Of a stretch of DNA of 40,723 nt, positions 1-40,723 are shown in pieces. The position numbers and the translations under genes are program-made. Positions within the stretch are counted from its first letter, which is position 1. Each line of letters starts with the position of its first letter. The notes below the pieces were generated by a model. It saw only the letters and a program-made list of their open reading frames with translations. It ran no database searches and was not told where the DNA came from. Origin of the DNA: Acidobacteriota bacterium (GTDB lineage Bacteria > Acidobacteriota > Vicinamibacteria > Vicinamibacterales > Fen-181); NCBI GenBank assembly GCA_021779795.1, contig JAJXZZ010000001.1, positions 1 to 40,723 on the forward strand, given 5' to 3'.

Positions 1-2079
1 CGCCGCCGCGCGACCGCGCAGCGCCCTGGCCGCCGAGCGCGCCGCGGCCCGGAAGCGCCACGCGCGGATCGGCGCGCTCCAGCTCGTGCGCTGGAACACC
101 GCGTCCAGGATCGGCGCGGCGTCCTCGCGCCCAGACGCCTCCACGGCGTCGATCATCGAGAGGTACGCCGGCGCCGGCACCGTCCGCACGTCCACGACGG
201 CGAACAGGCGCTCGAGGACGGCCAGGGCCCGGCCGTCCACGCGGCTCGCGAGCCAGGACAGCAGGACCTCCTGCGTTCCCGCGTCGGCGTTGGCGATGCC
301 GCGCGCCAGGATGTCCGGGGCGCGCTCGGACGACGAACCCGCGAGCGCGCCGAACGCCGCCCGGCACACCTCGTCCCGCGGGTCCGACAGGGCCGCTTCG
401 AGCGCCGGCAGGTGGTCGGCGCCCGGCGTGAGCTGCAGCAGCCGGATGGCCGCCACGCGCAGGTCGGCCGACTCGCTCTGCGAGGCGAGCAGGCGCCGCA
501 GCGGCTCGCGCCCCTGCCGCCCCATCGCCACGACCACCTGTTCGAGGCGGGCCCGCAGGTCCGGCCTCCGGTCCGCCGCCCAGCGCGCCGCAATCCCCGG
601 CACGAGAGGGACGCCGAGGCGCGAGAGCACGCGCACGAGCGCGTCGGACAGGGGAGGCTCGGCGCCCATGAGCATCTCGAGCGCGCGCTCGGCCAGCGGC
701 CCCCGCGACAGCTTCACCAGGATGTCGGCGGCGGACTCGCGCAGCATGCCGTCGATCGACTCGGACGCCATGCCGCCCACGAGCTCGACCGCGCGCGCCA
801 CGCCCGGCCAGTCGTCCTCGGCCGCGGCGTCGAGGGCCTGGGCCTGCAGGATCTCGAGCACCTTGTGCGCGCGGCCGTGCTCGGTCTCGAGGCGCACCAG
901 GTCCCCCAGGAGCCGGGAATCCAATTCCCGGACCGCTTCCTCGTCGATCGACCGCACCCACGCCGCCACCAGCTCCGGGGGCGGCGCGGCGCCCCTGGCG
1001 ACGCGGTTGGCCCGCTCCCGCACCGCGTGCAGCTCGTCCCGGTAATCGTCGGTGACGAACCGGGAGTCGGAGTACGTTTCGATGTTCCGCTCGAGCTCCG
1101 CCCACTGCCCGACGACGTTGCCGGCGAGGGTGACGCCGTGCGCCTCCCGCACGATCACCCGCCGCCGATCGGCATCCGAGACGAGGCGCGTGAAGAGGTC
1201 GACGAGGCCGGCCGGCGTGGCGCCGGCCTGTCCCATGATCTTCGACAGGATCGCCGAGACCGTGGCGTTGGACATCCGCTCGACCAGGGCGGACACGACG
1301 TCGACCTTGCCGACCATCGCCTCGGGAGTGCCCTGGCTGTCGAGGAGGCCGCGCAGGACGCCCTCGCCCAGGAACTCGCCCACTTCCGCCGCCCGGCGGA
1401 ACACCTCGTCGAACTGGTCGGGCTTCGTCCAGGTCAGCTGGGCCGCCGCCTTCAGCTCGCGCAGCACCGCGGCCACTGCCAGGGCGTCGTCCGGCGCGCT
1501 CTCGATCGCCCGGCGCAGGGCGCCGCAGGGATCGTCCAGGATCGAGCCGCCGACGCCGGCCGTCTCGAGGTAGTGGCTGATCACGCCCGCCAGTTCGATG
1601 AAATCGCCGCCCACCTGGCCGCGCAGGAGCGCGCCGAAGTCGATTTCGAGGATGGTCGGGCTCACGTGCTGCAGCGCCTTCCATCGGCGCTGGATCCCGC
1701 CCTCGTCGCGGACGTCCTCGGGCTTCCGGGCGAGGAGGGTCAGGAGCGCGCGCCAGGCCTCCGGGGTGTCCCGGCCGTCGAGGCTCAGGGCGCCGACGCC
1801 GTGCCGGTGGCAGATGTCGGCCACGTCGGCGACGGCGGTCTGGGTCGTGTCGATGGGCACCCCGCGGGCCAGCAGCGTCCTGGGCAGGATCGTCAGGCAG
1901 AGCGGGCCGTCGGCCGCGGCGGCGCGGGCCGCCGCCGCCAGCTGCTCGAGCGCCGAGACGGCCGCCCGGTGCGACGGCGGGTAGAAGCTCACCGCACGGG
2001 CCGCCGAACGGAACGCGCGCGCAAACTCCTGGACCGCCGGCTCCTGGGGAAGCCGCGTGGCGTTGGTATCAGCTGACAT
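1..2079 (-). CDS. HEAT/ARM-like repeat protein, partial (start codon at 2079-2077; C-terminus lies beyond the window start)
   Basis: Not in the supplied ORF track because there is no stop inside the window. My translation of the minus strand from ATG 2079 (MSADTNATRLPQEPAVQEFARAFRSAARAVSFYPPSHRAAVSALEQL...) runs stop-free and in frame to position 1 (693 codons). It has balanced D/E/L/V/I composition and G/C third positions. The overlapping + strand track ORFs (86..1045, 412..2076, 1052..1573) are Arg/Pro/Ser-rich shadow ORFs. The C-terminal half has HEAT-like repeats (LSDPRDEVCRAAFGALAG; ESADLRVAAIRLLQL). Confidence 0.6.
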   Translation of the reverse strand, partial: MSADTNATRLPQEPAVQEFARAFRSAARAVSFYPPSHRAAVSALEQLAAAARAAAADGPLCLTILPRTLLARGVPIDTTQTAVADVADICHRHGVGALSLDGRDTPEAWRALLTLLARKPEDVRDEGGIQRRWKALQHVSPTILEIDFGALLRGQVGGDFIELAGVISHYLETAGVGGSILDDPCGALRRAIESAPDDALAVAAVLRELKAAAQLTWTKPDQFDEVFRRAAEVGEFLGEGVLRGLLDSQGTPEAMVGKVDVVSALVERMSNATVSAILSKIMGQAGATPAGLVDLFTRLVSDADRRRVIVREAHGVTLAGNVVGQWAELERNIETYSDSRFVTDDYRDELHAVRERANRVARGAAPPPELVAAWVRSIDEEAVRELDSRLLGDLVRLETEHGRAHKVLEILQAQALDAAAEDDWPGVARAVELVGGMASESIDGMLRESAADILVKLSRGPLAERALEMLMGAEPPLSDALVRVLSRLGVPLVPGIAARWAADRRPDLRARLEQVVVAMGRQGREPLRRLLASQSESADLRVAAIRLLQLTPGADHLPALEAALSDPRDEVCRAAFGALAGSSSERAPDILARGIANADAGTQEVLLSWLASRVDGRALAVLERLFAVVDVRTVPAPAYLSMIDAVEASGREDAAPILDAVFQRTSWSAPIRAWRFRAAARSAARALRGRAAA

Positions 2080-2209
2080 TGCGACGCTTGATCTCCGGGA
2101 CGGGACGCCGGAACCATCGCCGGACAGGGTCGCTCCGGCGCGGCAAACACACCGTCATCTCAGTTATCGGCGGGAAAGGGCGGGAACTGAAGGGTCCGGG
2201 GCGAAACCG

Positions 2210-2950
2210 TCAGCGTAAGTGCCGCCCGCCGTCGACCCGGATCGTCTCGCCCGTCACGAAGTCTGTCTCGGCCAGGAAGACGACGGCCCGGGCGATCTCT
2301 TCCGCGCCCCCCCACCGCCCGAGCGGCGTCGCCTTTTCCACGGCCTCGACCTCGTCGGACGGCAGCCCGGGCGGCGGGAGGATCGGCCCGGGCGCGACGG
2401 CGTTGACGAGGATCCGGTCGCCGGCCAGCTCCAGCGCGAGCGCCGAGGTCAGCCCCATCACCGCCGTCTTCGCGACGTAGTAGCCGAGATAGCCCGCGTA
2501 GCGCGGCCGCCCGCTCGCCGCCAGCCAGTCCGAGACGTTCACGATCCGGCCGCCGCCCGCGGCGCGCATGTGCGGCACGGCCGCGCGAGCGCAGCAAAAC
2601 ACCGACTTCAGGTCCACGTCGAGGCTCGCCTGCAGGTCGCCTGCCGTCATCTCGTCGAACGGAACCTGGCGGTACACCGACGCCATGTTGACGAGGACGT
2701 CGAGGCGCCCGAGGCCGGCGACCACTGCGGCGACGAGTCCCTCGCACGCCGGCGCCGACGACAGGTCCGCCTGGCGCACGAGCGCGCGCCGGCCGGCCGC
2801 GCGGATCTCGCCGGCGGCCGCCTCGGCCTCGTCGCGCGAGCGGTTGTAGGCCAGCGCCACGTCGGCGCCGCGCCGCGCCAGCTCCGCGGCGACGCACGCG
2901 CCGATCCTCTTCCCCCCGGTCAGCAGGACGACCCGGTCGCGCAGGTCCAT
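2210..2950 (-). CDS. short-chain dehydrogenase/reductase (SDR) family oxidoreductase
   Basis: 246-aa track ORF with the N-terminal dinucleotide-binding motif LTGGKRIG and a catalytic Y-x3-K (YYVAK). Size and composition are typical of classical SDRs. Confidence 0.9.
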   Translation of the reverse strand: MDLRDRVVLLTGGKRIGACVAAELARRGADVALAYNRSRDEAEAAAGEIRAAGRRALVRQADLSSAPACEGLVAAVVAGLGRLDVLVNMASVYRQVPFDEMTAGDLQASLDVDLKSVFCCARAAVPHMRAAGGGRIVNVSDWLAASGRPRYAGYLGYYVAKTAVMGLTSALALELAGDRILVNAVAPGPILPPPGLPSDEVEAVEKATPLGRWGGAEEIARAVVFLAETDFVTGETIRVDGGRHLR

Positions 2951-2990
2951 GACGAACGCCTCCTTCCGGCGGCCTCCGGGGCCGCGAGGA

Positions 2991-5459
2991 TCAGTCGCGG
3001 TCGCCGGCCGGCCGCAGGAACGCCGCGCGCCGCGGCGGCGGCATCACCGACCGCGCGCCCTTCACCGACTTCCAGATCACCTCGTTCAGCAGCAGGTCCG
3101 GCGCGCGGTCCGGCGCGCTGAAGTCCATCGCCGCGGACTCGGCCGCCCCGGGCGCTCCCGGCCGGTTCACCTGGTCGATCGGGAACCGCGCGGGCACGGC
3201 CGTGTAGGGCCTCGTGTCGGGCTGCGCGACGAAGGCATTGTAGAGCGGCGTGGCCGCGGCGTCGTACTGGGTCATCGGCGGCAGCCCCAGCACGAGCTCG
3301 ATCGTCCGCAGCACGCCCGACGTCGTGTAGAGCGTGTGGTCCACGGCGCCACGGCGCGTGAACGGGCTCGCCACGAGCAGCACGGAGCGGTGCGCGTCCA
3401 CGTGGTCGGGCCCGTTCTGCGCGTCGTCCTCGAGGACGAAGACGGCCGACTCCTTCCAGAAGCGGCTGTGCGAGATGGCGTCGACGATCCGGCCGAGCGC
3501 GAGGTCGTTGTCGGCCACCATCGACCGGGGCGACACCGATCCGGCCCGCGTGCCGGCGGTGTGGTCGCGCGGCACCCGCATGACGGTGAGGCGCGGCAGC
3601 CGGCCCGACGCCTCGAACTCCCGGAATTCCTTCAGCCAGGCGTCGGCGCGCGACTGGTCGGAGATCGCCATGTCGAACGGCGCGAAGGTGGGGCTGATGG
3701 CGCCCACCAGGCCCGGCACCGTCGCCTTCAGCGGCGCCGTCCGGTCGCGGAAGTCGTCGCCGTGCATGACGAACTCCCCGTAGCTGCGGACCGACAGCCC
3801 CGCGCGGCGGCAGGCGTCCCAGATGTAGCCCTGCGCCGGCGCGGCCACGTTGCCGTACGCGTTGCGCATCGCGCCGCCGCCCTCGCTCAGGTAGGCGCCG
3901 CCGCGGCCCGCGTAGTTGGCCGGCCAGATCTTCTCGACCACGTCGGTGGCGTACGCCCCGGTCGAGAACGCGTGGCCGTCGTAGCTCACCTCGGCATTGA
4001 CGTAGAAGTTGTCGAACAGGGTGAACTGGCGCGCGATCGCGTGGGCGTTGGGCGTGATCCTGTCGCCGAACAGGCAGAGCGATCGGTCGCCGTCGCCCCG
4101 CGCCACGTCGCCGAGCACCTGGTCGTAGGTGCGGTTCTCCCGGATGATGTAGAAGACGTACTTGATCGGCGACGGCCGGCCCACTTCAGGCGGGATCGGC
4201 GAGACGCGCGGCGCGCCGGCCGGCGCCAGGCGCACGGCGTCCGAGTAGGGCGACAGGCGGAGTGCCTGCGCGGTCATCCGGGCCAGCTCCTCGCGCCCCG
4301 GCATCGGCAGCACCGAGAGCGCCCCTTTCAGCAGGCCCGCGATGTACCGCCCCCTGCGCCCCGTCACCGGGTTGGGCCCGTCCGGATTCGGCACCGACGC
4401 CAGTCCCTTGCCGCTCAGCACGTAGACCCGGCGTCCCGCGCGATCGAACCCGACGGCCGTGGGGTACCAGCCGGTCGGGATGAAGCCGGAAACCGTGCTG
4501 CGTCCCCTCTCCTCCACGTCCACGACGGCGACGACGTTGTTGTCGGCGTTGGCCACGAGCAGCGTCCGGCCGTCCGGCGACAGCGCCAGCCCGTTGGGGG
4601 TCGTCCCCGCCGGCGCCTCCGGGAACATCGAGACGCCGATCTGCTCTTCGGCCTTCATCGACTGCGTGTCGATCGCCCACACCGCGTTCGTGTTGGCGCA
4701 CGCGACGAACAGGCGGCCGTCGGGCGCGAGCGCCATCGCGTTCGGGTGCTCGCCGACGGCGACGCTGCCGGCCGGCTCGAGCGTCCGCGCGTCGAAGGCC
4801 AGCACCCGGGCCCCGCCCCACAGCGACACGAACAGGCGCGTCCCGTCGCGCGAGACCAGGCAGCCATACACCTCGGCCGGGAGGTCGATCGTCCGGTCGA
4901 CCACGCCCGACTCGGTGGACAGCTCGAGCACCTTCTGCTCGAGCGCCCGCGCCACGAACAGGTGCCGGCCGTCGGGGGTGAGGGCGACGCCGCCGCCCAG
5001 GGCGGTCGGCGACTTCTCGAGCGCGAAGACGCGGAGGCGCCGGAGGCGGCCCCCCTCGTAGGCGAACTCGTCCACCTCGTCGCCGCCGGTCGAGTACAGG
5101 CGTCGGCCATCGGGGTGCCAGGCGAGGCCGAGCCACGCCTGCTCCAGCGGGACGGTGGCGCGGACGGCGAACGTGCGCGCGTCCACGATGGTCAGCGAGG
5201 GCTTGTCGTAGCCGTCGTTGCTGACGATGAGGCTGGCGCCGTCGGGGCTCTGGACGAAGGCCATCGGGAGGTCGCCGACGGCGAGGTGCCGCCCGACCGG
5301 CGCGAGGCGCCAGCCGTTGGGCAGGAGCGTCGTGCCGTCGGCGCCGCGGCCCGGCCGGCGGGCCGCGTCGGCGGCGCGCTGGGCGGCGGGGACGAGTCCG
5401 AAGTAGCCGCAGCCGAACACGGCGGCGGCGGCGAGGCCGGCGATCAGGTTCTTGTTCAT
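2991..5459 (-). CDS. exported YncE-like beta-propeller fused to a phosphoesterase (phospholipase C / acid phosphatase type) domain
   Basis: 822-aa track ORF. It has an N-terminal hydrophobic signal/anchor (LIAGLAAAAVFGC) and repeated SPDG/TPDG/APDG...L.V blades in the N-terminal half. The C-terminal half carries FYIIRENRTYDQVLGD, DGHAFS and EDDAQNGPDHVDAHRS, which are phosphoesterase-family hallmarks. Confidence 0.85.
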   Translation of the reverse strand: MNKNLIAGLAAAAVFGCGYFGLVPAAQRAADAARRPGRGADGTTLLPNGWRLAPVGRHLAVGDLPMAFVQSPDGASLIVSNDGYDKPSLTIVDARTFAVRATVPLEQAWLGLAWHPDGRRLYSTGGDEVDEFAYEGGRLRRLRVFALEKSPTALGGGVALTPDGRHLFVARALEQKVLELSTESGVVDRTIDLPAEVYGCLVSRDGTRLFVSLWGGARVLAFDARTLEPAGSVAVGEHPNAMALAPDGRLFVACANTNAVWAIDTQSMKAEEQIGVSMFPEAPAGTTPNGLALSPDGRTLLVANADNNVVAVVDVEERGRSTVSGFIPTGWYPTAVGFDRAGRRVYVLSGKGLASVPNPDGPNPVTGRRGRYIAGLLKGALSVLPMPGREELARMTAQALRLSPYSDAVRLAPAGAPRVSPIPPEVGRPSPIKYVFYIIRENRTYDQVLGDVARGDGDRSLCLFGDRITPNAHAIARQFTLFDNFYVNAEVSYDGHAFSTGAYATDVVEKIWPANYAGRGGAYLSEGGGAMRNAYGNVAAPAQGYIWDACRRAGLSVRSYGEFVMHGDDFRDRTAPLKATVPGLVGAISPTFAPFDMAISDQSRADAWLKEFREFEASGRLPRLTVMRVPRDHTAGTRAGSVSPRSMVADNDLALGRIVDAISHSRFWKESAVFVLEDDAQNGPDHVDAHRSVLLVASPFTRRGAVDHTLYTTSGVLRTIELVLGLPPMTQYDAAATPLYNAFVAQPDTRPYTAVPARFPIDQVNRPGAPGAAESAAMDFSAPDRAPDLLLNEVIWKSVKGARSVMPPPRRAAFLRPAGDRD

Positions 5460-5465
5460 TCTCAG

Positions 5466-5478
5466 CGTATAGTAGTGT
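5466..5478. promoter_or_regulatory. AT-rich core with face-to-face -10-like hexamers (TATAGT on +, TACTAT on -) in the 29-bp divergent spacer
   Basis: The sequence cgTATAGTAGTgt is the only AT-rich stretch between the start codons at 5459 (-) and 5489 (+). The hexamers lie 11-15 nt from the respective ATGs, and no clear Shine-Dalgarno is present on either side. Confidence 0.3.
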
Positions 5479-5488
5479 CGGTATCGGA

Positions 5489-8104
5489 ATGCACGTCAAG
5501 GACGGCCAGCACCCGCCCCGCTCCGAGGCCGCCGGGACGGCTGCCGACGCCGGCGCCGCCGCGGAACTCGACTCCGTTCGCCTGGGGCTCTTCGCCCGGC
5601 TGGGCAACGGCCTGCTCTGGCTGCTCGGCCACGCGACGAAGATCCTGCCCGTCCTCGTGATCGGCCTGGTCACGATCGTCTCCTGGCACGAGCTGAAGGC
5701 CATCCGGCCGCGCGAGGTGCGGGCGGCCTTCCACGCGCTCGACCCGTTCTGGCTGATGGTCGCCGCCGGCGCGACGCTGCTCAACATCGGCGTCATGGGG
5801 CTCTACGACGTGATCGCGTTCGAGCACACGCGCTCGCGCTGGCTCGAGCGCTGGCGGTACGGCGCGGTCGCGTTTGCCTGGAGCAATTTCCTGACGCTCG
5901 GGCCGCTGGCCGGCCCGGCGATCCGGTTCTGGCTCTACCGTCCGGCGGTCGACAAGCCCTCCGACCTCGAGGGGGGCGTCGTGTCGATCGCGACGGCGTT
6001 CACGGCGGGCCTCGGCGGCTGGGCGCTGGCCGCGTGGCTGCTGCCGCCGGTGAGCGACATCCGCCTCGAGGCGGCGCTCGTCGTCCTGGCGTTCGGGGCG
6101 ACGCTGGCGGGCGTGCACGTGGCCCGGGCCGTGTTCAACCGGATCGAGCGCCTGGCGGCGCCGTCGGGCGGCCGGATCGCGGCGCTGCACCTGGCGGTGG
6201 TCGGGTGGCTCGACTGGCTGCTGGCCGCGCTCGCCTTCTCGGCCTGCCTGCACGCCACGGGCGCCCCCCTCTCGGCGATCGAGTCGATCCGCACCTTCTT
6301 CTTCGGCCAGGCCGTCGGCCTGGCGAGCCTGGTGCCGGGCGGCTTCGGCAGCGCCGACGCGTTCTGGATCGCGCGCCTGCCCGTCGGCACCAGCGTCTCG
6401 ACCGCCGCGCTGCTGGCCTACCGGCTGATCTACTACGTCCTGCCGTGGGCGATGGCGTCGCTGCTGCTCCTCAGCTGGGCGACGCACCGCGCCACCAAGC
6501 GGCTCGAGCTGGCGCGGCGGCTGCTCGCCGGCCTCGTCGGCGCGGCGGGGCTGCTGATCCTGCTCAGCGCCGCGTCGCTCTCGATCCGCTCGCGGTTCAC
6601 GCTGATCAACGAGCTGCTGCCGCTGCCGGTGGTCGAAGTCTCGCACCTGGCGGCGGCGGCCACCGGGATCCTGCTGCTGATGCTCGCGCGCGGGCTGGCG
6701 CGCGGCTACCGCGCCGCGCTGGAGTGGACCGTCAGCCTGCTGCTGATGGGCGTCGTGTTCTCGATCCTCAAGGGGCTCGACTGGGAGGAGGCGGTGATCC
6801 TGGCGCTCGTCGCGGTGCTCGCCGTGTCGCAGCGCCCGCTGTTCACGAGGAAGAGCCGGGGGGACTGGATCGAGTCGCGCGACGTCGGCGTGGCGTTCCT
6901 GGCGCTGCTGCTGTTCATCGTGTTCGGCACCTTCGCCTACCGGGTGCGCCGGCCGACCGTGTCCGACATCGAGACGTTCCGCGCGACGCAGTGGGCCCAG
7001 GTCGAGCGCAACCGGTTCCTGCGATCGGCCACGACGCTGGCGCTGGCCCTCTCGGCCGGGGCGGCGTACGTCCTCATGCGCGTCCCGATCCGGTTCCGGC
7101 GGCTGGGCGAAGACGAGATCACGCGCGTGCTCGACCTGCACGCGGAGTACGGCGGCGACACCAACGCGCAGCTCGTGGCGTGCGGCGACAAGGACGTGTT
7201 CGAGGACCCGGGCCGCGGCTTCTGTCTCTACCGGACGATCGGCCCCTACCTGGTCGTGTTCGCCGACCCGGTCGTGCGGGCGCCCGGCGAGCGCAGCGCC
7301 TTCCTGAACGCGCTGTTCGAGCAGGCCGGCGGCCTCGACCGCCGCCCGGTGTTCTACCAGGTGTCGCTCGGCTGGATCCCGGCGCTGCACGACCGGGGCT
7401 ACGCCTTCTTCAAGCTGGGCGAGGAGGCGCACGTCTCGCTCGAGACGTTCTCGCTCGACGGCCGCACCGGCAAGGAGTACCGGCAGTTCCTGCGGCGGGC
7501 CGAGCGCGACCAGGTCAGCTTCCGCATCCTGCAGCCCTACGAGGTGCAGGGGGTGCTGCCCGAGCTGGCCGAGATCTCGGACGACTGGCTCGAGAGCAAG
7601 GGGGTGCGCGAGCGCCAGTTCTCGATCGGCTTCTTCGACCCCAGCTACCTGGAACGCTTCCCGTGCGCGGTCGTCGAGGACGCCGCGGGGCGCCTGGTCG
7701 CGTTCGCGAACGTCCTGCCCGGCCCGCGGCGGGAGGAGCTGTCGATCGACCTGATGCGGCACCGCCGCGACGCGCCGCGCGTGATGGACTTCATGTTCAC
7801 CTCGCTGTTCCTCTACGGCAAGGAGCGCGGCTACCGGCGGTTCAACATGGGGATGGCGCCCCTGTCGAGCGTCGGCGAGATCCGCGGCGCCTACGCGCGC
7901 GAGCGGCTGGCGAACCTGTTCTTCCAGCACGGCGAGACCTGGTACAACTTCCAGGGGCTGCGGCTCTACAAGGAGAAATTCCACCCCGAGTGGGTGCCGC
8001 GCTACATGGCGTACCAGAACGCCTGGGAGTGGCCGGTCGCCATCGCGCACGTCAGCGCCCTCATCGCGGGGGGCTGGGGGCAGGTGATCAGGGGGCGCAG
8101 GTAG
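5489..8104 (+). CDS. mprF: bifunctional lysylphosphatidylglycerol (aminoacyl-PG) flippase/synthetase MprF
   Basis: 871-aa track ORF. The N-terminal ~520 aa is a run of hydrophobic helices. The C-terminal soluble domain carries FSIGFFDPSYL, YRRFNMGMAPLS and WYNFQGLRLYKEKFHPEWVPRYMAY, typical of the MprF aminoacyl-PG synthase domain. Confidence 0.85.
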   Translation: MHVKDGQHPPRSEAAGTAADAGAAAELDSVRLGLFARLGNGLLWLLGHATKILPVLVIGLVTIVSWHELKAIRPREVRAAFHALDPFWLMVAAGATLLNIGVMGLYDVIAFEHTRSRWLERWRYGAVAFAWSNFLTLGPLAGPAIRFWLYRPAVDKPSDLEGGVVSIATAFTAGLGGWALAAWLLPPVSDIRLEAALVVLAFGATLAGVHVARAVFNRIERLAAPSGGRIAALHLAVVGWLDWLLAALAFSACLHATGAPLSAIESIRTFFFGQAVGLASLVPGGFGSADAFWIARLPVGTSVSTAALLAYRLIYYVLPWAMASLLLLSWATHRATKRLELARRLLAGLVGAAGLLILLSAASLSIRSRFTLINELLPLPVVEVSHLAAAATGILLLMLARGLARGYRAALEWTVSLLLMGVVFSILKGLDWEEAVILALVAVLAVSQRPLFTRKSRGDWIESRDVGVAFLALLLFIVFGTFAYRVRRPTVSDIETFRATQWAQVERNRFLRSATTLALALSAGAAYVLMRVPIRFRRLGEDEITRVLDLHAEYGGDTNAQLVACGDKDVFEDPGRGFCLYRTIGPYLVVFADPVVRAPGERSAFLNALFEQAGGLDRRPVFYQVSLGWIPALHDRGYAFFKLGEEAHVSLETFSLDGRTGKEYRQFLRRAERDQVSFRILQPYEVQGVLPELAEISDDWLESKGVRERQFSIGFFDPSYLERFPCAVVEDAAGRLVAFANVLPGPRREELSIDLMRHRRDAPRVMDFMFTSLFLYGKERGYRRFNMGMAPLSSVGEIRGAYARERLANLFFQHGETWYNFQGLRLYKEKFHPEWVPRYMAYQNAWEWPVAIAHVSALIAGGWGQVIRGRR

Positions 8105-8119
8105 CATCCCATGGACCCC

Positions 8120-8154
8120 GAGGCTCGAGGCCCAAGCTTTAGGCCTTGAGCCTC
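8120..8154. terminator. 13-bp stem / 9-nt loop hairpin in the convergent MprF / response-regulator gap
   Basis: GAGGCTCGAGGCC (8120-8132) pairs with GGCCTTGAGCCTC (8142-8154): 12 Watson-Crick pairs plus 1 G-U. There is no U-tract on either strand. Confidence 0.4.
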
Positions 8155-8178
8155 ACCTGAGCCTTGAGCCCTGAGCCC
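8147..8178. repeat. heptamer array of TGAGCCY units
   Basis: TGAGCC at 8147-8152, then TGAGCCT (8158-8164), TGAGCCC (8165-8171) and TGAGCCC (8172-8178). The array ends 2 nt from the regulator stop codon (8181-8183). Confidence 0.7.
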
Positions 8179-8180
8179 TT

Positions 8181-9539
8181 TTACTGCCCCTCTCCCTCCT
8201 TGAGGTCCAGCCCGAACCGTTCCGCCATCCGGTAGAGCGTGCGGCGGTCGATGCCCATGATCTCGGCGGCCTTCGTCCGGTTGCCGCCGACGCTCTCCAG
8301 CACGTGCAGCAGGTAGCGCCGCTCGATCTCGTCCAGCGTCGGCAGGCCGCTGAACAGGCGCTCGCCGAGGTCGGGCGGCGCGCCGAGGAAGGCCGGCGGC
8401 AGGTCGCCGGCGTCGATGACGGCGCCGCGGCTGAAGAGCACCAGGCGCTCGACCGTGTTCTCCAGCTCGCGGACGTTGCCCGGCCAGGCATAGGCGGTGA
8501 GCGCCTCGAGGGCGGCGGGCGAGAACTCCACCTGGCGGCCGGCGCGCGTGCAGGCGTTCAGGAGGAACTGGCCGACCAGCAGCGGGATGTCCGCCCGGCG
8601 CTCGCGCAGCGGCGGCACGCGGATGGAGATCACGCTCAGGCGGTAGAACAGGTCCTGGCGGAACCGCTGCTCGGCCACTTCCTTCTCGAGGTCCACGTTG
8701 GTGGCGGCCACGACGCGCACGTCCACGCGGGTGGGCCGGCCGGCGCCGACCGCCCGGAACTCCCCCTCCTCGAGCACGCGCAGGAGCTTCACCTGCAGGG
8801 CGGGCGACGTCTCGCCGATCTCGTCGAGGAAGACGGTCCCGCCGTTGGCCTGCTCGAAGATCCCCTTGGTGTCGCTCACCGCGCCGGTGAACGAGCCGCG
8901 GACGTGGCCGAACAGCTCCGACTCGAGCAGGCTCTCGGCGATGGCGCCGCAGTTGACCGGGACGAACGGCCGGGGCGCCCGGCGGCCGTGGGCGTGGACG
9001 GCGCGGGCCACCAGTTCCTTGCCCGTGCCGCTCTCGCCGACGATCAGCACCGGCACGGCGGCGTCGGCGGCGTGCGCGATCTGCTTGTAGACGGCGAGCA
9101 TGGGCGCCGTGCGCCCGAGCAGCGCGGGCGGCCGGATGTCGCGCGGCGACGCCGCCCGGGGGCCGGCCGGCGTGCCCGCCTGGACGAGCGCCCGCTCGAC
9201 GGTCGCCTTGACCTCGTTGATGTCGAACGGCTTGCTGATGTAGTCGAAGGCGCCGGCCCGGACCGCGTCGATGGCCGTCTCGAGCGTGCCGAAGCCGCTG
9301 ATGAGCAGCACCTGGCCGCGCGGGTTCGACGCCCGGAAGGCGCGCAGGATGTCGAGGCCCGACTGCTCGGCGTTCAAGTTGATGTCCGAGATCACCAGGT
9401 CGAAGGGGTGCGCCTTCACGAGGGCGAGCGCCGACGCCGGGTCGTAGGCCGACTCGATCTCGCGGCCGGGCCTGTCGAGCAGGTCCGCCATGAACCGGCA
9501 GGTCTCGCGGTCGTCGTCCACGATCAGGATTCTCGGCAT
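8181..9539 (-). CDS. sigma54-dependent Fis-family response regulator (NtrC/AtoC type)
   Basis: Real start is [10 protein letters not shown] at ATG 9539-9537; the track ORF 8181..10694 reads through into the kinase region. Receiver domain (DLVISDINL), AAA+ sigma54-interaction module ([27 protein letters not shown]) and C-terminal Fis-type HTH ([20 protein letters not shown]). 452 aa. Confidence 0.92.
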
Positions 9540-9553
9540 AGCGTCCCTGCGGC

Positions 9554-11140
9554 CTACGCGCCGCGCTCCTCGGCGGCCCCGGGATCGGGCGCCCCGGGCA
9601 GGTCGATCGTGAACACCGATCCGACGCCGACCTCGCTCCTGGCCGAGATCGTGCCGCCGTGGCCGGCCAGCACGTCGCGCGTGATGCTCAGGCCGAGGCC
9701 CGTGCCGCGGCCGGCCTGCTTGGTGGTCACCCACGGCTCGAAGATCCGCGGCAGCAGGTCGGGGGCGATCCCCGTCCCGGTGTCGGCCACCTCGATCCGG
9801 GCGCGGCCGTGGCCGCCCGGCGCGAGCGAGATGGTGATCGCGCCGCCCGCCGGCATGGCGTCGAGGCTGTTGGTGACGAGGTTGAGCAGCGCCAGCTCGA
9901 GCTGCACGGGGTCGGCCATGACCGCCGGCGCGTCGGCAATCTCGAGGTCGAGCCTGACGCCGACGGCGTCGAGCTTGGGGCGCGCGACGTCGCACACGCG
10001 CCGCAGCAGCTCGGCCAGGTCGGTGCGCTCCTTCGGCATCGGCCGCCGGGCGTGGTCGAGCATCGCCCGCACGACCGAGGTGACCTTGGCGATCTGCTCC
10101 TGCACGATCTCGAGCCGCCGCCCGGCGCGGGGGCCGGTGTCCTCGTCCTCGCGGATCATCTGCACGTAGCCCGAGATGAGGTTCAGCGGCGTGCCGACCT
10201 GGTGGGCCACGCTGGCGGCCATCTGGCCGACGGCCGCCATCTGCTCGGCGCGCGCCAGCGCCTCGCGCAGCGCGAACACGCGCCCGTAGCTGTCCACGAG
10301 CTGCTCGTTCTTGGCGCGCAGCTCCGACGTGGCGTCCCCGATGCGCTCCTGCAGGGAGGCGTTGACCTCCTGCAGCTCGGCGAGCATCTCGTTGAGGCCG
10401 CGGGCCACGGCGCCGATCTCGTCCTCGCGCAGCACCGGCGCGCGGACGGCGAGGTCCCGCGCCTGGGCGCGCTGCATCGTCCTGCGGATCGCGCCGATCG
10501 GCTGGTGCACCAGCCGCCGCATCAGCAGATCGACCGCGACGGTCATCAGGATGACGGCCGCCGGCACGAACCAGAGCACGACGCTCCGGCCCTGGCGGCG
10601 CAGCTCCTGGACCGATCCGAGCGAGTAGGCCACGACCACCGCGCCCCAGACCCGCCCGTCGCGCTTGACCGGCACGCCCACCAGCCTGATCCACTGGCGC
10701 GGCGCCGACGTCACCACGTCGTTGCGCGCGCTCGCCGCGCGCGCCAGCGCCAGCGAGTCCCGGCCTTCCGTCGACGAGGTGCTCGCCACGACCGCCGGCG
10801 TGTCGTTGTCCACGCTGGCCAGCAGGATCGAGCGGATCGACGGCACGGCGTTGGCGAACTCGCGCAGCATGTCGTTCAGGTCGCCGCGGCGCGCCGGCTC
10901 GTCGCCGATCTCGATGTCGTCCGCCACGGCCTGGCCGGTCGACTGGGCCTCGTCCAGCAGGTCGGCCGTGATCGTCACCTCGAACACCCGCAGTTCCCAG
11001 TAGCCCGCCGCGCCGATGACGCTCGACAGGACGAGGGCCACGAGCAGGGGAAGCCGCACGCGCAGCGACACGAACAAGTTCGCCACGCTGGGGCGCGATT
11101 GCCGGGGAGCCGCCTGGAGTTCAGGTCCGGGAGTCGTCAT
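9554..11140 (-). CDS. sensor histidine kinase (two TM segments, extracytoplasmic sensor, HAMP, HisKA, HATPase_c)
   Basis: Start trimmed to ATG 11140 (MTTPGPELQ...), in frame with track ORF 9554..11722. TM helices LPLLVALVLSSVIGAAGYW and VVLWFVPAAVILMTVAVDLLM, H-box ASVAHQVGTPLNLISGY and G-box GTGLGLSITRDV. The stop lies 14 nt upstream of the regulator start, so the two genes form an operon. Confidence 0.9.
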   Translation of the reverse strand: MTTPGPELQAAPRQSRPSVANLFVSLRVRLPLLVALVLSSVIGAAGYWELRVFEVTITADLLDEAQSTGQAVADDIEIGDEPARRGDLNDMLREFANAVPSIRSILLASVDNDTPAVVASTSSTEGRDSLALARAASARNDVVTSAPRQWIRLVGVPVKRDGRVWGAVVVAYSLGSVQELRRQGRSVVLWFVPAAVILMTVAVDLLMRRLVHQPIGAIRRTMQRAQARDLAVRAPVLREDEIGAVARGLNEMLAELQEVNASLQERIGDATSELRAKNEQLVDSYGRVFALREALARAEQMAAVGQMAASVAHQVGTPLNLISGYVQMIREDEDTGPRAGRRLEIVQEQIAKVTSVVRAMLDHARRPMPKERTDLAELLRRVCDVARPKLDAVGVRLDLEIADAPAVMADPVQLELALLNLVTNSLDAMPAGGAITISLAPGGHGRARIEVADTGTGIAPDLLPRIFEPWVTTKQAGRGTGLGLSITRDVLAGHGGTISARSEVGVGSVFTIDLPGAPDPGAAEERGA

Positions 11141-11193
11141 GTAAGTCCCGTGGCAAGAATAATTTACAACATCGTCGGCGCCCGTGGCCAGCC

Positions 11194-11209
11194 TGGTACG
11201 TGCTTTGTG
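11194..11209 (+). promoter_or_regulatory. sigma54-like -24/-12 element (degenerate)
   Basis: TGGTACG-tgct-TTGTG compared with the consensus TGGCACG-N4-TTGCW. GG and the TTG are at correct spacing, but C is replaced by T at both the -24 C and the -12 C. It lies 73 nt upstream of the small secreted-protein gene and is divergent from the kinase/NtrC-type operon. Confidence 0.25.
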
Positions 11210-11281
11210 AGTGCAAACCTCGTCGCCGCGCGGTCGCGCGGCCGGAACCAACGACTCGCTTCCATCCCTGGAGGATTTCGC

Positions 11282-11698
11282 ATGCGCCGTGTTGTCACCG
11301 CTCTCACCGTCGTCGTCGCCGTGGCCGCGTTCGGCTCGCTGGCCCTCGCGCAGACGCCGGCCGCCAAGACTGCCGCCAAGGCCCACACCGCGGTCGTGAA
11401 GACCGTCAAGACCGCCAAGACGATGTCGGCCATCGGCACCGTCGCGTCGTTCGACGAAGCGACCCGGATGCTGATGCTCAAGACCAGGGCGGGCGAGAAG
11501 GCGTTCACGCTCACCCCCGACGCCAAGCTGATGGCCGGCGCCAAGGCCGCCATGACGGCCGACCTGGTGGGCAAGCACGCCAAGGTGACCTACACCGAGG
11601 TGGAGGGCAAGAACGTCGCGTCGCACGTGGCCGTGGCGGTCGCGAGGAAGACCGAGGCGAAGAAGGCCGAGACGAAAGAACCGGCCGCCAAGAAGTAG
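11282..11698 (+). CDS. small secreted Lys/Ala-rich protein, function unknown
   Basis: C-terminal part of track ORF 9659..11698, starting at ATG 11282. Clear signal peptide MRRVVTALTVVVAVAAFGSLALAQ, followed by a mature domain of about 115 aa with a KKAETKEPAAKK tail. Confidence 0.7.
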   Translation: MRRVVTALTVVVAVAAFGSLALAQTPAAKTAAKAHTAVVKTVKTAKTMSAIGTVASFDEATRMLMLKTRAGEKAFTLTPDAKLMAGAKAAMTADLVGKHAKVTYTEVEGKNVASHVAVAVARKTEAKKAETKEPAAKK

Positions 11699-11860
11699 CC
11701 TGGCCCGATCCTGTCGTTCCACGGTCCTCGGGCCGGCCTCCGGAGAGGATGCCAGCCGGCCTCCGCCAGGCGGCGGGGGCCGGCCGCTCGTTCCCGCCCG
11801 GGACGACGCACTCGAGGCCCCCTCCCGCCGAAGGGGCGCGCCCGGCGTGCCCCCCGCATT

Positions 11861-11871
11861 TGTGCTAGATT
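11861..11871 (+). promoter_or_regulatory. extended -10 promoter TGTGCTAGATT; probably a leaderless transcript of the ACT gene
   Basis: TG-C-TAGATT ends 6 nt before the ATG at 11878 and no Shine-Dalgarno is present. The same TGTGCTAGA core recurs at 15991. Confidence 0.35.
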
Positions 11872-11877
11872 TCCTGA

Positions 11878-12261
11878 ATGGCCATTCGCACCGAACTCAC
11901 GCTTCGCCTGCAGAACAGCCCGGGCATGCTCGCCAAGGTCTGCCAGGCGATCGCCGAGGAACACATCAACATCGTCGCCATCAACCTGGCGACCCCCCTG
12001 ATGGTGCGGATCCTCGTGGACAACCCGACGCACGCGGCGGGCGTCCTGCGCGGGCGGCACTACCACGTCGAGGAGCGCGACGTGATCTACACGACGGCGC
12101 CGAACGACCCGGGCGCGCTGCTGCGCGTCACGCGCCTCATCGCCGAGGCGGGCATCAACATGGAGTATCTCTACGCGACGGCCATCGAGGGACAGGCGAT
12201 GGCGAGCGTGGTGGTGGGGGTGCCGGACGCGGAGCGCGCGGCGACGGCCGCGGGGTTGTGA
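11878..12261 (+). CDS. ACT domain-containing protein (tandem ACT-like halves)
   Basis: 127-aa track ORF. There are two beta-alpha-beta-beta-alpha-beta-like halves with GMLAKVCQAIAEEHINIVAINL and GALLRVTRLIAEAGINMEYLYA, typical of stand-alone ACT proteins. Confidence 0.75.
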   Translation: MAIRTELTLRLQNSPGMLAKVCQAIAEEHINIVAINLATPLMVRILVDNPTHAAGVLRGRHYHVEERDVIYTTAPNDPGALLRVTRLIAEAGINMEYLYATAIEGQAMASVVVGVPDAERAATAAGL

Positions 12262-12264
12262 GCG

Positions 12265-12294
12265 GAAGGCCGGCCCTCGACGGGGCCGGCCTTC
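12265..12294. terminator. perfect 12-bp GC hairpin between convergent ACT and OmpA genes (bidirectional terminator candidate)
   Basis: GAAGGCCGGCCC (12265-12276), loop tcgacg, GGGCCGGCCTTC (12283-12294). No U-tract. Confidence 0.5.
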
Positions 12295-12315
12295 GCCCAG
12301 AGACGATCGTGCGGC

Positions 12316-12978
12316 CTACTTCAGCACGTTGATGACGACGCGCCGGTTCTGCGCGCGGCCGTCGCGGGTCGTGTTCGGCGCAACCGGGTTCTCGGCGCCG
12401 TAGCTGTAGACGCTCATCCGGAACAGCGGGATGTGGTGCTGCTGGTAGATGTAGTTCCGGACGGCCTCGGCGCGCTCGAGCCCCAGCTTCTGGTTGTAGG
12501 CGGCGGACCCGACGTTGTCGGTGTAGCCGTCGATCTCGAGGTAGTTGCCCTCCGGGTTGGAGAGCAGCTGCTGGATGAACTGGTCGATCTTGGCCTTCGC
12601 CGCGTCGGGCAGGACCGCGGAGTTGAACTTGAAGTTCCCCTGGTCCTCGCTGAGCGTCACCTGGTAGAGGATCCGCTTCGACGCCTTGTCGAGCGCGTCG
12701 GCCTTGTTCATCGCGGTGTCGGCCGTCGTGCGGGCACCGGTCGCGGCCGTGTTGGCCGCCGCTGCGCGCTGGTCGACCTGGGCGATCTTCTGGTTCGCCT
12801 CGTTGATCGCGGCGGTGTTCTGCTTGGTCTGCTGCTGGGTCTCCTCGAGCGACTTGGAAACCGCCTCGACCTTGTCGTTGACCTCGCCCACGCGCTGCTT
12901 GACGAAGTTCTTCGTCGCGCACGCGGTGGACCCGGCTGCCAGCGCGGCCATGGAAACGGCCACAACGAACATTCTCAT
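12316..12978 (-). CDS. OmpA-family lipoprotein with an N-terminal coiled-coil region
   Basis: Start trimmed to ATG 12978 (MRMFVVAVSMAALAAGSTAC, a lipobox), with AAGGAGG 6 nt upstream. Gln/Ala/Lys/Asn-rich helical region. The C-terminal OmpA_C domain carries EIDGYTDNVGSAAYNQKLGLERAEAV and RAQNRRVVINV. Confidence 0.9.
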   Translation of the reverse strand: MRMFVVAVSMAALAAGSTACATKNFVKQRVGEVNDKVEAVSKSLEETQQQTKQNTAAINEANQKIAQVDQRAAAANTAATGARTTADTAMNKADALDKASKRILYQVTLSEDQGNFKFNSAVLPDAAKAKIDQFIQQLLSNPEGNYLEIDGYTDNVGSAAYNQKLGLERAEAVRNYIYQQHHIPLFRMSVYSYGAENPVAPNTTRDGRAQNRRVVINVLK

Positions 12979-12991
12979 AACCTGCCTCCTT

Positions 12992-13969
12992 TTAGTGCTC
13001 ACGGTCGTCTTGTGTAAGAGTAACCTGTCGAGCCTGTCCTGCAAAGTAGCCGCTTCGCGAACGCACCTGCAGGCGGCGGTCGTCGGTCCGCACCTCGAGC
13101 TGGTGCCAGCCGGGCCTGAAGCCCGGCTCGAAGGCGATGAGGTACTGGTGCCGCAGCTCGGCCACCATCTCCCGCACCGCCGCGGCCGACTCGTCCGGCA
13201 CGCTCGCGATGAAGCTCCGGCCGCCCGTCCACCGGGCCAGGTCGGCCAGGTTGCCGACCGGAACCGGGTGCGCCGTCTTGACGGCCGTGGCGGCGCCGGG
13301 CCGGTCGAGCGGCGACATCACCGCCACGATGTACACCGGCACGTCGATCGACGAGGCGATGCCCGACACCTGGGCCGGCGTGAGCCGGCTGTTGTTGTCG
13401 AGGCCGTCGGTGAAGACGATCACCGCCCGGTGGGCGTTGGGCCGGGCGGCCACGTCCCTGGCGGTCGCGGCGATCGCGTCGTTCAGCGACGTCATGCCGT
13501 AGGGCTTGATGCCGACGAGCGAGCGCTCGAACGCCGCATCCTGCCGGTAGATTTCGAACGGCTGGACCTGGTGGAGCTCGGTGTCGAACGAGTACACGGC
13601 CAGTTCGTCGCGCCCGGCCTGGAGCGTCCAGAGGAAGCTGCGGGCGATGGCGCGCGCCCGGTCGAGCTTTGAGGCCAACTGCATGCTGCCGCTCGCGTCG
13701 AACAGGAGCGCCACGCTCACCGGCGCCTCCTCGGCCCGGAACTCCTTGATCGGGCGCCAGGCCCCCCCATCGACGACGTAGAAATCGCTGCGCTTGAGGT
13801 TGGTCACGACCTTGCCGTGCTGGTCGCGAACGACGGCGCTCACCGTGACCAGGTCCACGCCAGACCTGAACGTGAGCGTGCCAGACCCCGACCCGTCGGG
13901 GACCTGCCCCGCAGCCGTGTGGCTCGACAACCACAGGAGCACGATCAGGCCGGCAGTCAGGCGGCGCAT
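12992..13969 (-). CDS. VWA domain-containing protein (acidobacterial VWFA-related type)
   Basis: Signal peptide MRRLTAGLIVLLWLSSHTAAGQ. N-terminal domain LTFRSGVDLVTVSAVVRDQHGKVVTNLKRSDFYV, followed by VWA MIDAS-like LLFDASGSM. Start chosen at ATG 13969; GTG 14017 and ATG 13990 are alternatives. The stop lies 13 nt upstream of the OmpA gene start, so the two genes form an operon. Confidence 0.85.
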   Translation of the reverse strand: MRRLTAGLIVLLWLSSHTAAGQVPDGSGSGTLTFRSGVDLVTVSAVVRDQHGKVVTNLKRSDFYVVDGGAWRPIKEFRAEEAPVSVALLFDASGSMQLASKLDRARAIARSFLWTLQAGRDELAVYSFDTELHQVQPFEIYRQDAAFERSLVGIKPYGMTSLNDAIAATARDVAARPNAHRAVIVFTDGLDNNSRLTPAQVSGIASSIDVPVYIVAVMSPLDRPGAATAVKTAHPVPVGNLADLARWTGGRSFIASVPDESAAAVREMVAELRHQYLIAFEPGFRPGWHQLEVRTDDRRLQVRSRSGYFAGQARQVTLTQDDREH

Positions 13970-13978
13970 ACGCTGAAA

Positions 13979-13999
13979 GCTATACCACATCCCGTGCCA
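13979..13999 (-). promoter_or_regulatory. promoter-like element upstream of the VWA gene: extended -10 TGGTATAGC overlapping a TGGCACG hexamer
   Basis: The minus strand reads TGGCACGGGATGTGGTATAGC. TATAGC ends 9 nt before ATG 13969 and there is no SD. TGGCACG resembles a sigma54 -24 box, but the -12 position reads GTGG rather than TTGC. Confidence 0.25.
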
Positions 14000-14168
14000 G
14001 TTGCCTAAGCCATTCACAAAAAGTCACTTAGCGATTAGCGACGCCCCTGGGCCAGCCTGTGGGGATACCGATCGTGTAACTATTACGCTCCAATTCGTCT
14101 CCCCTTCCCTTCGCGACTCGCCGCCGTTCCATGCACAAGATGGTGTCACGACCGTGTCAGCGGAGCGA

Positions 14169-14184
14169 TGGCACAACTCTTGTT
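14169..14184 (+). promoter_or_regulatory. sigma54-like -24/-12 element upstream of the small membrane-protein gene
   Basis: TGGCACA-actc-TTGTT compared with TGGCACG-N4-TTGCW. The only core mismatch is the -12 C replaced by T. It lies 56 nt upstream of ATG 14240, in a lower-GC divergent region. Confidence 0.3.
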
Positions 14185-14239
14185 GTTCCAACGCTTTGAA
14201 GGCTCAAATCGGCCATTAAGTCAGCCGATGAGGTGACCA

Positions 14240-14575
14240 ATGGCATCTTGGCGCTGGATATTCAACCGATCCGCTGACTCTCGTTTCGGCGATGCCGTCG
14301 TGCTGGCGTTCGTCACCGTCCAGGCACTCGACGGCGTGCTGACATACGTCGGCGTCGCGATGGTCGGCCACGTGACCGAGGGCAACCCGCTTGTCGCGAG
14401 CCTGATGCAGGCCCTCGGTCCTGCCGCCGGGCTCATGTCCGCCAAGCTCGGCGCCTGCACGCTGGGCGGCATCCTGCACCTGACCGGCACGCATCGGCTC
14501 ATCGCCGTGCTGACGGCCATCTACGTCGCGGCCGCCATCCTGCCGTGGACGGCCGTCCTCGCGGCGGCCAACTAG
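14240..14575 (+). CDS. small integral membrane protein (DUF5658-like)
   Basis: 111-aa track ORF with GAGGTG 5 nt upstream. It has 3-4 hydrophobic helices and the motif DGVLTYVG...EGNPL. Confidence 0.6.
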   Translation: MASWRWIFNRSADSRFGDAVVLAFVTVQALDGVLTYVGVAMVGHVTEGNPLVASLMQALGPAAGLMSAKLGACTLGGILHLTGTHRLIAVLTAIYVAAAILPWTAVLAAAN

Positions 14576-14675
14576 CGGCCGGGCGGCGCCCGCCATCGGG
14601 CCTCCCGGCACGGCGCCGCCAGGCAAGAGCCCAGATCAGATCATCGACCTGACGGGCGCCCGGCTGTATGCCGCC

Positions 14676-15857
14676 TCACACGATCCCCAGCTCCTTGCCG
14701 ACGCGCTCGAGCGTGTCCACCGCGTACTGCAGCTCGTCCTTCGCGTGCCCGGCCGTCACGATCGTCCTGACGCGCGCCTTCCCCTTCGGCACGATCGGGA
14801 AGCCCATCCCCTGCGCGAAGACCCCCTCCTCGAACAGCCGCGCCGAGAACCGCTGCGCCAGCGCGGCGTCGCCGACGATGACCGGCGTGATCGGGCCTTC
14901 GCTGGCGCCGGTGTCGAAGCCCGTGGCGCGCAGGCCGGCCTTGAAGAACCGGGTGTTCTCCCAGAGGCGCTCGATGATGTCCGGCTCCTCGAGCAGCACG
15001 TCGAGGGCGGCGATCGAGGCGGCCATCACGGCCGGCGTGTGCGAGGTCGAGAAGATGAAAGGGCGCGCGCGCTGGCGGAGGTAGTCGATGAGCGTCCGGC
15101 TCCCGGCCACGTAGCCGCCGAGCGTGCCGATGGCCTTCGACAGCGTCCCCACCTGGACGTGCACGCGCCCGTGCATGCCGAAGTGGTCCACCGTGCCCCG
15201 CCCGTTCCGCCCGAACACGCCGCTCGCGTGGGCGTCGTCCACCATCATGATCGCGCCCGACTCCTCGGCGATCTCGCAGAGCGCCGCCACCGGGCCGAGG
15301 TCGCCGTCCATGCTGAACACGCCGTCGGTGATGAGCAGCTTGCGCTGTCCGGCCGGCAGGGCGCGCAGGATCGCGCGGGCCGCGCCGACGTCCTTGTGCG
15401 GGAACACCTTGATCGCCGCCCGGCTGAGCCGGCACCCGTCGATGATGCTGGCGTGGTTCAGCTCGTCGGAGACGACCACGTCCTCGCGCGTGAGGATCGA
15501 CGACACCGTCCCGGCGTTGGCCGTGAAGCCGCTCTGGAAGACCACGGCGGCCTCGGTCTGCTTGAACGCCGCCAGGCGCCGCTCGAGCTCCTCGTGCAGG
15601 TCCATCGTGCCGGCGATCGGGCGGACCGACCCGGTGCCGACGCCGTATCGCTCGACGGCCTCGAGCGCGCGGGCCTTGAGCTTCGGGTGCGTCGTGAGGC
15701 CGAGGTAGTTGTTGGACGAGAGGTTGACGACGCTTCGCCCGTCGAAGATGGCGCGCCCGCCCTGGGGCCCGCCGAGGACGCGGATGTCGAGGGCGGCGCC
15801 CTGCTCGCGCAGCGACTGCAGCTCGGCACCGAGGTAGCGCAGGGGATCGAAAGACAT
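14676..15857 (-). CDS. kbl: glycine C-acetyltransferase (2-amino-3-ketobutyrate CoA ligase), alpha-oxoamine synthase family
   Basis: Start trimmed to ATG 15857 (MSFDPLRYL); the longer track ORF N-terminus is translation of the heptamer array. Near-colinear with Kbl motifs: NNYLGL, VRPIAGT, SDELNHASIIDGCRL, DGVFSMDGD, VDDAHASGVFGRNGRG, PLP lysine in GTLSKAIG, PIVPKGKARVRT. 393 aa. Confidence 0.88.
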   Translation of the reverse strand: MSFDPLRYLGAELQSLREQGAALDIRVLGGPQGGRAIFDGRSVVNLSSNNYLGLTTHPKLKARALEAVERYGVGTGSVRPIAGTMDLHEELERRLAAFKQTEAAVVFQSGFTANAGTVSSILTREDVVVSDELNHASIIDGCRLSRAAIKVFPHKDVGAARAILRALPAGQRKLLITDGVFSMDGDLGPVAALCEIAEESGAIMMVDDAHASGVFGRNGRGTVDHFGMHGRVHVQVGTLSKAIGTLGGYVAGSRTLIDYLRQRARPFIFSTSHTPAVMAASIAALDVLLEEPDIIERLWENTRFFKAGLRATGFDTGASEGPITPVIVGDAALAQRFSARLFEEGVFAQGMGFPIVPKGKARVRTIVTAGHAKDELQYAVDTLERVGKELGIV

Positions 15858-15865
15858 CGTGGGCG

Positions 15866-15871
15866 AGTATA
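15866..15871 (-). promoter_or_regulatory. -10-like TATACT 8 nt upstream of the kbl ATG (leaderless-type arrangement)
   Basis: The minus strand reads cgcTATACTcgcccacgATG, with no SD. Confidence 0.3.
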
Positions 15872-15901
15872 GCGGGGAACCGTTCGCCGGCTCCAGCGCC
15901 A

Positions 15902-15985
15902 TGAGCCCTGAGCCCGGAGCCTTGAGCCCTGAGCCTTTTTCCCTGAGCCCTCTTCCCTGAGCCTTGAGCCTTGAGCCTTGAGCCT
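15902..15985. repeat. 12-unit heptanucleotide tandem array (TGAGCCY family) in the kbl / ligase divergent region
   Basis: Parses without indels as TGAGCCC TGAGCCC GGAGCCT TGAGCCC TGAGCCT TTTTCCC TGAGCCC TCTTCCC TGAGCCT TGAGCCT TGAGCCT TGAGCCT. Confidence 0.9.
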
Positions 15986-15990
15986 TTTGC

Positions 15991-16001
15991 TGTGCTAGAC
16001 T
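15991..16001 (+). promoter_or_regulatory. extended -10 promoter TGTGCTAGACT for the ligase/carrier operon
   Basis: It has the same TGTGCTAGA core as at 11861. TTGAGC (-35-like) hexamers from the heptamer array lie upstream. The ATG is at 16076. Confidence 0.35.
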
Positions 16002-16075
16002 GCCGCGACGGTCGTCCCTTGCAGCCCCCACGGTTTGGCGGTTCTGTCTTCGTCGGGGAAACCCTGGAGGCGTGT

Positions 16076-17791
16076 ATGGAACCTGCGCGGGCCAAGGCGG
16101 TCGACTATCGGCGGTTGCGGGCGGAGATCACCTGGGAGGCGGCGAAGCGGGAGCTGGGATACGTCGAGGGCGGGTCGCTGAACATCGCCGACCTCTGCAT
16201 CGACCGGCACGTCATGGCGGGACGGGGAGACAAGGTCGCGCTCGTCCACGAGAACCACGAAGGCGACCTGCGGCGGTTCACCTATCGCGACCTCATGCTG
16301 CTCACCAACGGGTGGGCGTCCTTCCTTCGCGGACTCGGCGTCAGGAACCTCGATCGCGTCTGCCTCTTCCTCGACCGCGTGCCCGAGCTGTACATCGCCT
16401 TCATGGGCATCCTCAAGATCGGCGCGGTCGTCGAGCCGCTGTTCTCGGCGTTCGGCGAGGACGCGCTGCACGCCAGGATGGAGGACAGCGCCGCCACCGC
16501 CATCATCACCGAGCGCAAGCACCTCGGGAAGGTCCGCCGCGTGCGCGAGCGGCTGCCGTCGCTCAGGACCGTGATCGTCATCGACCACGACCCGGGCGGG
16601 CGCCCGCTGCGCGAGGGCGAGGTGGCGTACCCGATGGCGGCGAACCAGCTGGTGACCTTCCCGGTCTTCCGGGCCTTCGCCGAGACGCCGAGCGTGCTGC
16701 ACTACACGAGCGGCACGACGGGCAAGCCGAAGGGGGCGATGCACGTCCACGGGAGCATCTTCGCCCAGTACCTGACCACGAAGGTCGTGCTCGACCTGCG
16801 CGACGACGACGTGTACTGGTGCACGGCCGACCCGGGATGGGTGACCGGCACGAGCTACGGGATCATCGGGCCGTGGGCGCTCGGGGCGACGCAGGTCGTG
16901 CTCGACGCGGGGTTCTCGAGCGACCGGTGGTACGAGACGATCGAAAAGCACCGCGTGACCGTGTGGTACACGGCGCCGACCGCCATCCGGATGCTGATGA
17001 AGGACGGCCTCGAGCCGGTGGCCCGGCACGATCACTCGAGCCTGCGGCACATGTGCAGCGTCGGCGAGCCGCTCAACCCCGAGGCCGTGCGCTGGGGCCG
17101 CGAGGCGTTCGGCCTCGACTTCCACGACACCTTCTGGCAGACCGAGACGGGCGCGATCATGATCACCAACCTGCCCGGGATGCCGGTCAAGCCGGGGAGC
17201 ATGGGCCGGCCGTTCCCCGCGCTCGAGGCCGCGGTGGTCGACCCGCGCAGCGGGGAGCCGATCACGACCCCGGGGCGCGTCGGCCTGATCGCCATCCGGC
17301 CGCCGTGGCCGAGCCTGATGCGGACCTACTGGAACAACACGGCCACCTACTACGGCAAGTTCCTCAACGGCTGGTACATCTGCGGCGACCAGGCGAGCCT
17401 CGACCCGGACGGCTACTTCTGGTTCTGCGGGCGCGACGACGACGTGATCAACACGGCCGGGCACCTGGTGGGCCCGTTCGAGATCGAGAGCGCGCTGCTC
17501 GAGCACGAGGCGGTGGCCGAGTCGGCCGCCATCGGCAAGCCCGACCCGGTGAACATGGAGGTGGTCAAGGTGTTCGTCGCGCTGCGCCCCGGCTACGCGC
17601 CGAGCGCGGACCTCGAGCTGAGCATCATGAACCACGTGCGCAAGCGGCTCTCGCCGCTCGCCATGCCGCAGGAGATCGCGTTCGTGGACAAGGTGCCGAA
17701 GACGCGCAGCGGCAAGATCCTGCGGCGGGTGCTCCGGGCGCAGGAACTCGGACAACCCGTCGGGGACATCAGCACGATCGACGATAATTAG
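16076..17791 (+). CDS. AMP-forming acyl-CoA synthetase of the acetyl-CoA synthetase (short AcsA-like) type
   Basis: Start trimmed to ATG 16076 (MEPARAK), with GGAGG 6 nt upstream. Motifs YTSGTTGKPKG, ADPGWVTGTSYGIIGP, YTAPTAIRML, WQTETG, and A10 motif VPKTRSGKILRR. 571 aa. Confidence 0.88.
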   Translation: MEPARAKAVDYRRLRAEITWEAAKRELGYVEGGSLNIADLCIDRHVMAGRGDKVALVHENHEGDLRRFTYRDLMLLTNGWASFLRGLGVRNLDRVCLFLDRVPELYIAFMGILKIGAVVEPLFSAFGEDALHARMEDSAATAIITERKHLGKVRRVRERLPSLRTVIVIDHDPGGRPLREGEVAYPMAANQLVTFPVFRAFAETPSVLHYTSGTTGKPKGAMHVHGSIFAQYLTTKVVLDLRDDDVYWCTADPGWVTGTSYGIIGPWALGATQVVLDAGFSSDRWYETIEKHRVTVWYTAPTAIRMLMKDGLEPVARHDHSSLRHMCSVGEPLNPEAVRWGREAFGLDFHDTFWQTETGAIMITNLPGMPVKPGSMGRPFPALEAAVVDPRSGEPITTPGRVGLIAIRPPWPSLMRTYWNNTATYYGKFLNGWYICGDQASLDPDGYFWFCGRDDDVINTAGHLVGPFEIESALLEHEAVAESAAIGKPDPVNMEVVKVFVALRPGYAPSADLELSIMNHVRKRLSPLAMPQEIAFVDKVPKTRSGKILRRVLRAQELGQPVGDISTIDDN

Positions 17792-17797
17792 AAGCGC

Positions 17798-17825
17798 GCA
17801 AGCCGCAGGCCGCCAGGCGCAAGCC
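17798..17825. repeat. 4-unit heptamer array in the ligase-carrier spacer
   Basis: GCAAGCC GCAGGCC GCCAGGC GCAAGCC. It starts 6 nt after the ligase stop and ends at the GGGAGAGG Shine-Dalgarno of the carrier gene. Confidence 0.55.
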
Positions 17826-17838
17826 GGGAGAGGATTCG

Positions 17839-18090
17839 ATGAAGGAAATGATTCTCGAGTACATCAGGAACGAATACATCGACGACGACGAGGCGGACGA
17901 GGTCACGCTCGACGAGAACACGCCGCTGATTTCGAGCGGGATCGTGGACAGCTTCAGCATGGTGAGCCTGAAGCGGTTCCTCGAGAAGAAGTACTCCATT
18001 TCGATCCCCGACGAGGAAGCGTCGCCCGAGGCGTTCAACACCGTCACGAGCATCATCGCGCTCGTGAACAGGCACGTGGCGAAGAAGTAG
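17839..18090 (+). CDS. acyl/aminoacyl carrier protein, DltC-like
   Basis: 83-aa acidic track ORF with a good SD. The phosphopantetheine-serine motif SGIVDSFSMVSL resembles the DltC motif GIIDSF. It is visibly less GC-rich than its neighbours. Confidence 0.8.
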   Translation: MKEMILEYIRNEYIDDDEADEVTLDENTPLISSGIVDSFSMVSLKRFLEKKYSISIPDEEASPEAFNTVTSIIALVNRHVAKK

Positions 18091-18103
18091 GCGGTTCGCC
18101 GTT

Positions 18104-18182
18104 GTAGTGATCAGTGGCTAGTGGTGAGTGGTCAGCAGATCACGCGTGATCCTCCAGCCACGAGCCACTGACCACTTGCGAC
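18104..18182. repeat. mirror heptamer arrays (NNAGTGG x5 facing CCACNNN x3) around a perfect 14-nt palindrome; long imperfect hairpin in a convergent gap
   Basis: GTAGTGA TCAGTGG CTAGTGG TGAGTGG TCAGCAG (18104-18138), then GATCACGCGTGATC (18138-18151), then CCACGAG CCACTGA CCACTTG (18158-18178). Pairing about the centre at 18144/18145 gives recurring 4-5-bp GTGG/CCAC blocks every 7 nt. Confidence 0.75.
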
Positions 18183-18207
18183 CACGCCGCCCTGTCCCTC
18201 GTCCCTT

Positions 18208-20097
18208 CTACTTGAGCGAGATCCTGAGCTTGTACACGTCCCCGCTCGTCGCCATCTCGAGCGGGAACTTCATCTTCTCGAACACGCGCAGCATCGCCTC
18301 GTTCTCGCGCAGCACCTCGGCCGTGAAGCCGTGCAGCCCCTGCTTGCGGGCGATCTGCGTCAGGTGGGCGAGCAGTTCGGTGCCGACGCCCTGGTTCTGG
18401 TACGCGTCGGTCACGGCGAACGCCACGTTGGCCGTCAGGCCGTCCTCCTCGATGTAGTACTCGGCCAGCCCCAAGACCGGCGAGCGCGTCCCCTCGTCGG
18501 GGCAGGCGAGGATGACCATCTCGCGCCCGTAGTCGATCGCCACGAACTCCTGCAGCCGCTCGTGAGGCATGTCGCGCCGCGGCGTCATGAACCGCCGGTA
18601 CATGCTCTGGTCGGAGAGCGAGTAGAAGAAGTCCTTGAGCGCCGGCTCGTCGCTGATCTTCACCGGCCGCAGCAGCAGGGGGAGGCCCGTCTTGGTCGTC
18701 TTGCGCGCCTCGTGGTGCTCGGGGTACTCGCCGCGCTCGCCCGGCACGAACTCCTGGTCGCCGTACACGAGGTGCAGGCGGCGGGCCTCCTCGACGAGCC
18801 GGTGCCTGAAGGCCGGGTGCGCGATGGCGATCAGGTCCATCGCCCGCTCGCGGACGTTCTTGCCGTGGATGTGGGCGATGCCGTACTCGGTGACCACGTA
18901 GTGGACGTCGCCGCGGTTCAGCGTGGCGCCGGCCCCCTCGGGCAGGAACGGCACGATGCGCGACACGGCGCCGTCCTCGGCCGTGGACTGCAGGGCGAGG
19001 ATCGACTTGCCGCCCCGGGCGAGAATGGCGCCCCGCATGAAGTCGGCCTGCCCGCCGATGCCGCTGTAGAAGGAGCGGCCGATCGACTCGGCCGTCGCCT
19101 GGCCGGTCAGGTCGATCTGCAGCGCGCTGTTGATCGCGCACATCCGTTCCTGCCGCGCGATCACGACCGGGTCGTTCGTGTAGTCGATCGTCCTGAACTC
19201 GATCGCCGGGTTGCAGTGCACGAAGTCGTACGTCTCGCGGCTGCCCATGCAGAACGAGGTCACGGCCTGGCCGCGGTCCACGGTCTTGCGCGAGTTGTCG
19301 ATCACCCCCGCGCGGATGAGGTCCACCAGGCCGTCGGTGAGCAGCTCGGTGTGGACGCCCAGGTGCTTCTTCCGTCGGAGCGCCGACATGATCGCGTTCG
19401 GCACGCTGCCGTAGCCCGCCTGGATCGTGTCGCCGTCCTCGACGATGCGCGCGACGTACCGGCCGATGCGCTCCGCGATCGCGTCCGGCACGCTGGGCCG
19501 GTACTCCAGCAGCGGCTCGTCGAACGGGACGACGTAGTCCACCTCGTCGATGTGCAGGAAGCCGTCGCCCTGCACGCGCGGCATCTGCGGGTTGACCTGC
19601 GCGATGATCAGCCGCGCGCTCGCCGCCGCCGCCTTGACGATGTCCACCGAGATGCCGAGGCTCAGGTAGCCGTGGCGATCGGGGGGCGAGGTCTGGACGA
19701 GGGCGACGTCGATCGAGAGCACCCGGCGGTTGAACAGGTCGGGGACCTGCGACAGGAAGATCGGCGTGTAGTCGGCGAGCCCCTCGTTGACGGCCGACCG
19801 GGTGTTCGGGCCGACGAAGAACGCGTTCAGGCGGAAGTTCGACTTCAGCCGCTCGTCGGTGTACGGCGCCACGCCGAGCGTCCAGACCTGGATGATCTCG
19901 GCGTCGAAGAACGCCTTGGGGTGCGCCTTGACGTAGTCGGTGAGCGCCTGCACGAGGTGCTGCGGCTCGCCGCAGGCGGTGCCGAGGAAGATCCGGTCGC
20001 CCCGCCGGACGTGGGCGAACACCTCCTCCTCGGGCGGGAACTTCTCCGGGTACCGCGCCCGGAACCGCTCCAGGTCCTCCATCCCGGTCATCGGCAT
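18208..20097 (-). CDS. acetyl-CoA hydrolase/transferase (4-hydroxybutyrate CoA-transferase-like) fused to a C-terminal Pat-type GNAT acetyltransferase domain
   Basis: 629-aa track ORF. The N-terminal ~440 aa carry GTACGEPQHLVQAL and HYVVTEYGIAHIHGKNVRERAMDLIAIAHPAFR. The C-terminal ~170 aa carry LRPVKISDEPALKDFFYSLSDQSMYRRF and NQGVGTELLAHLTQIARKQGLHGFTAEVLRENEAMLRVFEK, a GNAT core as in protein lysine acetyltransferases. Confidence 0.85.
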   Translation of the reverse strand: MPMTGMEDLERFRARYPEKFPPEEEVFAHVRRGDRIFLGTACGEPQHLVQALTDYVKAHPKAFFDAEIIQVWTLGVAPYTDERLKSNFRLNAFFVGPNTRSAVNEGLADYTPIFLSQVPDLFNRRVLSIDVALVQTSPPDRHGYLSLGISVDIVKAAAASARLIIAQVNPQMPRVQGDGFLHIDEVDYVVPFDEPLLEYRPSVPDAIAERIGRYVARIVEDGDTIQAGYGSVPNAIMSALRRKKHLGVHTELLTDGLVDLIRAGVIDNSRKTVDRGQAVTSFCMGSRETYDFVHCNPAIEFRTIDYTNDPVVIARQERMCAINSALQIDLTGQATAESIGRSFYSGIGGQADFMRGAILARGGKSILALQSTAEDGAVSRIVPFLPEGAGATLNRGDVHYVVTEYGIAHIHGKNVRERAMDLIAIAHPAFRHRLVEEARRLHLVYGDQEFVPGERGEYPEHHEARKTTKTGLPLLLRPVKISDEPALKDFFYSLSDQSMYRRFMTPRRDMPHERLQEFVAIDYGREMVILACPDEGTRSPVLGLAEYYIEEDGLTANVAFAVTDAYQNQGVGTELLAHLTQIARKQGLHGFTAEVLRENEAMLRVFEKMKFPLEMATSGDVYKLRISLK

Positions 20098-20101
20098 CGC
20101 G

Positions 20102-20133
20102 CCCGCCTCCCCGCGGCCCGCCGCGGGGGCGGG
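20102..20133 (-). promoter_or_regulatory. GC-rich 5' leader hairpin that includes the Shine-Dalgarno of the CoA-transferase::GNAT gene
   Basis: CCCGCCTCCCCGCGG / CCGCGGGGGCGGG gives 13 bp with two single-nt bulges and a 4-nt loop. On the mRNA strand the 3' arm contains GGGGAGG and ends 4 nt before the AUG at 20097. Confidence 0.3.
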
Positions 20134-20205
20134 ACCGGGTAGAATGAAGCTGGCTCATTGTACATGGTGGCGTGGGCCGACTCCATTTCAGCGTGCCGGT
20201 GAGAC

Positions 20206-21633
20206 ATGGACGCGATCGATCAATACGCCAACGACCTCCTCGGGCGGGCGACGGCGGCCGCCGAGGCGTTCCGGACGTTCGGCCAGGAGCAGGTGGACCG
20301 CGTGGTCGAGGCGGTGTACACGGCCGCCTGGAACCACCGCGTCGAGTTCGCGCGGCTCGCCTTCGAGGAGACCGGCATGGGGATCCTCGAGGACAAGATC
20401 CTCAAGAACTCGTACGCCAGCCTGCTCGTGTACGAGGACATCCGGTGCCGGCCGACCGTCGGCGTCATCAGCCAGGACCCGGTGCTCGGCGTGTGCGAGG
20501 TGGCCCAGCCGCGGGGCCCCGTGCTCGCCACCATCCCGGTGACCAACCCCACCTCGACGACGATCTTCAAGGCGCTCATCTGCATGAAGACGCGCAACCC
20601 GGTCGTCTTCAGCCCGCACCGGGGGGCGCGCAAGTGCATCCGCGAGACGTGCCGGGTGCTGGCCGAGGCGGCCGAGGCCGCCGGCGCGCCCGCCAACGCG
20701 ATCCAGTACCTCGCGCGCTCGCAGCCGGAGTACGTCGAGCGGATCATGAAGCACCGGAAGCTGGCGCTGATCCTCGCCACCGGCACCAGCTCGATCGTCC
20801 GCACCGCGCAGCAGTCGGGCACCCCCACGCTCGGCGTCGGCCCGGGCAACGTCCCGATCTACGTCCACCGGTCCGCCGACATCGAGCACGCGGCCCGCTC
20901 GATCGTCTTCTCGAAGACGTTCGACCACAGCACCATCTGCGGATCGGAGCAGGCGATCGTCGTCGAGCCGGACGTGGACCGGCGGCTCCGCCCCCTGCTG
21001 GAGCGGGCGGGGGCGGTCTTCTGCACGCCCGACCAGACGCGGGCGCTCGGCGCCGCCTGCATCGATCTCGAGCGGCGGCGGATGAAGGCGGAGATCGTGG
21101 GCCAGTCGCCGCAGGTCATCGCGGCGCGCGCCGGCTTCGCGGTCCCCGAGGGCACGCGGATCCTGGTCGGCGAGCCCGAGGGCGTCGGGCCGGCCCACCC
21201 GCTGTCGTACGAGATCCTGGCGCCGGTGCTGGCGTACTACACGGTCGGCAGCTACGAGACGGCGATCGAGACGTGCGCGGCGCTCAACCGGTGGGGCGGC
21301 GTGGGCCACACCGTGGGCGTCTACGCGAACGACGAGTCGGTGGTGGAAGACTTCGCGATGATGAACGCCGGGCGGATCCTGGTCAACACGCCGTCGAGCC
21401 AGGGGGCGATCGGGGGGACGTTCAACACGCTGAGGCCGTCGCTGACGCTCTCGTGCGGCACCGAGGCGGGCAACGTCAGCACCGACAACATCTCGACCGA
21501 CCACCTGCTGAACATCCACCGCGTGGCGCGGATGCGCCCCAACACGCGCTGGCTCGAGAAGGCGCGCGCCCGCGCCGTGGACGAGCGCGTGGACGCCGAC
21601 GAGATACGCAGGATTTACAACAGGAACTGGTAG
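20206..21633 (+). CDS. CoA-acylating aldehyde dehydrogenase (AdhE N-terminal / EutE-PduP type acetaldehyde dehydrogenase)
   Basis: 475-aa track ORF. Motifs PVTNPTST, GPGNVP, catalytic Cys in FDHSTICGSEQ, and GVGHTVGVY, colinear with acetylating aldehyde dehydrogenases. Confidence 0.85.
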   Translation: MDAIDQYANDLLGRATAAAEAFRTFGQEQVDRVVEAVYTAAWNHRVEFARLAFEETGMGILEDKILKNSYASLLVYEDIRCRPTVGVISQDPVLGVCEVAQPRGPVLATIPVTNPTSTTIFKALICMKTRNPVVFSPHRGARKCIRETCRVLAEAAEAAGAPANAIQYLARSQPEYVERIMKHRKLALILATGTSSIVRTAQQSGTPTLGVGPGNVPIYVHRSADIEHAARSIVFSKTFDHSTICGSEQAIVVEPDVDRRLRPLLERAGAVFCTPDQTRALGAACIDLERRRMKAEIVGQSPQVIAARAGFAVPEGTRILVGEPEGVGPAHPLSYEILAPVLAYYTVGSYETAIETCAALNRWGGVGHTVGVYANDESVVEDFAMMNAGRILVNTPSSQGAIGGTFNTLRPSLTLSCGTEAGNVSTDNISTDHLLNIHRVARMRPNTRWLEKARARAVDERVDADEIRRIYNRNW

Positions 21634-21662
21634 GGCGGGGACGGGAACGCCGGCAGCGGAGA

Positions 21663-21754
21663 GCGGATCACGGAGGGAGGCCGGGCAGCGGCTCGGCGGC
21701 CAGCGGACCTCCGCCGCCAGCCGCCGGATCTCCCGTCTTCGGACCGTGATCCGC
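21663..21754. repeat. 92-nt element bounded by perfect 11-nt inverted repeats
   Basis: GCGGATCACGG (21663-21673) and CCGTGATCCGC (21744-21754). The interior is partly self-complementary (GGGAG/CTCCC, CCGG/CCGG) and contains a GTC-TTCG-GAC mini-hairpin. It lies downstream of the aldehyde dehydrogenase stop. Confidence 0.5.
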
Positions 21755-21762
21755 CACCCGCT

Positions 21763-21811
21763 TACTTCGTACTTCTTACTTCGTACTTCTTACTTCGTAC
21801 TTCCTACTTCT
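21763..21811. repeat. 7-unit heptamer array of TACTTCN units
   Basis: TACTTCG TACTTCT TACTTCG TACTTCT TACTTCG TACTTCC TACTTCT. It ends 1 nt from the aconitase stop codon (21813-21815). Confidence 0.9.
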
Positions 21812-21812
21812 T

Positions 21813-23744
21813 CTACGCCCTGCCCTCGAGTTGCGCCTTGATCCACGGCAGCTTGCCGCCGGCCTTGAGGATCTGCGCGTCGAGCGGCGAGAGCGAGTGC
21901 ACCAGCTCGGCCTCGGTGCCGTCGGTGACGTTCCTGAGCACGATGCGGCTCAGGAGGCTGCCGATGACGACCTGGATCTGGTCGCCCGGCTCGATCGAGT
22001 CGTAGTCGGCCGGGTTCTTGAAGGTCAGCGGGACGATCCCGAAGTTGATCAGGTTCGCCAGGTGGATCCGCGCGAACGACCGGACGATCACCGCCTTGAT
22101 GCCGAGGTACTTCGGCGCGAGCGCGGCGTGCTCGCGGCTCGAGCCCTGCCCGTAGTTGTCGCCGCCGACGATGAACCCGCCGCCCGCCTCCCTGGCGCGC
22201 CTGGCGAAGGTCGGGTCCACGGCCTCGAAGACGTACTTCGAGATCTCGGGGATGTTGCTCCGCAGCGGCAGGACCTTGGCGCCGGCCGGCATGATGTGGT
22301 CGGTGGTGATGTTGTCGCCCACCTTGAGCAGCGCCGGCCCCTCGAGGACGTCGGGCAGCGGCGGGAAGGCCGGCAGCGGCGCGATGTTCGGGCCGCGGAT
22401 GATGGCGGCGCTCGAGGCCGCGGTCTCGTCCAGCGGCTGGATGAACATGTTGTCGTTGACGAAGAAGCGCTTCGGCAGCTTGATCGCCGGCGCCGCGCCC
22501 AGCTCGCGCGGGTCGGTCAGGACGCCGGTCAGCGCCGTGGCCGCCGCCACCTCGGGCGAGACCAGGAAGACCGAGGCGTCCTTGGTGCCGCTGCGCCCCT
22601 CGAAGTTCCGGTTGAACGTGCGCACCGACACCGCGCCCGACGGCGGCGCCGCGCCCATGCCGATGCACGGGCCGCACGCGTTCTCGAGGATCCGGGTGCC
22701 GGCCGCCACGATGTCGCGCATCTCGCCGCTGGCCACCAGGTGCTCGACCACCTGCCGGCTGCCCGCGCTCACCGTCAGGTGCAGCGACTCGGCGATCGTC
22801 TTCCCCCTGAGGACGGCGGCCGCCACCTTCATGTCCTTGAGCGACGAGTTGGTGCACGACCCGATGCAGACCTGCTGGACCGGGATCTTGCCGATCTCGC
22901 GCACCGGCTTCACGGCGCCGGGGCTGTGCGGCATCGCCGCCAGCGGCTCGAGGGCGGCGAGGTCGATCTCGATCACCTCGTCGAACCCCGCCCGCTTGTC
23001 GGCCTCGAGCTTCATCCAGTGCGCCTCGCGCCCCTGCGCCCGCAGGAACGCCTTGGTCACCGCGTCGCTCGGGAAGATCGACGTCGTGCAGCCGGTCTCG
23101 GTGCCCATGTTGGTGATCGTCGCCCGGTCGGGCACCGACAGCGACTTCACGCCCGGCCCGAAGTACTCGAACACCTTGCCCACGCCCCCCTTGACGTCCA
23201 CGCGGCGCAGCAGCTCCAGGATGACGTCCTTGGCCGACACCCAGGGCGGCAGCGCGCCGGTCAGCCGGATGCCGACGACCTTCGGGACCTTGATGCGGAA
23301 CGGCTCGCCGGCCATCGCGCAGGCGACGTCGAGGCCGCCGGCCCCCATCGCGAGCGACCCGATGCCGCCCGCCGTGGGCGTGTGGCTGTCGCTGCCGATC
23401 ATCGTCCGGCCGGGGCGGGCGAGGCGCTCGAGGTGGAGCTGGTGGCAGATGCCGTTGCCGGGGCGCGAGAAGACGATGCCGTGCCTGGCCGCGACGGTGC
23501 GGAGGTAGCTGTGGTCGTCGGCGTTCTTGAAGTCGCCCTGCAGCGTGTTGTGATCGACGTAGCTGACCGACAGCTCCGTCTTCACGCGCGGGATGCCGAT
23601 CGCCTCGAACTGCAGGTACGCCATCGTCCCGGTCGCATCCTGCGTCAGCGTCTGGTCGATGCGAATGGCAATCTCGTTGCCGACCGCCCACTGCCCCTCG
23701 ACCAGGTGCGCCTCGATGATCTTCCGTGTGACAGAACTGCCCAT
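21813..23744 (-). CDS. aconitate hydratase (compact ~640-aa aconitase-family enzyme with a fused swivel domain)
   Basis: 643-aa track ORF. Motifs IGSDSHT, cluster cysteines in IGSCTNSS and NACGPCIGMG, NRNFEGRSG, and a C-terminal swivel domain with GDNYGQGSSREHAA. Confidence 0.88.
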   Translation of the reverse strand: MGSSVTRKIIEAHLVEGQWAVGNEIAIRIDQTLTQDATGTMAYLQFEAIGIPRVKTELSVSYVDHNTLQGDFKNADDHSYLRTVAARHGIVFSRPGNGICHQLHLERLARPGRTMIGSDSHTPTAGGIGSLAMGAGGLDVACAMAGEPFRIKVPKVVGIRLTGALPPWVSAKDVILELLRRVDVKGGVGKVFEYFGPGVKSLSVPDRATITNMGTETGCTTSIFPSDAVTKAFLRAQGREAHWMKLEADKRAGFDEVIEIDLAALEPLAAMPHSPGAVKPVREIGKIPVQQVCIGSCTNSSLKDMKVAAAVLRGKTIAESLHLTVSAGSRQVVEHLVASGEMRDIVAAGTRILENACGPCIGMGAAPPSGAVSVRTFNRNFEGRSGTKDASVFLVSPEVAAATALTGVLTDPRELGAAPAIKLPKRFFVNDNMFIQPLDETAASSAAIIRGPNIAPLPAFPPLPDVLEGPALLKVGDNITTDHIMPAGAKVLPLRSNIPEISKYVFEAVDPTFARRAREAGGGFIVGGDNYGQGSSREHAALAPKYLGIKAVIVRSFARIHLANLINFGIVPLTFKNPADYDSIEPGDQIQVVIGSLLSRIVLRNVTDGTEAELVHSLSPLDAQILKAGGKLPWIKAQLEGRA

Positions 23745-23844
23745 CGATGATTCCTCCGTGCGCGCGTCCGCGTGAACCTGCCCTACTGCCGGTTCAGATG
23801 GTGTGAGTGCGTCCAGCGAGTGTACCGAATGGGTTGAGAGGGGG

Positions 23845-24237
23845 TCAACGTGGAACCGGCTCGCGGCAGTTGTCTTCGAACTCCATCAGCTCCACCGGCG
23901 CCCCGTCGTCGAGAATGAAGGCCACGCGCACGCCGCGCGACGGACTGTTCGGCGCGATCAGGACCTGCTTTCCTTCGAGCGCCCGGTCGAGATCGTCCAC
24001 GGCAAATGCAAGGTGCGGCACCGTCCGCACGACTTCCGGCGCGTCGCAGTCCGGGTCGAAGCGCATCCACTCGATCCCGTACGGGCTCGTCTCGAACCCG
24101 CGGACGTGGATCCCGAGATGCTCGACGTGCCGCTCGCCGGCCAGAGGCGACGCGTGCGGGATGCCAAGGTGATGGTAGCGCCAGCCGTATCTCGCCGTGG
24201 CCGCGGGCGGATCGGCAGGAAGCCTTTGCTCGCTCAT
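23845..24237 (-). CDS. VOC (glyoxalase/bleomycin-resistance/dioxygenase) family protein
   Basis: 130-aa track ORF with a beta-alpha-beta-beta-beta-like layout. HHLGI and PHLAFAVDDLD are metal-ligand-type motifs. Confidence 0.65.
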   Translation of the reverse strand: MSEQRLPADPPAATARYGWRYHHLGIPHASPLAGERHVEHLGIHVRGFETSPYGIEWMRFDPDCDAPEVVRTVPHLAFAVDDLDRALEGKQVLIAPNSPSRGVRVAFILDDGAPVELMEFEDNCREPVPR

Positions 24238-24329
24238 CTCGAGTCCTCGATTGCGAGATCCACGTGAACGACCCTGGGCCGCGCCGCCCCGAAGGGGTCG
24301 GCCTACAACGGGTCACGCCTGGCGGAACG

Positions 24330-24343
24330 TGAGCCTTGAGCCT
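24330..24343. repeat. TGAGCCT x2 (same unit as the 8158 and 15902 arrays)
   Basis: Perfect 14-nt duplication in the VOC / DinB intergenic gap. Confidence 0.6.
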
Positions 24344-24384
24344 GTGCGGTCAAGGACATAGGTAACAAGCTCATCCACGTTCTG

Positions 24385-24843
24385 TCATCGCTGGTGGCCC
24401 ATCGTGCGCAATGACGGAAAGGTCGTTGGGACGTTCATGCGCCGGTTCCACCGTGTGCGTGCGCTGGTCGAGGCGCGCGATCGGGACCTCGACAGCACGT
24501 CCGCGCCCCGGGCCGCCCGATCGAACTCCTTGAGCCCCGCCCCGAAACGGCGAACTGCCTGGCTCCATTTCTGCCGATTCGCTGCGCTCACCTTGCCTGG
24601 CCAGCTGCCGGACGCGTGCTTCGGCACCGGCGGCTTCCCGCCGCCGAGCCACTGCACCACCCACTCGTTCCAATAGAGCATGCGGGTGAGGATCTCGTAG
24701 ACCGAGTGCGGGGCGCCGGCAGGACGGACGCCCGCCTGCTTCCAGCCGAGTCCCGCGAAGATCGTCCCGGTGTCCACGTGCGCGCCGGTTCCGTGCAGGG
24801 CGTTGCGCAGCGCCACGCCCACGGCGTCATGTCCGTCGGTCAT
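24385..24843 (-). CDS. DinB-family protein (C-terminus uncertain)
   Basis: 152-aa track ORF. The N-terminal ~110 aa look like DinB_2 (GTGAHVD..., HSVYEILTRMLYWNEWVVQWL). The last ~35 aa are Arg/Ser/Thr-rich and atypical. Confidence 0.6.
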   Translation of the reverse strand: MTDGHDAVGVALRNALHGTGAHVDTGTIFAGLGWKQAGVRPAGAPHSVYEILTRMLYWNEWVVQWLGGGKPPVPKHASGSWPGKVSAANRQKWSQAVRRFGAGLKEFDRAARGADVLSRSRSRASTSARTRWNRRMNVPTTFPSLRTMGHQR

Positions 24844-24906
24844 GATGCGCTCCAGTCATGCCATGGTTCCGTGGTGTCCGGAGACACCGCCTTCCCAGGC
24901 AAGGCT

Positions 24907-24965
24907 AAAGCCTCGCCCTACCGATGAAGGCTCCCCCCGACCGCTGAAGCCTCGCCGTACCCCTG
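24907..24965. repeat. three imperfect tandem copies of a 19-20-nt unit (GAAGCCTCGCCSTACC core)
   Basis: AAAGCCTCGCCCTACC (24907), GAAGGCTCCCCCCGACC (24926) and GAAGCCTCGCCGTACC (24946), upstream of the DinB gene. Confidence 0.4.
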
Positions 24966-24981
24966 CTCGCGTGACGCATCC

Positions 24982-25009
24982 GTCAGCCGTCGGTCGTCAG
25001 CCGTCAGCC
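24982..25009. repeat. 4-unit heptamer array of GTCAGCC units
   Basis: GTCAGCC GTCGGTC GTCAGCC GTCAGCC. It ends 1 nt from the stop codon (25011-25013) of the SGNH-like gene. Confidence 0.8.
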
Positions 25010-25010
25010 G

Positions 25011-25766
25011 CTAATACAGCCAGACGCGTCCGCCGCCGCGCAACCTCGTCCCCTCCTGCGGCGTCACCTGCTCGACGTCGCAGAGCCACTGCCGCTCCGG
25101 GCGCATCAGGTAGAGCCGGACCGCTTCCATGGCCGACCGGCCGCCTGCCGGCTCGACGCCGAGGATCTTCGGCCAGGCCGTCCGCCACAGCGCCGGCTTG
25201 ATGTGGATGGGGTCGATCCCGTACCACGACGGCTCGAGCTGGAACAGCGGCACGCGGTGCGCCGCCGCCAACTCGGCCAGCCCGGCGTTGACCAGCTCCG
25301 CTCGCTCCTGAACGACGTGGAGCCGCATGCGGCAGGACGGCGCGAACACCGCCCTGAAGGCGCGGTAGCGGGAGGGGGAGAGGCTCCGGATGCTGTCGAG
25401 CGGAAGGCCGGCGATCACGATGTCGCCGGTGTGGCGCTCGAGCCGCCCCATCGCCTCGTCCACCCACCCCAGGAGGCGTTCGACGGGAATGCCGTAGAGG
25501 ATTTCGTTGCCGACGTCGGTGACGAGCGCGCGGGTCGGCGCCGGCGGCGCCGTCTCGAGGTGACGCCACAGGCCGGAGTCGAGAATCGCGGGGAGCCGGC
25601 GCGCGAGGAAGGCGCTCTCGACACCGTAGGCCCTCCCGTGGCCCAGGGCGGCGACGATCTCGACGCCCGGCCCCCACGCGGCCCGCGCCGCCGCCACGAC
25701 GGCCTGGAGGCCTCGCGTCAGGTTGCTGGCGCCGAGCGCCACGACCCGCCGGATGTCATCGGCCAT
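25011..25766 (-). CDS. SGNH/GDSL-hydrolase-like protein, function unknown
   Basis: 251-aa track ORF. Block I-like VVALGASNLTRG, block III-like DVGNEILYG and block V-like DPIH are spaced as in SGNH hydrolases. Confidence 0.55.
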   Translation of the reverse strand: MADDIRRVVALGASNLTRGLQAVVAAARAAWGPGVEIVAALGHGRAYGVESAFLARRLPAILDSGLWRHLETAPPAPTRALVTDVGNEILYGIPVERLLGWVDEAMGRLERHTGDIVIAGLPLDSIRSLSPSRYRAFRAVFAPSCRMRLHVVQERAELVNAGLAELAAAHRVPLFQLEPSWYGIDPIHIKPALWRTAWPKILGVEPAGGRSAMEAVRLYLMRPERQWLCDVEQVTPQEGTRLRGGGRVWLY

Positions 25767-25852
25767 CGCTCGCTCCCGGGAACCTTGGCGGCGCCGCCCT
25801 CCTCCCGAGGCCCCATGATCTCACGAACCCGCACGCCCGGCGGGGACCCCGC

Positions 25853-27289
25853 TCAGTACCCGATCTTCAGCGCGAGCGAGAGCAGCAGCAGGGCGACCGG
25901 GACGTAGACGAAGACGGCGAACTTCGCCGCCGCCTTGATGTACTTGAAGAAGCTCACGCCGGCCATCGAGCAGATCGTGAAGGCGATGCCGTCCCAGGGC
26001 ATCCAGAAGTTGAAGGCGCCCGACGCGAGCTGGAACGCCAGGACGACCACCTGCTTGGAAAAGTGCAGCACGTCGGCGAGCGGCGCCAGGATGGGCAGCA
26101 CCGCGGCGGCCGTGCCCGAGGCGCTGCCGAGCAGCGCCGCCATCAGGGCGCTCGTCCCGAACATCATGTAGGCGACGACGAACTTCGGCGCCTGCTCGAG
26201 GTAGCCCGCCATGAAATTGAGGATGGTGTCGAGGATGTTCGCGTCGTGCAGGATGAAGTAGATGACCTGCGCCGCGCTCATCATGATGACGGCCACCATC
26301 ACGCTGCGCATCCCCTCGATGTTCTTCGCGATCATGTCGGACACGGTCAGGCCGCCGGCCAGCGGCACGACGATGCCCATCCAGAAGAACAGGCCGCCGA
26401 TCTGGACGAAGCCCCACTCGTAGCGCAGCAGCCCCACCATCAGGACGGCGAAGCTGGCGAGCAGCAGCACGAGGGCCAGGGTCCGCCGCGGCGTCAGGGC
26501 CGCCGCGGTCGAGGCCTCGGGCGACGCGCGCAGCCGCCGGCGGTTCTCCACGTCCTCCTCGGCCGAGAGCGAGCGCGACGGGTCGCGCTGCACGCGCGCC
26601 GCGTAGCGCATGATGACGACGCTCGTGACGGTCATCAGCAGCAGGAAGCAGGCCACGCGGTAGGCGGTCCCCGAGTAGAGCGGCACGCCGGCCAGGATCT
26701 GGCCGATCGCCACCGTGTAGGGGTTGGTGATGCCGCACGCGAAGCCCACCGCGATGCTCCAGTACATGACGAACACGGCCGACATCGAGTCGAAGCCGAG
26801 CGTCAGCATCAGCGGGCTGATGACGAGGATGAACGGGATGGCCTCCTCGTACATCCCGAACGTCGCGCCGCAGGCGCCGAGCGCCAGGACGATCACCGGG
26901 ATGAACGCCAGGCCGAACCGGCTCGTGCGCCGGACGAGCGCGTGGATGCCGGCGTCCACCGCGCCGGTGGCGATCACGGCCGTCATCGCGCCCGCCGACA
27001 GCATGATCACGAACGACCGGTCGGCCCCCTCGATGGCGCCCCGCATGAACACGGCCCAGAGCTCGGTGAACCCCTGCGGCACCGAGGCCACGGGGTGGAA
27101 CGACCCCGGCACGACGATGGTGCGCACGTGCCCCATCACGTCGAGCGTCCGCCGGTCGAACATCCCGCCGGGGATGACGAAGGTCAGCAGCGCGAAGAAC
27201 ACGCAGAGGAAGAAGAGGATCACCAGCGGGCTGATGTTCCCCATCGCGGTCACGAGACGCTCTCTGGGAGTCGGCATGGGTGCGGCCAT
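25853..27289 (-). CDS. YfcC / DcuC-family membrane transporter
   Basis: 478-aa track ORF with about 11-12 hydrophobic helices. The N-terminal FALLTFVIPGG and the overall layout match YfcC-type putative amino-acid/peptide carriers. The start may be a downstream Met. Confidence 0.75.
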   Translation of the reverse strand: MAAPMPTPRERLVTAMGNISPLVILFFLCVFFALLTFVIPGGMFDRRTLDVMGHVRTIVVPGSFHPVASVPQGFTELWAVFMRGAIEGADRSFVIMLSAGAMTAVIATGAVDAGIHALVRRTSRFGLAFIPVIVLALGACGATFGMYEEAIPFILVISPLMLTLGFDSMSAVFVMYWSIAVGFACGITNPYTVAIGQILAGVPLYSGTAYRVACFLLLMTVTSVVIMRYAARVQRDPSRSLSAEEDVENRRRLRASPEASTAAALTPRRTLALVLLLASFAVLMVGLLRYEWGFVQIGGLFFWMGIVVPLAGGLTVSDMIAKNIEGMRSVMVAVIMMSAAQVIYFILHDANILDTILNFMAGYLEQAPKFVVAYMMFGTSALMAALLGSASGTAAAVLPILAPLADVLHFSKQVVVLAFQLASGAFNFWMPWDGIAFTICSMAGVSFFKYIKAAAKFAVFVYVPVALLLLSLALKIGY

Positions 27290-27339
27290 CCAGGTTCCGG
27301 GAACGGGGTCGGGGGCTCAGGGCCGGCGGTCCGGCTCCA

Positions 27340-28668
27340 TCAGAAGTCCTCGTAGAATGCCCGCGTCTTGACCTCCGCCAGCAGGTCCTCGAGGGCGGCG
27401 ACGGCCTCGGCCGCGCGGCGGTTGTCGAAGGCGGTGAGCAACTCCGCGGCAGCCGTGAGCTTCGACCGCCGGGCGCAGTCCTCGACCTCGGCCAGGGGCC
27501 CGACGGTGGCCGCCTCGAACGCCTGCCAGCGGTCCCTGACGAAGCCGGCGCACGCGGGATAGTGGCGGTCCACCAGCTTGGCCAGCTCGGTGAACAGCCA
27601 GTAGGCCGACCCGCGGTCGTAGCGTCCGCCGGCCGCGGCGTAGTGCGGCTCGATGGCGGTCACGCCGAGGTGGAACGGCACGAACACGCCGGTGAGCGAC
27701 GTGGACAGGCAGCACCACATCCGGTGCGCCAGGCCGGGCCGCGGGCCGCGCCGCGGCTCGAAGATCGTGCAGGCTTCCGTGTTCATGCGCGCCACCGTGC
27801 GGACCCGCGTGCGGAACGGCGACCCGTCGGCCCGAGCCTGGAAGAAGGGGGTCCCCTCGAACACGTCGCGCAGCAGCGTCGTCAGCTCCGGCACGCCGAC
27901 CTGGCCGAGCGCCGACAGCCGCCCCTCGAGCACCTCGTGGCGGTCCAGGTTGTACCGGTCCGACTGGTTGGCCGGGTCGCCGAACACGGCGGCGAAGTCC
28001 AGGGGCGGCGTCGCCGGCCAGCCGCGCCCGGCCGCGTACGAGGCGAGCGTCGGCGCGGCCATCTCGCTGGCCGGCGGTGCCGCCCCGGGCGCCCCAATCC
28101 GGTAACAGTTGGCCCTCACCGACACCTCGTCGTCGCCGACGCGGCGGGCCGCCCACTGGCCGTCGCGCGCCAGCTCCACCCACCAGGCTTCGTCGGGGTC
28201 CGCCACGGCGATCATCGTGCCGGAATCGCAGCTCAGGCCGTGGCGCCCGCACAGCTCGCCGACGAGCGCGGCCCCCTCGCGGGCCGACCGGGCGCGCTCG
28301 AGCACGAGCTGCAGGAACTCGGTCCAGATGACGCCGCCCGCGACGACGTCGTACAGGCGCGCCTCGGGCACGCCGCGCATCATGGCCATGTTGTTGGCCA
28401 CGGCCACGCCGTGCTCGTTGATGCCGCCCGTGTGGTCGCCGGGGTAATGGCGCTTGTCGAAGATCCGCGTGGCGAGGTAGCGGGCCAGGCGCGGCGGCTG
28501 GTCGAGGGCCCCCGACGAGTGGAGCGCGTAGCGTTCCCCGGGGCCGGTGCGCCGCGCCTCGACGAGCGACACCCGGTGCGCCGAGTTCCTCCCCAGCTCC
28601 TCGCTGTGGGCCAGGATCACGCGGCCGGTGGCGCTACGGTTCCTGCCGACGACAAGTGTCGTGCACAC
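27340..28668 (-). CDS. C69-family (Ntn cysteine) dipeptidase
   Basis: 442-aa track ORF starting with GTG followed immediately by Cys: (M)CTTLVVGRNRSATG. This is the N-terminal nucleophile arrangement typical of peptidase C69. Confidence 0.8.
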   Translation of the reverse strand: MCTTLVVGRNRSATGRVILAHSEELGRNSAHRVSLVEARRTGPGERYALHSSGALDQPPRLARYLATRIFDKRHYPGDHTGGINEHGVAVANNMAMMRGVPEARLYDVVAGGVIWTEFLQLVLERARSAREGAALVGELCGRHGLSCDSGTMIAVADPDEAWWVELARDGQWAARRVGDDEVSVRANCYRIGAPGAAPPASEMAAPTLASYAAGRGWPATPPLDFAAVFGDPANQSDRYNLDRHEVLEGRLSALGQVGVPELTTLLRDVFEGTPFFQARADGSPFRTRVRTVARMNTEACTIFEPRRGPRPGLAHRMWCCLSTSLTGVFVPFHLGVTAIEPHYAAAGGRYDRGSAYWLFTELAKLVDRHYPACAGFVRDRWQAFEAATVGPLAEVEDCARRSKLTAAAELLTAFDNRRAAEAVAALEDLLAEVKTRAFYEDF

Positions 28669-28684
28669 AAGCGCTCCGCACGGA

Positions 28685-29491
28685 TCAGCCGAAGAAGGCG
28701 TCGAGGACCTCGAGGTACGTCGCGACGCGGATGTCGAGCGCGGGCGAATCGGGCGCGTGCAGCAGGTTCTCGACCGTGATCACCGGGCTGCACGCCACGC
28801 GGCGGGCCAGCAGTTCGTCGATCGACCCGTCCGCGCTGTCCACGATCGCGCCGTCCACGAGGCGCTCGCCGAACCGCGTGACCCCCTCGCGGATGAGCGG
28901 CAGGCTCGACGCCGCGAGCGCGGCCCGCACGCGCCGGCTCTCCGGCCTGTCGGCCGCGCCGTCACCGATGAAGTACAGGTAGGACCCGGCGCCCTCGAAC
29001 TGGTAGCCGGGAGCCTCGTAGACCGGGTCCTCGTGGAGATCGAGCACCGCGGCGCCCGGGCGGATCCCGATCCCGCCCGTCACGAAACGGGTGATCGCGT
29101 CGGCCTCGGGACAGGCCGGCGCCTCCGATCGGCCGAGCAGGTGGTCGCTGTCCGAGACGCTCTGGCCCGACGGCCCGTACCGCTCGTGGTGGGCATAGCC
29201 CCAGGGATTGAGCAGCGGCATGACCAGCAGGCGGCGGGCGCGGCCGATCTCGACGAGCCTCGGCACGTAGCGCGCGATCGCGACCGCGCCGGCCGGCTCG
29301 CGCCCGTGGATGCCGCCGATGAGCACGCGGTCCACCTCGTCCGCGTTGAACCACGCGCGGATGGGAAAGCCGTCCTGCCGGGCCACCTCGACCGACTGCC
29401 AGCCGGCGTCGCCGAGCGCGCCGGCGGCCGCGAGAATCTCGTCGAACGGCGGGCGCCCGTCGCCGGGCGCCGCGCCGGCCAGGTGGGTCAT
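28685..29491 (-). CDS. M14-like zinc carboxypeptidase / succinylglutamate desuccinylase-aspartoacylase (AstE/AspA) family deacylase
   Basis: 268-aa track ORF. Zinc motif GGIHGREPAG (H-x-x-E), LNPWG, and a second His in DLHED. Confidence 0.7.
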   Translation of the reverse strand: MTHLAGAAPGDGRPPFDEILAAAGALGDAGWQSVEVARQDGFPIRAWFNADEVDRVLIGGIHGREPAGAVAIARYVPRLVEIGRARRLLVMPLLNPWGYAHHERYGPSGQSVSDSDHLLGRSEAPACPEADAITRFVTGGIGIRPGAAVLDLHEDPVYEAPGYQFEGAGSYLYFIGDGAADRPESRRVRAALAASSLPLIREGVTRFGERLVDGAIVDSADGSIDELLARRVACSPVITVENLLHAPDSPALDIRVATYLEVLDAFFG

Positions 29492-29500
29492 CGTCTTCCC

Positions 29501-30835
29501 TCAGCGCGCCCCGCGCGCCTCCCGCGCCTCGTTCAGGCTGCCCTCGAACAGCGCCAGCGCCTCGTCCACCTCGGCCTCCGACACCACGAGCGGCGGCATG
29601 AAGCGGACCGTGCTCCGCCCGCACGAGAGCAGCAGCAGGCCGTTGTGGAACGCGCGGCCCACGACCGCGTCGCAGAGCTCCACGGCGGGCGCCCTGGACT
29701 GGCGGTCCTCGACGAGCTCGACGCCGATGAACAGTCCCCGGCCCCGCACGTCGCCAATCTCCGGATGGCGCGACTGCAGGTCACGCAGCCGGTCCATGAA
29801 GATCCCTCCGACGCGCGCCGCGTTGGCCATGTACCCGCCCTCGACCAGGTCGAGCGTGGCGAGCGCCGCCGCGCAGCAGATCGGGTTGCCGCCGTACGTG
29901 TTGCCGTGCGCGCCGCGCGGCCAGGCCTCCATGACGCCGCGGCGGGCCATCATCACGCCGATCGGCATGCCGCTCGCGATCCCCTTGGCCATCGTGACGA
30001 TGTCGGGCTGGACGCCCTCGTGCTCGCACGCGAACATGCGGCCGGTCCTGCCGATGCCGGTCTGCACCTCGTCGCAGATGAGGAGGATGCCGTGGCGGTC
30101 GCACAGGTCGCGCAGGCCGGCGAGGAATCCAGGCGGCGGCACGACATATCCGCCCTCGCCCTGCATCGGCTCCACCAGCACGGCCGCCACTTCGTCGGCC
30201 GGCACGCTGGTGCGGAAGAGGACCTCCTCGACGTAGTCGAGGACGGCGCGTCCCTGGTCGCCGCCCGCGAGCAGCGGCCGGTACGGGTTCGGGTACGGCA
30301 CGTGCGTCACGCCGGGCATCGTCGGGGCGAAGCGCTTCTGCTGCGTGGACTTGCTCGACGTGAAGGCGAGCGCCCCCATCGTGCGCCCGTGGAATCCGCC
30401 GAGGAAGCCGATGAAGCGGGGCCGCCGCGTGGCGTAGCGCGCCAGCTTCAGGGCGGCCTCGACGGCCTCGGTGCCCGACTGGCCGAAGAAGCACATGGCC
30501 GGCTCCCGCATGGGCGCCAGCGCCGCGAGCCGCTCGCCGAGGCGGGTCTGCCCCTCGTGCCAGTAGTCGCTCGAGATGTGGATGAACTTCGCGGCGGCGT
30601 CCTGGATGGCGCGCACGACGTCGGGGTGGGCATGGCCGGTGCTGCACACGGCGATGCCGGCGGCGAAGTCGAGAAACCGGTTGCCGTCCACGTCCCAGAC
30701 CTCGCAGCCGCGGCCGTGCGACATGGCGAACGGGTTCTCGCGGGGATAGGACGGCGAGGTCACCGCGGCGTCGCGCGCCAGGAGCGCCTGGGCGGCCGGG
30801 CCGGGAAGCGGCGTGCGGATGTGCGGCGTGTTCAT
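29501..30835 (-). CDS. class-III PLP aminotransferase, GabT / lysine-epsilon / acetylornithine aminotransferase-like
   Basis: 444-aa track ORF. Motifs GQSGTEAVEAALKLAR, EPMQGEGGY, DEVQTGIGRTG, PLP lysine in TMAKGIASG, NTYGGNP. Confidence 0.85.
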   Translation of the reverse strand: MNTPHIRTPLPGPAAQALLARDAAVTSPSYPRENPFAMSHGRGCEVWDVDGNRFLDFAAGIAVCSTGHAHPDVVRAIQDAAAKFIHISSDYWHEGQTRLGERLAALAPMREPAMCFFGQSGTEAVEAALKLARYATRRPRFIGFLGGFHGRTMGALAFTSSKSTQQKRFAPTMPGVTHVPYPNPYRPLLAGGDQGRAVLDYVEEVLFRTSVPADEVAAVLVEPMQGEGGYVVPPPGFLAGLRDLCDRHGILLICDEVQTGIGRTGRMFACEHEGVQPDIVTMAKGIASGMPIGVMMARRGVMEAWPRGAHGNTYGGNPICCAAALATLDLVEGGYMANAARVGGIFMDRLRDLQSRHPEIGDVRGRGLFIGVELVEDRQSRAPAVELCDAVVGRAFHNGLLLLSCGRSTVRFMPPLVVSEAEVDEALALFEGSLNEAREARGAR

Positions 30836-30853
30836 GAACGGATCCTTTCGGCC

Positions 30854-31642
30854 TCAGTACGGCACTCGTATCGCCCGCGCGTGGGCGGCGCGCGTCCGCG
30901 CCTGCAGGTCGCGCAGGATGCGCAGTTCGTCGCCGGTGGGCGGCGCCACGACGTTCACGTGGGGGGCGACGGCGAGCGGCCATCCCGTGGCGGCGACGAC
31001 GCGCTCGACCGTCACGTCTTCGAACCGCTCCACCAGTTGCAGCTCTTCGGTCTCGGGATCGGGGCGGAGGATGCCGAGGTCCGTGATCACGGCCTGCGGC
31101 CCGGCCCCCGCGGCCCCGGCGCGCGCGCGCGCGCCGCGCCCCTCCAGGAACCCGGCGCTGCTGACGAAGTCCAGGCGCGGCACGAACGCGCGCGGCGTCT
31201 GCTTGAGGACGACGAAGACCTGCCCGGCGCTGGAGGCGATCTCGGGTGCGCCGCCCGCGCCCGGCAGCCGCGTCTTCGGGCGGGCGTAGTCGCCGATGAC
31301 GGTGCTGTTGAGATTGCCGAACCGGTCGATCTGCGCCGCGCCCAGGAAGCCGACGTCCACGCGGCCGCCCTGCAGGTAGTAGGCGAAGATCTCGGGCAGC
31401 GGCACCACGGCCGTGGCCGTGTCGGCCAGCTCCCCGTCGCCGATCGACAGCGGCAGCACGTCGGGGCGCGTGCCCACCGTGCCCGACTCGTAGACGAGCA
31501 CGATGTCGGGGGCGTGCGTGTGGCGGGCCAGGTTCGCCGCCGCCGACGGCAGGCCGATGCCGACGAAGCACACGCAGCCGTCCCAGAGCATCCGGGCCGC
31601 GGCCACCGTCATCATTTCGTCGCGCGTCCAGGGGGGCGTCAC
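30854..31642 (-). CDS. CoA-transferase subunit B (GctB / actinobacterial PcaJ-like)
   Basis: C-terminal part of track ORF 30854..33823. GTG start at 31642 (VTPPWTRDEMM) overlaps the subunit A stop by 4 nt (GTGA). Motifs GIGLPS, YESG, GAAQIDRFGNLN, LPGAGGAPE. Confidence 0.8.
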   Translation of the reverse strand: MTPPWTRDEMMTVAAARMLWDGCVCFVGIGLPSAAANLARHTHAPDIVLVYESGTVGTRPDVLPLSIGDGELADTATAVVPLPEIFAYYLQGGRVDVGFLGAAQIDRFGNLNSTVIGDYARPKTRLPGAGGAPEIASSAGQVFVVLKQTPRAFVPRLDFVSSAGFLEGRGARARAGAAGAGPQAVITDLGILRPDPETEELQLVERFEDVTVERVVAATGWPLAVAPHVNVVAPPTGDELRILRDLQARTRAAHARAIRVPY

Positions 31643-32511
31643 CGGGTCACCTCCATGGCATCCCGCGTCGAGGCGACGCCCAGGCTGCGCAGGAACGCGG
31701 CGTGGTCGCGCGTGCCGAGCACGTGCGCGTCGATCCACTGGCGGAACCGGTCGCGGTCGCGCGAGATCTCGTCCCACGCCAGGTAGAAGGCGTTGTCGCG
31801 CGCGTAGCATCCCTGGGCGTAGGACGGGTAGGCGCCGCCCGGCACGCACGCGACCGCGGTGACCAGCCAGCCCGGCAGCACGACGGCGTTCATCGGCGCG
31901 TCGAGCGCGTCCACCACCTGCTCGACCGTCACGACGAGCCGCCTGGCCGCCATCGCGGCTTCCTTCTGGGCGCCCAGGATGCCGCGCAGCAGCACGTTGC
32001 CGCGCCGGTCGGCCTGGACGGCGTGGAGGATCGTCACGTCTGGCCGCAGCGCGGGCACCGTGGCGATCGTCTCGCCGGTGTAGGGGCACGTGACGCTCTT
32101 CACCTGCGGGTTGACCCGCGGGAGGTCCGTGCCGATGTACCCGCGCAGCACGCCGAAGGGGAGGTTCGCGGCGCCGGCCGTGTAGGCGGCGGCCATGCCG
32201 GCGTGCGAGTGCTCGACGATCTCGAGCGGGCGCGGCCAGCCGTTCTCGACGGCGTCGCGCAGCCGGTGGAGCGACCCCACGCCCGGGTTCCCGCCCCACG
32301 AGAACGTCAGGGCGCGTGCGCAGCCCGCCCCGATCATCTGGTCGTAGACGAGGTCGGGCGTCATCCGGACCAGGTGCAGGTCGCGGCGGCCCTGCCGGAT
32401 GATCTCGTGGCCGGCGGCGAACGGGATGAGGTGCGTGAACCCCTCGAGGGCGAGCGTCTGTCCGTCCTCGACGTACCGCGCCACGGCGTCGTGCAGCGTC
32501 AGCAGCGCCAT
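31639..32511 (-). CDS. CoA-transferase subunit A (GctA / actinobacterial PcaI-like)
   Basis: 290-aa track ORF (MALLTLHDAVARYVEDGQTLALEGF...). Motifs HAVQADRRGN and the overall GctA-like layout. The start lies 3 nt after the upstream ALDH stop. Confidence 0.8.
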   Translation of the reverse strand: MALLTLHDAVARYVEDGQTLALEGFTHLIPFAAGHEIIRQGRRDLHLVRMTPDLVYDQMIGAGCARALTFSWGGNPGVGSLHRLRDAVENGWPRPLEIVEHSHAGMAAAYTAGAANLPFGVLRGYIGTDLPRVNPQVKSVTCPYTGETIATVPALRPDVTILHAVQADRRGNVLLRGILGAQKEAAMAARRLVVTVEQVVDALDAPMNAVVLPGWLVTAVACVPGGAYPSYAQGCYARDNAFYLAWDEISRDRDRFRQWIDAHVLGTRDHAAFLRSLGVASTRDAMEVTR

Positions 32512-32514
32512 CCG

Positions 32515-34083
32515 CTACTCCACCCAGGTCTGCGACTGCTCCCGCAGGTACTGCGGCAGGTAGTAGAACGAGCCGATCGCCTTGCCGGTGGATCCCGAGC
32601 CCTTCCAGCCGCCGAACGGCTGGTAGCCGGGCCACGCCCCGGTCGTGGCCCCCTGCGGCCGGTTCGCGTAGGTCACGCCGGCCTCGATGCGATCGAAGAA
32701 CGCCGCCACCTCGTCCTGGCTGCCGTAGCAGCCCGCCGTCAGGCCCAGCGTGGCGTCGTTGGCGAGCCGGAGCCCCTCCTCGAAGTCCTTCACGCGGCTC
32801 ACCATGAGGATCGGCAGGAACAGTTCCTCGCGGTAGAGCGGGTGGTCGGCCGGCGCCTCGGCCAGCGTGGGGGCGACGTAGTGACCGCGGGCGAAGGCTT
32901 CGCCCTCGAGGCGGCTGCCTCCGACGAGAATCCGCGCGCCGCCGGCTCGCAGCCGCTCGCAGCACGCGTCGAAGTCGCGGGCCGCGCGCGCCGAGATGAC
33001 GGGCCCCATGTAGTTCTCCCGCCGCGTGGGATCGCCGACGGTGAGCGCCCGGATCTCGGCGGCCAGGCGTTCGATGAACCGGTCGGCCACCGACGCCTCG
33101 ACGTAGATCCGCGACAGCGCCGAGCACTTCTGCCCGCTCAGGCCGTAGGCGGATCGCGACGTGCCCTTCACGGCGCGCGCGAGGTCGGCGCGCGCGGTGA
33201 CGATGCACGGGTTCTTGCCGCCGGCCTCGACGATGCACGGGCGCGGCCAGGAGCCCGAGGCCATGGCGCCGAAAATTCGCTGGCCCACGACGAACGACCC
33301 GGTGAACGTGGCGCCGGCCACGGCGGGATGGGTGACGAGCGCCTCGCCGACCACGCGGCCGCTGCCGACGACGTAGTTGAAGACCCCGGGAGGGGCGCCG
33401 GCGTCCCTGATGCACTCGGCGAGCAGCCGGCCGGCCCACGGGGTGTCGGTGGCGCCCTTCAGCACCACCGTGTTGCCGGTGACCAGCGCGGCCGCGGTCG
33501 GGCCGCCGGCCAGCGCCAGCGGGTAGTTGAACGGCGCGATGACGGCCCACGCGCCGTGCGGCTTGAGCACGCTGCGGTTGTGCGACTTCCAGCCCTCGAG
33601 CGGGTCGTCGGGCAGCCGGCGGTCGTAGCCCCCGTTGCGCTCGAACTCGTCGGCGTAGCCCCTGAAGAAGTCCGCGGTCTCCTGCGTCTCGCCGAGCGCC
33701 TCCATCCGGTTCTTGCCCACCTCGATGGCGAGTGCGGCGCCGATCGTGTAGACGCGCTCCTCGATGAGGTCGGCCACGCGGCGGGCGACCGCGAGGCGCT
33801 CGGCCGTGGGCGTGCGCCGCCACGTGTCGAACGCGCGGCGCGCCGCCGCGACGGCCGCCTCCACGTCGGCCGCGCCGCCGGACGGGAAGCGGCCGGTCAC
33901 CACCCGGTCGTCGATGGGGCTGGTTCGCGCGACGCCCTGCCCGGCCTCGACGTCCCGGCCGTCGATGTACATCGGGTGGGAGGCCCCGAGGCCCGCCTTC
34001 ACCTCGGCCAGCGCCCGCTCGAAGCGCGCGTGCATCTCCTCGGGCGGGTTGAACATCGTCGAATACGTGAGCTTGAACGTCAT
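32515..34083 (-). CDS. aldehyde dehydrogenase of the 1-pyrroline-5-carboxylate / amino-acid-semialdehyde dehydrogenase type
   Basis: Start at ATG 34083 (MTFKLTYSTMFNPPEE), overlapping the upstream stop by 4 nt (ATGA). Motifs VIAPFNYPLA, catalytic EAGGKNP and GQKCSA, and a C-terminal GSGSTGKAIGSFYYLPQYL tail like P5CDH. 522 aa. Confidence 0.82.
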   Translation of the reverse strand: MTFKLTYSTMFNPPEEMHARFERALAEVKAGLGASHPMYIDGRDVEAGQGVARTSPIDDRVVTGRFPSGGAADVEAAVAAARRAFDTWRRTPTAERLAVARRVADLIEERVYTIGAALAIEVGKNRMEALGETQETADFFRGYADEFERNGGYDRRLPDDPLEGWKSHNRSVLKPHGAWAVIAPFNYPLALAGGPTAAALVTGNTVVLKGATDTPWAGRLLAECIRDAGAPPGVFNYVVGSGRVVGEALVTHPAVAGATFTGSFVVGQRIFGAMASGSWPRPCIVEAGGKNPCIVTARADLARAVKGTSRSAYGLSGQKCSALSRIYVEASVADRFIERLAAEIRALTVGDPTRRENYMGPVISARAARDFDACCERLRAGGARILVGGSRLEGEAFARGHYVAPTLAEAPADHPLYREELFLPILMVSRVKDFEEGLRLANDATLGLTAGCYGSQDEVAAFFDRIEAGVTYANRPQGATTGAWPGYQPFGGWKGSGSTGKAIGSFYYLPQYLREQSQTWVE

Positions 34084-35384
34084 GACCACTCCGAGTCGCC
34101 GAGCAGGCGGTCGAGGACGTCGATCGCGCGGCGAAGATCCGTCTCTTCGATGACGAGCGGCGGGGCGAGGACGACGAGGTTGCCGCGCACGGCGAACGAG
34201 ACGCCCTCGTCGAGCGCGCGGCGGGCGAGAGCGGCGAGCGCGGGGTGCACCTCGGGCCACGGGCGAAGCGGCTCGCGCGTGGCGCGGTCCCTGACGAGTT
34301 CGAGGACGGCGAACAGCCCTCGACCTCCCCGAACGTCGCCGATGACCGGGTGGCGCGCGGCCAGATCCCGGAGCCGGCCGAACAGCCAGGCGCCCAGCGC
34401 CCGCGATCGCGCGATGAGGCCTTCCTCCTCGTAGGCGTCGATGGCGGCGACGCCGGCGGCGCACGCGAGCGGGTGGCCGCAGTAGGTCAGGCCGGTGTTG
34501 AGCGGCACCTGCTCGAGACGGCCGGCCACCTCCTTCGAGACGACGACGGCGGCAAGGGGGATGTGCGCGCCGGTCAGCCCCTTGGCGAGCGTCATCAGGT
34601 CGGGCCGCCCCTCTTCGCCGTAGCGCTGCCAGGCGAACCACTCGCCGCACCGGCCGAAGCCGCTCATCACCTCGTCGGCGATGAGCCAGACGCCCTTCTC
34701 GCGCGTCACGCGCCTGAGGCCGGGCCAGAAGTTGCCGGGCGCGACGATGCCGTTGGTGCCGGCGTCGGGCTCCATCAGGACGGCCGCGGCGTCGGGATCG
34801 GCGTCGAGGGCCTGGCCCACCGCCTCGACGGCCTTCGCGCCGCAGGCCTCGTCCGAGCGCGTGCCGAAGGGGCACCGGTAGGCGTAGGGGGGCGGCACGC
34901 GGCGCACGGGGAAGGCGGCGGGGTCGGCCTGGGCGCTGGTGCGGCTGTCGCCGCTCAGGGCCATGGCGGCGTAACTCGCGCCGTGGTACGAGCGGTCTCG
35001 GGTGACGATGGCGCCGCGGGGCCGGCCGAGGGCCTGGCGCGCGAACTTGACCGCCTGTTCGTTGGCGTCGGCGCCGCCGAGCGTGAAGAAGACGCGGCCC
35101 CCCTCGAAGCCGGACTTCTCGAGCAGCCGCTCGGCCAGGCGGGCGCGGGGCTCGGCGCCCCAGGCGGCGGTGACGAAGCAGAGGCGCGCGGCCTGCTCCT
35201 GGATGGCGCGGACGACGCGCGGGTGCTGGTGGCCGAGGTTGACGCACTCGGCCTGGCTGCTCATGTCGAGGTACTGGCGGCCGGACTCGTCCCAGAAGCG
35301 GGCGCCGCGCCCGCCGGCGACGGTGGGGGCGTTCCAGCCGGCCTGGACGCACCAGCTGTGGAGGACGGTGTCCCGCTCGGCCAT
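34080..35384 (-). CDS. class-III PLP aminotransferase, omega/beta-amino acid:pyruvate aminotransferase-like
   Basis: Start trimmed to ATG 35384 (MAERDTVLHSW), with AGGAG 5 nt upstream. Motifs GGADANEQAVKFAR, DEVMSGFGRCG, PLP lysine in TLAKGLTG. 434 aa. Confidence 0.82.
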   Translation of the reverse strand: MAERDTVLHSWCVQAGWNAPTVAGGRGARFWDESGRQYLDMSSQAECVNLGHQHPRVVRAIQEQAARLCFVTAAWGAEPRARLAERLLEKSGFEGGRVFFTLGGADANEQAVKFARQALGRPRGAIVTRDRSYHGASYAAMALSGDSRTSAQADPAAFPVRRVPPPYAYRCPFGTRSDEACGAKAVEAVGQALDADPDAAAVLMEPDAGTNGIVAPGNFWPGLRRVTREKGVWLIADEVMSGFGRCGEWFAWQRYGEEGRPDLMTLAKGLTGAHIPLAAVVVSKEVAGRLEQVPLNTGLTYCGHPLACAAGVAAIDAYEEEGLIARSRALGAWLFGRLRDLAARHPVIGDVRGGRGLFAVLELVRDRATREPLRPWPEVHPALAALARRALDEGVSFAVRGNLVVLAPPLVIEETDLRRAIDVLDRLLGDSEWS

Positions 35385-35394
35385 GTGGGCTCCT

Positions 35395-35409
35395 GTGCGA
35401 TAATCGCAC
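35395..35409. promoter_or_regulatory. perfect 15-bp palindrome GTGCGATAATCGCAC; candidate PcaR/IclR operator
   Basis: 7-nt arms GTGCGAT / ATCGCAC around a central A. It abuts the SD of the 8-gene operon, in the divergent control region shared with the IclR gene. Confidence 0.55.
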
Positions 35410-35412
35410 ATA

Positions 35413-35429
35413 AGTTCGTGTTGCGAACT
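35413..35429. promoter_or_regulatory. second inverted repeat AGTTCG-N5-CGAACT
   Basis: 6-bp arms, 3 nt from the first palindrome. It shares the (G)TTCG / CGAA(C) half-site flavour. Confidence 0.35.
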
Positions 35430-35484
35430 CATTAGAGATCCCCTACGCTAGGCTTGTCAACCGGCATCCCGGACGAGAACGCGC

Positions 35485-36291
35485 GTGCCGCCATCCGCCA
35501 CCGACCGCTTCATCGAGGGGCCCGACTACGTGCAGTCGCTCGCGCGCGGCCTGTCCGTCCTGCGGTCGTTCGACGCGGCCCACACGTCGATGACCCTCTC
35601 GGAGGCGGCGGCCCGGAGCGGCCTCGCCCGCGCCGCGGCCCGCCGCGCCCTCCTGACGCTCGCGCACGAGGGGTACGTGGCCGCCGCCGGCGGGCGCTTC
35701 CGCCTGCTGCCGCGCGCGCTCGAGCTGGGCTTCGCCTACCTGGCGTCGCTCCGGCTGCCCGAGCTGGCCCAGCCCGAGATGGAGGCCCTCTCGCGCCGCG
35801 TCAACGAGTCGTGCTCGCTCTCGGTGCTCGACGGCCAGGAGATCGTCTACGTGGCGCGCGTGCCCGTGCGGAAGGTGGTGGCGATCACGCTCGGCGTGGG
35901 CGCGCGGCTCCCCGCCTACGCCACGTCGATGGGGCGCGTCCTGCTCGCGGGGCTCCCGGACGACCGGCTCCACGCGTGGCTGGCCGCGTGCCGCCTCGCG
36001 CCGCTGACGCCCCGCACCATCCGCAGCCGCGCCGCGCTCCGCGCCGAGATCGCCCGCGTGCGCCGGCAGGGCTACGCGATGGTCCGGCAGGAGCTGGACC
36101 CCGGCCTCCTCTCGGTGGCCGTCCCGATCCGCGACCGGCGGGGCGAGGTGATCGCCGCGCTGAACGTCGGCACGGGCATCGGCCACGACGCGGCGAAGCG
36201 GGCGCGCAACCTGTTCCTGCCGGGCCTGCGCGCAGCCCAGGCCGCCGTCGAGTGGGCGCTGGCCCACCAGTTTCTCGCGACAGGGAGCTGA
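35485..36291 (+). CDS. pcaR: IclR-family transcriptional regulator, PcaR/PcaU subfamily-like
   Basis: 268-aa track ORF with a GTG start. YVQSLARGLSVLRSF, the HTH MTLSEAAARSGLARAAARRALLTL, and an effector domain with IVYVARV and ATSMGRVLLAGL are colinear with pca regulon regulators. Confidence 0.7.
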   Translation: MPPSATDRFIEGPDYVQSLARGLSVLRSFDAAHTSMTLSEAAARSGLARAAARRALLTLAHEGYVAAAGGRFRLLPRALELGFAYLASLRLPELAQPEMEALSRRVNESCSLSVLDGQEIVYVARVPVRKVVAITLGVGARLPAYATSMGRVLLAGLPDDRLHAWLAACRLAPLTPRTIRSRAALRAEIARVRRQGYAMVRQELDPGLLSVAVPIRDRRGEVIAALNVGTGIGHDAAKRARNLFLPGLRAAQAAVEWALAHQFLATGS

Positions 36292-36293
36292 CC

Positions 36294-37496
36294 ATGCGAT
36301 CCGCCTTTCTCTGCGCCGCGGTCCGGACGCCTTTCGGGCGCCACCGCGGCGCGCTCGCCCGCGTCCGCACCGACGACCTGGCCGCGTTCCCCATCAGCAC
36401 GCTCATGGCGCGGCTGCCCGCGGTGGACTGGGGCGCCGTGGACGACGTGCTGCTCGGCTGCGCGAACCAGGCGGGCGAGGACAACCGCAACGTCGCCCGG
36501 ATGGCCGCGCTGCTCGCCGGCCTCCCGCCCGGCGTGCCGGGCGCGACGATCAATCGGCTCTGCGCCTCGGGCCTCGAAGCCGTCAGCCAGGCGTCGCGCG
36601 CGATCCGCGTCGGCGAGGCCGACCTCGTCGTGGCCGGCGGCGTCGAGAGCATGTCGCGCTCGCCGTTCGTCCTCGCCAAGGCCGAGACGCCGTTCTCGAA
36701 GAACCAGCTGCTCCAGGACTCCACCGTCGGCTGGCGATTCGTGAACCCGAAGATGCAGGCGCGCTACGGCACCGACAGCAACGCGCAGACGGCCGAGAAC
36801 CTGGCGCGCGAGCGCGGGATCGCGCGGGAGGACCAGGACGCGTACGCCGCCCGCAGCCAGGCCCGCGCGGAGGCCGCCCGGCTGGCCGGGCGCCTGGCCG
36901 AGGAGATCGCCCCGATCGACGTGCCCGCCGGCCGCGAGGTGAGGCGGGTCGCCGCGGACGAGCATCCCCGGCCCGGCACGACCGCCGCGCAGCTCGCGGC
37001 GCTCGAGCCGCTGCTCGGCCCCGGCACGAGCCTCACGGCCGGCAACGCGTCCGGGATCAACGACGGCGCGTGCGCGCTGCTCCTCGCCTCGGAGCCGGCG
37101 ATGGCGCGCCACGGCCTCGAACCGATCGCGCGCGTCGGCGGCGCCGCCGCCGCCGGCGTCGAGCCGCGCGTGATGGGGATCGGTCCCGTGGAGGCGATCC
37201 GCCGGTTGCTCGACCGCGAGCGCCTCACCCTGTCGGACGTGGATCTGGTCGAGATCAACGAGGCGTTTGCCGCCCAGGTGCTGGCGTGCACGCGTGCGCT
37301 CGGCCTGCCCGACGACGCGGATCTCGTGAACCCGAACGGCGGGGCGATCGCGCTCGGCCACCCGCTCGGCGCGAGCGGCGCGCGCCTCTGCCAGACGGCG
37401 GCGCTCGAGCTCGGGCGGCGCGGCGGCCGCCGCGCCGTGGTGAGCCTGTGCGTGGGCGTCGGGCAGGGGCTGGCGGTGATGCTCGAGCGGCCCTGA
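36294..37496 (+). CDS. pcaF: 3-oxoadipyl-CoA thiolase / acetyl-CoA C-acyltransferase (PcaF/PaaJ type)
   Basis: ATG 36294 is 2 nt after the IclR stop, with a GGGAG SD. Motifs GCANQAGEDNRNVARMAALLAGLP, NRLCASGLEAV (active-site Cys), GWRFVNPKM, NPNGGAIALGHPLGASGARL, CVGVGQGLAVMLER. 400 aa. Confidence 0.85.
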   Translation: MRSAFLCAAVRTPFGRHRGALARVRTDDLAAFPISTLMARLPAVDWGAVDDVLLGCANQAGEDNRNVARMAALLAGLPPGVPGATINRLCASGLEAVSQASRAIRVGEADLVVAGGVESMSRSPFVLAKAETPFSKNQLLQDSTVGWRFVNPKMQARYGTDSNAQTAENLARERGIAREDQDAYAARSQARAEAARLAGRLAEEIAPIDVPAGREVRRVAADEHPRPGTTAAQLAALEPLLGPGTSLTAGNASGINDGACALLLASEPAMARHGLEPIARVGGAAAAGVEPRVMGIGPVEAIRRLLDRERLTLSDVDLVEINEAFAAQVLACTRALGLPDDADLVNPNGGAIALGHPLGASGARLCQTAALELGRRGGRRAVVSLCVGVGQGLAVMLERP

Positions 37497-37533
37497 GTCC
37501 TGGCGGTCGAACCTCCCTGAAAGGCGGCACCTG

Positions 37534-38862
37534 ATGGCCCCCGCGGCGGAACGGCGAAACCAGTCCTCGGTCGGTTTCTGGATGGCCACGGCTCTCGTGG
37601 CCGGCAACATGATCGGCTCGGGGATCTTCCTGCTGCCGGCGGCGCTGGCCCCCTTCCGCGCCGACAACCTCCCCGGCTGGCTGCTGACCAGCATCGGCGC
37701 CATCACGCTGGCCGCCGTCTTCGCCCAGTTGAGCCGGAGCATCCCCGGCGCGGGCGGGCCCTACGCCTACACGCGCGAGGCGTTCGGCGACCTGGCGGGC
37801 TTCTCGGTCGCCTGGGGGTACTGGGTGTCGATCTGGGTCGGCAACGCCGCCATCACCACCGGCGCCGTGGGCTACATCGGCGAGTTCATGCCCTGGATGG
37901 TCGCCACGCCGCTGAACACCGCCCTCTCCTCCCTCTTCTTCCTCTGGGTGTTCACGTTCGTCAACTGCGCCGGCATCAGGGCCGCGGGCTGGACGCAGGC
38001 CGTCACGACGCTGCTGAAGCTCACGCCCATCGTGGCGGCCGCCGCCCTGTTCCTGACGCGCGTCCCCTCGTGGGGGCAGGTGGCCGCGGCCCCCCAGCAC
38101 TTCACCCTCGGCGGAACCGCGGCGGTGGCCACGCTCGCGCTGTGGGCGATGCTCGGCTTCGAGTCGGCCACCGTTCCCGCCGACAAGGTGCGCGACGCGC
38201 GGCGGACGGTGCCGCGCGCGACGATGTTCGGCACCGTGCTGACGGCGCTGCTGAGCGCGGCTGCCTGCGGCGCCGTGCTGCTCCTCGTCCCGGCCGGCCG
38301 GCTGGCGGCCTCGACGGCCCCGTTCGCCGACCTGGCGGCCGACGTATGGGGCCTCGGCGCGGCGCGCGCCGTGTCGGTGTTCGCGGCCATCAGCGCCCTC
38401 GGCGCGCTCAACGGCTGGATCCTGCTCCAGGGCGAACTGCCGCGCGCGATGGCCCGCGACGGCCTCTTCATCCCCGCGTTCGCCAGGACGTCGAAGCGGG
38501 GCACGCCGATTGTCGCGCTGGTGGCGACGAGCGTGCTCGTCACGATTCTCGTGGCGCTCAACATCCGCCGCTCGCTCGTGGGCGTGTTCACCTTCTTCGT
38601 GCTGCTCGCCACGACGGCCAGCCTGGTCGCCTACCTGGCCAGCGCCCTGGCCCTGCTGCGCCTGTCGGCCGCCGGCCGCGCCGGCACCTCGCGGACCGCG
38701 CGGATCGCGTTCGGCACGCTCGGCGTGCTCGGGGCGATCTATTCGCTCGCGGCGCTGGCGGGCGCCGGGCGCGAGGCGGTCCTCTGGGGCGTGGTCCTGC
38801 TGGCCGCGGGGCTACCCGTCTACATGGTGCTGCGACGCAGGAGAGCCGTGGCGGATCGGTAG
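37534..38862 (+). CDS. APC-superfamily permease (basic amino acid/polyamine antiporter-like)
   Basis: 442-aa track ORF with 12 predicted helices and the signature VAGNMIGSGIFLLPAALA. It follows pcaF after a 37-nt gap. Confidence 0.85.
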   Translation: MAPAAERRNQSSVGFWMATALVAGNMIGSGIFLLPAALAPFRADNLPGWLLTSIGAITLAAVFAQLSRSIPGAGGPYAYTREAFGDLAGFSVAWGYWVSIWVGNAAITTGAVGYIGEFMPWMVATPLNTALSSLFFLWVFTFVNCAGIRAAGWTQAVTTLLKLTPIVAAAALFLTRVPSWGQVAAAPQHFTLGGTAAVATLALWAMLGFESATVPADKVRDARRTVPRATMFGTVLTALLSAAACGAVLLLVPAGRLAASTAPFADLAADVWGLGAARAVSVFAAISALGALNGWILLQGELPRAMARDGLFIPAFARTSKRGTPIVALVATSVLVTILVALNIRRSLVGVFTFFVLLATTASLVAYLASALALLRLSAAGRAGTSRTARIAFGTLGVLGAIYSLAALAGAGREAVLWGVVLLAAGLPVYMVLRRRRAVADR

Positions 38863-39666
38863 CGGGCGCCGCCAGGGGACGAACATCGGCACCCGCCGGC
38901 GGTACTCCCGGTAGGCCTCCCCGAAGTCGGCCACCAGATCGCGCTCCTCGAGCGTCGCGCCGATCACAATCCACGCGCTCCAGAGGACCGCCAGCTCGAG
39001 CCGGCCGGGGCCCATCCGCGGCGTCGCCCACAGCAGGACGATGACCGCGGCATAAATCGGATGGCGCACGAAGCGGAAGGGGCCGGCGACGACGAACGCC
39101 TTCGCGGGAAAGACGATCTCGGGGCGCGCGTCGGCGTCGCCTCCCCGAAGGTGCCGCCGGATGGGATCGAGGCCGAACGCGTCGAGCGTGTGCAGCGCGA
39201 GCGTGGCCCAGCCGAAGATCGCCAGCGCGAGAAGCGCGGCCGCGATCACCAGGACCCTCGCCGCGCCGTGCAGCGCGAACAGCGGCGGCTCCTCCACCTG
39301 CTGATAGAAGACGACGAAGCACGTCAGCGCGGCGCCCGCCGTGATGGCGTAGAAGGCACCGTCGTAGCGGGCCGGCACCACCGCCACCAGCCGCGCGCGG
39401 ACCCGCCGCCGCACCATCAGGCTGTGCTGCAGGAAGAAGACCAGCGACAGGAAGCCGTTCCACCAGAGCGCCGCCGCCGGCGACAGCCCCATCGGCACCA
39501 GCGTCACCCGCCCCGTCAACGCGAACAGCAGGAGCGATCCGCCGCCGAGGACGACGGCGACGGCCATCACCGCATAGTCGGCGAAACGCGCGGACCGCGG
39601 CAGCGGCGTCGATTGGGCGGTCCCGCGTCCGGCGGCGGTCGGCGGCACACTCGGCATTGTCGGCAT
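38812..39666 (-). CDS. membrane methyltransferase-family protein (ICMT/PEMT/NnrU-like)
   Basis: 284-aa track ORF with several TM helices. C-terminal motif GPFRFVRHPIY...LEERDL...FGEAYREYRRRVP. The 3' end overlaps the permease gene by 51 nt. Confidence 0.7.
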   Translation of the reverse strand: MPTMPSVPPTAAGRGTAQSTPLPRSARFADYAVMAVAVVLGGGSLLLFALTGRVTLVPMGLSPAAALWWNGFLSLVFFLQHSLMVRRRVRARLVAVVPARYDGAFYAITAGAALTCFVVFYQQVEEPPLFALHGAARVLVIAAALLALAIFGWATLALHTLDAFGLDPIRRHLRGGDADARPEIVFPAKAFVVAGPFRFVRHPIYAAVIVLLWATPRMGPGRLELAVLWSAWIVIGATLEERDLVADFGEAYREYRRRVPMFVPWRRPLPIRHGSPASQHHVDG

Positions 39667-39736
39667 GGATGACGACTATTGTAGACAGCCGGCCAACGGT
39701 CGCGCGAGCCGCGCGACGCGTGCGGACGGCGAAAGG

Positions 39737-39759
39737 GACGCCGCCACCGGGCGGGCGTC
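39737..39759 (-). terminator. GC hairpin 4 nt after the flavin reductase stop
   Basis: GACGCCGCC / GGCGGGCGTC gives 9 bp with one bulge and a 4-nt loop, followed on the minus strand by CCUUUCG. A second 8-bp hairpin GTCGCGCG-agc-CGCGCGAC lies at 39699-39717. Confidence 0.35.
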
Positions 39760-39763
39760 GCGG

Positions 39764-40306
39764 TCAGACGCCGGCCGGGAGCCTGGGCCGCATCGCCTTC
39801 CTTCGATCGATCCGGCGGCCGTCCACGATGAAGGTCCCGTCGCCCACCGCATGAAGCGTCCTCTTCTCGTTCCGGGAGCCGTCCACGTAAGCGGCCAGGC
39901 CTTCCAGCACGACGATGTGGTGCTTGCGGACGAGGTCGAGGACCCGGCATTCGATGTTGGCCAGGCACTCTCCGATGAGCGGCGCGCGGACGTGCCGGCC
40001 CTTCACGGGCGTCAGGCCGAACGTCGCGAACTTGTCGGTGTCGGCGCCCGAGCAGGTGCCCACGCCGACGACCGTGTCGATGAGGTCCGCGCCCGGGATC
40101 GCGATGACGCACTCGCGGCATCGCCTGAGCGCGGCATACGAGAAGTTCCACGGTCCGGTGGTGATGGCGAACGTCGGCGTGAAGTCCACCACCATCGTCC
40201 ACGAGATCGTCATGACGTTGTGCCGTCCACCGTCGCTCGTGGTGACGAAGACCACCGGGCCAGATTCGAGGAGGGTGAACGCCCTGGCGAGGCTCAGCTG
40301 CTTCAC
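39764..40306 (-). CDS. flavin reductase family protein (FMN-binding split barrel)
   Basis: 180-aa track ORF with a GTG start and AGGAGG 6 nt upstream. PVVFVTTSDGGRHNVMTISW is typical of flavin reductase-like domains. Confidence 0.8.
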   Translation of the reverse strand: MKQLSLARAFTLLESGPVVFVTTSDGGRHNVMTISWTMVVDFTPTFAITTGPWNFSYAALRRCRECVIAIPGADLIDTVVGVGTCSGADTDKFATFGLTPVKGRHVRAPLIGECLANIECRVLDLVRKHHIVVLEGLAAYVDGSRNEKRTLHAVGDGTFIVDGRRIDRRKAMRPRLPAGV

Positions 40307-40588
40307 GCGCGCCTCCTGTTCGCTCCTGCCTGTCGAGTGGCGCCTCGCCCGGCGACGCGCCGCAAGCGGGTGCGGCCCGGCATGGATCGCGCCGGCCCGG
40401 GCTTACTCCTGCCGGACGATATCGACCGAAAGCTCCGCCGCCGGAGTCGTTCCTCTGTTCTCGAGCCAGTGCGTGGTACGGCGGTCCTCGGGCCAGCCGA
40501 CCCCAGGCCCGTAGTCCGTCGCGAGCCCATCTCGATGGTCGGTGATCGTTCCCCTGCTCTCCGTGCGGTCTGGCCGCCTGACGCGTCG

Positions 40589-40723
40589 CTAATTATTCCC
40601 GTTCGCCATCTTCGCGCGTCGAACCAGCTCCTTCTCGCTCGGCTCGGCGCTCGCGAACGAACCGGGCCGGATCTCGCCGGCCGGCGCGTAGGCGCTCATG
40701 ACGACGCCGGTCGCCGACACCCG
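40589..40723 (-). CDS. 3' end of an unidentified gene (start beyond the window end)
   Basis: The minus-strand frame, open from position 40723, reads ...RVSATGVVMSAYAPAGEIRPGSFASAEPSEKELVRRAKMANGNN and stops at TAG 40591-40589. Composition is protein-like but there are only 44 codons. Confidence 0.3.
   Translation of the reverse strand, partial: RVSATGVVMSAYAPAGEIRPGSFASAEPSEKELVRRAKMANGNN

Follow-up and report, generated by a model that had tools for sequence, protein, structure and literature searches.

Tandem arrays of heptanucleotides have been on record for bacteria since 1990; to our knowledge, no reason for the preferred length of 7 nt and no function have been established for them. 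The cyanobacterial STRR sequences, reportedly described by Mazel and colleagues in 1990, are said to be intergenic and to fall into several families of heptamer unit within each genome, the units being CCCCAGT, TTGGTCA and CAACAGT. Enterobacterial REP and BIME elements are dispersed intergenic palindromes found at gene 3' ends and in convergent gaps, with a proposed part in mRNA stabilization; REPs are fixed palindromes of 20-40 nt with a RAYT transposase, not variable tandem heptamers. Heptamers were the commonest class of long simple sequence repeat (LSSR) in the survey of Mrazek (2007), and polymerase slippage was proposed as their cause, as that work is summarized in PMC4679880. An excess of heptanucleotide SSRs is documented in Xanthomonas and Nostoc (PMC4692102) and in Geobacter (PMC2700814). 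The GGGAATC arrays of Xanthomonas are intergenic and stop-proximal, occur in inverted pairs and vary in length (PMC4692102, which also mentions STRR). Heptamer copy number sets expression in the precedent of H. influenzae hmw1A (PMC12721329).

We analysed a window of 40,723 nucleotides, the whole stretch of Acidobacteriota DNA presented above, which holds eight heptamer loci (table 1). Direct parsing of the letters divides the focal array into 12 units of 7 nt with zero indels, exactly as an earlier note on this DNA had listed them. TRF independently found five period-7 arrays (8147/8156-8179, 15898-15984, 17792-17826, 21763-21810 and 24980-25010), in agreement with the claim that several unit families occupy gene boundaries, and the mirrored arms starting at 18104 and 18158 fold as a hairpin. 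All arrays of the window are intergenic and none lies in a called gene, GC3-based calls included, as had been stated for supported coding sequences; the five said to adjoin stop codons lie 1 (stop 8181), 0 (17791), 13 (18090), 2 (21813) and 0 nt (25011) from the nearest one. Recurrence of the TGAGCCY unit at 8147-8178 and 24330-24343 holds as to its presence, but the first copy carries a 4-nt irregularity (TCAC) and is clean only from 8156, and the second, with two units, is not significant. The two copies of TTAGCGA listed as a further array do not reach significance by themselves.

Table 1. Heptamer loci and promoter elements of the window.
Feature	Coordinates	Strand	Description
Asymmetric hairpin element	8120..8179	.	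short left arm GAGGCTCGAGGCC, loop and TGAGCCY right arm
TTAGCGA x2	14028..14041	.	not a significant array; stem of a terminator-like hairpin with T-run, - strand
Probable -10 TATACT of kbl-family gene	15866..15871	-	8 nt 5' of ATG 15857-15855; focal array upstream
Focal array	15902..15985	.	12 heptamers: TGAGCCY x10 plus variants TTTTCCC and TCTTCCC
Extended -10 TGTGCTAGACT of ligase promoter	15991..16001	+	TG 15993-15994, TAGACT 15996-16001; directly 3' of focal array
GCAAGCC-like x4.9, solo	17792..17826	+	between ligase stop and ACP-gene ribosome-binding site; TRF
Inverted pair	18104..18178	.	NNAGTGG x5 (18104-18138) facing CCACNNN x3 (18158-18178)
TACTTCN x7, solo	21763..21811	.	TRF score 75; ends 2 nt from aconitase stop 21813
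TGAGCCT x2, focal-array family	24330..24343	.	invariant in sister contigs; by itself too short for significance
GTCAGCC x4.4	24980..25010	.	abuts stop of gene 25011-25766(-)

Among tandem periods, only period 7 is strongly over-represented in the window. A lag-7 scan, the check that the earlier note had suggested, gave five runs; 100 dinucleotide-preserving shuffles averaged 0.08 and never exceeded one, and lags other than 7 gave 0-2 runs each. Beyond the window, (TGAGCCY)x4 is present in at least 33 Acidobacteriota genomes, long-read MAGs included: 64 of the 119 loci listed with this string are from Acidobacteriota (33 genomes), and the richest relative genome has at least six 8-kb blocks with the repeat among the matches listed. 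Acidobacterial loci totalling 479 kb, which were ascertained by the repeat itself, contain 152 period-7 arrays at a TRF score of at least 40, and 58 of these have units other than the search unit. With the window added (520 kb), 157 arrays of period 7 compare with 0-4 at periods 5, 6, 8, 10 and 11. In 781 kb picked by the ligase gene alone, a set free of such ascertainment, 15 period-7 and 9 period-14 arrays reached a score of at least 50, and periods 4-6, 8-11 and 13 gave at most four arrays at that score. In DNA that is 86% coding, 146 of the 157 arrays lie outside genes (approx. 93% non-coding), at a median of 7.5 nt from the upstream stop codon. The family thus appears as the dispersed multi-family intergenic system that had been proposed, not as a local oddity, 'genome-wide' being based here on the 40.7 kb window and its relatives.

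In their dominant non-triplet period of 7, non-coding placement, sporadic phylogeny and proposed slippage, these arrays resemble the LSSR of Mrazek et al. 2007, as summarized in PMC4679880 and PMC4692102. They differ in lineage, Acidobacteriota, and in the unit, YTGAGCC, neither of which we found described for such arrays in the searchable literature; searching it with the repeat string gave eukaryotic matches only, all irrelevant. The claim of novelty made earlier was overstated, as STRR alone had been compared while an excess of heptanucleotide SSRs is widely documented. STRR share the multiple heptamer families in intergenic DNA and differ in phylum and units; the focal array is not an STRR in the strict sense, as the units of the window are TGAGCCY, TACTTCN, GTCAGCC, GCAAGCC and NNAGTGG and, among its named relatives, an Acidobacteriota MAG comes closest. 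The GGGAATC arrays of Xanthomonas and GGGGAYT arrays of Nostoc (Rehm et al. 2015, PMC4692102) are similar in being approximately 90% intergenic and nearer the end of the upstream ORF, in their many inverted pairs, modal number of about four units and variation between close relatives, and in being under-represented between divergent genes, with no function established. By comparison, the Acidobacteriota unit is different and partly G3-bearing, the arms have a fixed polarity, an inner stem is present in some genomes, and the focal copy sits in the rarer divergent-promoter context. The TAACTGA repeats of Beggiatoaceae, Cyanobacteria and Bacteroidetes (MacGregor 2015, PMC4679880) likewise place a single heptamer at many intergenic loci, and both they and the TGAGCCY repeats have a unit common to unrelated phyla that contains stop triplets. 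TAACTGA repeats, however, lie just 5' of start codons and almost never form inverted pairs (PMC4679880), whereas the Acidobacteriota arrays are mainly post-stop and about 40% paired.

Seven sister contigs from independent assemblies, 99.87-99.92% identical, revealed the mutation of these arrays directly between co-existing strains. All indels among them are confined to two TGAGCCY arrays (15902 and 8147), in steps of 7, 21, 28 and 49 nt. Copy number in the focal array is 12, 11 or 5 units, within an anchored region of 151, 144 or 102 nt, and the 8147 region measures 81, 91, 109 or 112 nt. Flanking SNPs (GCGCCA versus GCGTTA) are linked to array length, so the length variants are real haplotypes. 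TGAGCCY arrays therefore gain and lose whole units (slippage) between near-identical strains, as expected of the slippage-prone spacer that had been suggested. Presence in seven independent assemblies and in long-read MAGs ruled out an assembly artefact, a possibility raised in the earlier note. The arrays do break short-read contigs, and one sister contig (L007) ends inside the array. At 21763..21811 the sister contigs differ by point substitutions at constant length.

We conclude that the focal array is probably a heptanucleotide microsatellite (LSSR), a slippage-variable and near-neutral spacer from a dispersed YTGAGCC/GGCTCAR family of non-coding Acidobacteriota DNA. Such arrays expand and contract by single 7-nt units and by multi-unit blocks, likely through replication slippage or unequal recombination between units. 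They fill gaps left free by selection, mostly starting a few nucleotides past a stop codon. The focal copy would form a variable-length DNA spacer between the divergent kbl and ligase promoters, with a fitness effect that we infer to be close to neutral and that at most tunes interference between the two.

The focal array is solo, having no partner arm, and is placed between two divergent core promoters. It is upstream of both the kbl TATACT and the ligase extended -10, and is therefore most likely untranscribed; fold z-scores of +1.97 (+ strand) and -0.51 (- strand) give no predicted structure, and Rfam returned no match at gathering score anywhere in the window. The genes on either side encode a BioF/Kbl acyltransferase and an acetate-CoA-ligase-like enzyme. 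The extended -10 recognized earlier is real: GTGCTAGACT is unchanged in the window and in the relatives L014, L127, L130 and L135, in a surrounding alignment that is 51% identical. On the other side, TATACT is probably the -10 element of kbl, judging from GAGTATAGCGGGGAAC kept in L014 and AGTATAG in L130. The phased TTGAGC hexamers put forward as -35 elements did not hold up; they stand 12 and 19 nt away from TAGACT rather than at 16-18 nt, they lack conservation in L014, L127 and L130, and a promoter scan at the TTGAGC hexamers near the ligase -10 found no sigma-70-type site.

At one orthologous spacer, relatives have arrays built from other units or else ordinary hairpins; the focal site is a different case. 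L014, an Acidobacteriota MAG with shared synteny and 86-87% nucleotide identity to the window, has a homologous, longer array (more than 17 units, with YCTTCCC variants) directly upstream of the equivalent -10, as well as a 1.3-kb cassette with direct array copies on both sides. There is no array at the focal site of L127, although the ligase -10 is conserved. L130 has two -10 motifs approximately 16 nt apart and apparently no array, the identity of its truncated upstream gene being probable. Judged from L127 and L130, the focal array is dispensable. Its retention, or repeated re-formation, at the kbl/ligase promoter in two lineages that differ by about 14% means that it could have a function.

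Such a function might be to offer periodic protein-binding sites, three units making 21 bp or two helical turns, or to act as a copy-number rheostat for the kbl and ligase promoters. The TGAGCC unit is indeed reused at many loci, L014 keeps its array beside the equivalent -10, in the focal array TRF rates periods of 14 and 21 as highly as the period of 7, and hmw1A provides a heptamer precedent (PMC12721329). We nevertheless consider both roles quite unlikely. No count is conserved (5-12 units in 99.9%-identical strains, more than 17 in L014), units differ at orthologous sites, and the array is absent in L127 and apparently in L130 with the -10 conserved in both. Like the (ATCTTTC)n of hmw1A, the focal array is a promoter-near heptamer SSR of changing copy number, and in hmw1A (PMC12721329) as in the Acidobacteriota family the repeats make one arm of a long hairpin, an arm that in the focal array has no partner. 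The hmw1A repeat, however, belongs to the transcribed 5'-UTR and affects adhesin expression via RNase III (PMC12721329), whereas both -10 elements lie downstream of the focal array and its neighbours are metabolic, not contingency-type, features that also set it apart from phase-variation (contingency) SSRs.

A frame-independent translation barrier, or set of back-up stop codons, was another role proposed in the earlier note. Three TGAGCCY units do supply TGA in all three frames, and in 10 of the relatives' arrays, all TGAGCCY-oriented, the upstream ORF terminates within the array itself, which gives the stop codon. Yet arrays 0-20 nt past a stop are read on the coding strand as the stop-free RGGCTCA by 30 to 2, of the 20 stop-adjacent arrays built from other units 17 are free of stops in every frame, and the heptamer families GGGAATC and CCCCAGT lack one altogether. 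The focal array, moreover, has genes diverging from it on both sides, which leaves no translation to block there. The chance that this role is the right one seems close to negligible.

It is also very improbable that the array is a G-quadruplex or i-motif element, with (GGGCTCA)n as a G3N4 motif of the Xanthomonas/Nostoc kind. Set against the usual pattern of at least four G3+ tracts with short loops, CTGAGCC units do read as G3N4, with G3 tracts and 4-nt loops on the complementary strand, and pure (GGGCTCA)n arrays are common in relatives. The focal array, however, has units of both the C and the T variant and loops of 4-11 nt: its six C3 tracts are separated by 4, 11, 11, 4 and 4 nt, and the four TGAGCCT units at its promoter-proximal end give GG only. 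The TACTTCN, GCAAGCC and AGTGG-type families of the window have no G-tracts. GGGAATC oligonucleotides form G4 structures in vitro, but Rehm et al. found no regulatory role for them (PMC4692102).

Structure is found in the family where arrays face each other. Inverted pairs include 67 of the 157 strong arrays (about 40%), with 39 pairs at a score of at least 30, and their folds range from -31 to -108 kcal/mol, the majority at -45 or stronger. Paired arrays, (GGCTCAR)n-loop-(YTGAGCC)n, would thus form long, near-perfect hairpins. In the window, the element at 8120..8179 occupies the whole gap between convergent genes (stops 8104 and 8181) and has a predicted fold of -43.6 kcal/mol (z -4.8, - strand); the pair at 18104..18178, also between convergent genes (stops 18090 and 18208), reaches -51.9 kcal/mol (z -4.46) on the + strand and -49.3 kcal/mol (z -2.75) on the - strand. 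The solo array at 17792..17826 is unstructured (z +1.56), as is the array part of 21763..21811. The hairpins probably act at the RNA level as 3'-end or inter-cistronic stem-loops, and might serve as exonuclease blocks or targets of a double-strand RNase. The suggestion of 3'-end or terminator structures is upheld in that facing complementary arrays form hairpins, but these do not look like canonical intrinsic terminators: the right arms of relatives have no T-run behind them. Among 11 terminator-like sites in 7900-25200, only 14042-14023 touches a listed repeat, the non-significant TTAGCGA x2. In being dispersed and intergenic, at 3' ends and in convergent gaps, the Acidobacteriota hairpins are similar to REP/BIME; they differ in consisting of variable heptamer tandems.

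A rival reading takes TGAGCCY arrays as arms belonging to a palindromic element of REP or MITE type that propagates itself, with solo arrays as amplified remnants of the right arm. The polarity of TGAGCC-family pairs is GGCTCAR...YTGAGCC in 21 of 21, and a subset of pairs, from at least five genomes, has a conserved inner stem, GGCAAGATCTTCGAG-loop-CTCGAAGGTTTTGCC. TCTTCCC and GTCCTTCCC in the focal and L014 arrays resemble the junction of inner stem and right arm (CTCTTSCC-TGAGCC), and the 17792 array, by its homology to the right arm of a pair still whole in L127, would be the survivor of such an inverted pair. The cassette of L014 between direct array copies, a CRISPR spacer identical to (GGCTCAG)x4 and 11 viral contigs with the array also speak for this reading. 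We saw, however, no target-site duplication, transposase or RAYT gene, and unrelated units at orthologous sites suggest an origin in situ rather than by insertion. The window is without the conserved inner stem: a fuzzy search of it gave no array-associated copy, and two mismatches were too permissive, matching coding sequence. We also tried an RNA-level orientation of the inner stem (G.U versus A.C asymmetry following the upstream gene), and its orientation relative to flanking genes was mixed (2 versus 3 informative cases). On balance, we regard such an origin as unlikely. Mirroring of R/Y variants between arms was weak and register-dependent (29 of 51 Watson-Crick pairs versus 23.3 +/- 2.6 shuffled, with 54 of 2000 shuffles as high).

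Simple slippage has no explanation for the 7-nt preference, for the single unit at many loci or for the polarity shared by all 21 TGAGCC-family pairs. Heptamer-armed hairpins could instead be a distinct, actively propagating Acidobacteriota element, with fixed polarity and, in several genomes, a conserved inner stem, whose arms are built and homogenized by a dedicated process of 7-nt steps, hairpin-templated or enzyme-driven, and whose amplified halves are the solo arrays. We think this rather improbable; if true, it would also account for orthologous sites that retain an array of period 7, or a hairpin, across replacements of the unit.

With these data, Acidobacteriota, a large and environmentally dominant phylum, join the carriers of heptanucleotide arrays, and an orthologous site is seen to keep the place and period of its array during turnover of the unit sequence. 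The arrays are ready VNTR-type strain markers for uncultured soil Acidobacteriota. They also mislead gene callers: in three assemblies, the kbl ORF is over-extended through the focal array.

The window, at about 70% G+C, carries period-7 arrays that are real and statistically robust. Direct reading of 15902-15985 reproduced exactly the parse given in an earlier note on this DNA: 12 heptamers with no indels (TGAGCCC TGAGCCC GGAGCCT TGAGCCC TGAGCCT TTTTCCC TGAGCCC TCTTCCC TGAGCCT x4). Independent detection with Tandem Repeats Finder (TRF) listed five period-7 arrays (see table), bearing out four of the other arrays that the note had named; its two-copy TTAGCGA at 14028 was not significant alone. 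The lag-7 autocorrelation that it had proposed, run at window scope, gave five strong runs for k=7, compared with none to two for any other lag in the range 4-12 and with a mean of 0.08 (maximum 1) k=7 runs in 100 dinucleotide-preserving shuffles of the window. Gene calls from public assemblies and a GC3-based caller, supported by Pfam and NCBIfam, placed all window arrays between genes, and the five arrays said to adjoin stop codons ended 0-13 nt from one. A period-20 repeat (AAGCCTCCCCCCGACCGATG x2.3, 24908-24953) shares its spacer with the GTCAGCC array, upstream of the gene at 24385-24843(-). On the minus strand the TGAGCCY unit reads GGCTCAG, which is also the sequence of 16S rRNA at the universally conserved positions 21-27, where the 27F primer has its 3' end; given the 7-mer length, this match is most likely a coincidence.

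Arrays, hairpins and paired elements in the window and at other loci retrieved for comparison (L handles); positions without a handle are window positions
Feature	Location	Unit, method or folding	Context
Period-7 array	8147/8156-8179	TRF	
Period-7 array	15898-15984	TRF	focal array
Period-7 array	17792-17826	TRF	
Period-7 array	21763-21810	TRF	
Period-7 array	24980-25010	TRF	
Inverted-pair hairpin	18104-18178	-51.9 kcal/mol, z -4.5	between convergent genes
Asymmetric hairpin	8120-8179	-43.6 kcal/mol, z -4.8	between convergent genes
Paired TGAGCCY element	L011:2248-2340		with inner stem
Paired TGAGCCY element	L013:3300-3388		with inner stem
Paired TGAGCCY element	L017:91-181		with inner stem
Paired TGAGCCY element	L022:3243-3333		with inner stem
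Paired TGAGCCY element	L025:6398-6492		with inner stem
Paired TGAGCCY element	L037:5796-5882		with inner stem
Paired TGAGCCY element	L041:6226-6337		with inner stem
Paired TGAGCCY element	L047:3226-3327		with inner stem
Paired TGAGCCY element	L064:~2486-2560		with inner stem
Paired TGAGCCY element	L076:1301-1397		with inner stem
Paired TGAGCCY element	L101:5695-5784		with inner stem
Ligase-ACP spacer	window	GCAAGCC-like x4, solo	after ligase stop
Ligase-ACP spacer	L127	inverted pair	right arm homologous to window array
Ligase-ACP spacer	L128	AAGAYAG x8	
Ligase-ACP spacer	L130	GGATTCA/GAATCC pair	
Ligase-ACP spacer	L132	AGTAGTC/GACTACT pair	
Ligase-ACP spacer	L129, L131, L133	ordinary GC hairpins	
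Ligase-ACP position	more distant relatives		without spacer
Array beside CTGAGCC	L043:~4197-4240	GGTCGAA	Phormidium
Array beside CTGAGCC	L059:~3077-3116	TTTCCGG	Wenzhouxiangella
Array beside CTGAGCC	L063:~6600-6633	CTCTCAC	Bacteroidales
Array beside CTGAGCC	L046:~1760-1785	ATAGGGC	Microbacterium

Seven further public contigs, from four ENA assemblies and three NCBI MAGs, also encode the ligase protein and share 99.87-99.92% identity with the window across 12-22 kb. Indels among these sister contigs all fell within the two TGAGCCY arrays, the focal one and that at 8147. The focal array had 12, 11 or 5 units (anchored region of 151, 144 or 102 nt), the 8147 region measured 81, 91, 109 or 112 nt, and a flank difference, GCGCCA versus GCGTTA, was linked to the array alleles. 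Among the same contigs, the more degenerate arrays at 17792, 18104 and 24980 showed no length variation and that at 21763 only substitutions; one MAG contig terminates within the focal array. Because arrays of up to 84 nt are spanned by single reads and by k=141 assembly words, the length differences are not assembly noise. TGAGCCY arrays behave as a slippage-prone microsatellite that changes by whole units, as the earlier note had suggested might be seen in sister MAGs. In three public assemblies the product called for the kbl-family gene is 408 aa long rather than 393 aa (L001/L002/L003:8601-9827); with no stop codon on the RGGCTCA strand, the ORF is over-extended to about 15902, the first array base. 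This over-extension (window 15858-15905) exemplifies how heptamer repeats mislead gene callers.

The focal array lies between the divergent kbl-family and ligase genes. On the ligase side, the extended -10 GTGCTAGACT (TG-n-TAGACT, 15993-16001) is unchanged in five relatives, with flanks otherwise 51% identical. On the opposite strand, TATACT (15871-15866) precedes the kbl ATG by 8 nt and belongs to a block that is conserved in the relatives L014 (CAVQXT010000003.1, an Acidobacteriota MAG) and L130. Being upstream of both -10 elements, the array is probably untranscribed. In single-strand folding it shows less structure than its shuffled versions (z +1.97 and -0.51). At distances of 12 and 19 nt from the -10, and without conservation, the phased TTGAGC hexamers once proposed as -35 boxes are not credible as such. 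The array is absent from L130, which has the two -10 motifs about 16 nt apart, and from L127, which has a different upstream gene; such comparisons suggest that it is dispensable for both promoters. L014 carries the orthologous kbl-ligase region, with 86-87% nucleotide identity in both genes. As in the window, its array is directly 5' of the GCTGTGCTAGACT motif; it is longer (about 17 TGAGCCN units), and scattered among its units are GTCCTTCCC variants corresponding to TCTTCCC and TTTTCCC in the window. The focal array is therefore inherited and not a one-off, and the window comes from an acidobacterium. The stretch of L014 orthologous to window 15858-16075 (L014:1560-3130) contains a 1.3-kb cassette that is flanked by two direct (GATCCCY)n(TGAGCCY)n copies and carries PIN/VapC-like and antitoxin-like genes (a VapBC-like pair) and a YhbY-like small gene. 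The array could thus be a hot spot for insertion or recombination. The focal array behaves as an expandable, possibly recombination-prone spacer, and is most likely a near-neutral variable spacer at this locus.

A survey of 520 kb (64 acidobacterial blocks plus the window, 86% coding; TRF score of at least 40) counted 157 arrays of period 7, with none of period 5, three each of periods 6 and 8, four of period 10, two of period 11, 18 of period 9, and 27 of period 12, these last mostly within genes. The 64 blocks alone held 152 period-7 arrays, 58 of them with units other than the search unit, so the preference is not an ascertainment effect. In 781 kb retrieved through the ligase protein alone (TRF score of at least 50), 15 period-7 and 9 period-14 arrays compared with at most 4 for periods 4-6, 8-11 and 13; these period-7 and period-14 arrays were concentrated in the closest relatives. 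An exact-pattern scan for (TGAGCCY)x4, with one genome per species, found at least 119 loci. Among the matches listed, at least 64 of 119 loci, in at least 33 genomes, were acidobacterial; carriers included many long-read Microflora Danica MAGs, Luteitalea, Vicinamibacterales and Vicinamibacteraceae, and some Acidobacteriaceae, Holophagae and Thermoanaerobaculia. The other matches listed were mainly single pure arrays spread across other phyla. Several genomes had at least 4 to 6 separate 8-kb blocks, each with (TGAGCCY)x4. TGAGCCY arrays are widespread in Acidobacteriota, and with many unit families and 146 of 157 arrays outside genes (11 within), the idea of a dispersed, multi-family intergenic system, not a local one, held.

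As relayed in PMC4679880 and PMC4692102, Mrazek et al. (2007) ranked heptanucleotides as the most abundant class of long SSRs for most prokaryotic genomes, with polymerase slippage as the proposed cause. Rehm et al. (PMC4692102) reported about 185 GGGAATC arrays per Xanthomonas genome, 89-93% intergenic, a mean of 28 nt from the upstream ORF, with 70-75 inverted pairs, scarcer than expected between divergent genes, differing in length between Xcc and Xac, and with no function established. The acidobacterial arrays are likewise intergenic, near upstream ORF ends, partly in inverted pairs and variable in length. Comparable families occur in Nostoc, Beggiatoaceae (TAACTGA, PMC4679880) and Geobacter (PMC2700814), so heptamer families are known well beyond the cyanobacteria, the only group that the earlier note had drawn on for comparison. 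In the searchable literature we found no account of heptamer arrays in Acidobacteria or of the TGAGCCY unit; lineage and unit are therefore new, for a kind of repeat that is already known and still unexplained.

The proposed frame-independent translation barrier is contradicted by array orientation. Of the arrays that follow a stop at 0-20 nt, 30 show the stop-free RGGCTCA on the coding strand and 2 show TGAGCCY. Arrays in the TGAGCCY orientation either overlap the end of the ORF, whose stop they provide (10 cases), or are 21-60 nt from it; solo arrays, without a facing complementary arm, are balanced overall (20 vs 17), and 17 of 20 stop-adjacent arrays of other units have no stop in any frame. 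Arrays lie a median of 7.5 nt from the upstream stop codon (interquartile range 0-56) and about 60 nt from the downstream start, and are densest in convergent spacers (2.6 per kb, then 1.6 in tandem and 0.9 in divergent ones). A better account of stop proximity is that arrays grow until coding constraint checks them, in a genome whose 3' gaps are its least constrained space.

Complementary arms face each other across a loop in 39 inverted pairs (score of at least 30), which include 67 of the 157 strong arrays and fold at -31 to -108 kcal/mol, the majority at -45 or stronger. The 21 TGAGCC-family pairs are all of one polarity, (GGCTCAR)n-loop-(YTGAGCC)n; those of at least five Acidobacteriota MAGs also have a conserved inner stem in common, GGCAAGATCTTCGAG-loop-CTCGAAGGTTTTGCC, with two heptamers per side and containing AGATCT; this stem is absent from the window. 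These paired elements look like a REP- or MITE-like family. GGTTCAG, AATGCTG, AGCTTCC, CGGTTTT and GGGATTC units, among others, build the same architecture. Facing units had been suggested as 3'-end or terminator structures: hairpins do form, but in the window and in relatives' pairs none is followed by a 3' T-run, and they are therefore not canonical intrinsic terminators. They could act on RNA as a 3' stabiliser or a target of double-strand RNases; a heptamer-built hairpin at H. influenzae hmw is cut by RNase III, an example of such a mechanism at work (PMC12721329). Given the 7-nt preference, the recurrence of a single unit across many loci within a genome and the 21:0 polarity, a dedicated propagation mechanism keeps a modest plausibility.

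Four genes at window 14676-20154 encode a BioF/Kbl-family PLP acyltransferase, an acetate-CoA-ligase-like AMP-binding enzyme, a small acyl carrier protein (ACP; match to an ornithine-lipid ACP model weak) and a CoA-transferase fused to a GNAT acetyltransferase. They may serve an acyl-amino-acid or lipid pathway and not simple threonine catabolism. The ligase-ACP pairing is kept in relatives down to about 60% identity. Judging by the spacer contents of these relatives (see table), the ligase-ACP spacer repeatedly acquires or keeps a hairpin or a period-7 array. Individual genomes favour their own heptamer units, that of L132 being found at three sites within 4 kb, and solo arrays can be surviving half-pairs.

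In four non-acidobacterial loci a CTGAGCC array adjoins a second, unrelated heptamer array (see table); composite multi-unit arrays seem common. A CRISPR array in the Candidatus Rariloculaceae MAG OZ253541.1 (L122:1430-1461) combines 29-nt repeats, GGTCTATCCCCGCCCATGCGGGGAAACC, with 32-nt spacers, of which one, GCGGCTCAGGGCTCAGGGCTCAGGGCTCAGTC, is (GGCTCAG)x4, and thus a heptamer array captured as a spacer. (TGAGCCY)x4 is also present on eleven IMG/VR viral contigs (L207-L217).

Follow-up and report, generated by a model that had tools for sequence, protein, structure and literature searches.

The aromatic beta-ketoadipate pathway ends with two enzymes, a succinyl-CoA:3-oxoadipate CoA-transferase (PcaIJ) and a 3-oxoadipyl-CoA thiolase (PcaF). 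The operator of the pathway regulator PcaR of Pseudomonas putida is GTTCGATAATCGCAC (PMC12455658). As stated in the initial annotation of the locus described here, there seems to be no precedent for feeding this pathway with an amino acid, and our literature search turned up none. As for possible amine substrates, beta-lysine (3,6-diaminohexanoate) is the beta-homologue of ornithine, and 3-aminoadipate is beta-homoglutamate. The Barker laboratory is said to have described the biochemistry of N6-acetyl-beta-lysine in Pseudomonas B4 (EC 2.6.1.65).

The cluster belongs to a soil bacterium of the Acidobacteriota and lies in a window of 40,723 nucleotides, the whole stretch of DNA that was analysed. 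It is real: all eleven ORFs, with their coordinates and strands, were verified in the window, and the public gene calls for two NCBI MAG contigs bearing an identical cluster agree with them. The minus-strand operon has the Pfam content Aminotran_3 (twice), Aldedh, CoA_trans (twice), AstE_AspA_cat (weak), Peptidase_C69 and DcuC. Direct reading of the sequence confirmed two 4-nt overlaps, an ATGA (34080-34083) between the genes of a class-III aminotransferase, AT1, and of an ALDH, and a GTGA (31639-31642) between those of the two CoA-transferase subunits. According to the coordinates, the remaining gaps in this operon are 3, 18, 9, 16 and 50 nt. The divergent operon begins across a 100-bp intergenic region, and its second gene, for the thiolase, starts 2 nt past the end of the regulator gene. 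Ring-cleavage and lactone genes (pcaGH/B/C/D and catABC) were indeed not found among the other genes of the window.

The similarities that we computed for the PcaR-, PcaF- and PcaIJ-like proteins are of the level expected of orthologues. The regulator (35485..36291, plus strand) is an IclR-family protein of the PcaR/PcaU/PobR subfamily, as first proposed. It passes NCBIfam model TIGR02431 (313.5 bits, cut-off 284.75), matches P. putida PcaR (8eju) with 191 bits, its top PDB match being 2ia2, and shares 44-46% identity with the products of the IclR genes that adjoin S. meliloti and P. veronii pcaIJF. The PcaF-like thiolase (36294..37496, plus strand) is colinear with 3-oxoadipyl-CoA thiolases, as had been noticed. 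It aligns end to end with the pcaF model TIGR02430 (596.4 bits, cut-off 597) and over its full length with PRK09050 (601.7, cut-off 605), it has the P. putida beta-ketoadipyl-CoA thiolase 6pca among its top PDB matches (497 bits), and its identity to PcaF of canonical clusters is 57-62%. In a neighbour-joining (NJ) tree, cluster-linked thiolases interleave with canonical PcaF.

Both subunits of the CoA-transferase, A (PcaI; 31639..32511, minus strand) and B (PcaJ; 30854..31642, minus strand), have the Pfam CoA_trans domain, and the top PDB match of subunit A is GctA (1poi). The initial label 'GctA/GctB-type' is correct for the fold alone, because by function the enzyme groups with PcaIJ of pcaIJF, pcaHG-B-D-C and catC clusters in S. 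meliloti, P. veronii and Azospirillum (59-69% identity). Functionally, the glutaconate-type label does not apply. Subunit A is 63-69% identical to its counterparts in the pca clusters of these three taxa, and the ScoA/PcaI model TIGR02429 gives it only 29 bits. Subunit B is 59-68% identical to the products of genes found beside pcaF, pcaD, pcaHG, pcaB and pcaC, and a 79% identical homologue is named '3-oxoadipate:succinyl-CoA transferase subunit' in one source. For S. rimosus and Rubrobacter, the transferase identities are within the range of 49-70%. Cluster-linked transferases form an NJ clade of their own, apart from five canonical PcaIJ pairs, which leaves room for a shifted substrate.

The divergent intergenic region contains a perfect palindrome, GTGCGATAATCGCAC (35395..35409), which we predict to be a PcaR-type operator. 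It agrees with the P. putida operator at 14/15 bases and is placed before AT1, whose start codon lies 11 nt downstream, and not before the transferase genes. An adjoining palindrome seen by direct reading, GTTCGTGTTGCGAAC (35414..35428), is possibly a second site for the regulator. Of the 26 related loci that carry an IclR gene, 21 have a PcaR box upstream of their first core gene, whereas none of the 58 that lack an IclR gene has one. The box of Rhodanobacter umsongensis matches the PcaR operator exactly (15/15), and boxes are found in canonical pca loci (L009, L011) too.

Conservation of the gene set in other genomes bears out the association. At least 592 relatives of the ALDH were found in GTDB species genomes. 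Homologues of AT1 are present in 61 of 84 related loci and those of AT2, the second class-III aminotransferase, in 67. Of the loci, 43 are complete and retain the order AT1-ALDH-PcaI-PcaJ-AT2; they come from Acidobacteriota and several proteobacterial orders, with Lysobacterales, Steroidobacteraceae and Alphaproteobacteria among the groups represented. Dozens of genomes from two or more phyla share this colinear five-gene core, so its arrangement is not due to chance. Together with the predicted operator and the 59-69% identity to PcaIJ, this cross-phylum colinearity supports a functional tie between the aminotransferase and ALDH genes and a PcaR-PcaIJ-PcaF lower pathway, as judged by sequence comparison. 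Eight loci have AT1-ALDH-AT2 and no transferase, as expected if the upper pathway yields free 3-oxoadipate; one of them (L051) retains the IclR gene and the PcaR box. In another locus (L016), AT1-ALDH is joined to canonical-type pcaJ-pcaF.

None of AT1, the ALDH and the transporters reaches any NCBIfam equivalog cut-off, and their roles are proposed from their nearest relatives. AT2 (29501..30835, minus strand) belongs to the GABA/ornithine omega-aminotransferase group (PRK05769, 585 bits, cut-off 552), and its top PDB match is P. horikoshii 7vno (390 bits), followed by GabT/PuuE; its nearest group also takes in class-III racemases. For AT1 (34080..35384, minus strand; Aminotran_3, 279 bits), the top PDB match is the taurine:2-oxoglutarate aminotransferase 6jix (276 bits). 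In Deinococcus, a 43% identical AT1 homologue adjoins a gene annotated as a CoA-acylating methylmalonate-semialdehyde dehydrogenase, presumably a beta-alanine arrangement. The roles first given to the two aminotransferases should probably be reversed, with AT2 as the omega and AT1 as the beta enzyme. The ALDH (32515..34083, minus strand) was correctly described as P5C dehydrogenase (P5CDH)-like and belongs to the RocA-like lineage. Its top NCBIfam match is the L-glutamate gamma-semialdehyde dehydrogenase PRK03137 (371 bits over its full length, cut-off 648), ahead of succinate-semialdehyde dehydrogenase (SSADH; 228-270 bits), aminobutyraldehyde/betaine-aldehyde dehydrogenase (246-257) and P6C dehydrogenase (242) models, and its top PDB match is T. 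thermophilus P5CDH (1uzb, 279 bits).

These resemblances strengthen the proposed chemistry, and the sequence from diamino acid to amino-semialdehyde, 3-amino-dicarboxylate and 3-oxoadipate remains the most economical reading. The diamino acid would enter through the APC-superfamily permease (37534..38862, plus strand), whose nearest models are, as first suggested, basic amino acid/polyamine antiporters (AdiC 274.9 and TIGR00905 274.2, both below cut-off) and which has homologues in 35 of the 84 loci. AT2 would remove the terminal amine of beta-lysine to give 3-amino-6-oxohexanoate, which could cyclise to a five-membered P5C-like imine. The ALDH would oxidise it to 3-aminoadipate, from which AT1 would form 3-oxoadipate, to be converted by the PcaIJ-type transferase and the thiolase to succinyl-CoA and acetyl-CoA. 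The regulator would bind between the divergent operons, probably with 3-oxoadipate as its effector. We infer the substrate and its intermediates, which of the transaminations comes first, and the effector. Beta-lysine in particular is deduced from stoichiometric economy and family resemblance, and we rate as about even the chances that this PcaR-controlled operon burns a diamino acid, most likely beta-lysine, through free 3-oxoadipate. A search of 1.63 Mb of sequence from related loci (about 90 loci) found no homologue of lysine 2,3-aminomutase less than 10 kb from the cluster, so beta-lysine would have to be supplied from outside.

The last three minus-strand genes were initially made part of the route, but they form a separable module that is not intrinsic to it, since it is limited to some lineages, is missing from most relatives and stands alone elsewhere. 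The first encodes a small cytoplasmic zinc hydrolase (28685..29491, minus strand) with a weak match to PF24827 (AstE_AspA_cat, 27.4 bits, cut-off 25). Of the initial label 'AstE/M14-like', the second half fits its structure better. In Foldseek searches with its AF2 model (pLDDT 93.7), the uncharacterised Shewanella metallopeptidases 2qvp/3ieh/3b2y (TM 0.73) and Francisella REP34 come out on top and AstE (1yw4) far down. An HxxE motif (H62, E65) and H153 are invariant among 36 homologues; the family is small (306 matches, mostly annotated as hypothetical), and the gene is present in only 4 of the 84 loci. The second product is a dipeptidase-like C69-family protein (27340..28668, minus strand; PF03577, 132.6 bits; C69 equivalog 156, cut-off 250), which starts with M-C-T-T and whose Cys2 we take to be the Ntn nucleophile. 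The third is a DcuC-family transporter (25853..27289, minus strand; PF03606, 227 bits) nearest to the YfcC model (234.7, cut-off 500). The three genes co-occur with the core in L003, L005, L006, L015 and L099, and without it in L098 and L100. In the Acidobacteriota lineage studied here, the module might import and hydrolyse a small peptide or an N-acyl conjugate. In Proteobacteria, S58 and other peptidases take its place. In 33 of the 84 loci, a gene for peptidase S58 (the family of the beta-aminopeptidases DmpA/BapA; 387 bits) occurs no more than 10 kb from the core, in some of them directly 3' of the cluster on the same strand.

We consider it unlikely that the same architecture serves a different amine, leading to 3-oxoadipate or to a homologue such as 3-oxopimelate or 3-oxoglutarate. 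Candidates include 4,6-diaminohexanoate, a beta-diamino acid of seven or five carbons, or 3-aminoadipate that is set free ready-made from a natural product. Everything that speaks for a branch of aminotransferases and ALDH into PcaIJF would apply to them as well, as it does not specify the carbon skeleton, and both the separate transferase clade and the variety of peptidases accompanying the core would fit. However, to our knowledge, no well-known natural compound other than beta-lysine would yield 3-oxoadipate by exactly these three steps, and an ALDH resembling P5CDH rather than P6CDH speaks for a diamine with 1,4 spacing, able to close to a five-membered imine.

A Barker-type route appears improbable. 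AT1 would transaminate N6-acetyl-beta-lysine at C3, and the resulting 6-acetamido-3-oxohexanoate would be activated by the transferase and cleaved by the thiolase to 4-acetamidobutyryl-CoA and acetyl-CoA. Deacetylation by the M14-like enzyme would then give GABA, to be converted to succinate by AT2, which is close to GabT/PuuE, and by the ALDH acting as an SSADH. Each core enzyme would be used once, in keeping with the biochemistry reported for Pseudomonas B4, and the window does hold a deacylase-like gene. Nevertheless, the conserved core includes neither an acetyltransferase nor a cytoplasmic deacetylase, the M14-like gene is rare, and the ALDH prefers P5CDH to SSADH models. A dedicated transferase would also be needed, yet some loci keep AT1-ALDH-AT2 without transferase and thiolase, one of them with a PcaR box, and L016 has PcaJ and PcaF of canonical type.

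That two unrelated functions share one transcript is very improbable. AT2 and the ALDH, which resemble ornithine aminotransferase and P5CDH, would convert ornithine or a similar compound to glutamate, next to a peptide-uptake module and to a housekeeping pcaIJF serving aromatic catabolism encoded elsewhere. The free-standing trio is at least modular, as this requires. In contrast, the transferase genes are inserted between those of the ALDH and AT2, their junctions being overlaps or 3-nt gaps and their order kept across phyla, the PcaR box precedes AT1, the ALDH falls far short of the P5CDH cut-off, and AT1 would be left without a role. Least credible is a cadaverine/5-aminovalerate/glutarate route (AT, ALDH and AT with reuse of the ALDH, then glutaryl-CoA formation by the transferase, a glutaryl-CoA dehydrogenase encoded elsewhere and the thiolase): two omega-type aminotransferases with an ALDH make up the pattern classically seen for diamines, the permease is of a suitable type and L003 has acyl-CoA dehydrogenase and ETF genes downstream, but no acyl-CoA dehydrogenase family recurs among the 84 loci, the ALDH scores lower on aminobutyraldehyde/betaine-aldehyde dehydrogenase than on P5CDH models, one ALDH would have to perform two oxidations, and the transferase, thiolase, regulator and predicted operator are all of 3-oxoadipate type.

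Returning to the beta-lysine reading, we counted in its favour two links to beta-amino acids, namely the proximity of peptidase S58 genes and a Rhizobium plasmid on which a 43% identical ALDH homologue lies 2.5 kb from a KamA-family aminomutase. The other neighbours of that homologue are a GNAT, an HDAC-like deacetylase, a class-III aminotransferase and a BKACE fragment, and this context looks closer to the N-acetyl-beta-lysine route than to one through 3-aminoadipate. Overall, the coupling to PcaR, PcaIJ and PcaF stands from the initial annotation, while the aminotransferase roles, the glutaconate-type label and the accessory genes had to be revised. In comparison with known systems, the cluster-linked transferases are about as distant from canonical PcaIJ (median identity 59-62%) as canonical enzymes are from each other (63-67%). 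If the proposed route is true, it is an undescribed one, in which the last two enzymes of the aromatic pathway are joined to two aminotransferases and an ALDH.

In the gene cluster at 25853-38862, a five-gene core coding for two class-III aminotransferases, an aldehyde dehydrogenase (ALDH) and both subunits of a CoA-transferase probably delivers 3-oxoadipate, or a compound very closely analogous to it, to the PcaIJF reactions of the beta-ketoadipate pathway. The core lies on the minus strand in the order AT1 (aminotransferase, 34080-35384), ALDH (32515-34083), CoT-A and CoT-B (the PcaI- and PcaJ-like transferase subunits, 31639-32511 and 30854-31642) and AT2 (aminotransferase, 29501-30835), and is followed on the same strand by genes for an M14-like hydrolase (28685-29491), a C69 protein (27340-28668) and a DcuC/YfcC-family transporter (25853-27289). 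The divergent plus-strand operon codes for an IclR regulator (35485-36291), a PcaF-like thiolase (36294-37496), whose start is 2 bases past the regulator stop codon, and an APC permease (37534-38862). All eleven open reading frames were found where the initial annotation had placed them, and the ATGA overlap at 34080-34083 and the GTGA overlap at 31639-31642 can be read directly in the sequence. Pfam and NCBIfam searches returned two class-III aminotransferases, one ALDH, two CoA_trans subunits, the DcuC/YfcC-family transporter and the permease, for which basic amino acid/polyamine antiporters are nearest. The contig has a G+C content of 72%, and a consensus scan for promoters and terminators between 24 and 40 kb gave no signal above shuffled sequences. 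The identical cluster is present on contigs of two NCBI MAG assemblies (GCA_027388555.1 and GCA_027350935.1), and its closest named relatives are in Vicinamibacterales/Acidobacteriota MAGs.

The best PDB match of both transferase subunits is the glutaconate CoA-transferase GctAB (1poi; 102 and 147 bits), and they score only 29 and 46 bits with the ScoAB-type PcaIJ models TIGR02429/02428, hence their earlier designation as GctAB-type. A tblastn search against annotated plasmids revealed the genetic context of this transferase type: it adjoins pcaF and an IclR gene in Sinorhizobium meliloti, is found inside a pcaQ-HG...IclR-IJ-F-B-D-C cluster in P. veronii, and adjoins pcaF-pcaD and catC in Azospirillum, pcaHG-B-C in Streptomyces rimosus and pcaHG in Rubrobacter. 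CoT-A and CoT-B are 63-69% and 59-68% identical, respectively, to the corresponding subunits of canonical pca clusters. More generally, median identities between cluster-linked and canonical transferases (59-62%) are about equal to those among canonical ones (63-67%). A glutaconate-type function was discarded, as the transferases of pca clusters are much closer relatives and nothing in the gene context points to a 2-hydroxyglutaryl-CoA dehydratase. Sequence comparisons indicate that the transferase, which is not of the ScoAB-like PcaIJ type, is orthologous to the PcaIJ enzymes of five canonical pca/cat clusters, and the same activity is predicted for it. As for the thiolase, it aligns over its full length with the pcaF model TIGR02430, 0.6 bit short of the cut-off (596.4 vs 597), it is 57-62% identical to thiolases of canonical clusters, and the P. 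putida beta-ketoadipyl-CoA thiolase (PcaF, 6pca) is among its top PDB matches. In a neighbour-joining tree, cluster-linked thiolases are interleaved with canonical PcaF proteins.

The regulator passes the PcaR/PcaU/PobR model TIGR02431 (313.5 bits vs a cut-off of 284.75), aligns with P. putida PcaR (8eju) at 191 bits and is 44-46% identical to the products of IclR genes in canonical clusters. The operator of P. putida PcaR is GTTCGATAATCGCAC, and 3-oxoadipate is the effector of PcaR in Pseudomonas (PMC12455658). A perfect palindrome, GTGCGATAATCGCAC, identical to GTTCGATAATCGCAC at 14 of 15 bases, is found at 35395-35409, in the 100 bp that separate AT1 from the regulator gene. Thus, an operon led by an aminotransferase gene bears the sequence that serves as operator at the pcaIJ promoter. 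We searched for this box in 84 related loci, allowing at most 2 mismatches, in the 400 bp that precede the first core gene. It was found in 21 loci, at 24-56 bp from that gene in 19 of them. All 21 carry the IclR gene, so that the box accompanies 21 of the 26 IclR-bearing loci and is missing from all 58 that lack the regulator. In Rhodanobacter umsongensis it is identical to the operator at all 15 bases, and the same motif precedes the pca genes in the canonical P. veronii and Azospirillum loci. Taken together, the lower-pathway genes are predicted to form a real PcaR-PcaIJ-PcaF set. A second palindrome, GTTCGTGTTGCGAAC, at 35414-35428, 4 nt from the PcaR box, may represent a second regulator site.

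Using the ALDH as query against one genome per GTDB species, we found at least 592 relatives. The best 80, which are 58-73% identical to the query, belong to Acidobacteriota, Lysobacterales, Steroidobacteraceae, Woeseiaceae, Caulobacteraceae, Burkholderiales and Chthoniobacterales. Locus counts were taken from tblastn maps; a GC3-based ORF caller had merged the aminotransferase and ALDH families and generated antisense artefacts (families 7 and 11). Among the 84 loci, AT2 is present in 67, CoT-A in 62, CoT-B and AT1 in 61 each, the APC permease in 35, the IclR regulator in 26 and the thiolase in 19. The complete, colinear five-gene core occurs in 43 loci, and many of the remaining ones are on truncated contigs. 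AT1, ALDH and AT2 genes are adjacent without the transferase in eight loci, one of which (L051) keeps the IclR gene and the box, and in another locus (L016) AT1 and ALDH are coupled to pcaJ-pcaF of the canonical type. These arrangements fit the pattern expected of an upper branch yielding free 3-oxoadipate, which any PcaIJF set could use. As initially noted, no ring-cleavage or lactone genes (pcaGH, pcaB, pcaC, pcaD, catABC) are found among the genes of the window, contrary to what a complete aromatic beta-ketoadipate pathway would require; they are also absent from the inspected families that recur in related loci.

AT2 passes the NCBIfam model PRK05769 (585 vs a cut-off of 552) and is nearest to P. 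horikoshii 7vno, which we take to be an ornithine delta-aminotransferase, and to the GabT/PuuE group of omega-aminotransferases, a group that also holds class-III racemases. For the ALDH, the best full-length alignment is with RocA-type P5C dehydrogenase (371 bits; 279 bits to 1uzb), and scores are lower with succinate-semialdehyde dehydrogenase (SSADH) models (228-270), aminobutyraldehyde/betaine-aldehyde dehydrogenase models (246-257) and the P6C dehydrogenase model (242). It remains far below the P5CDH equivalog cut-offs (PRK03137, 371 vs 648; TIGR01237, 355 vs 660) and is also below those for SSADH (PRK09407, 270 vs 521; TIGR01780, 233 vs 646), the latter two scores being under those of the P5CDH models. 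We assign it on these grounds to the P5CDH lineage, though not as an equivalog. AT1 is nearest to the taurine:2-oxoglutarate aminotransferase 6jix; in taurine, the amine is beta to the acid group. In Deinococcus, a 43% identical AT1 homologue adjoins a CoA-acylating methylmalonate-semialdehyde dehydrogenase, presumably an arrangement typical of beta-alanine catabolism. On a haloarchaeal plasmid, the surroundings of a distant ALDH homologue consist only of IS elements.

It is tempting to propose a route from beta-lysine (3,6-diaminohexanoate), which is ornithine with one additional CH2 before the carboxylate. The ornithine-type omega-aminotransferase would convert it to 3-amino-6-oxohexanoate, able to close into a five-membered, P5C-like imine, the P5CDH-like ALDH would oxidize this intermediate to 3-aminoadipate, and the beta-type aminotransferase would yield 3-oxoadipate, which PcaIJ and PcaF would split into succinyl-CoA and acetyl-CoA. 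The cluster's regulator would, moreover, respond to 3-oxoadipate as its effector, as PcaR does in Pseudomonas. Beta-lysine had served as an example in the initial annotation. We keep that scheme as a proposal but exchange the roles of the aminotransferases, AT2 being omega-like and AT1 of the taurine/beta type. Such a route would use each enzyme once and need no extra enzyme, and among well-known natural compounds we are aware of none besides beta-lysine for which this would hold. We put the chance that beta-lysine is the actual substrate at close to even, if slightly under. A search of 1.63 Mb of loci with E. coli EpmB as query gave no homologue of lysine 2,3-aminomutase (KamA/EpmB) in the 10 kb on either side of the core; the substrate would thus need to be taken up rather than synthesized from lysine next door.

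The main rival is a route of the Barker type, as in Pseudomonas B4, in which beta-lysine would be degraded as its N-acetyl derivative. It is echoed by a region of Rhizobium sp. CB3171 plasmid pCB3171_2 (L096; NZ_CP121654.1, 288308-305849), which resembles the N-acetyl-beta-lysine route more than the 3-aminoadipate route. There, a P5CDH-like ALDH, 43% identical to that of the window, is encoded 2.5 kb away from the gene for a radical SAM aminomutase of the KamA family (233 vs a cut-off of 199), a neighbour that ties this ALDH lineage to beta-amino-acid metabolism. The region also encodes a class-III aminotransferase, a GNAT protein, an HDAC-family deacetylase, a 133-aa BKACE-like fragment, a 3-hydroxyacyl-CoA dehydrogenase and a pipecolate-oxidase-like flavoprotein, and may represent, at the level of genes, the orphan N-acetyl-beta-lysine pathway. 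For the cluster studied here we disfavour such a route, as the conserved core comprises neither an acetyltransferase nor a deacetylase, its ALDH is P5CDH-like, the transferase is missing from some loci, and L016 employs canonical PcaJ and PcaF proteins. In addition, neither GNAT nor BKACE families were found among the inspected recurrent families of related loci. A route from cadaverine through glutarate lacks support from the neighbours, since no acyl-CoA dehydrogenase recurs among them, and it would require two aldehyde oxidations. Finally, the idea that the operon joins two unrelated halves is contradicted for the core by the insertion of pcaIJ within it and by the PcaR box upstream of AT1, and is partly right for the genes of the M14-like, C69 and DcuC proteins.

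This trio is attached to the core in the window and in five related loci (L003, L005, L006, L015 and L099), and it stands alone in two others (L098, 10001-13651; L100, 6327-9915), with no aminotransferase/ALDH/PcaIJ core within 10 kb. In Proteobacteria, the core has other neighbours in its place. The trio thus appears to be a separable import-and-hydrolysis module and not, as first thought, an intrinsic part of the route. The M14-like protein has an invariant HxxE...H zinc motif and matches PF24827 (AstE_AspA_cat) weakly, over residues 56-107 only (27.4 bits vs a cut-off of 25). Its structure model (pLDDT 93.7) best matches uncharacterized Shewanella M14-like metallopeptidases (2qvp/3ieh/3b2y; TM 0.73) and Francisella REP34, and is nearer to these than to AstE (1yw4), from which the earlier 'AstE-like' label was taken. 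The family is small and its members are mostly labelled hypothetical. The C69 protein matches PF03577 (132.6 vs a cut-off of 23) and remains below the equivalog NF033678 (156 vs 250), a solved dipeptidase being only a remote match. Its N-terminus is M-C-T-T, and we take Cys2 to be the Ntn nucleophile.

Among the genes that recur around the core in Proteobacteria, the most frequent code for peptidases S58 of the DmpA/BapA family (387 bits), in 33 of the 84 loci, followed by a PD40 beta-propeller protein of about 856 aa (32 loci), S9 peptidases (22), TonB-dependent receptors (14), M20 peptidases (11) and large M14 peptidases (10). The N-termini of representative neighbour proteins appear signal-peptide-like. 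S58 enzymes such as DmpA, BapA and BapF are beta/D-aminopeptidases, which cleave off N-terminal beta- or D-amino acids, and to our knowledge their natural substrates are largely unknown. Their recurrent link with the core fits the release of a beta-amino acid from peptides. S58 genes adjoin the core in L023 (19383-20612), L079, L013 and L072, among others, some directly downstream on the same strand, and in L083 the place of AT1 is taken by an S58 gene. Occasional neighbours (FAD oxidoreductase, molybdopterin oxidoreductase, ABC-F and OYE-like reductase), read from the sequence, were uninformative.

Several other genes in and around the loci deserve mention. A large membrane protein with a C-terminal phosphatidylglycerol lysyltransferase domain (MprF-like, PF09924, 268 bits) is encoded at 5231-8104 on the plus strand. 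The region 14679-21633 codes for a class I/II aminotransferase extended by about 130 aa at its N-terminus, an acyl-CoA synthetase of the AMP-binding type and an acetyl-CoA hydrolase/transferase-GNAT fusion (648 aa, Pat-like C-terminus) followed by a divergent CoA-acylating aldehyde dehydrogenase (EutE/AdhE-N type), and it may constitute a separate acyl-CoA/aldehyde module. Between the two metabolic blocks, a 643-aa aconitase-family protein (21816-23744, minus strand) keeps its position in the sister MAG contig L001. Two minus-strand ORFs with coding-type GC3 (251 and 152 aa; 24388-25766), just downstream of the DcuC gene, have no Pfam or NCBIfam family match and are not conserved in related clusters. 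Downstream of the Vicinamibacterales cluster L003 (16743-20789) are genes for an acyl-CoA dehydrogenase, an ETF-beta and an unusual fusion of ETF-alpha with an HpaB/4-hydroxybutyryl-CoA-dehydratase-like domain (>824 aa).

The beta-ketoadipate pathway is a textbook funnel for aromatic compounds. What would be new here is a feeder branch of that pathway, composed of enzyme families that are already known. In the literature, of which our coverage is incomplete, we found no account of 3-aminoadipate as a catabolic intermediate, of an aminotransferase branch into pcaIJF or of a conversion of beta-lysine to 3-oxoadipate; one mention of 'beta-aminoadipic' is a typographical slip for alpha-aminoadipic. 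Our fullest hypothesis, which we advance tentatively and consider somewhat more likely to fail than to hold, is a widespread aerobic pathway that would take beta-lysine, whether free or liberated from beta-lysyl or N-acyl conjugates, through 3-aminoadipate and 3-oxoadipate to PcaIJF, with PcaR sensing the shared intermediate. The beta-ketoadipate pathway would thereby gain its first amino-acid feeder, and the linked S58, C69 and M14-like enzymes would be the first such hydrolases with a natural role in supplying beta-amino acids. A conserved, PcaR-controlled aliphatic-amino feed would open the funnel to substrates rich in nitrogen. Should beta-lysine indeed be the substrate, the cluster would provide the genetic basis of its aerobic catabolism in Vicinamibacteria, Lysobacterales and Steroidobacteraceae, which are abundant but little-studied soil groups, make 3-aminoadipate a real metabolic intermediate, suggest a natural substrate class for S58 beta-aminopeptidases, and allow the correction of hundreds of 'aspartate aminotransferase family' and 'aldehyde dehydrogenase family' annotations. 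As the carriers include cultured Rhodanobacter, Dyella, Lysobacter and Arenimonas, the idea is directly testable.

Among known systems, the PcaR regulon of the P. putida/S. meliloti type (pcaR-pcaIJ-pcaF) is similar in its IclR subfamily, 15-bp operator, PcaIJ proteins (59-69% identity) and PcaF-like thiolase, and it shares the proposed junction, 3-oxoadipate, and the end products succinyl-CoA and acetyl-CoA. However, the box-led operon of the window opens with an aminotransferase and an ALDH, its transferase genes lie between ALDH and AT2, and it would be fed with an aliphatic amino compound in place of protocatechuate or catechol. The likeness to GctAB of Acidaminococcus fermentans, whose subunits are similar in size, is at the level of the fold and not of function. 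As for S58 beta-aminopeptidases, there are none in the window, whose hydrolases are the C69 Ntn-hydrolase and the small M14-like enzyme.

The aerobic N6-acetyl-beta-lysine pathway of Pseudomonas B4, reportedly the work of the Barker laboratory, has in common with our proposal beta-lysine as a candidate substrate, a class-III beta-transaminase and a CoA-dependent C-C cleavage beside a 3-oxo group, and the window matches it in having a deacylase-like gene. In contrast, that pathway protects N6 by acetylation and cleaves to a C4 unit (GABA) and acetoacetate or acetyl-CoA, never forming 3-aminoadipate or 3-oxoadipate, whereas the window core lacks acetyltransferase, BKACE and aminomutase genes. 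Its possible gene-level counterparts are the yodT-yodS-yodR-yodQ-yodP-kamA operon of B. subtilis and L096 of Rhizobium; the B. subtilis annotation paper does not mention kamA or yodT. The closest chemical parallel is the conversion of ornithine to glutamate-5-semialdehyde/P5C, glutamate and 2-oxoglutarate, with the same three reaction types in the same order, and it is to the families of this route that AT2 and the ALDH are nearest by sequence. The proposed pathway would be its exact beta-homologue, the carbon that bears the amine being one CH2 further from the carboxylate. The ornithine route ends in a 2-oxo acid that enters the TCA cycle, whereas the proposed one would end in a 3-oxo acid that needs CoA activation and thiolysis.
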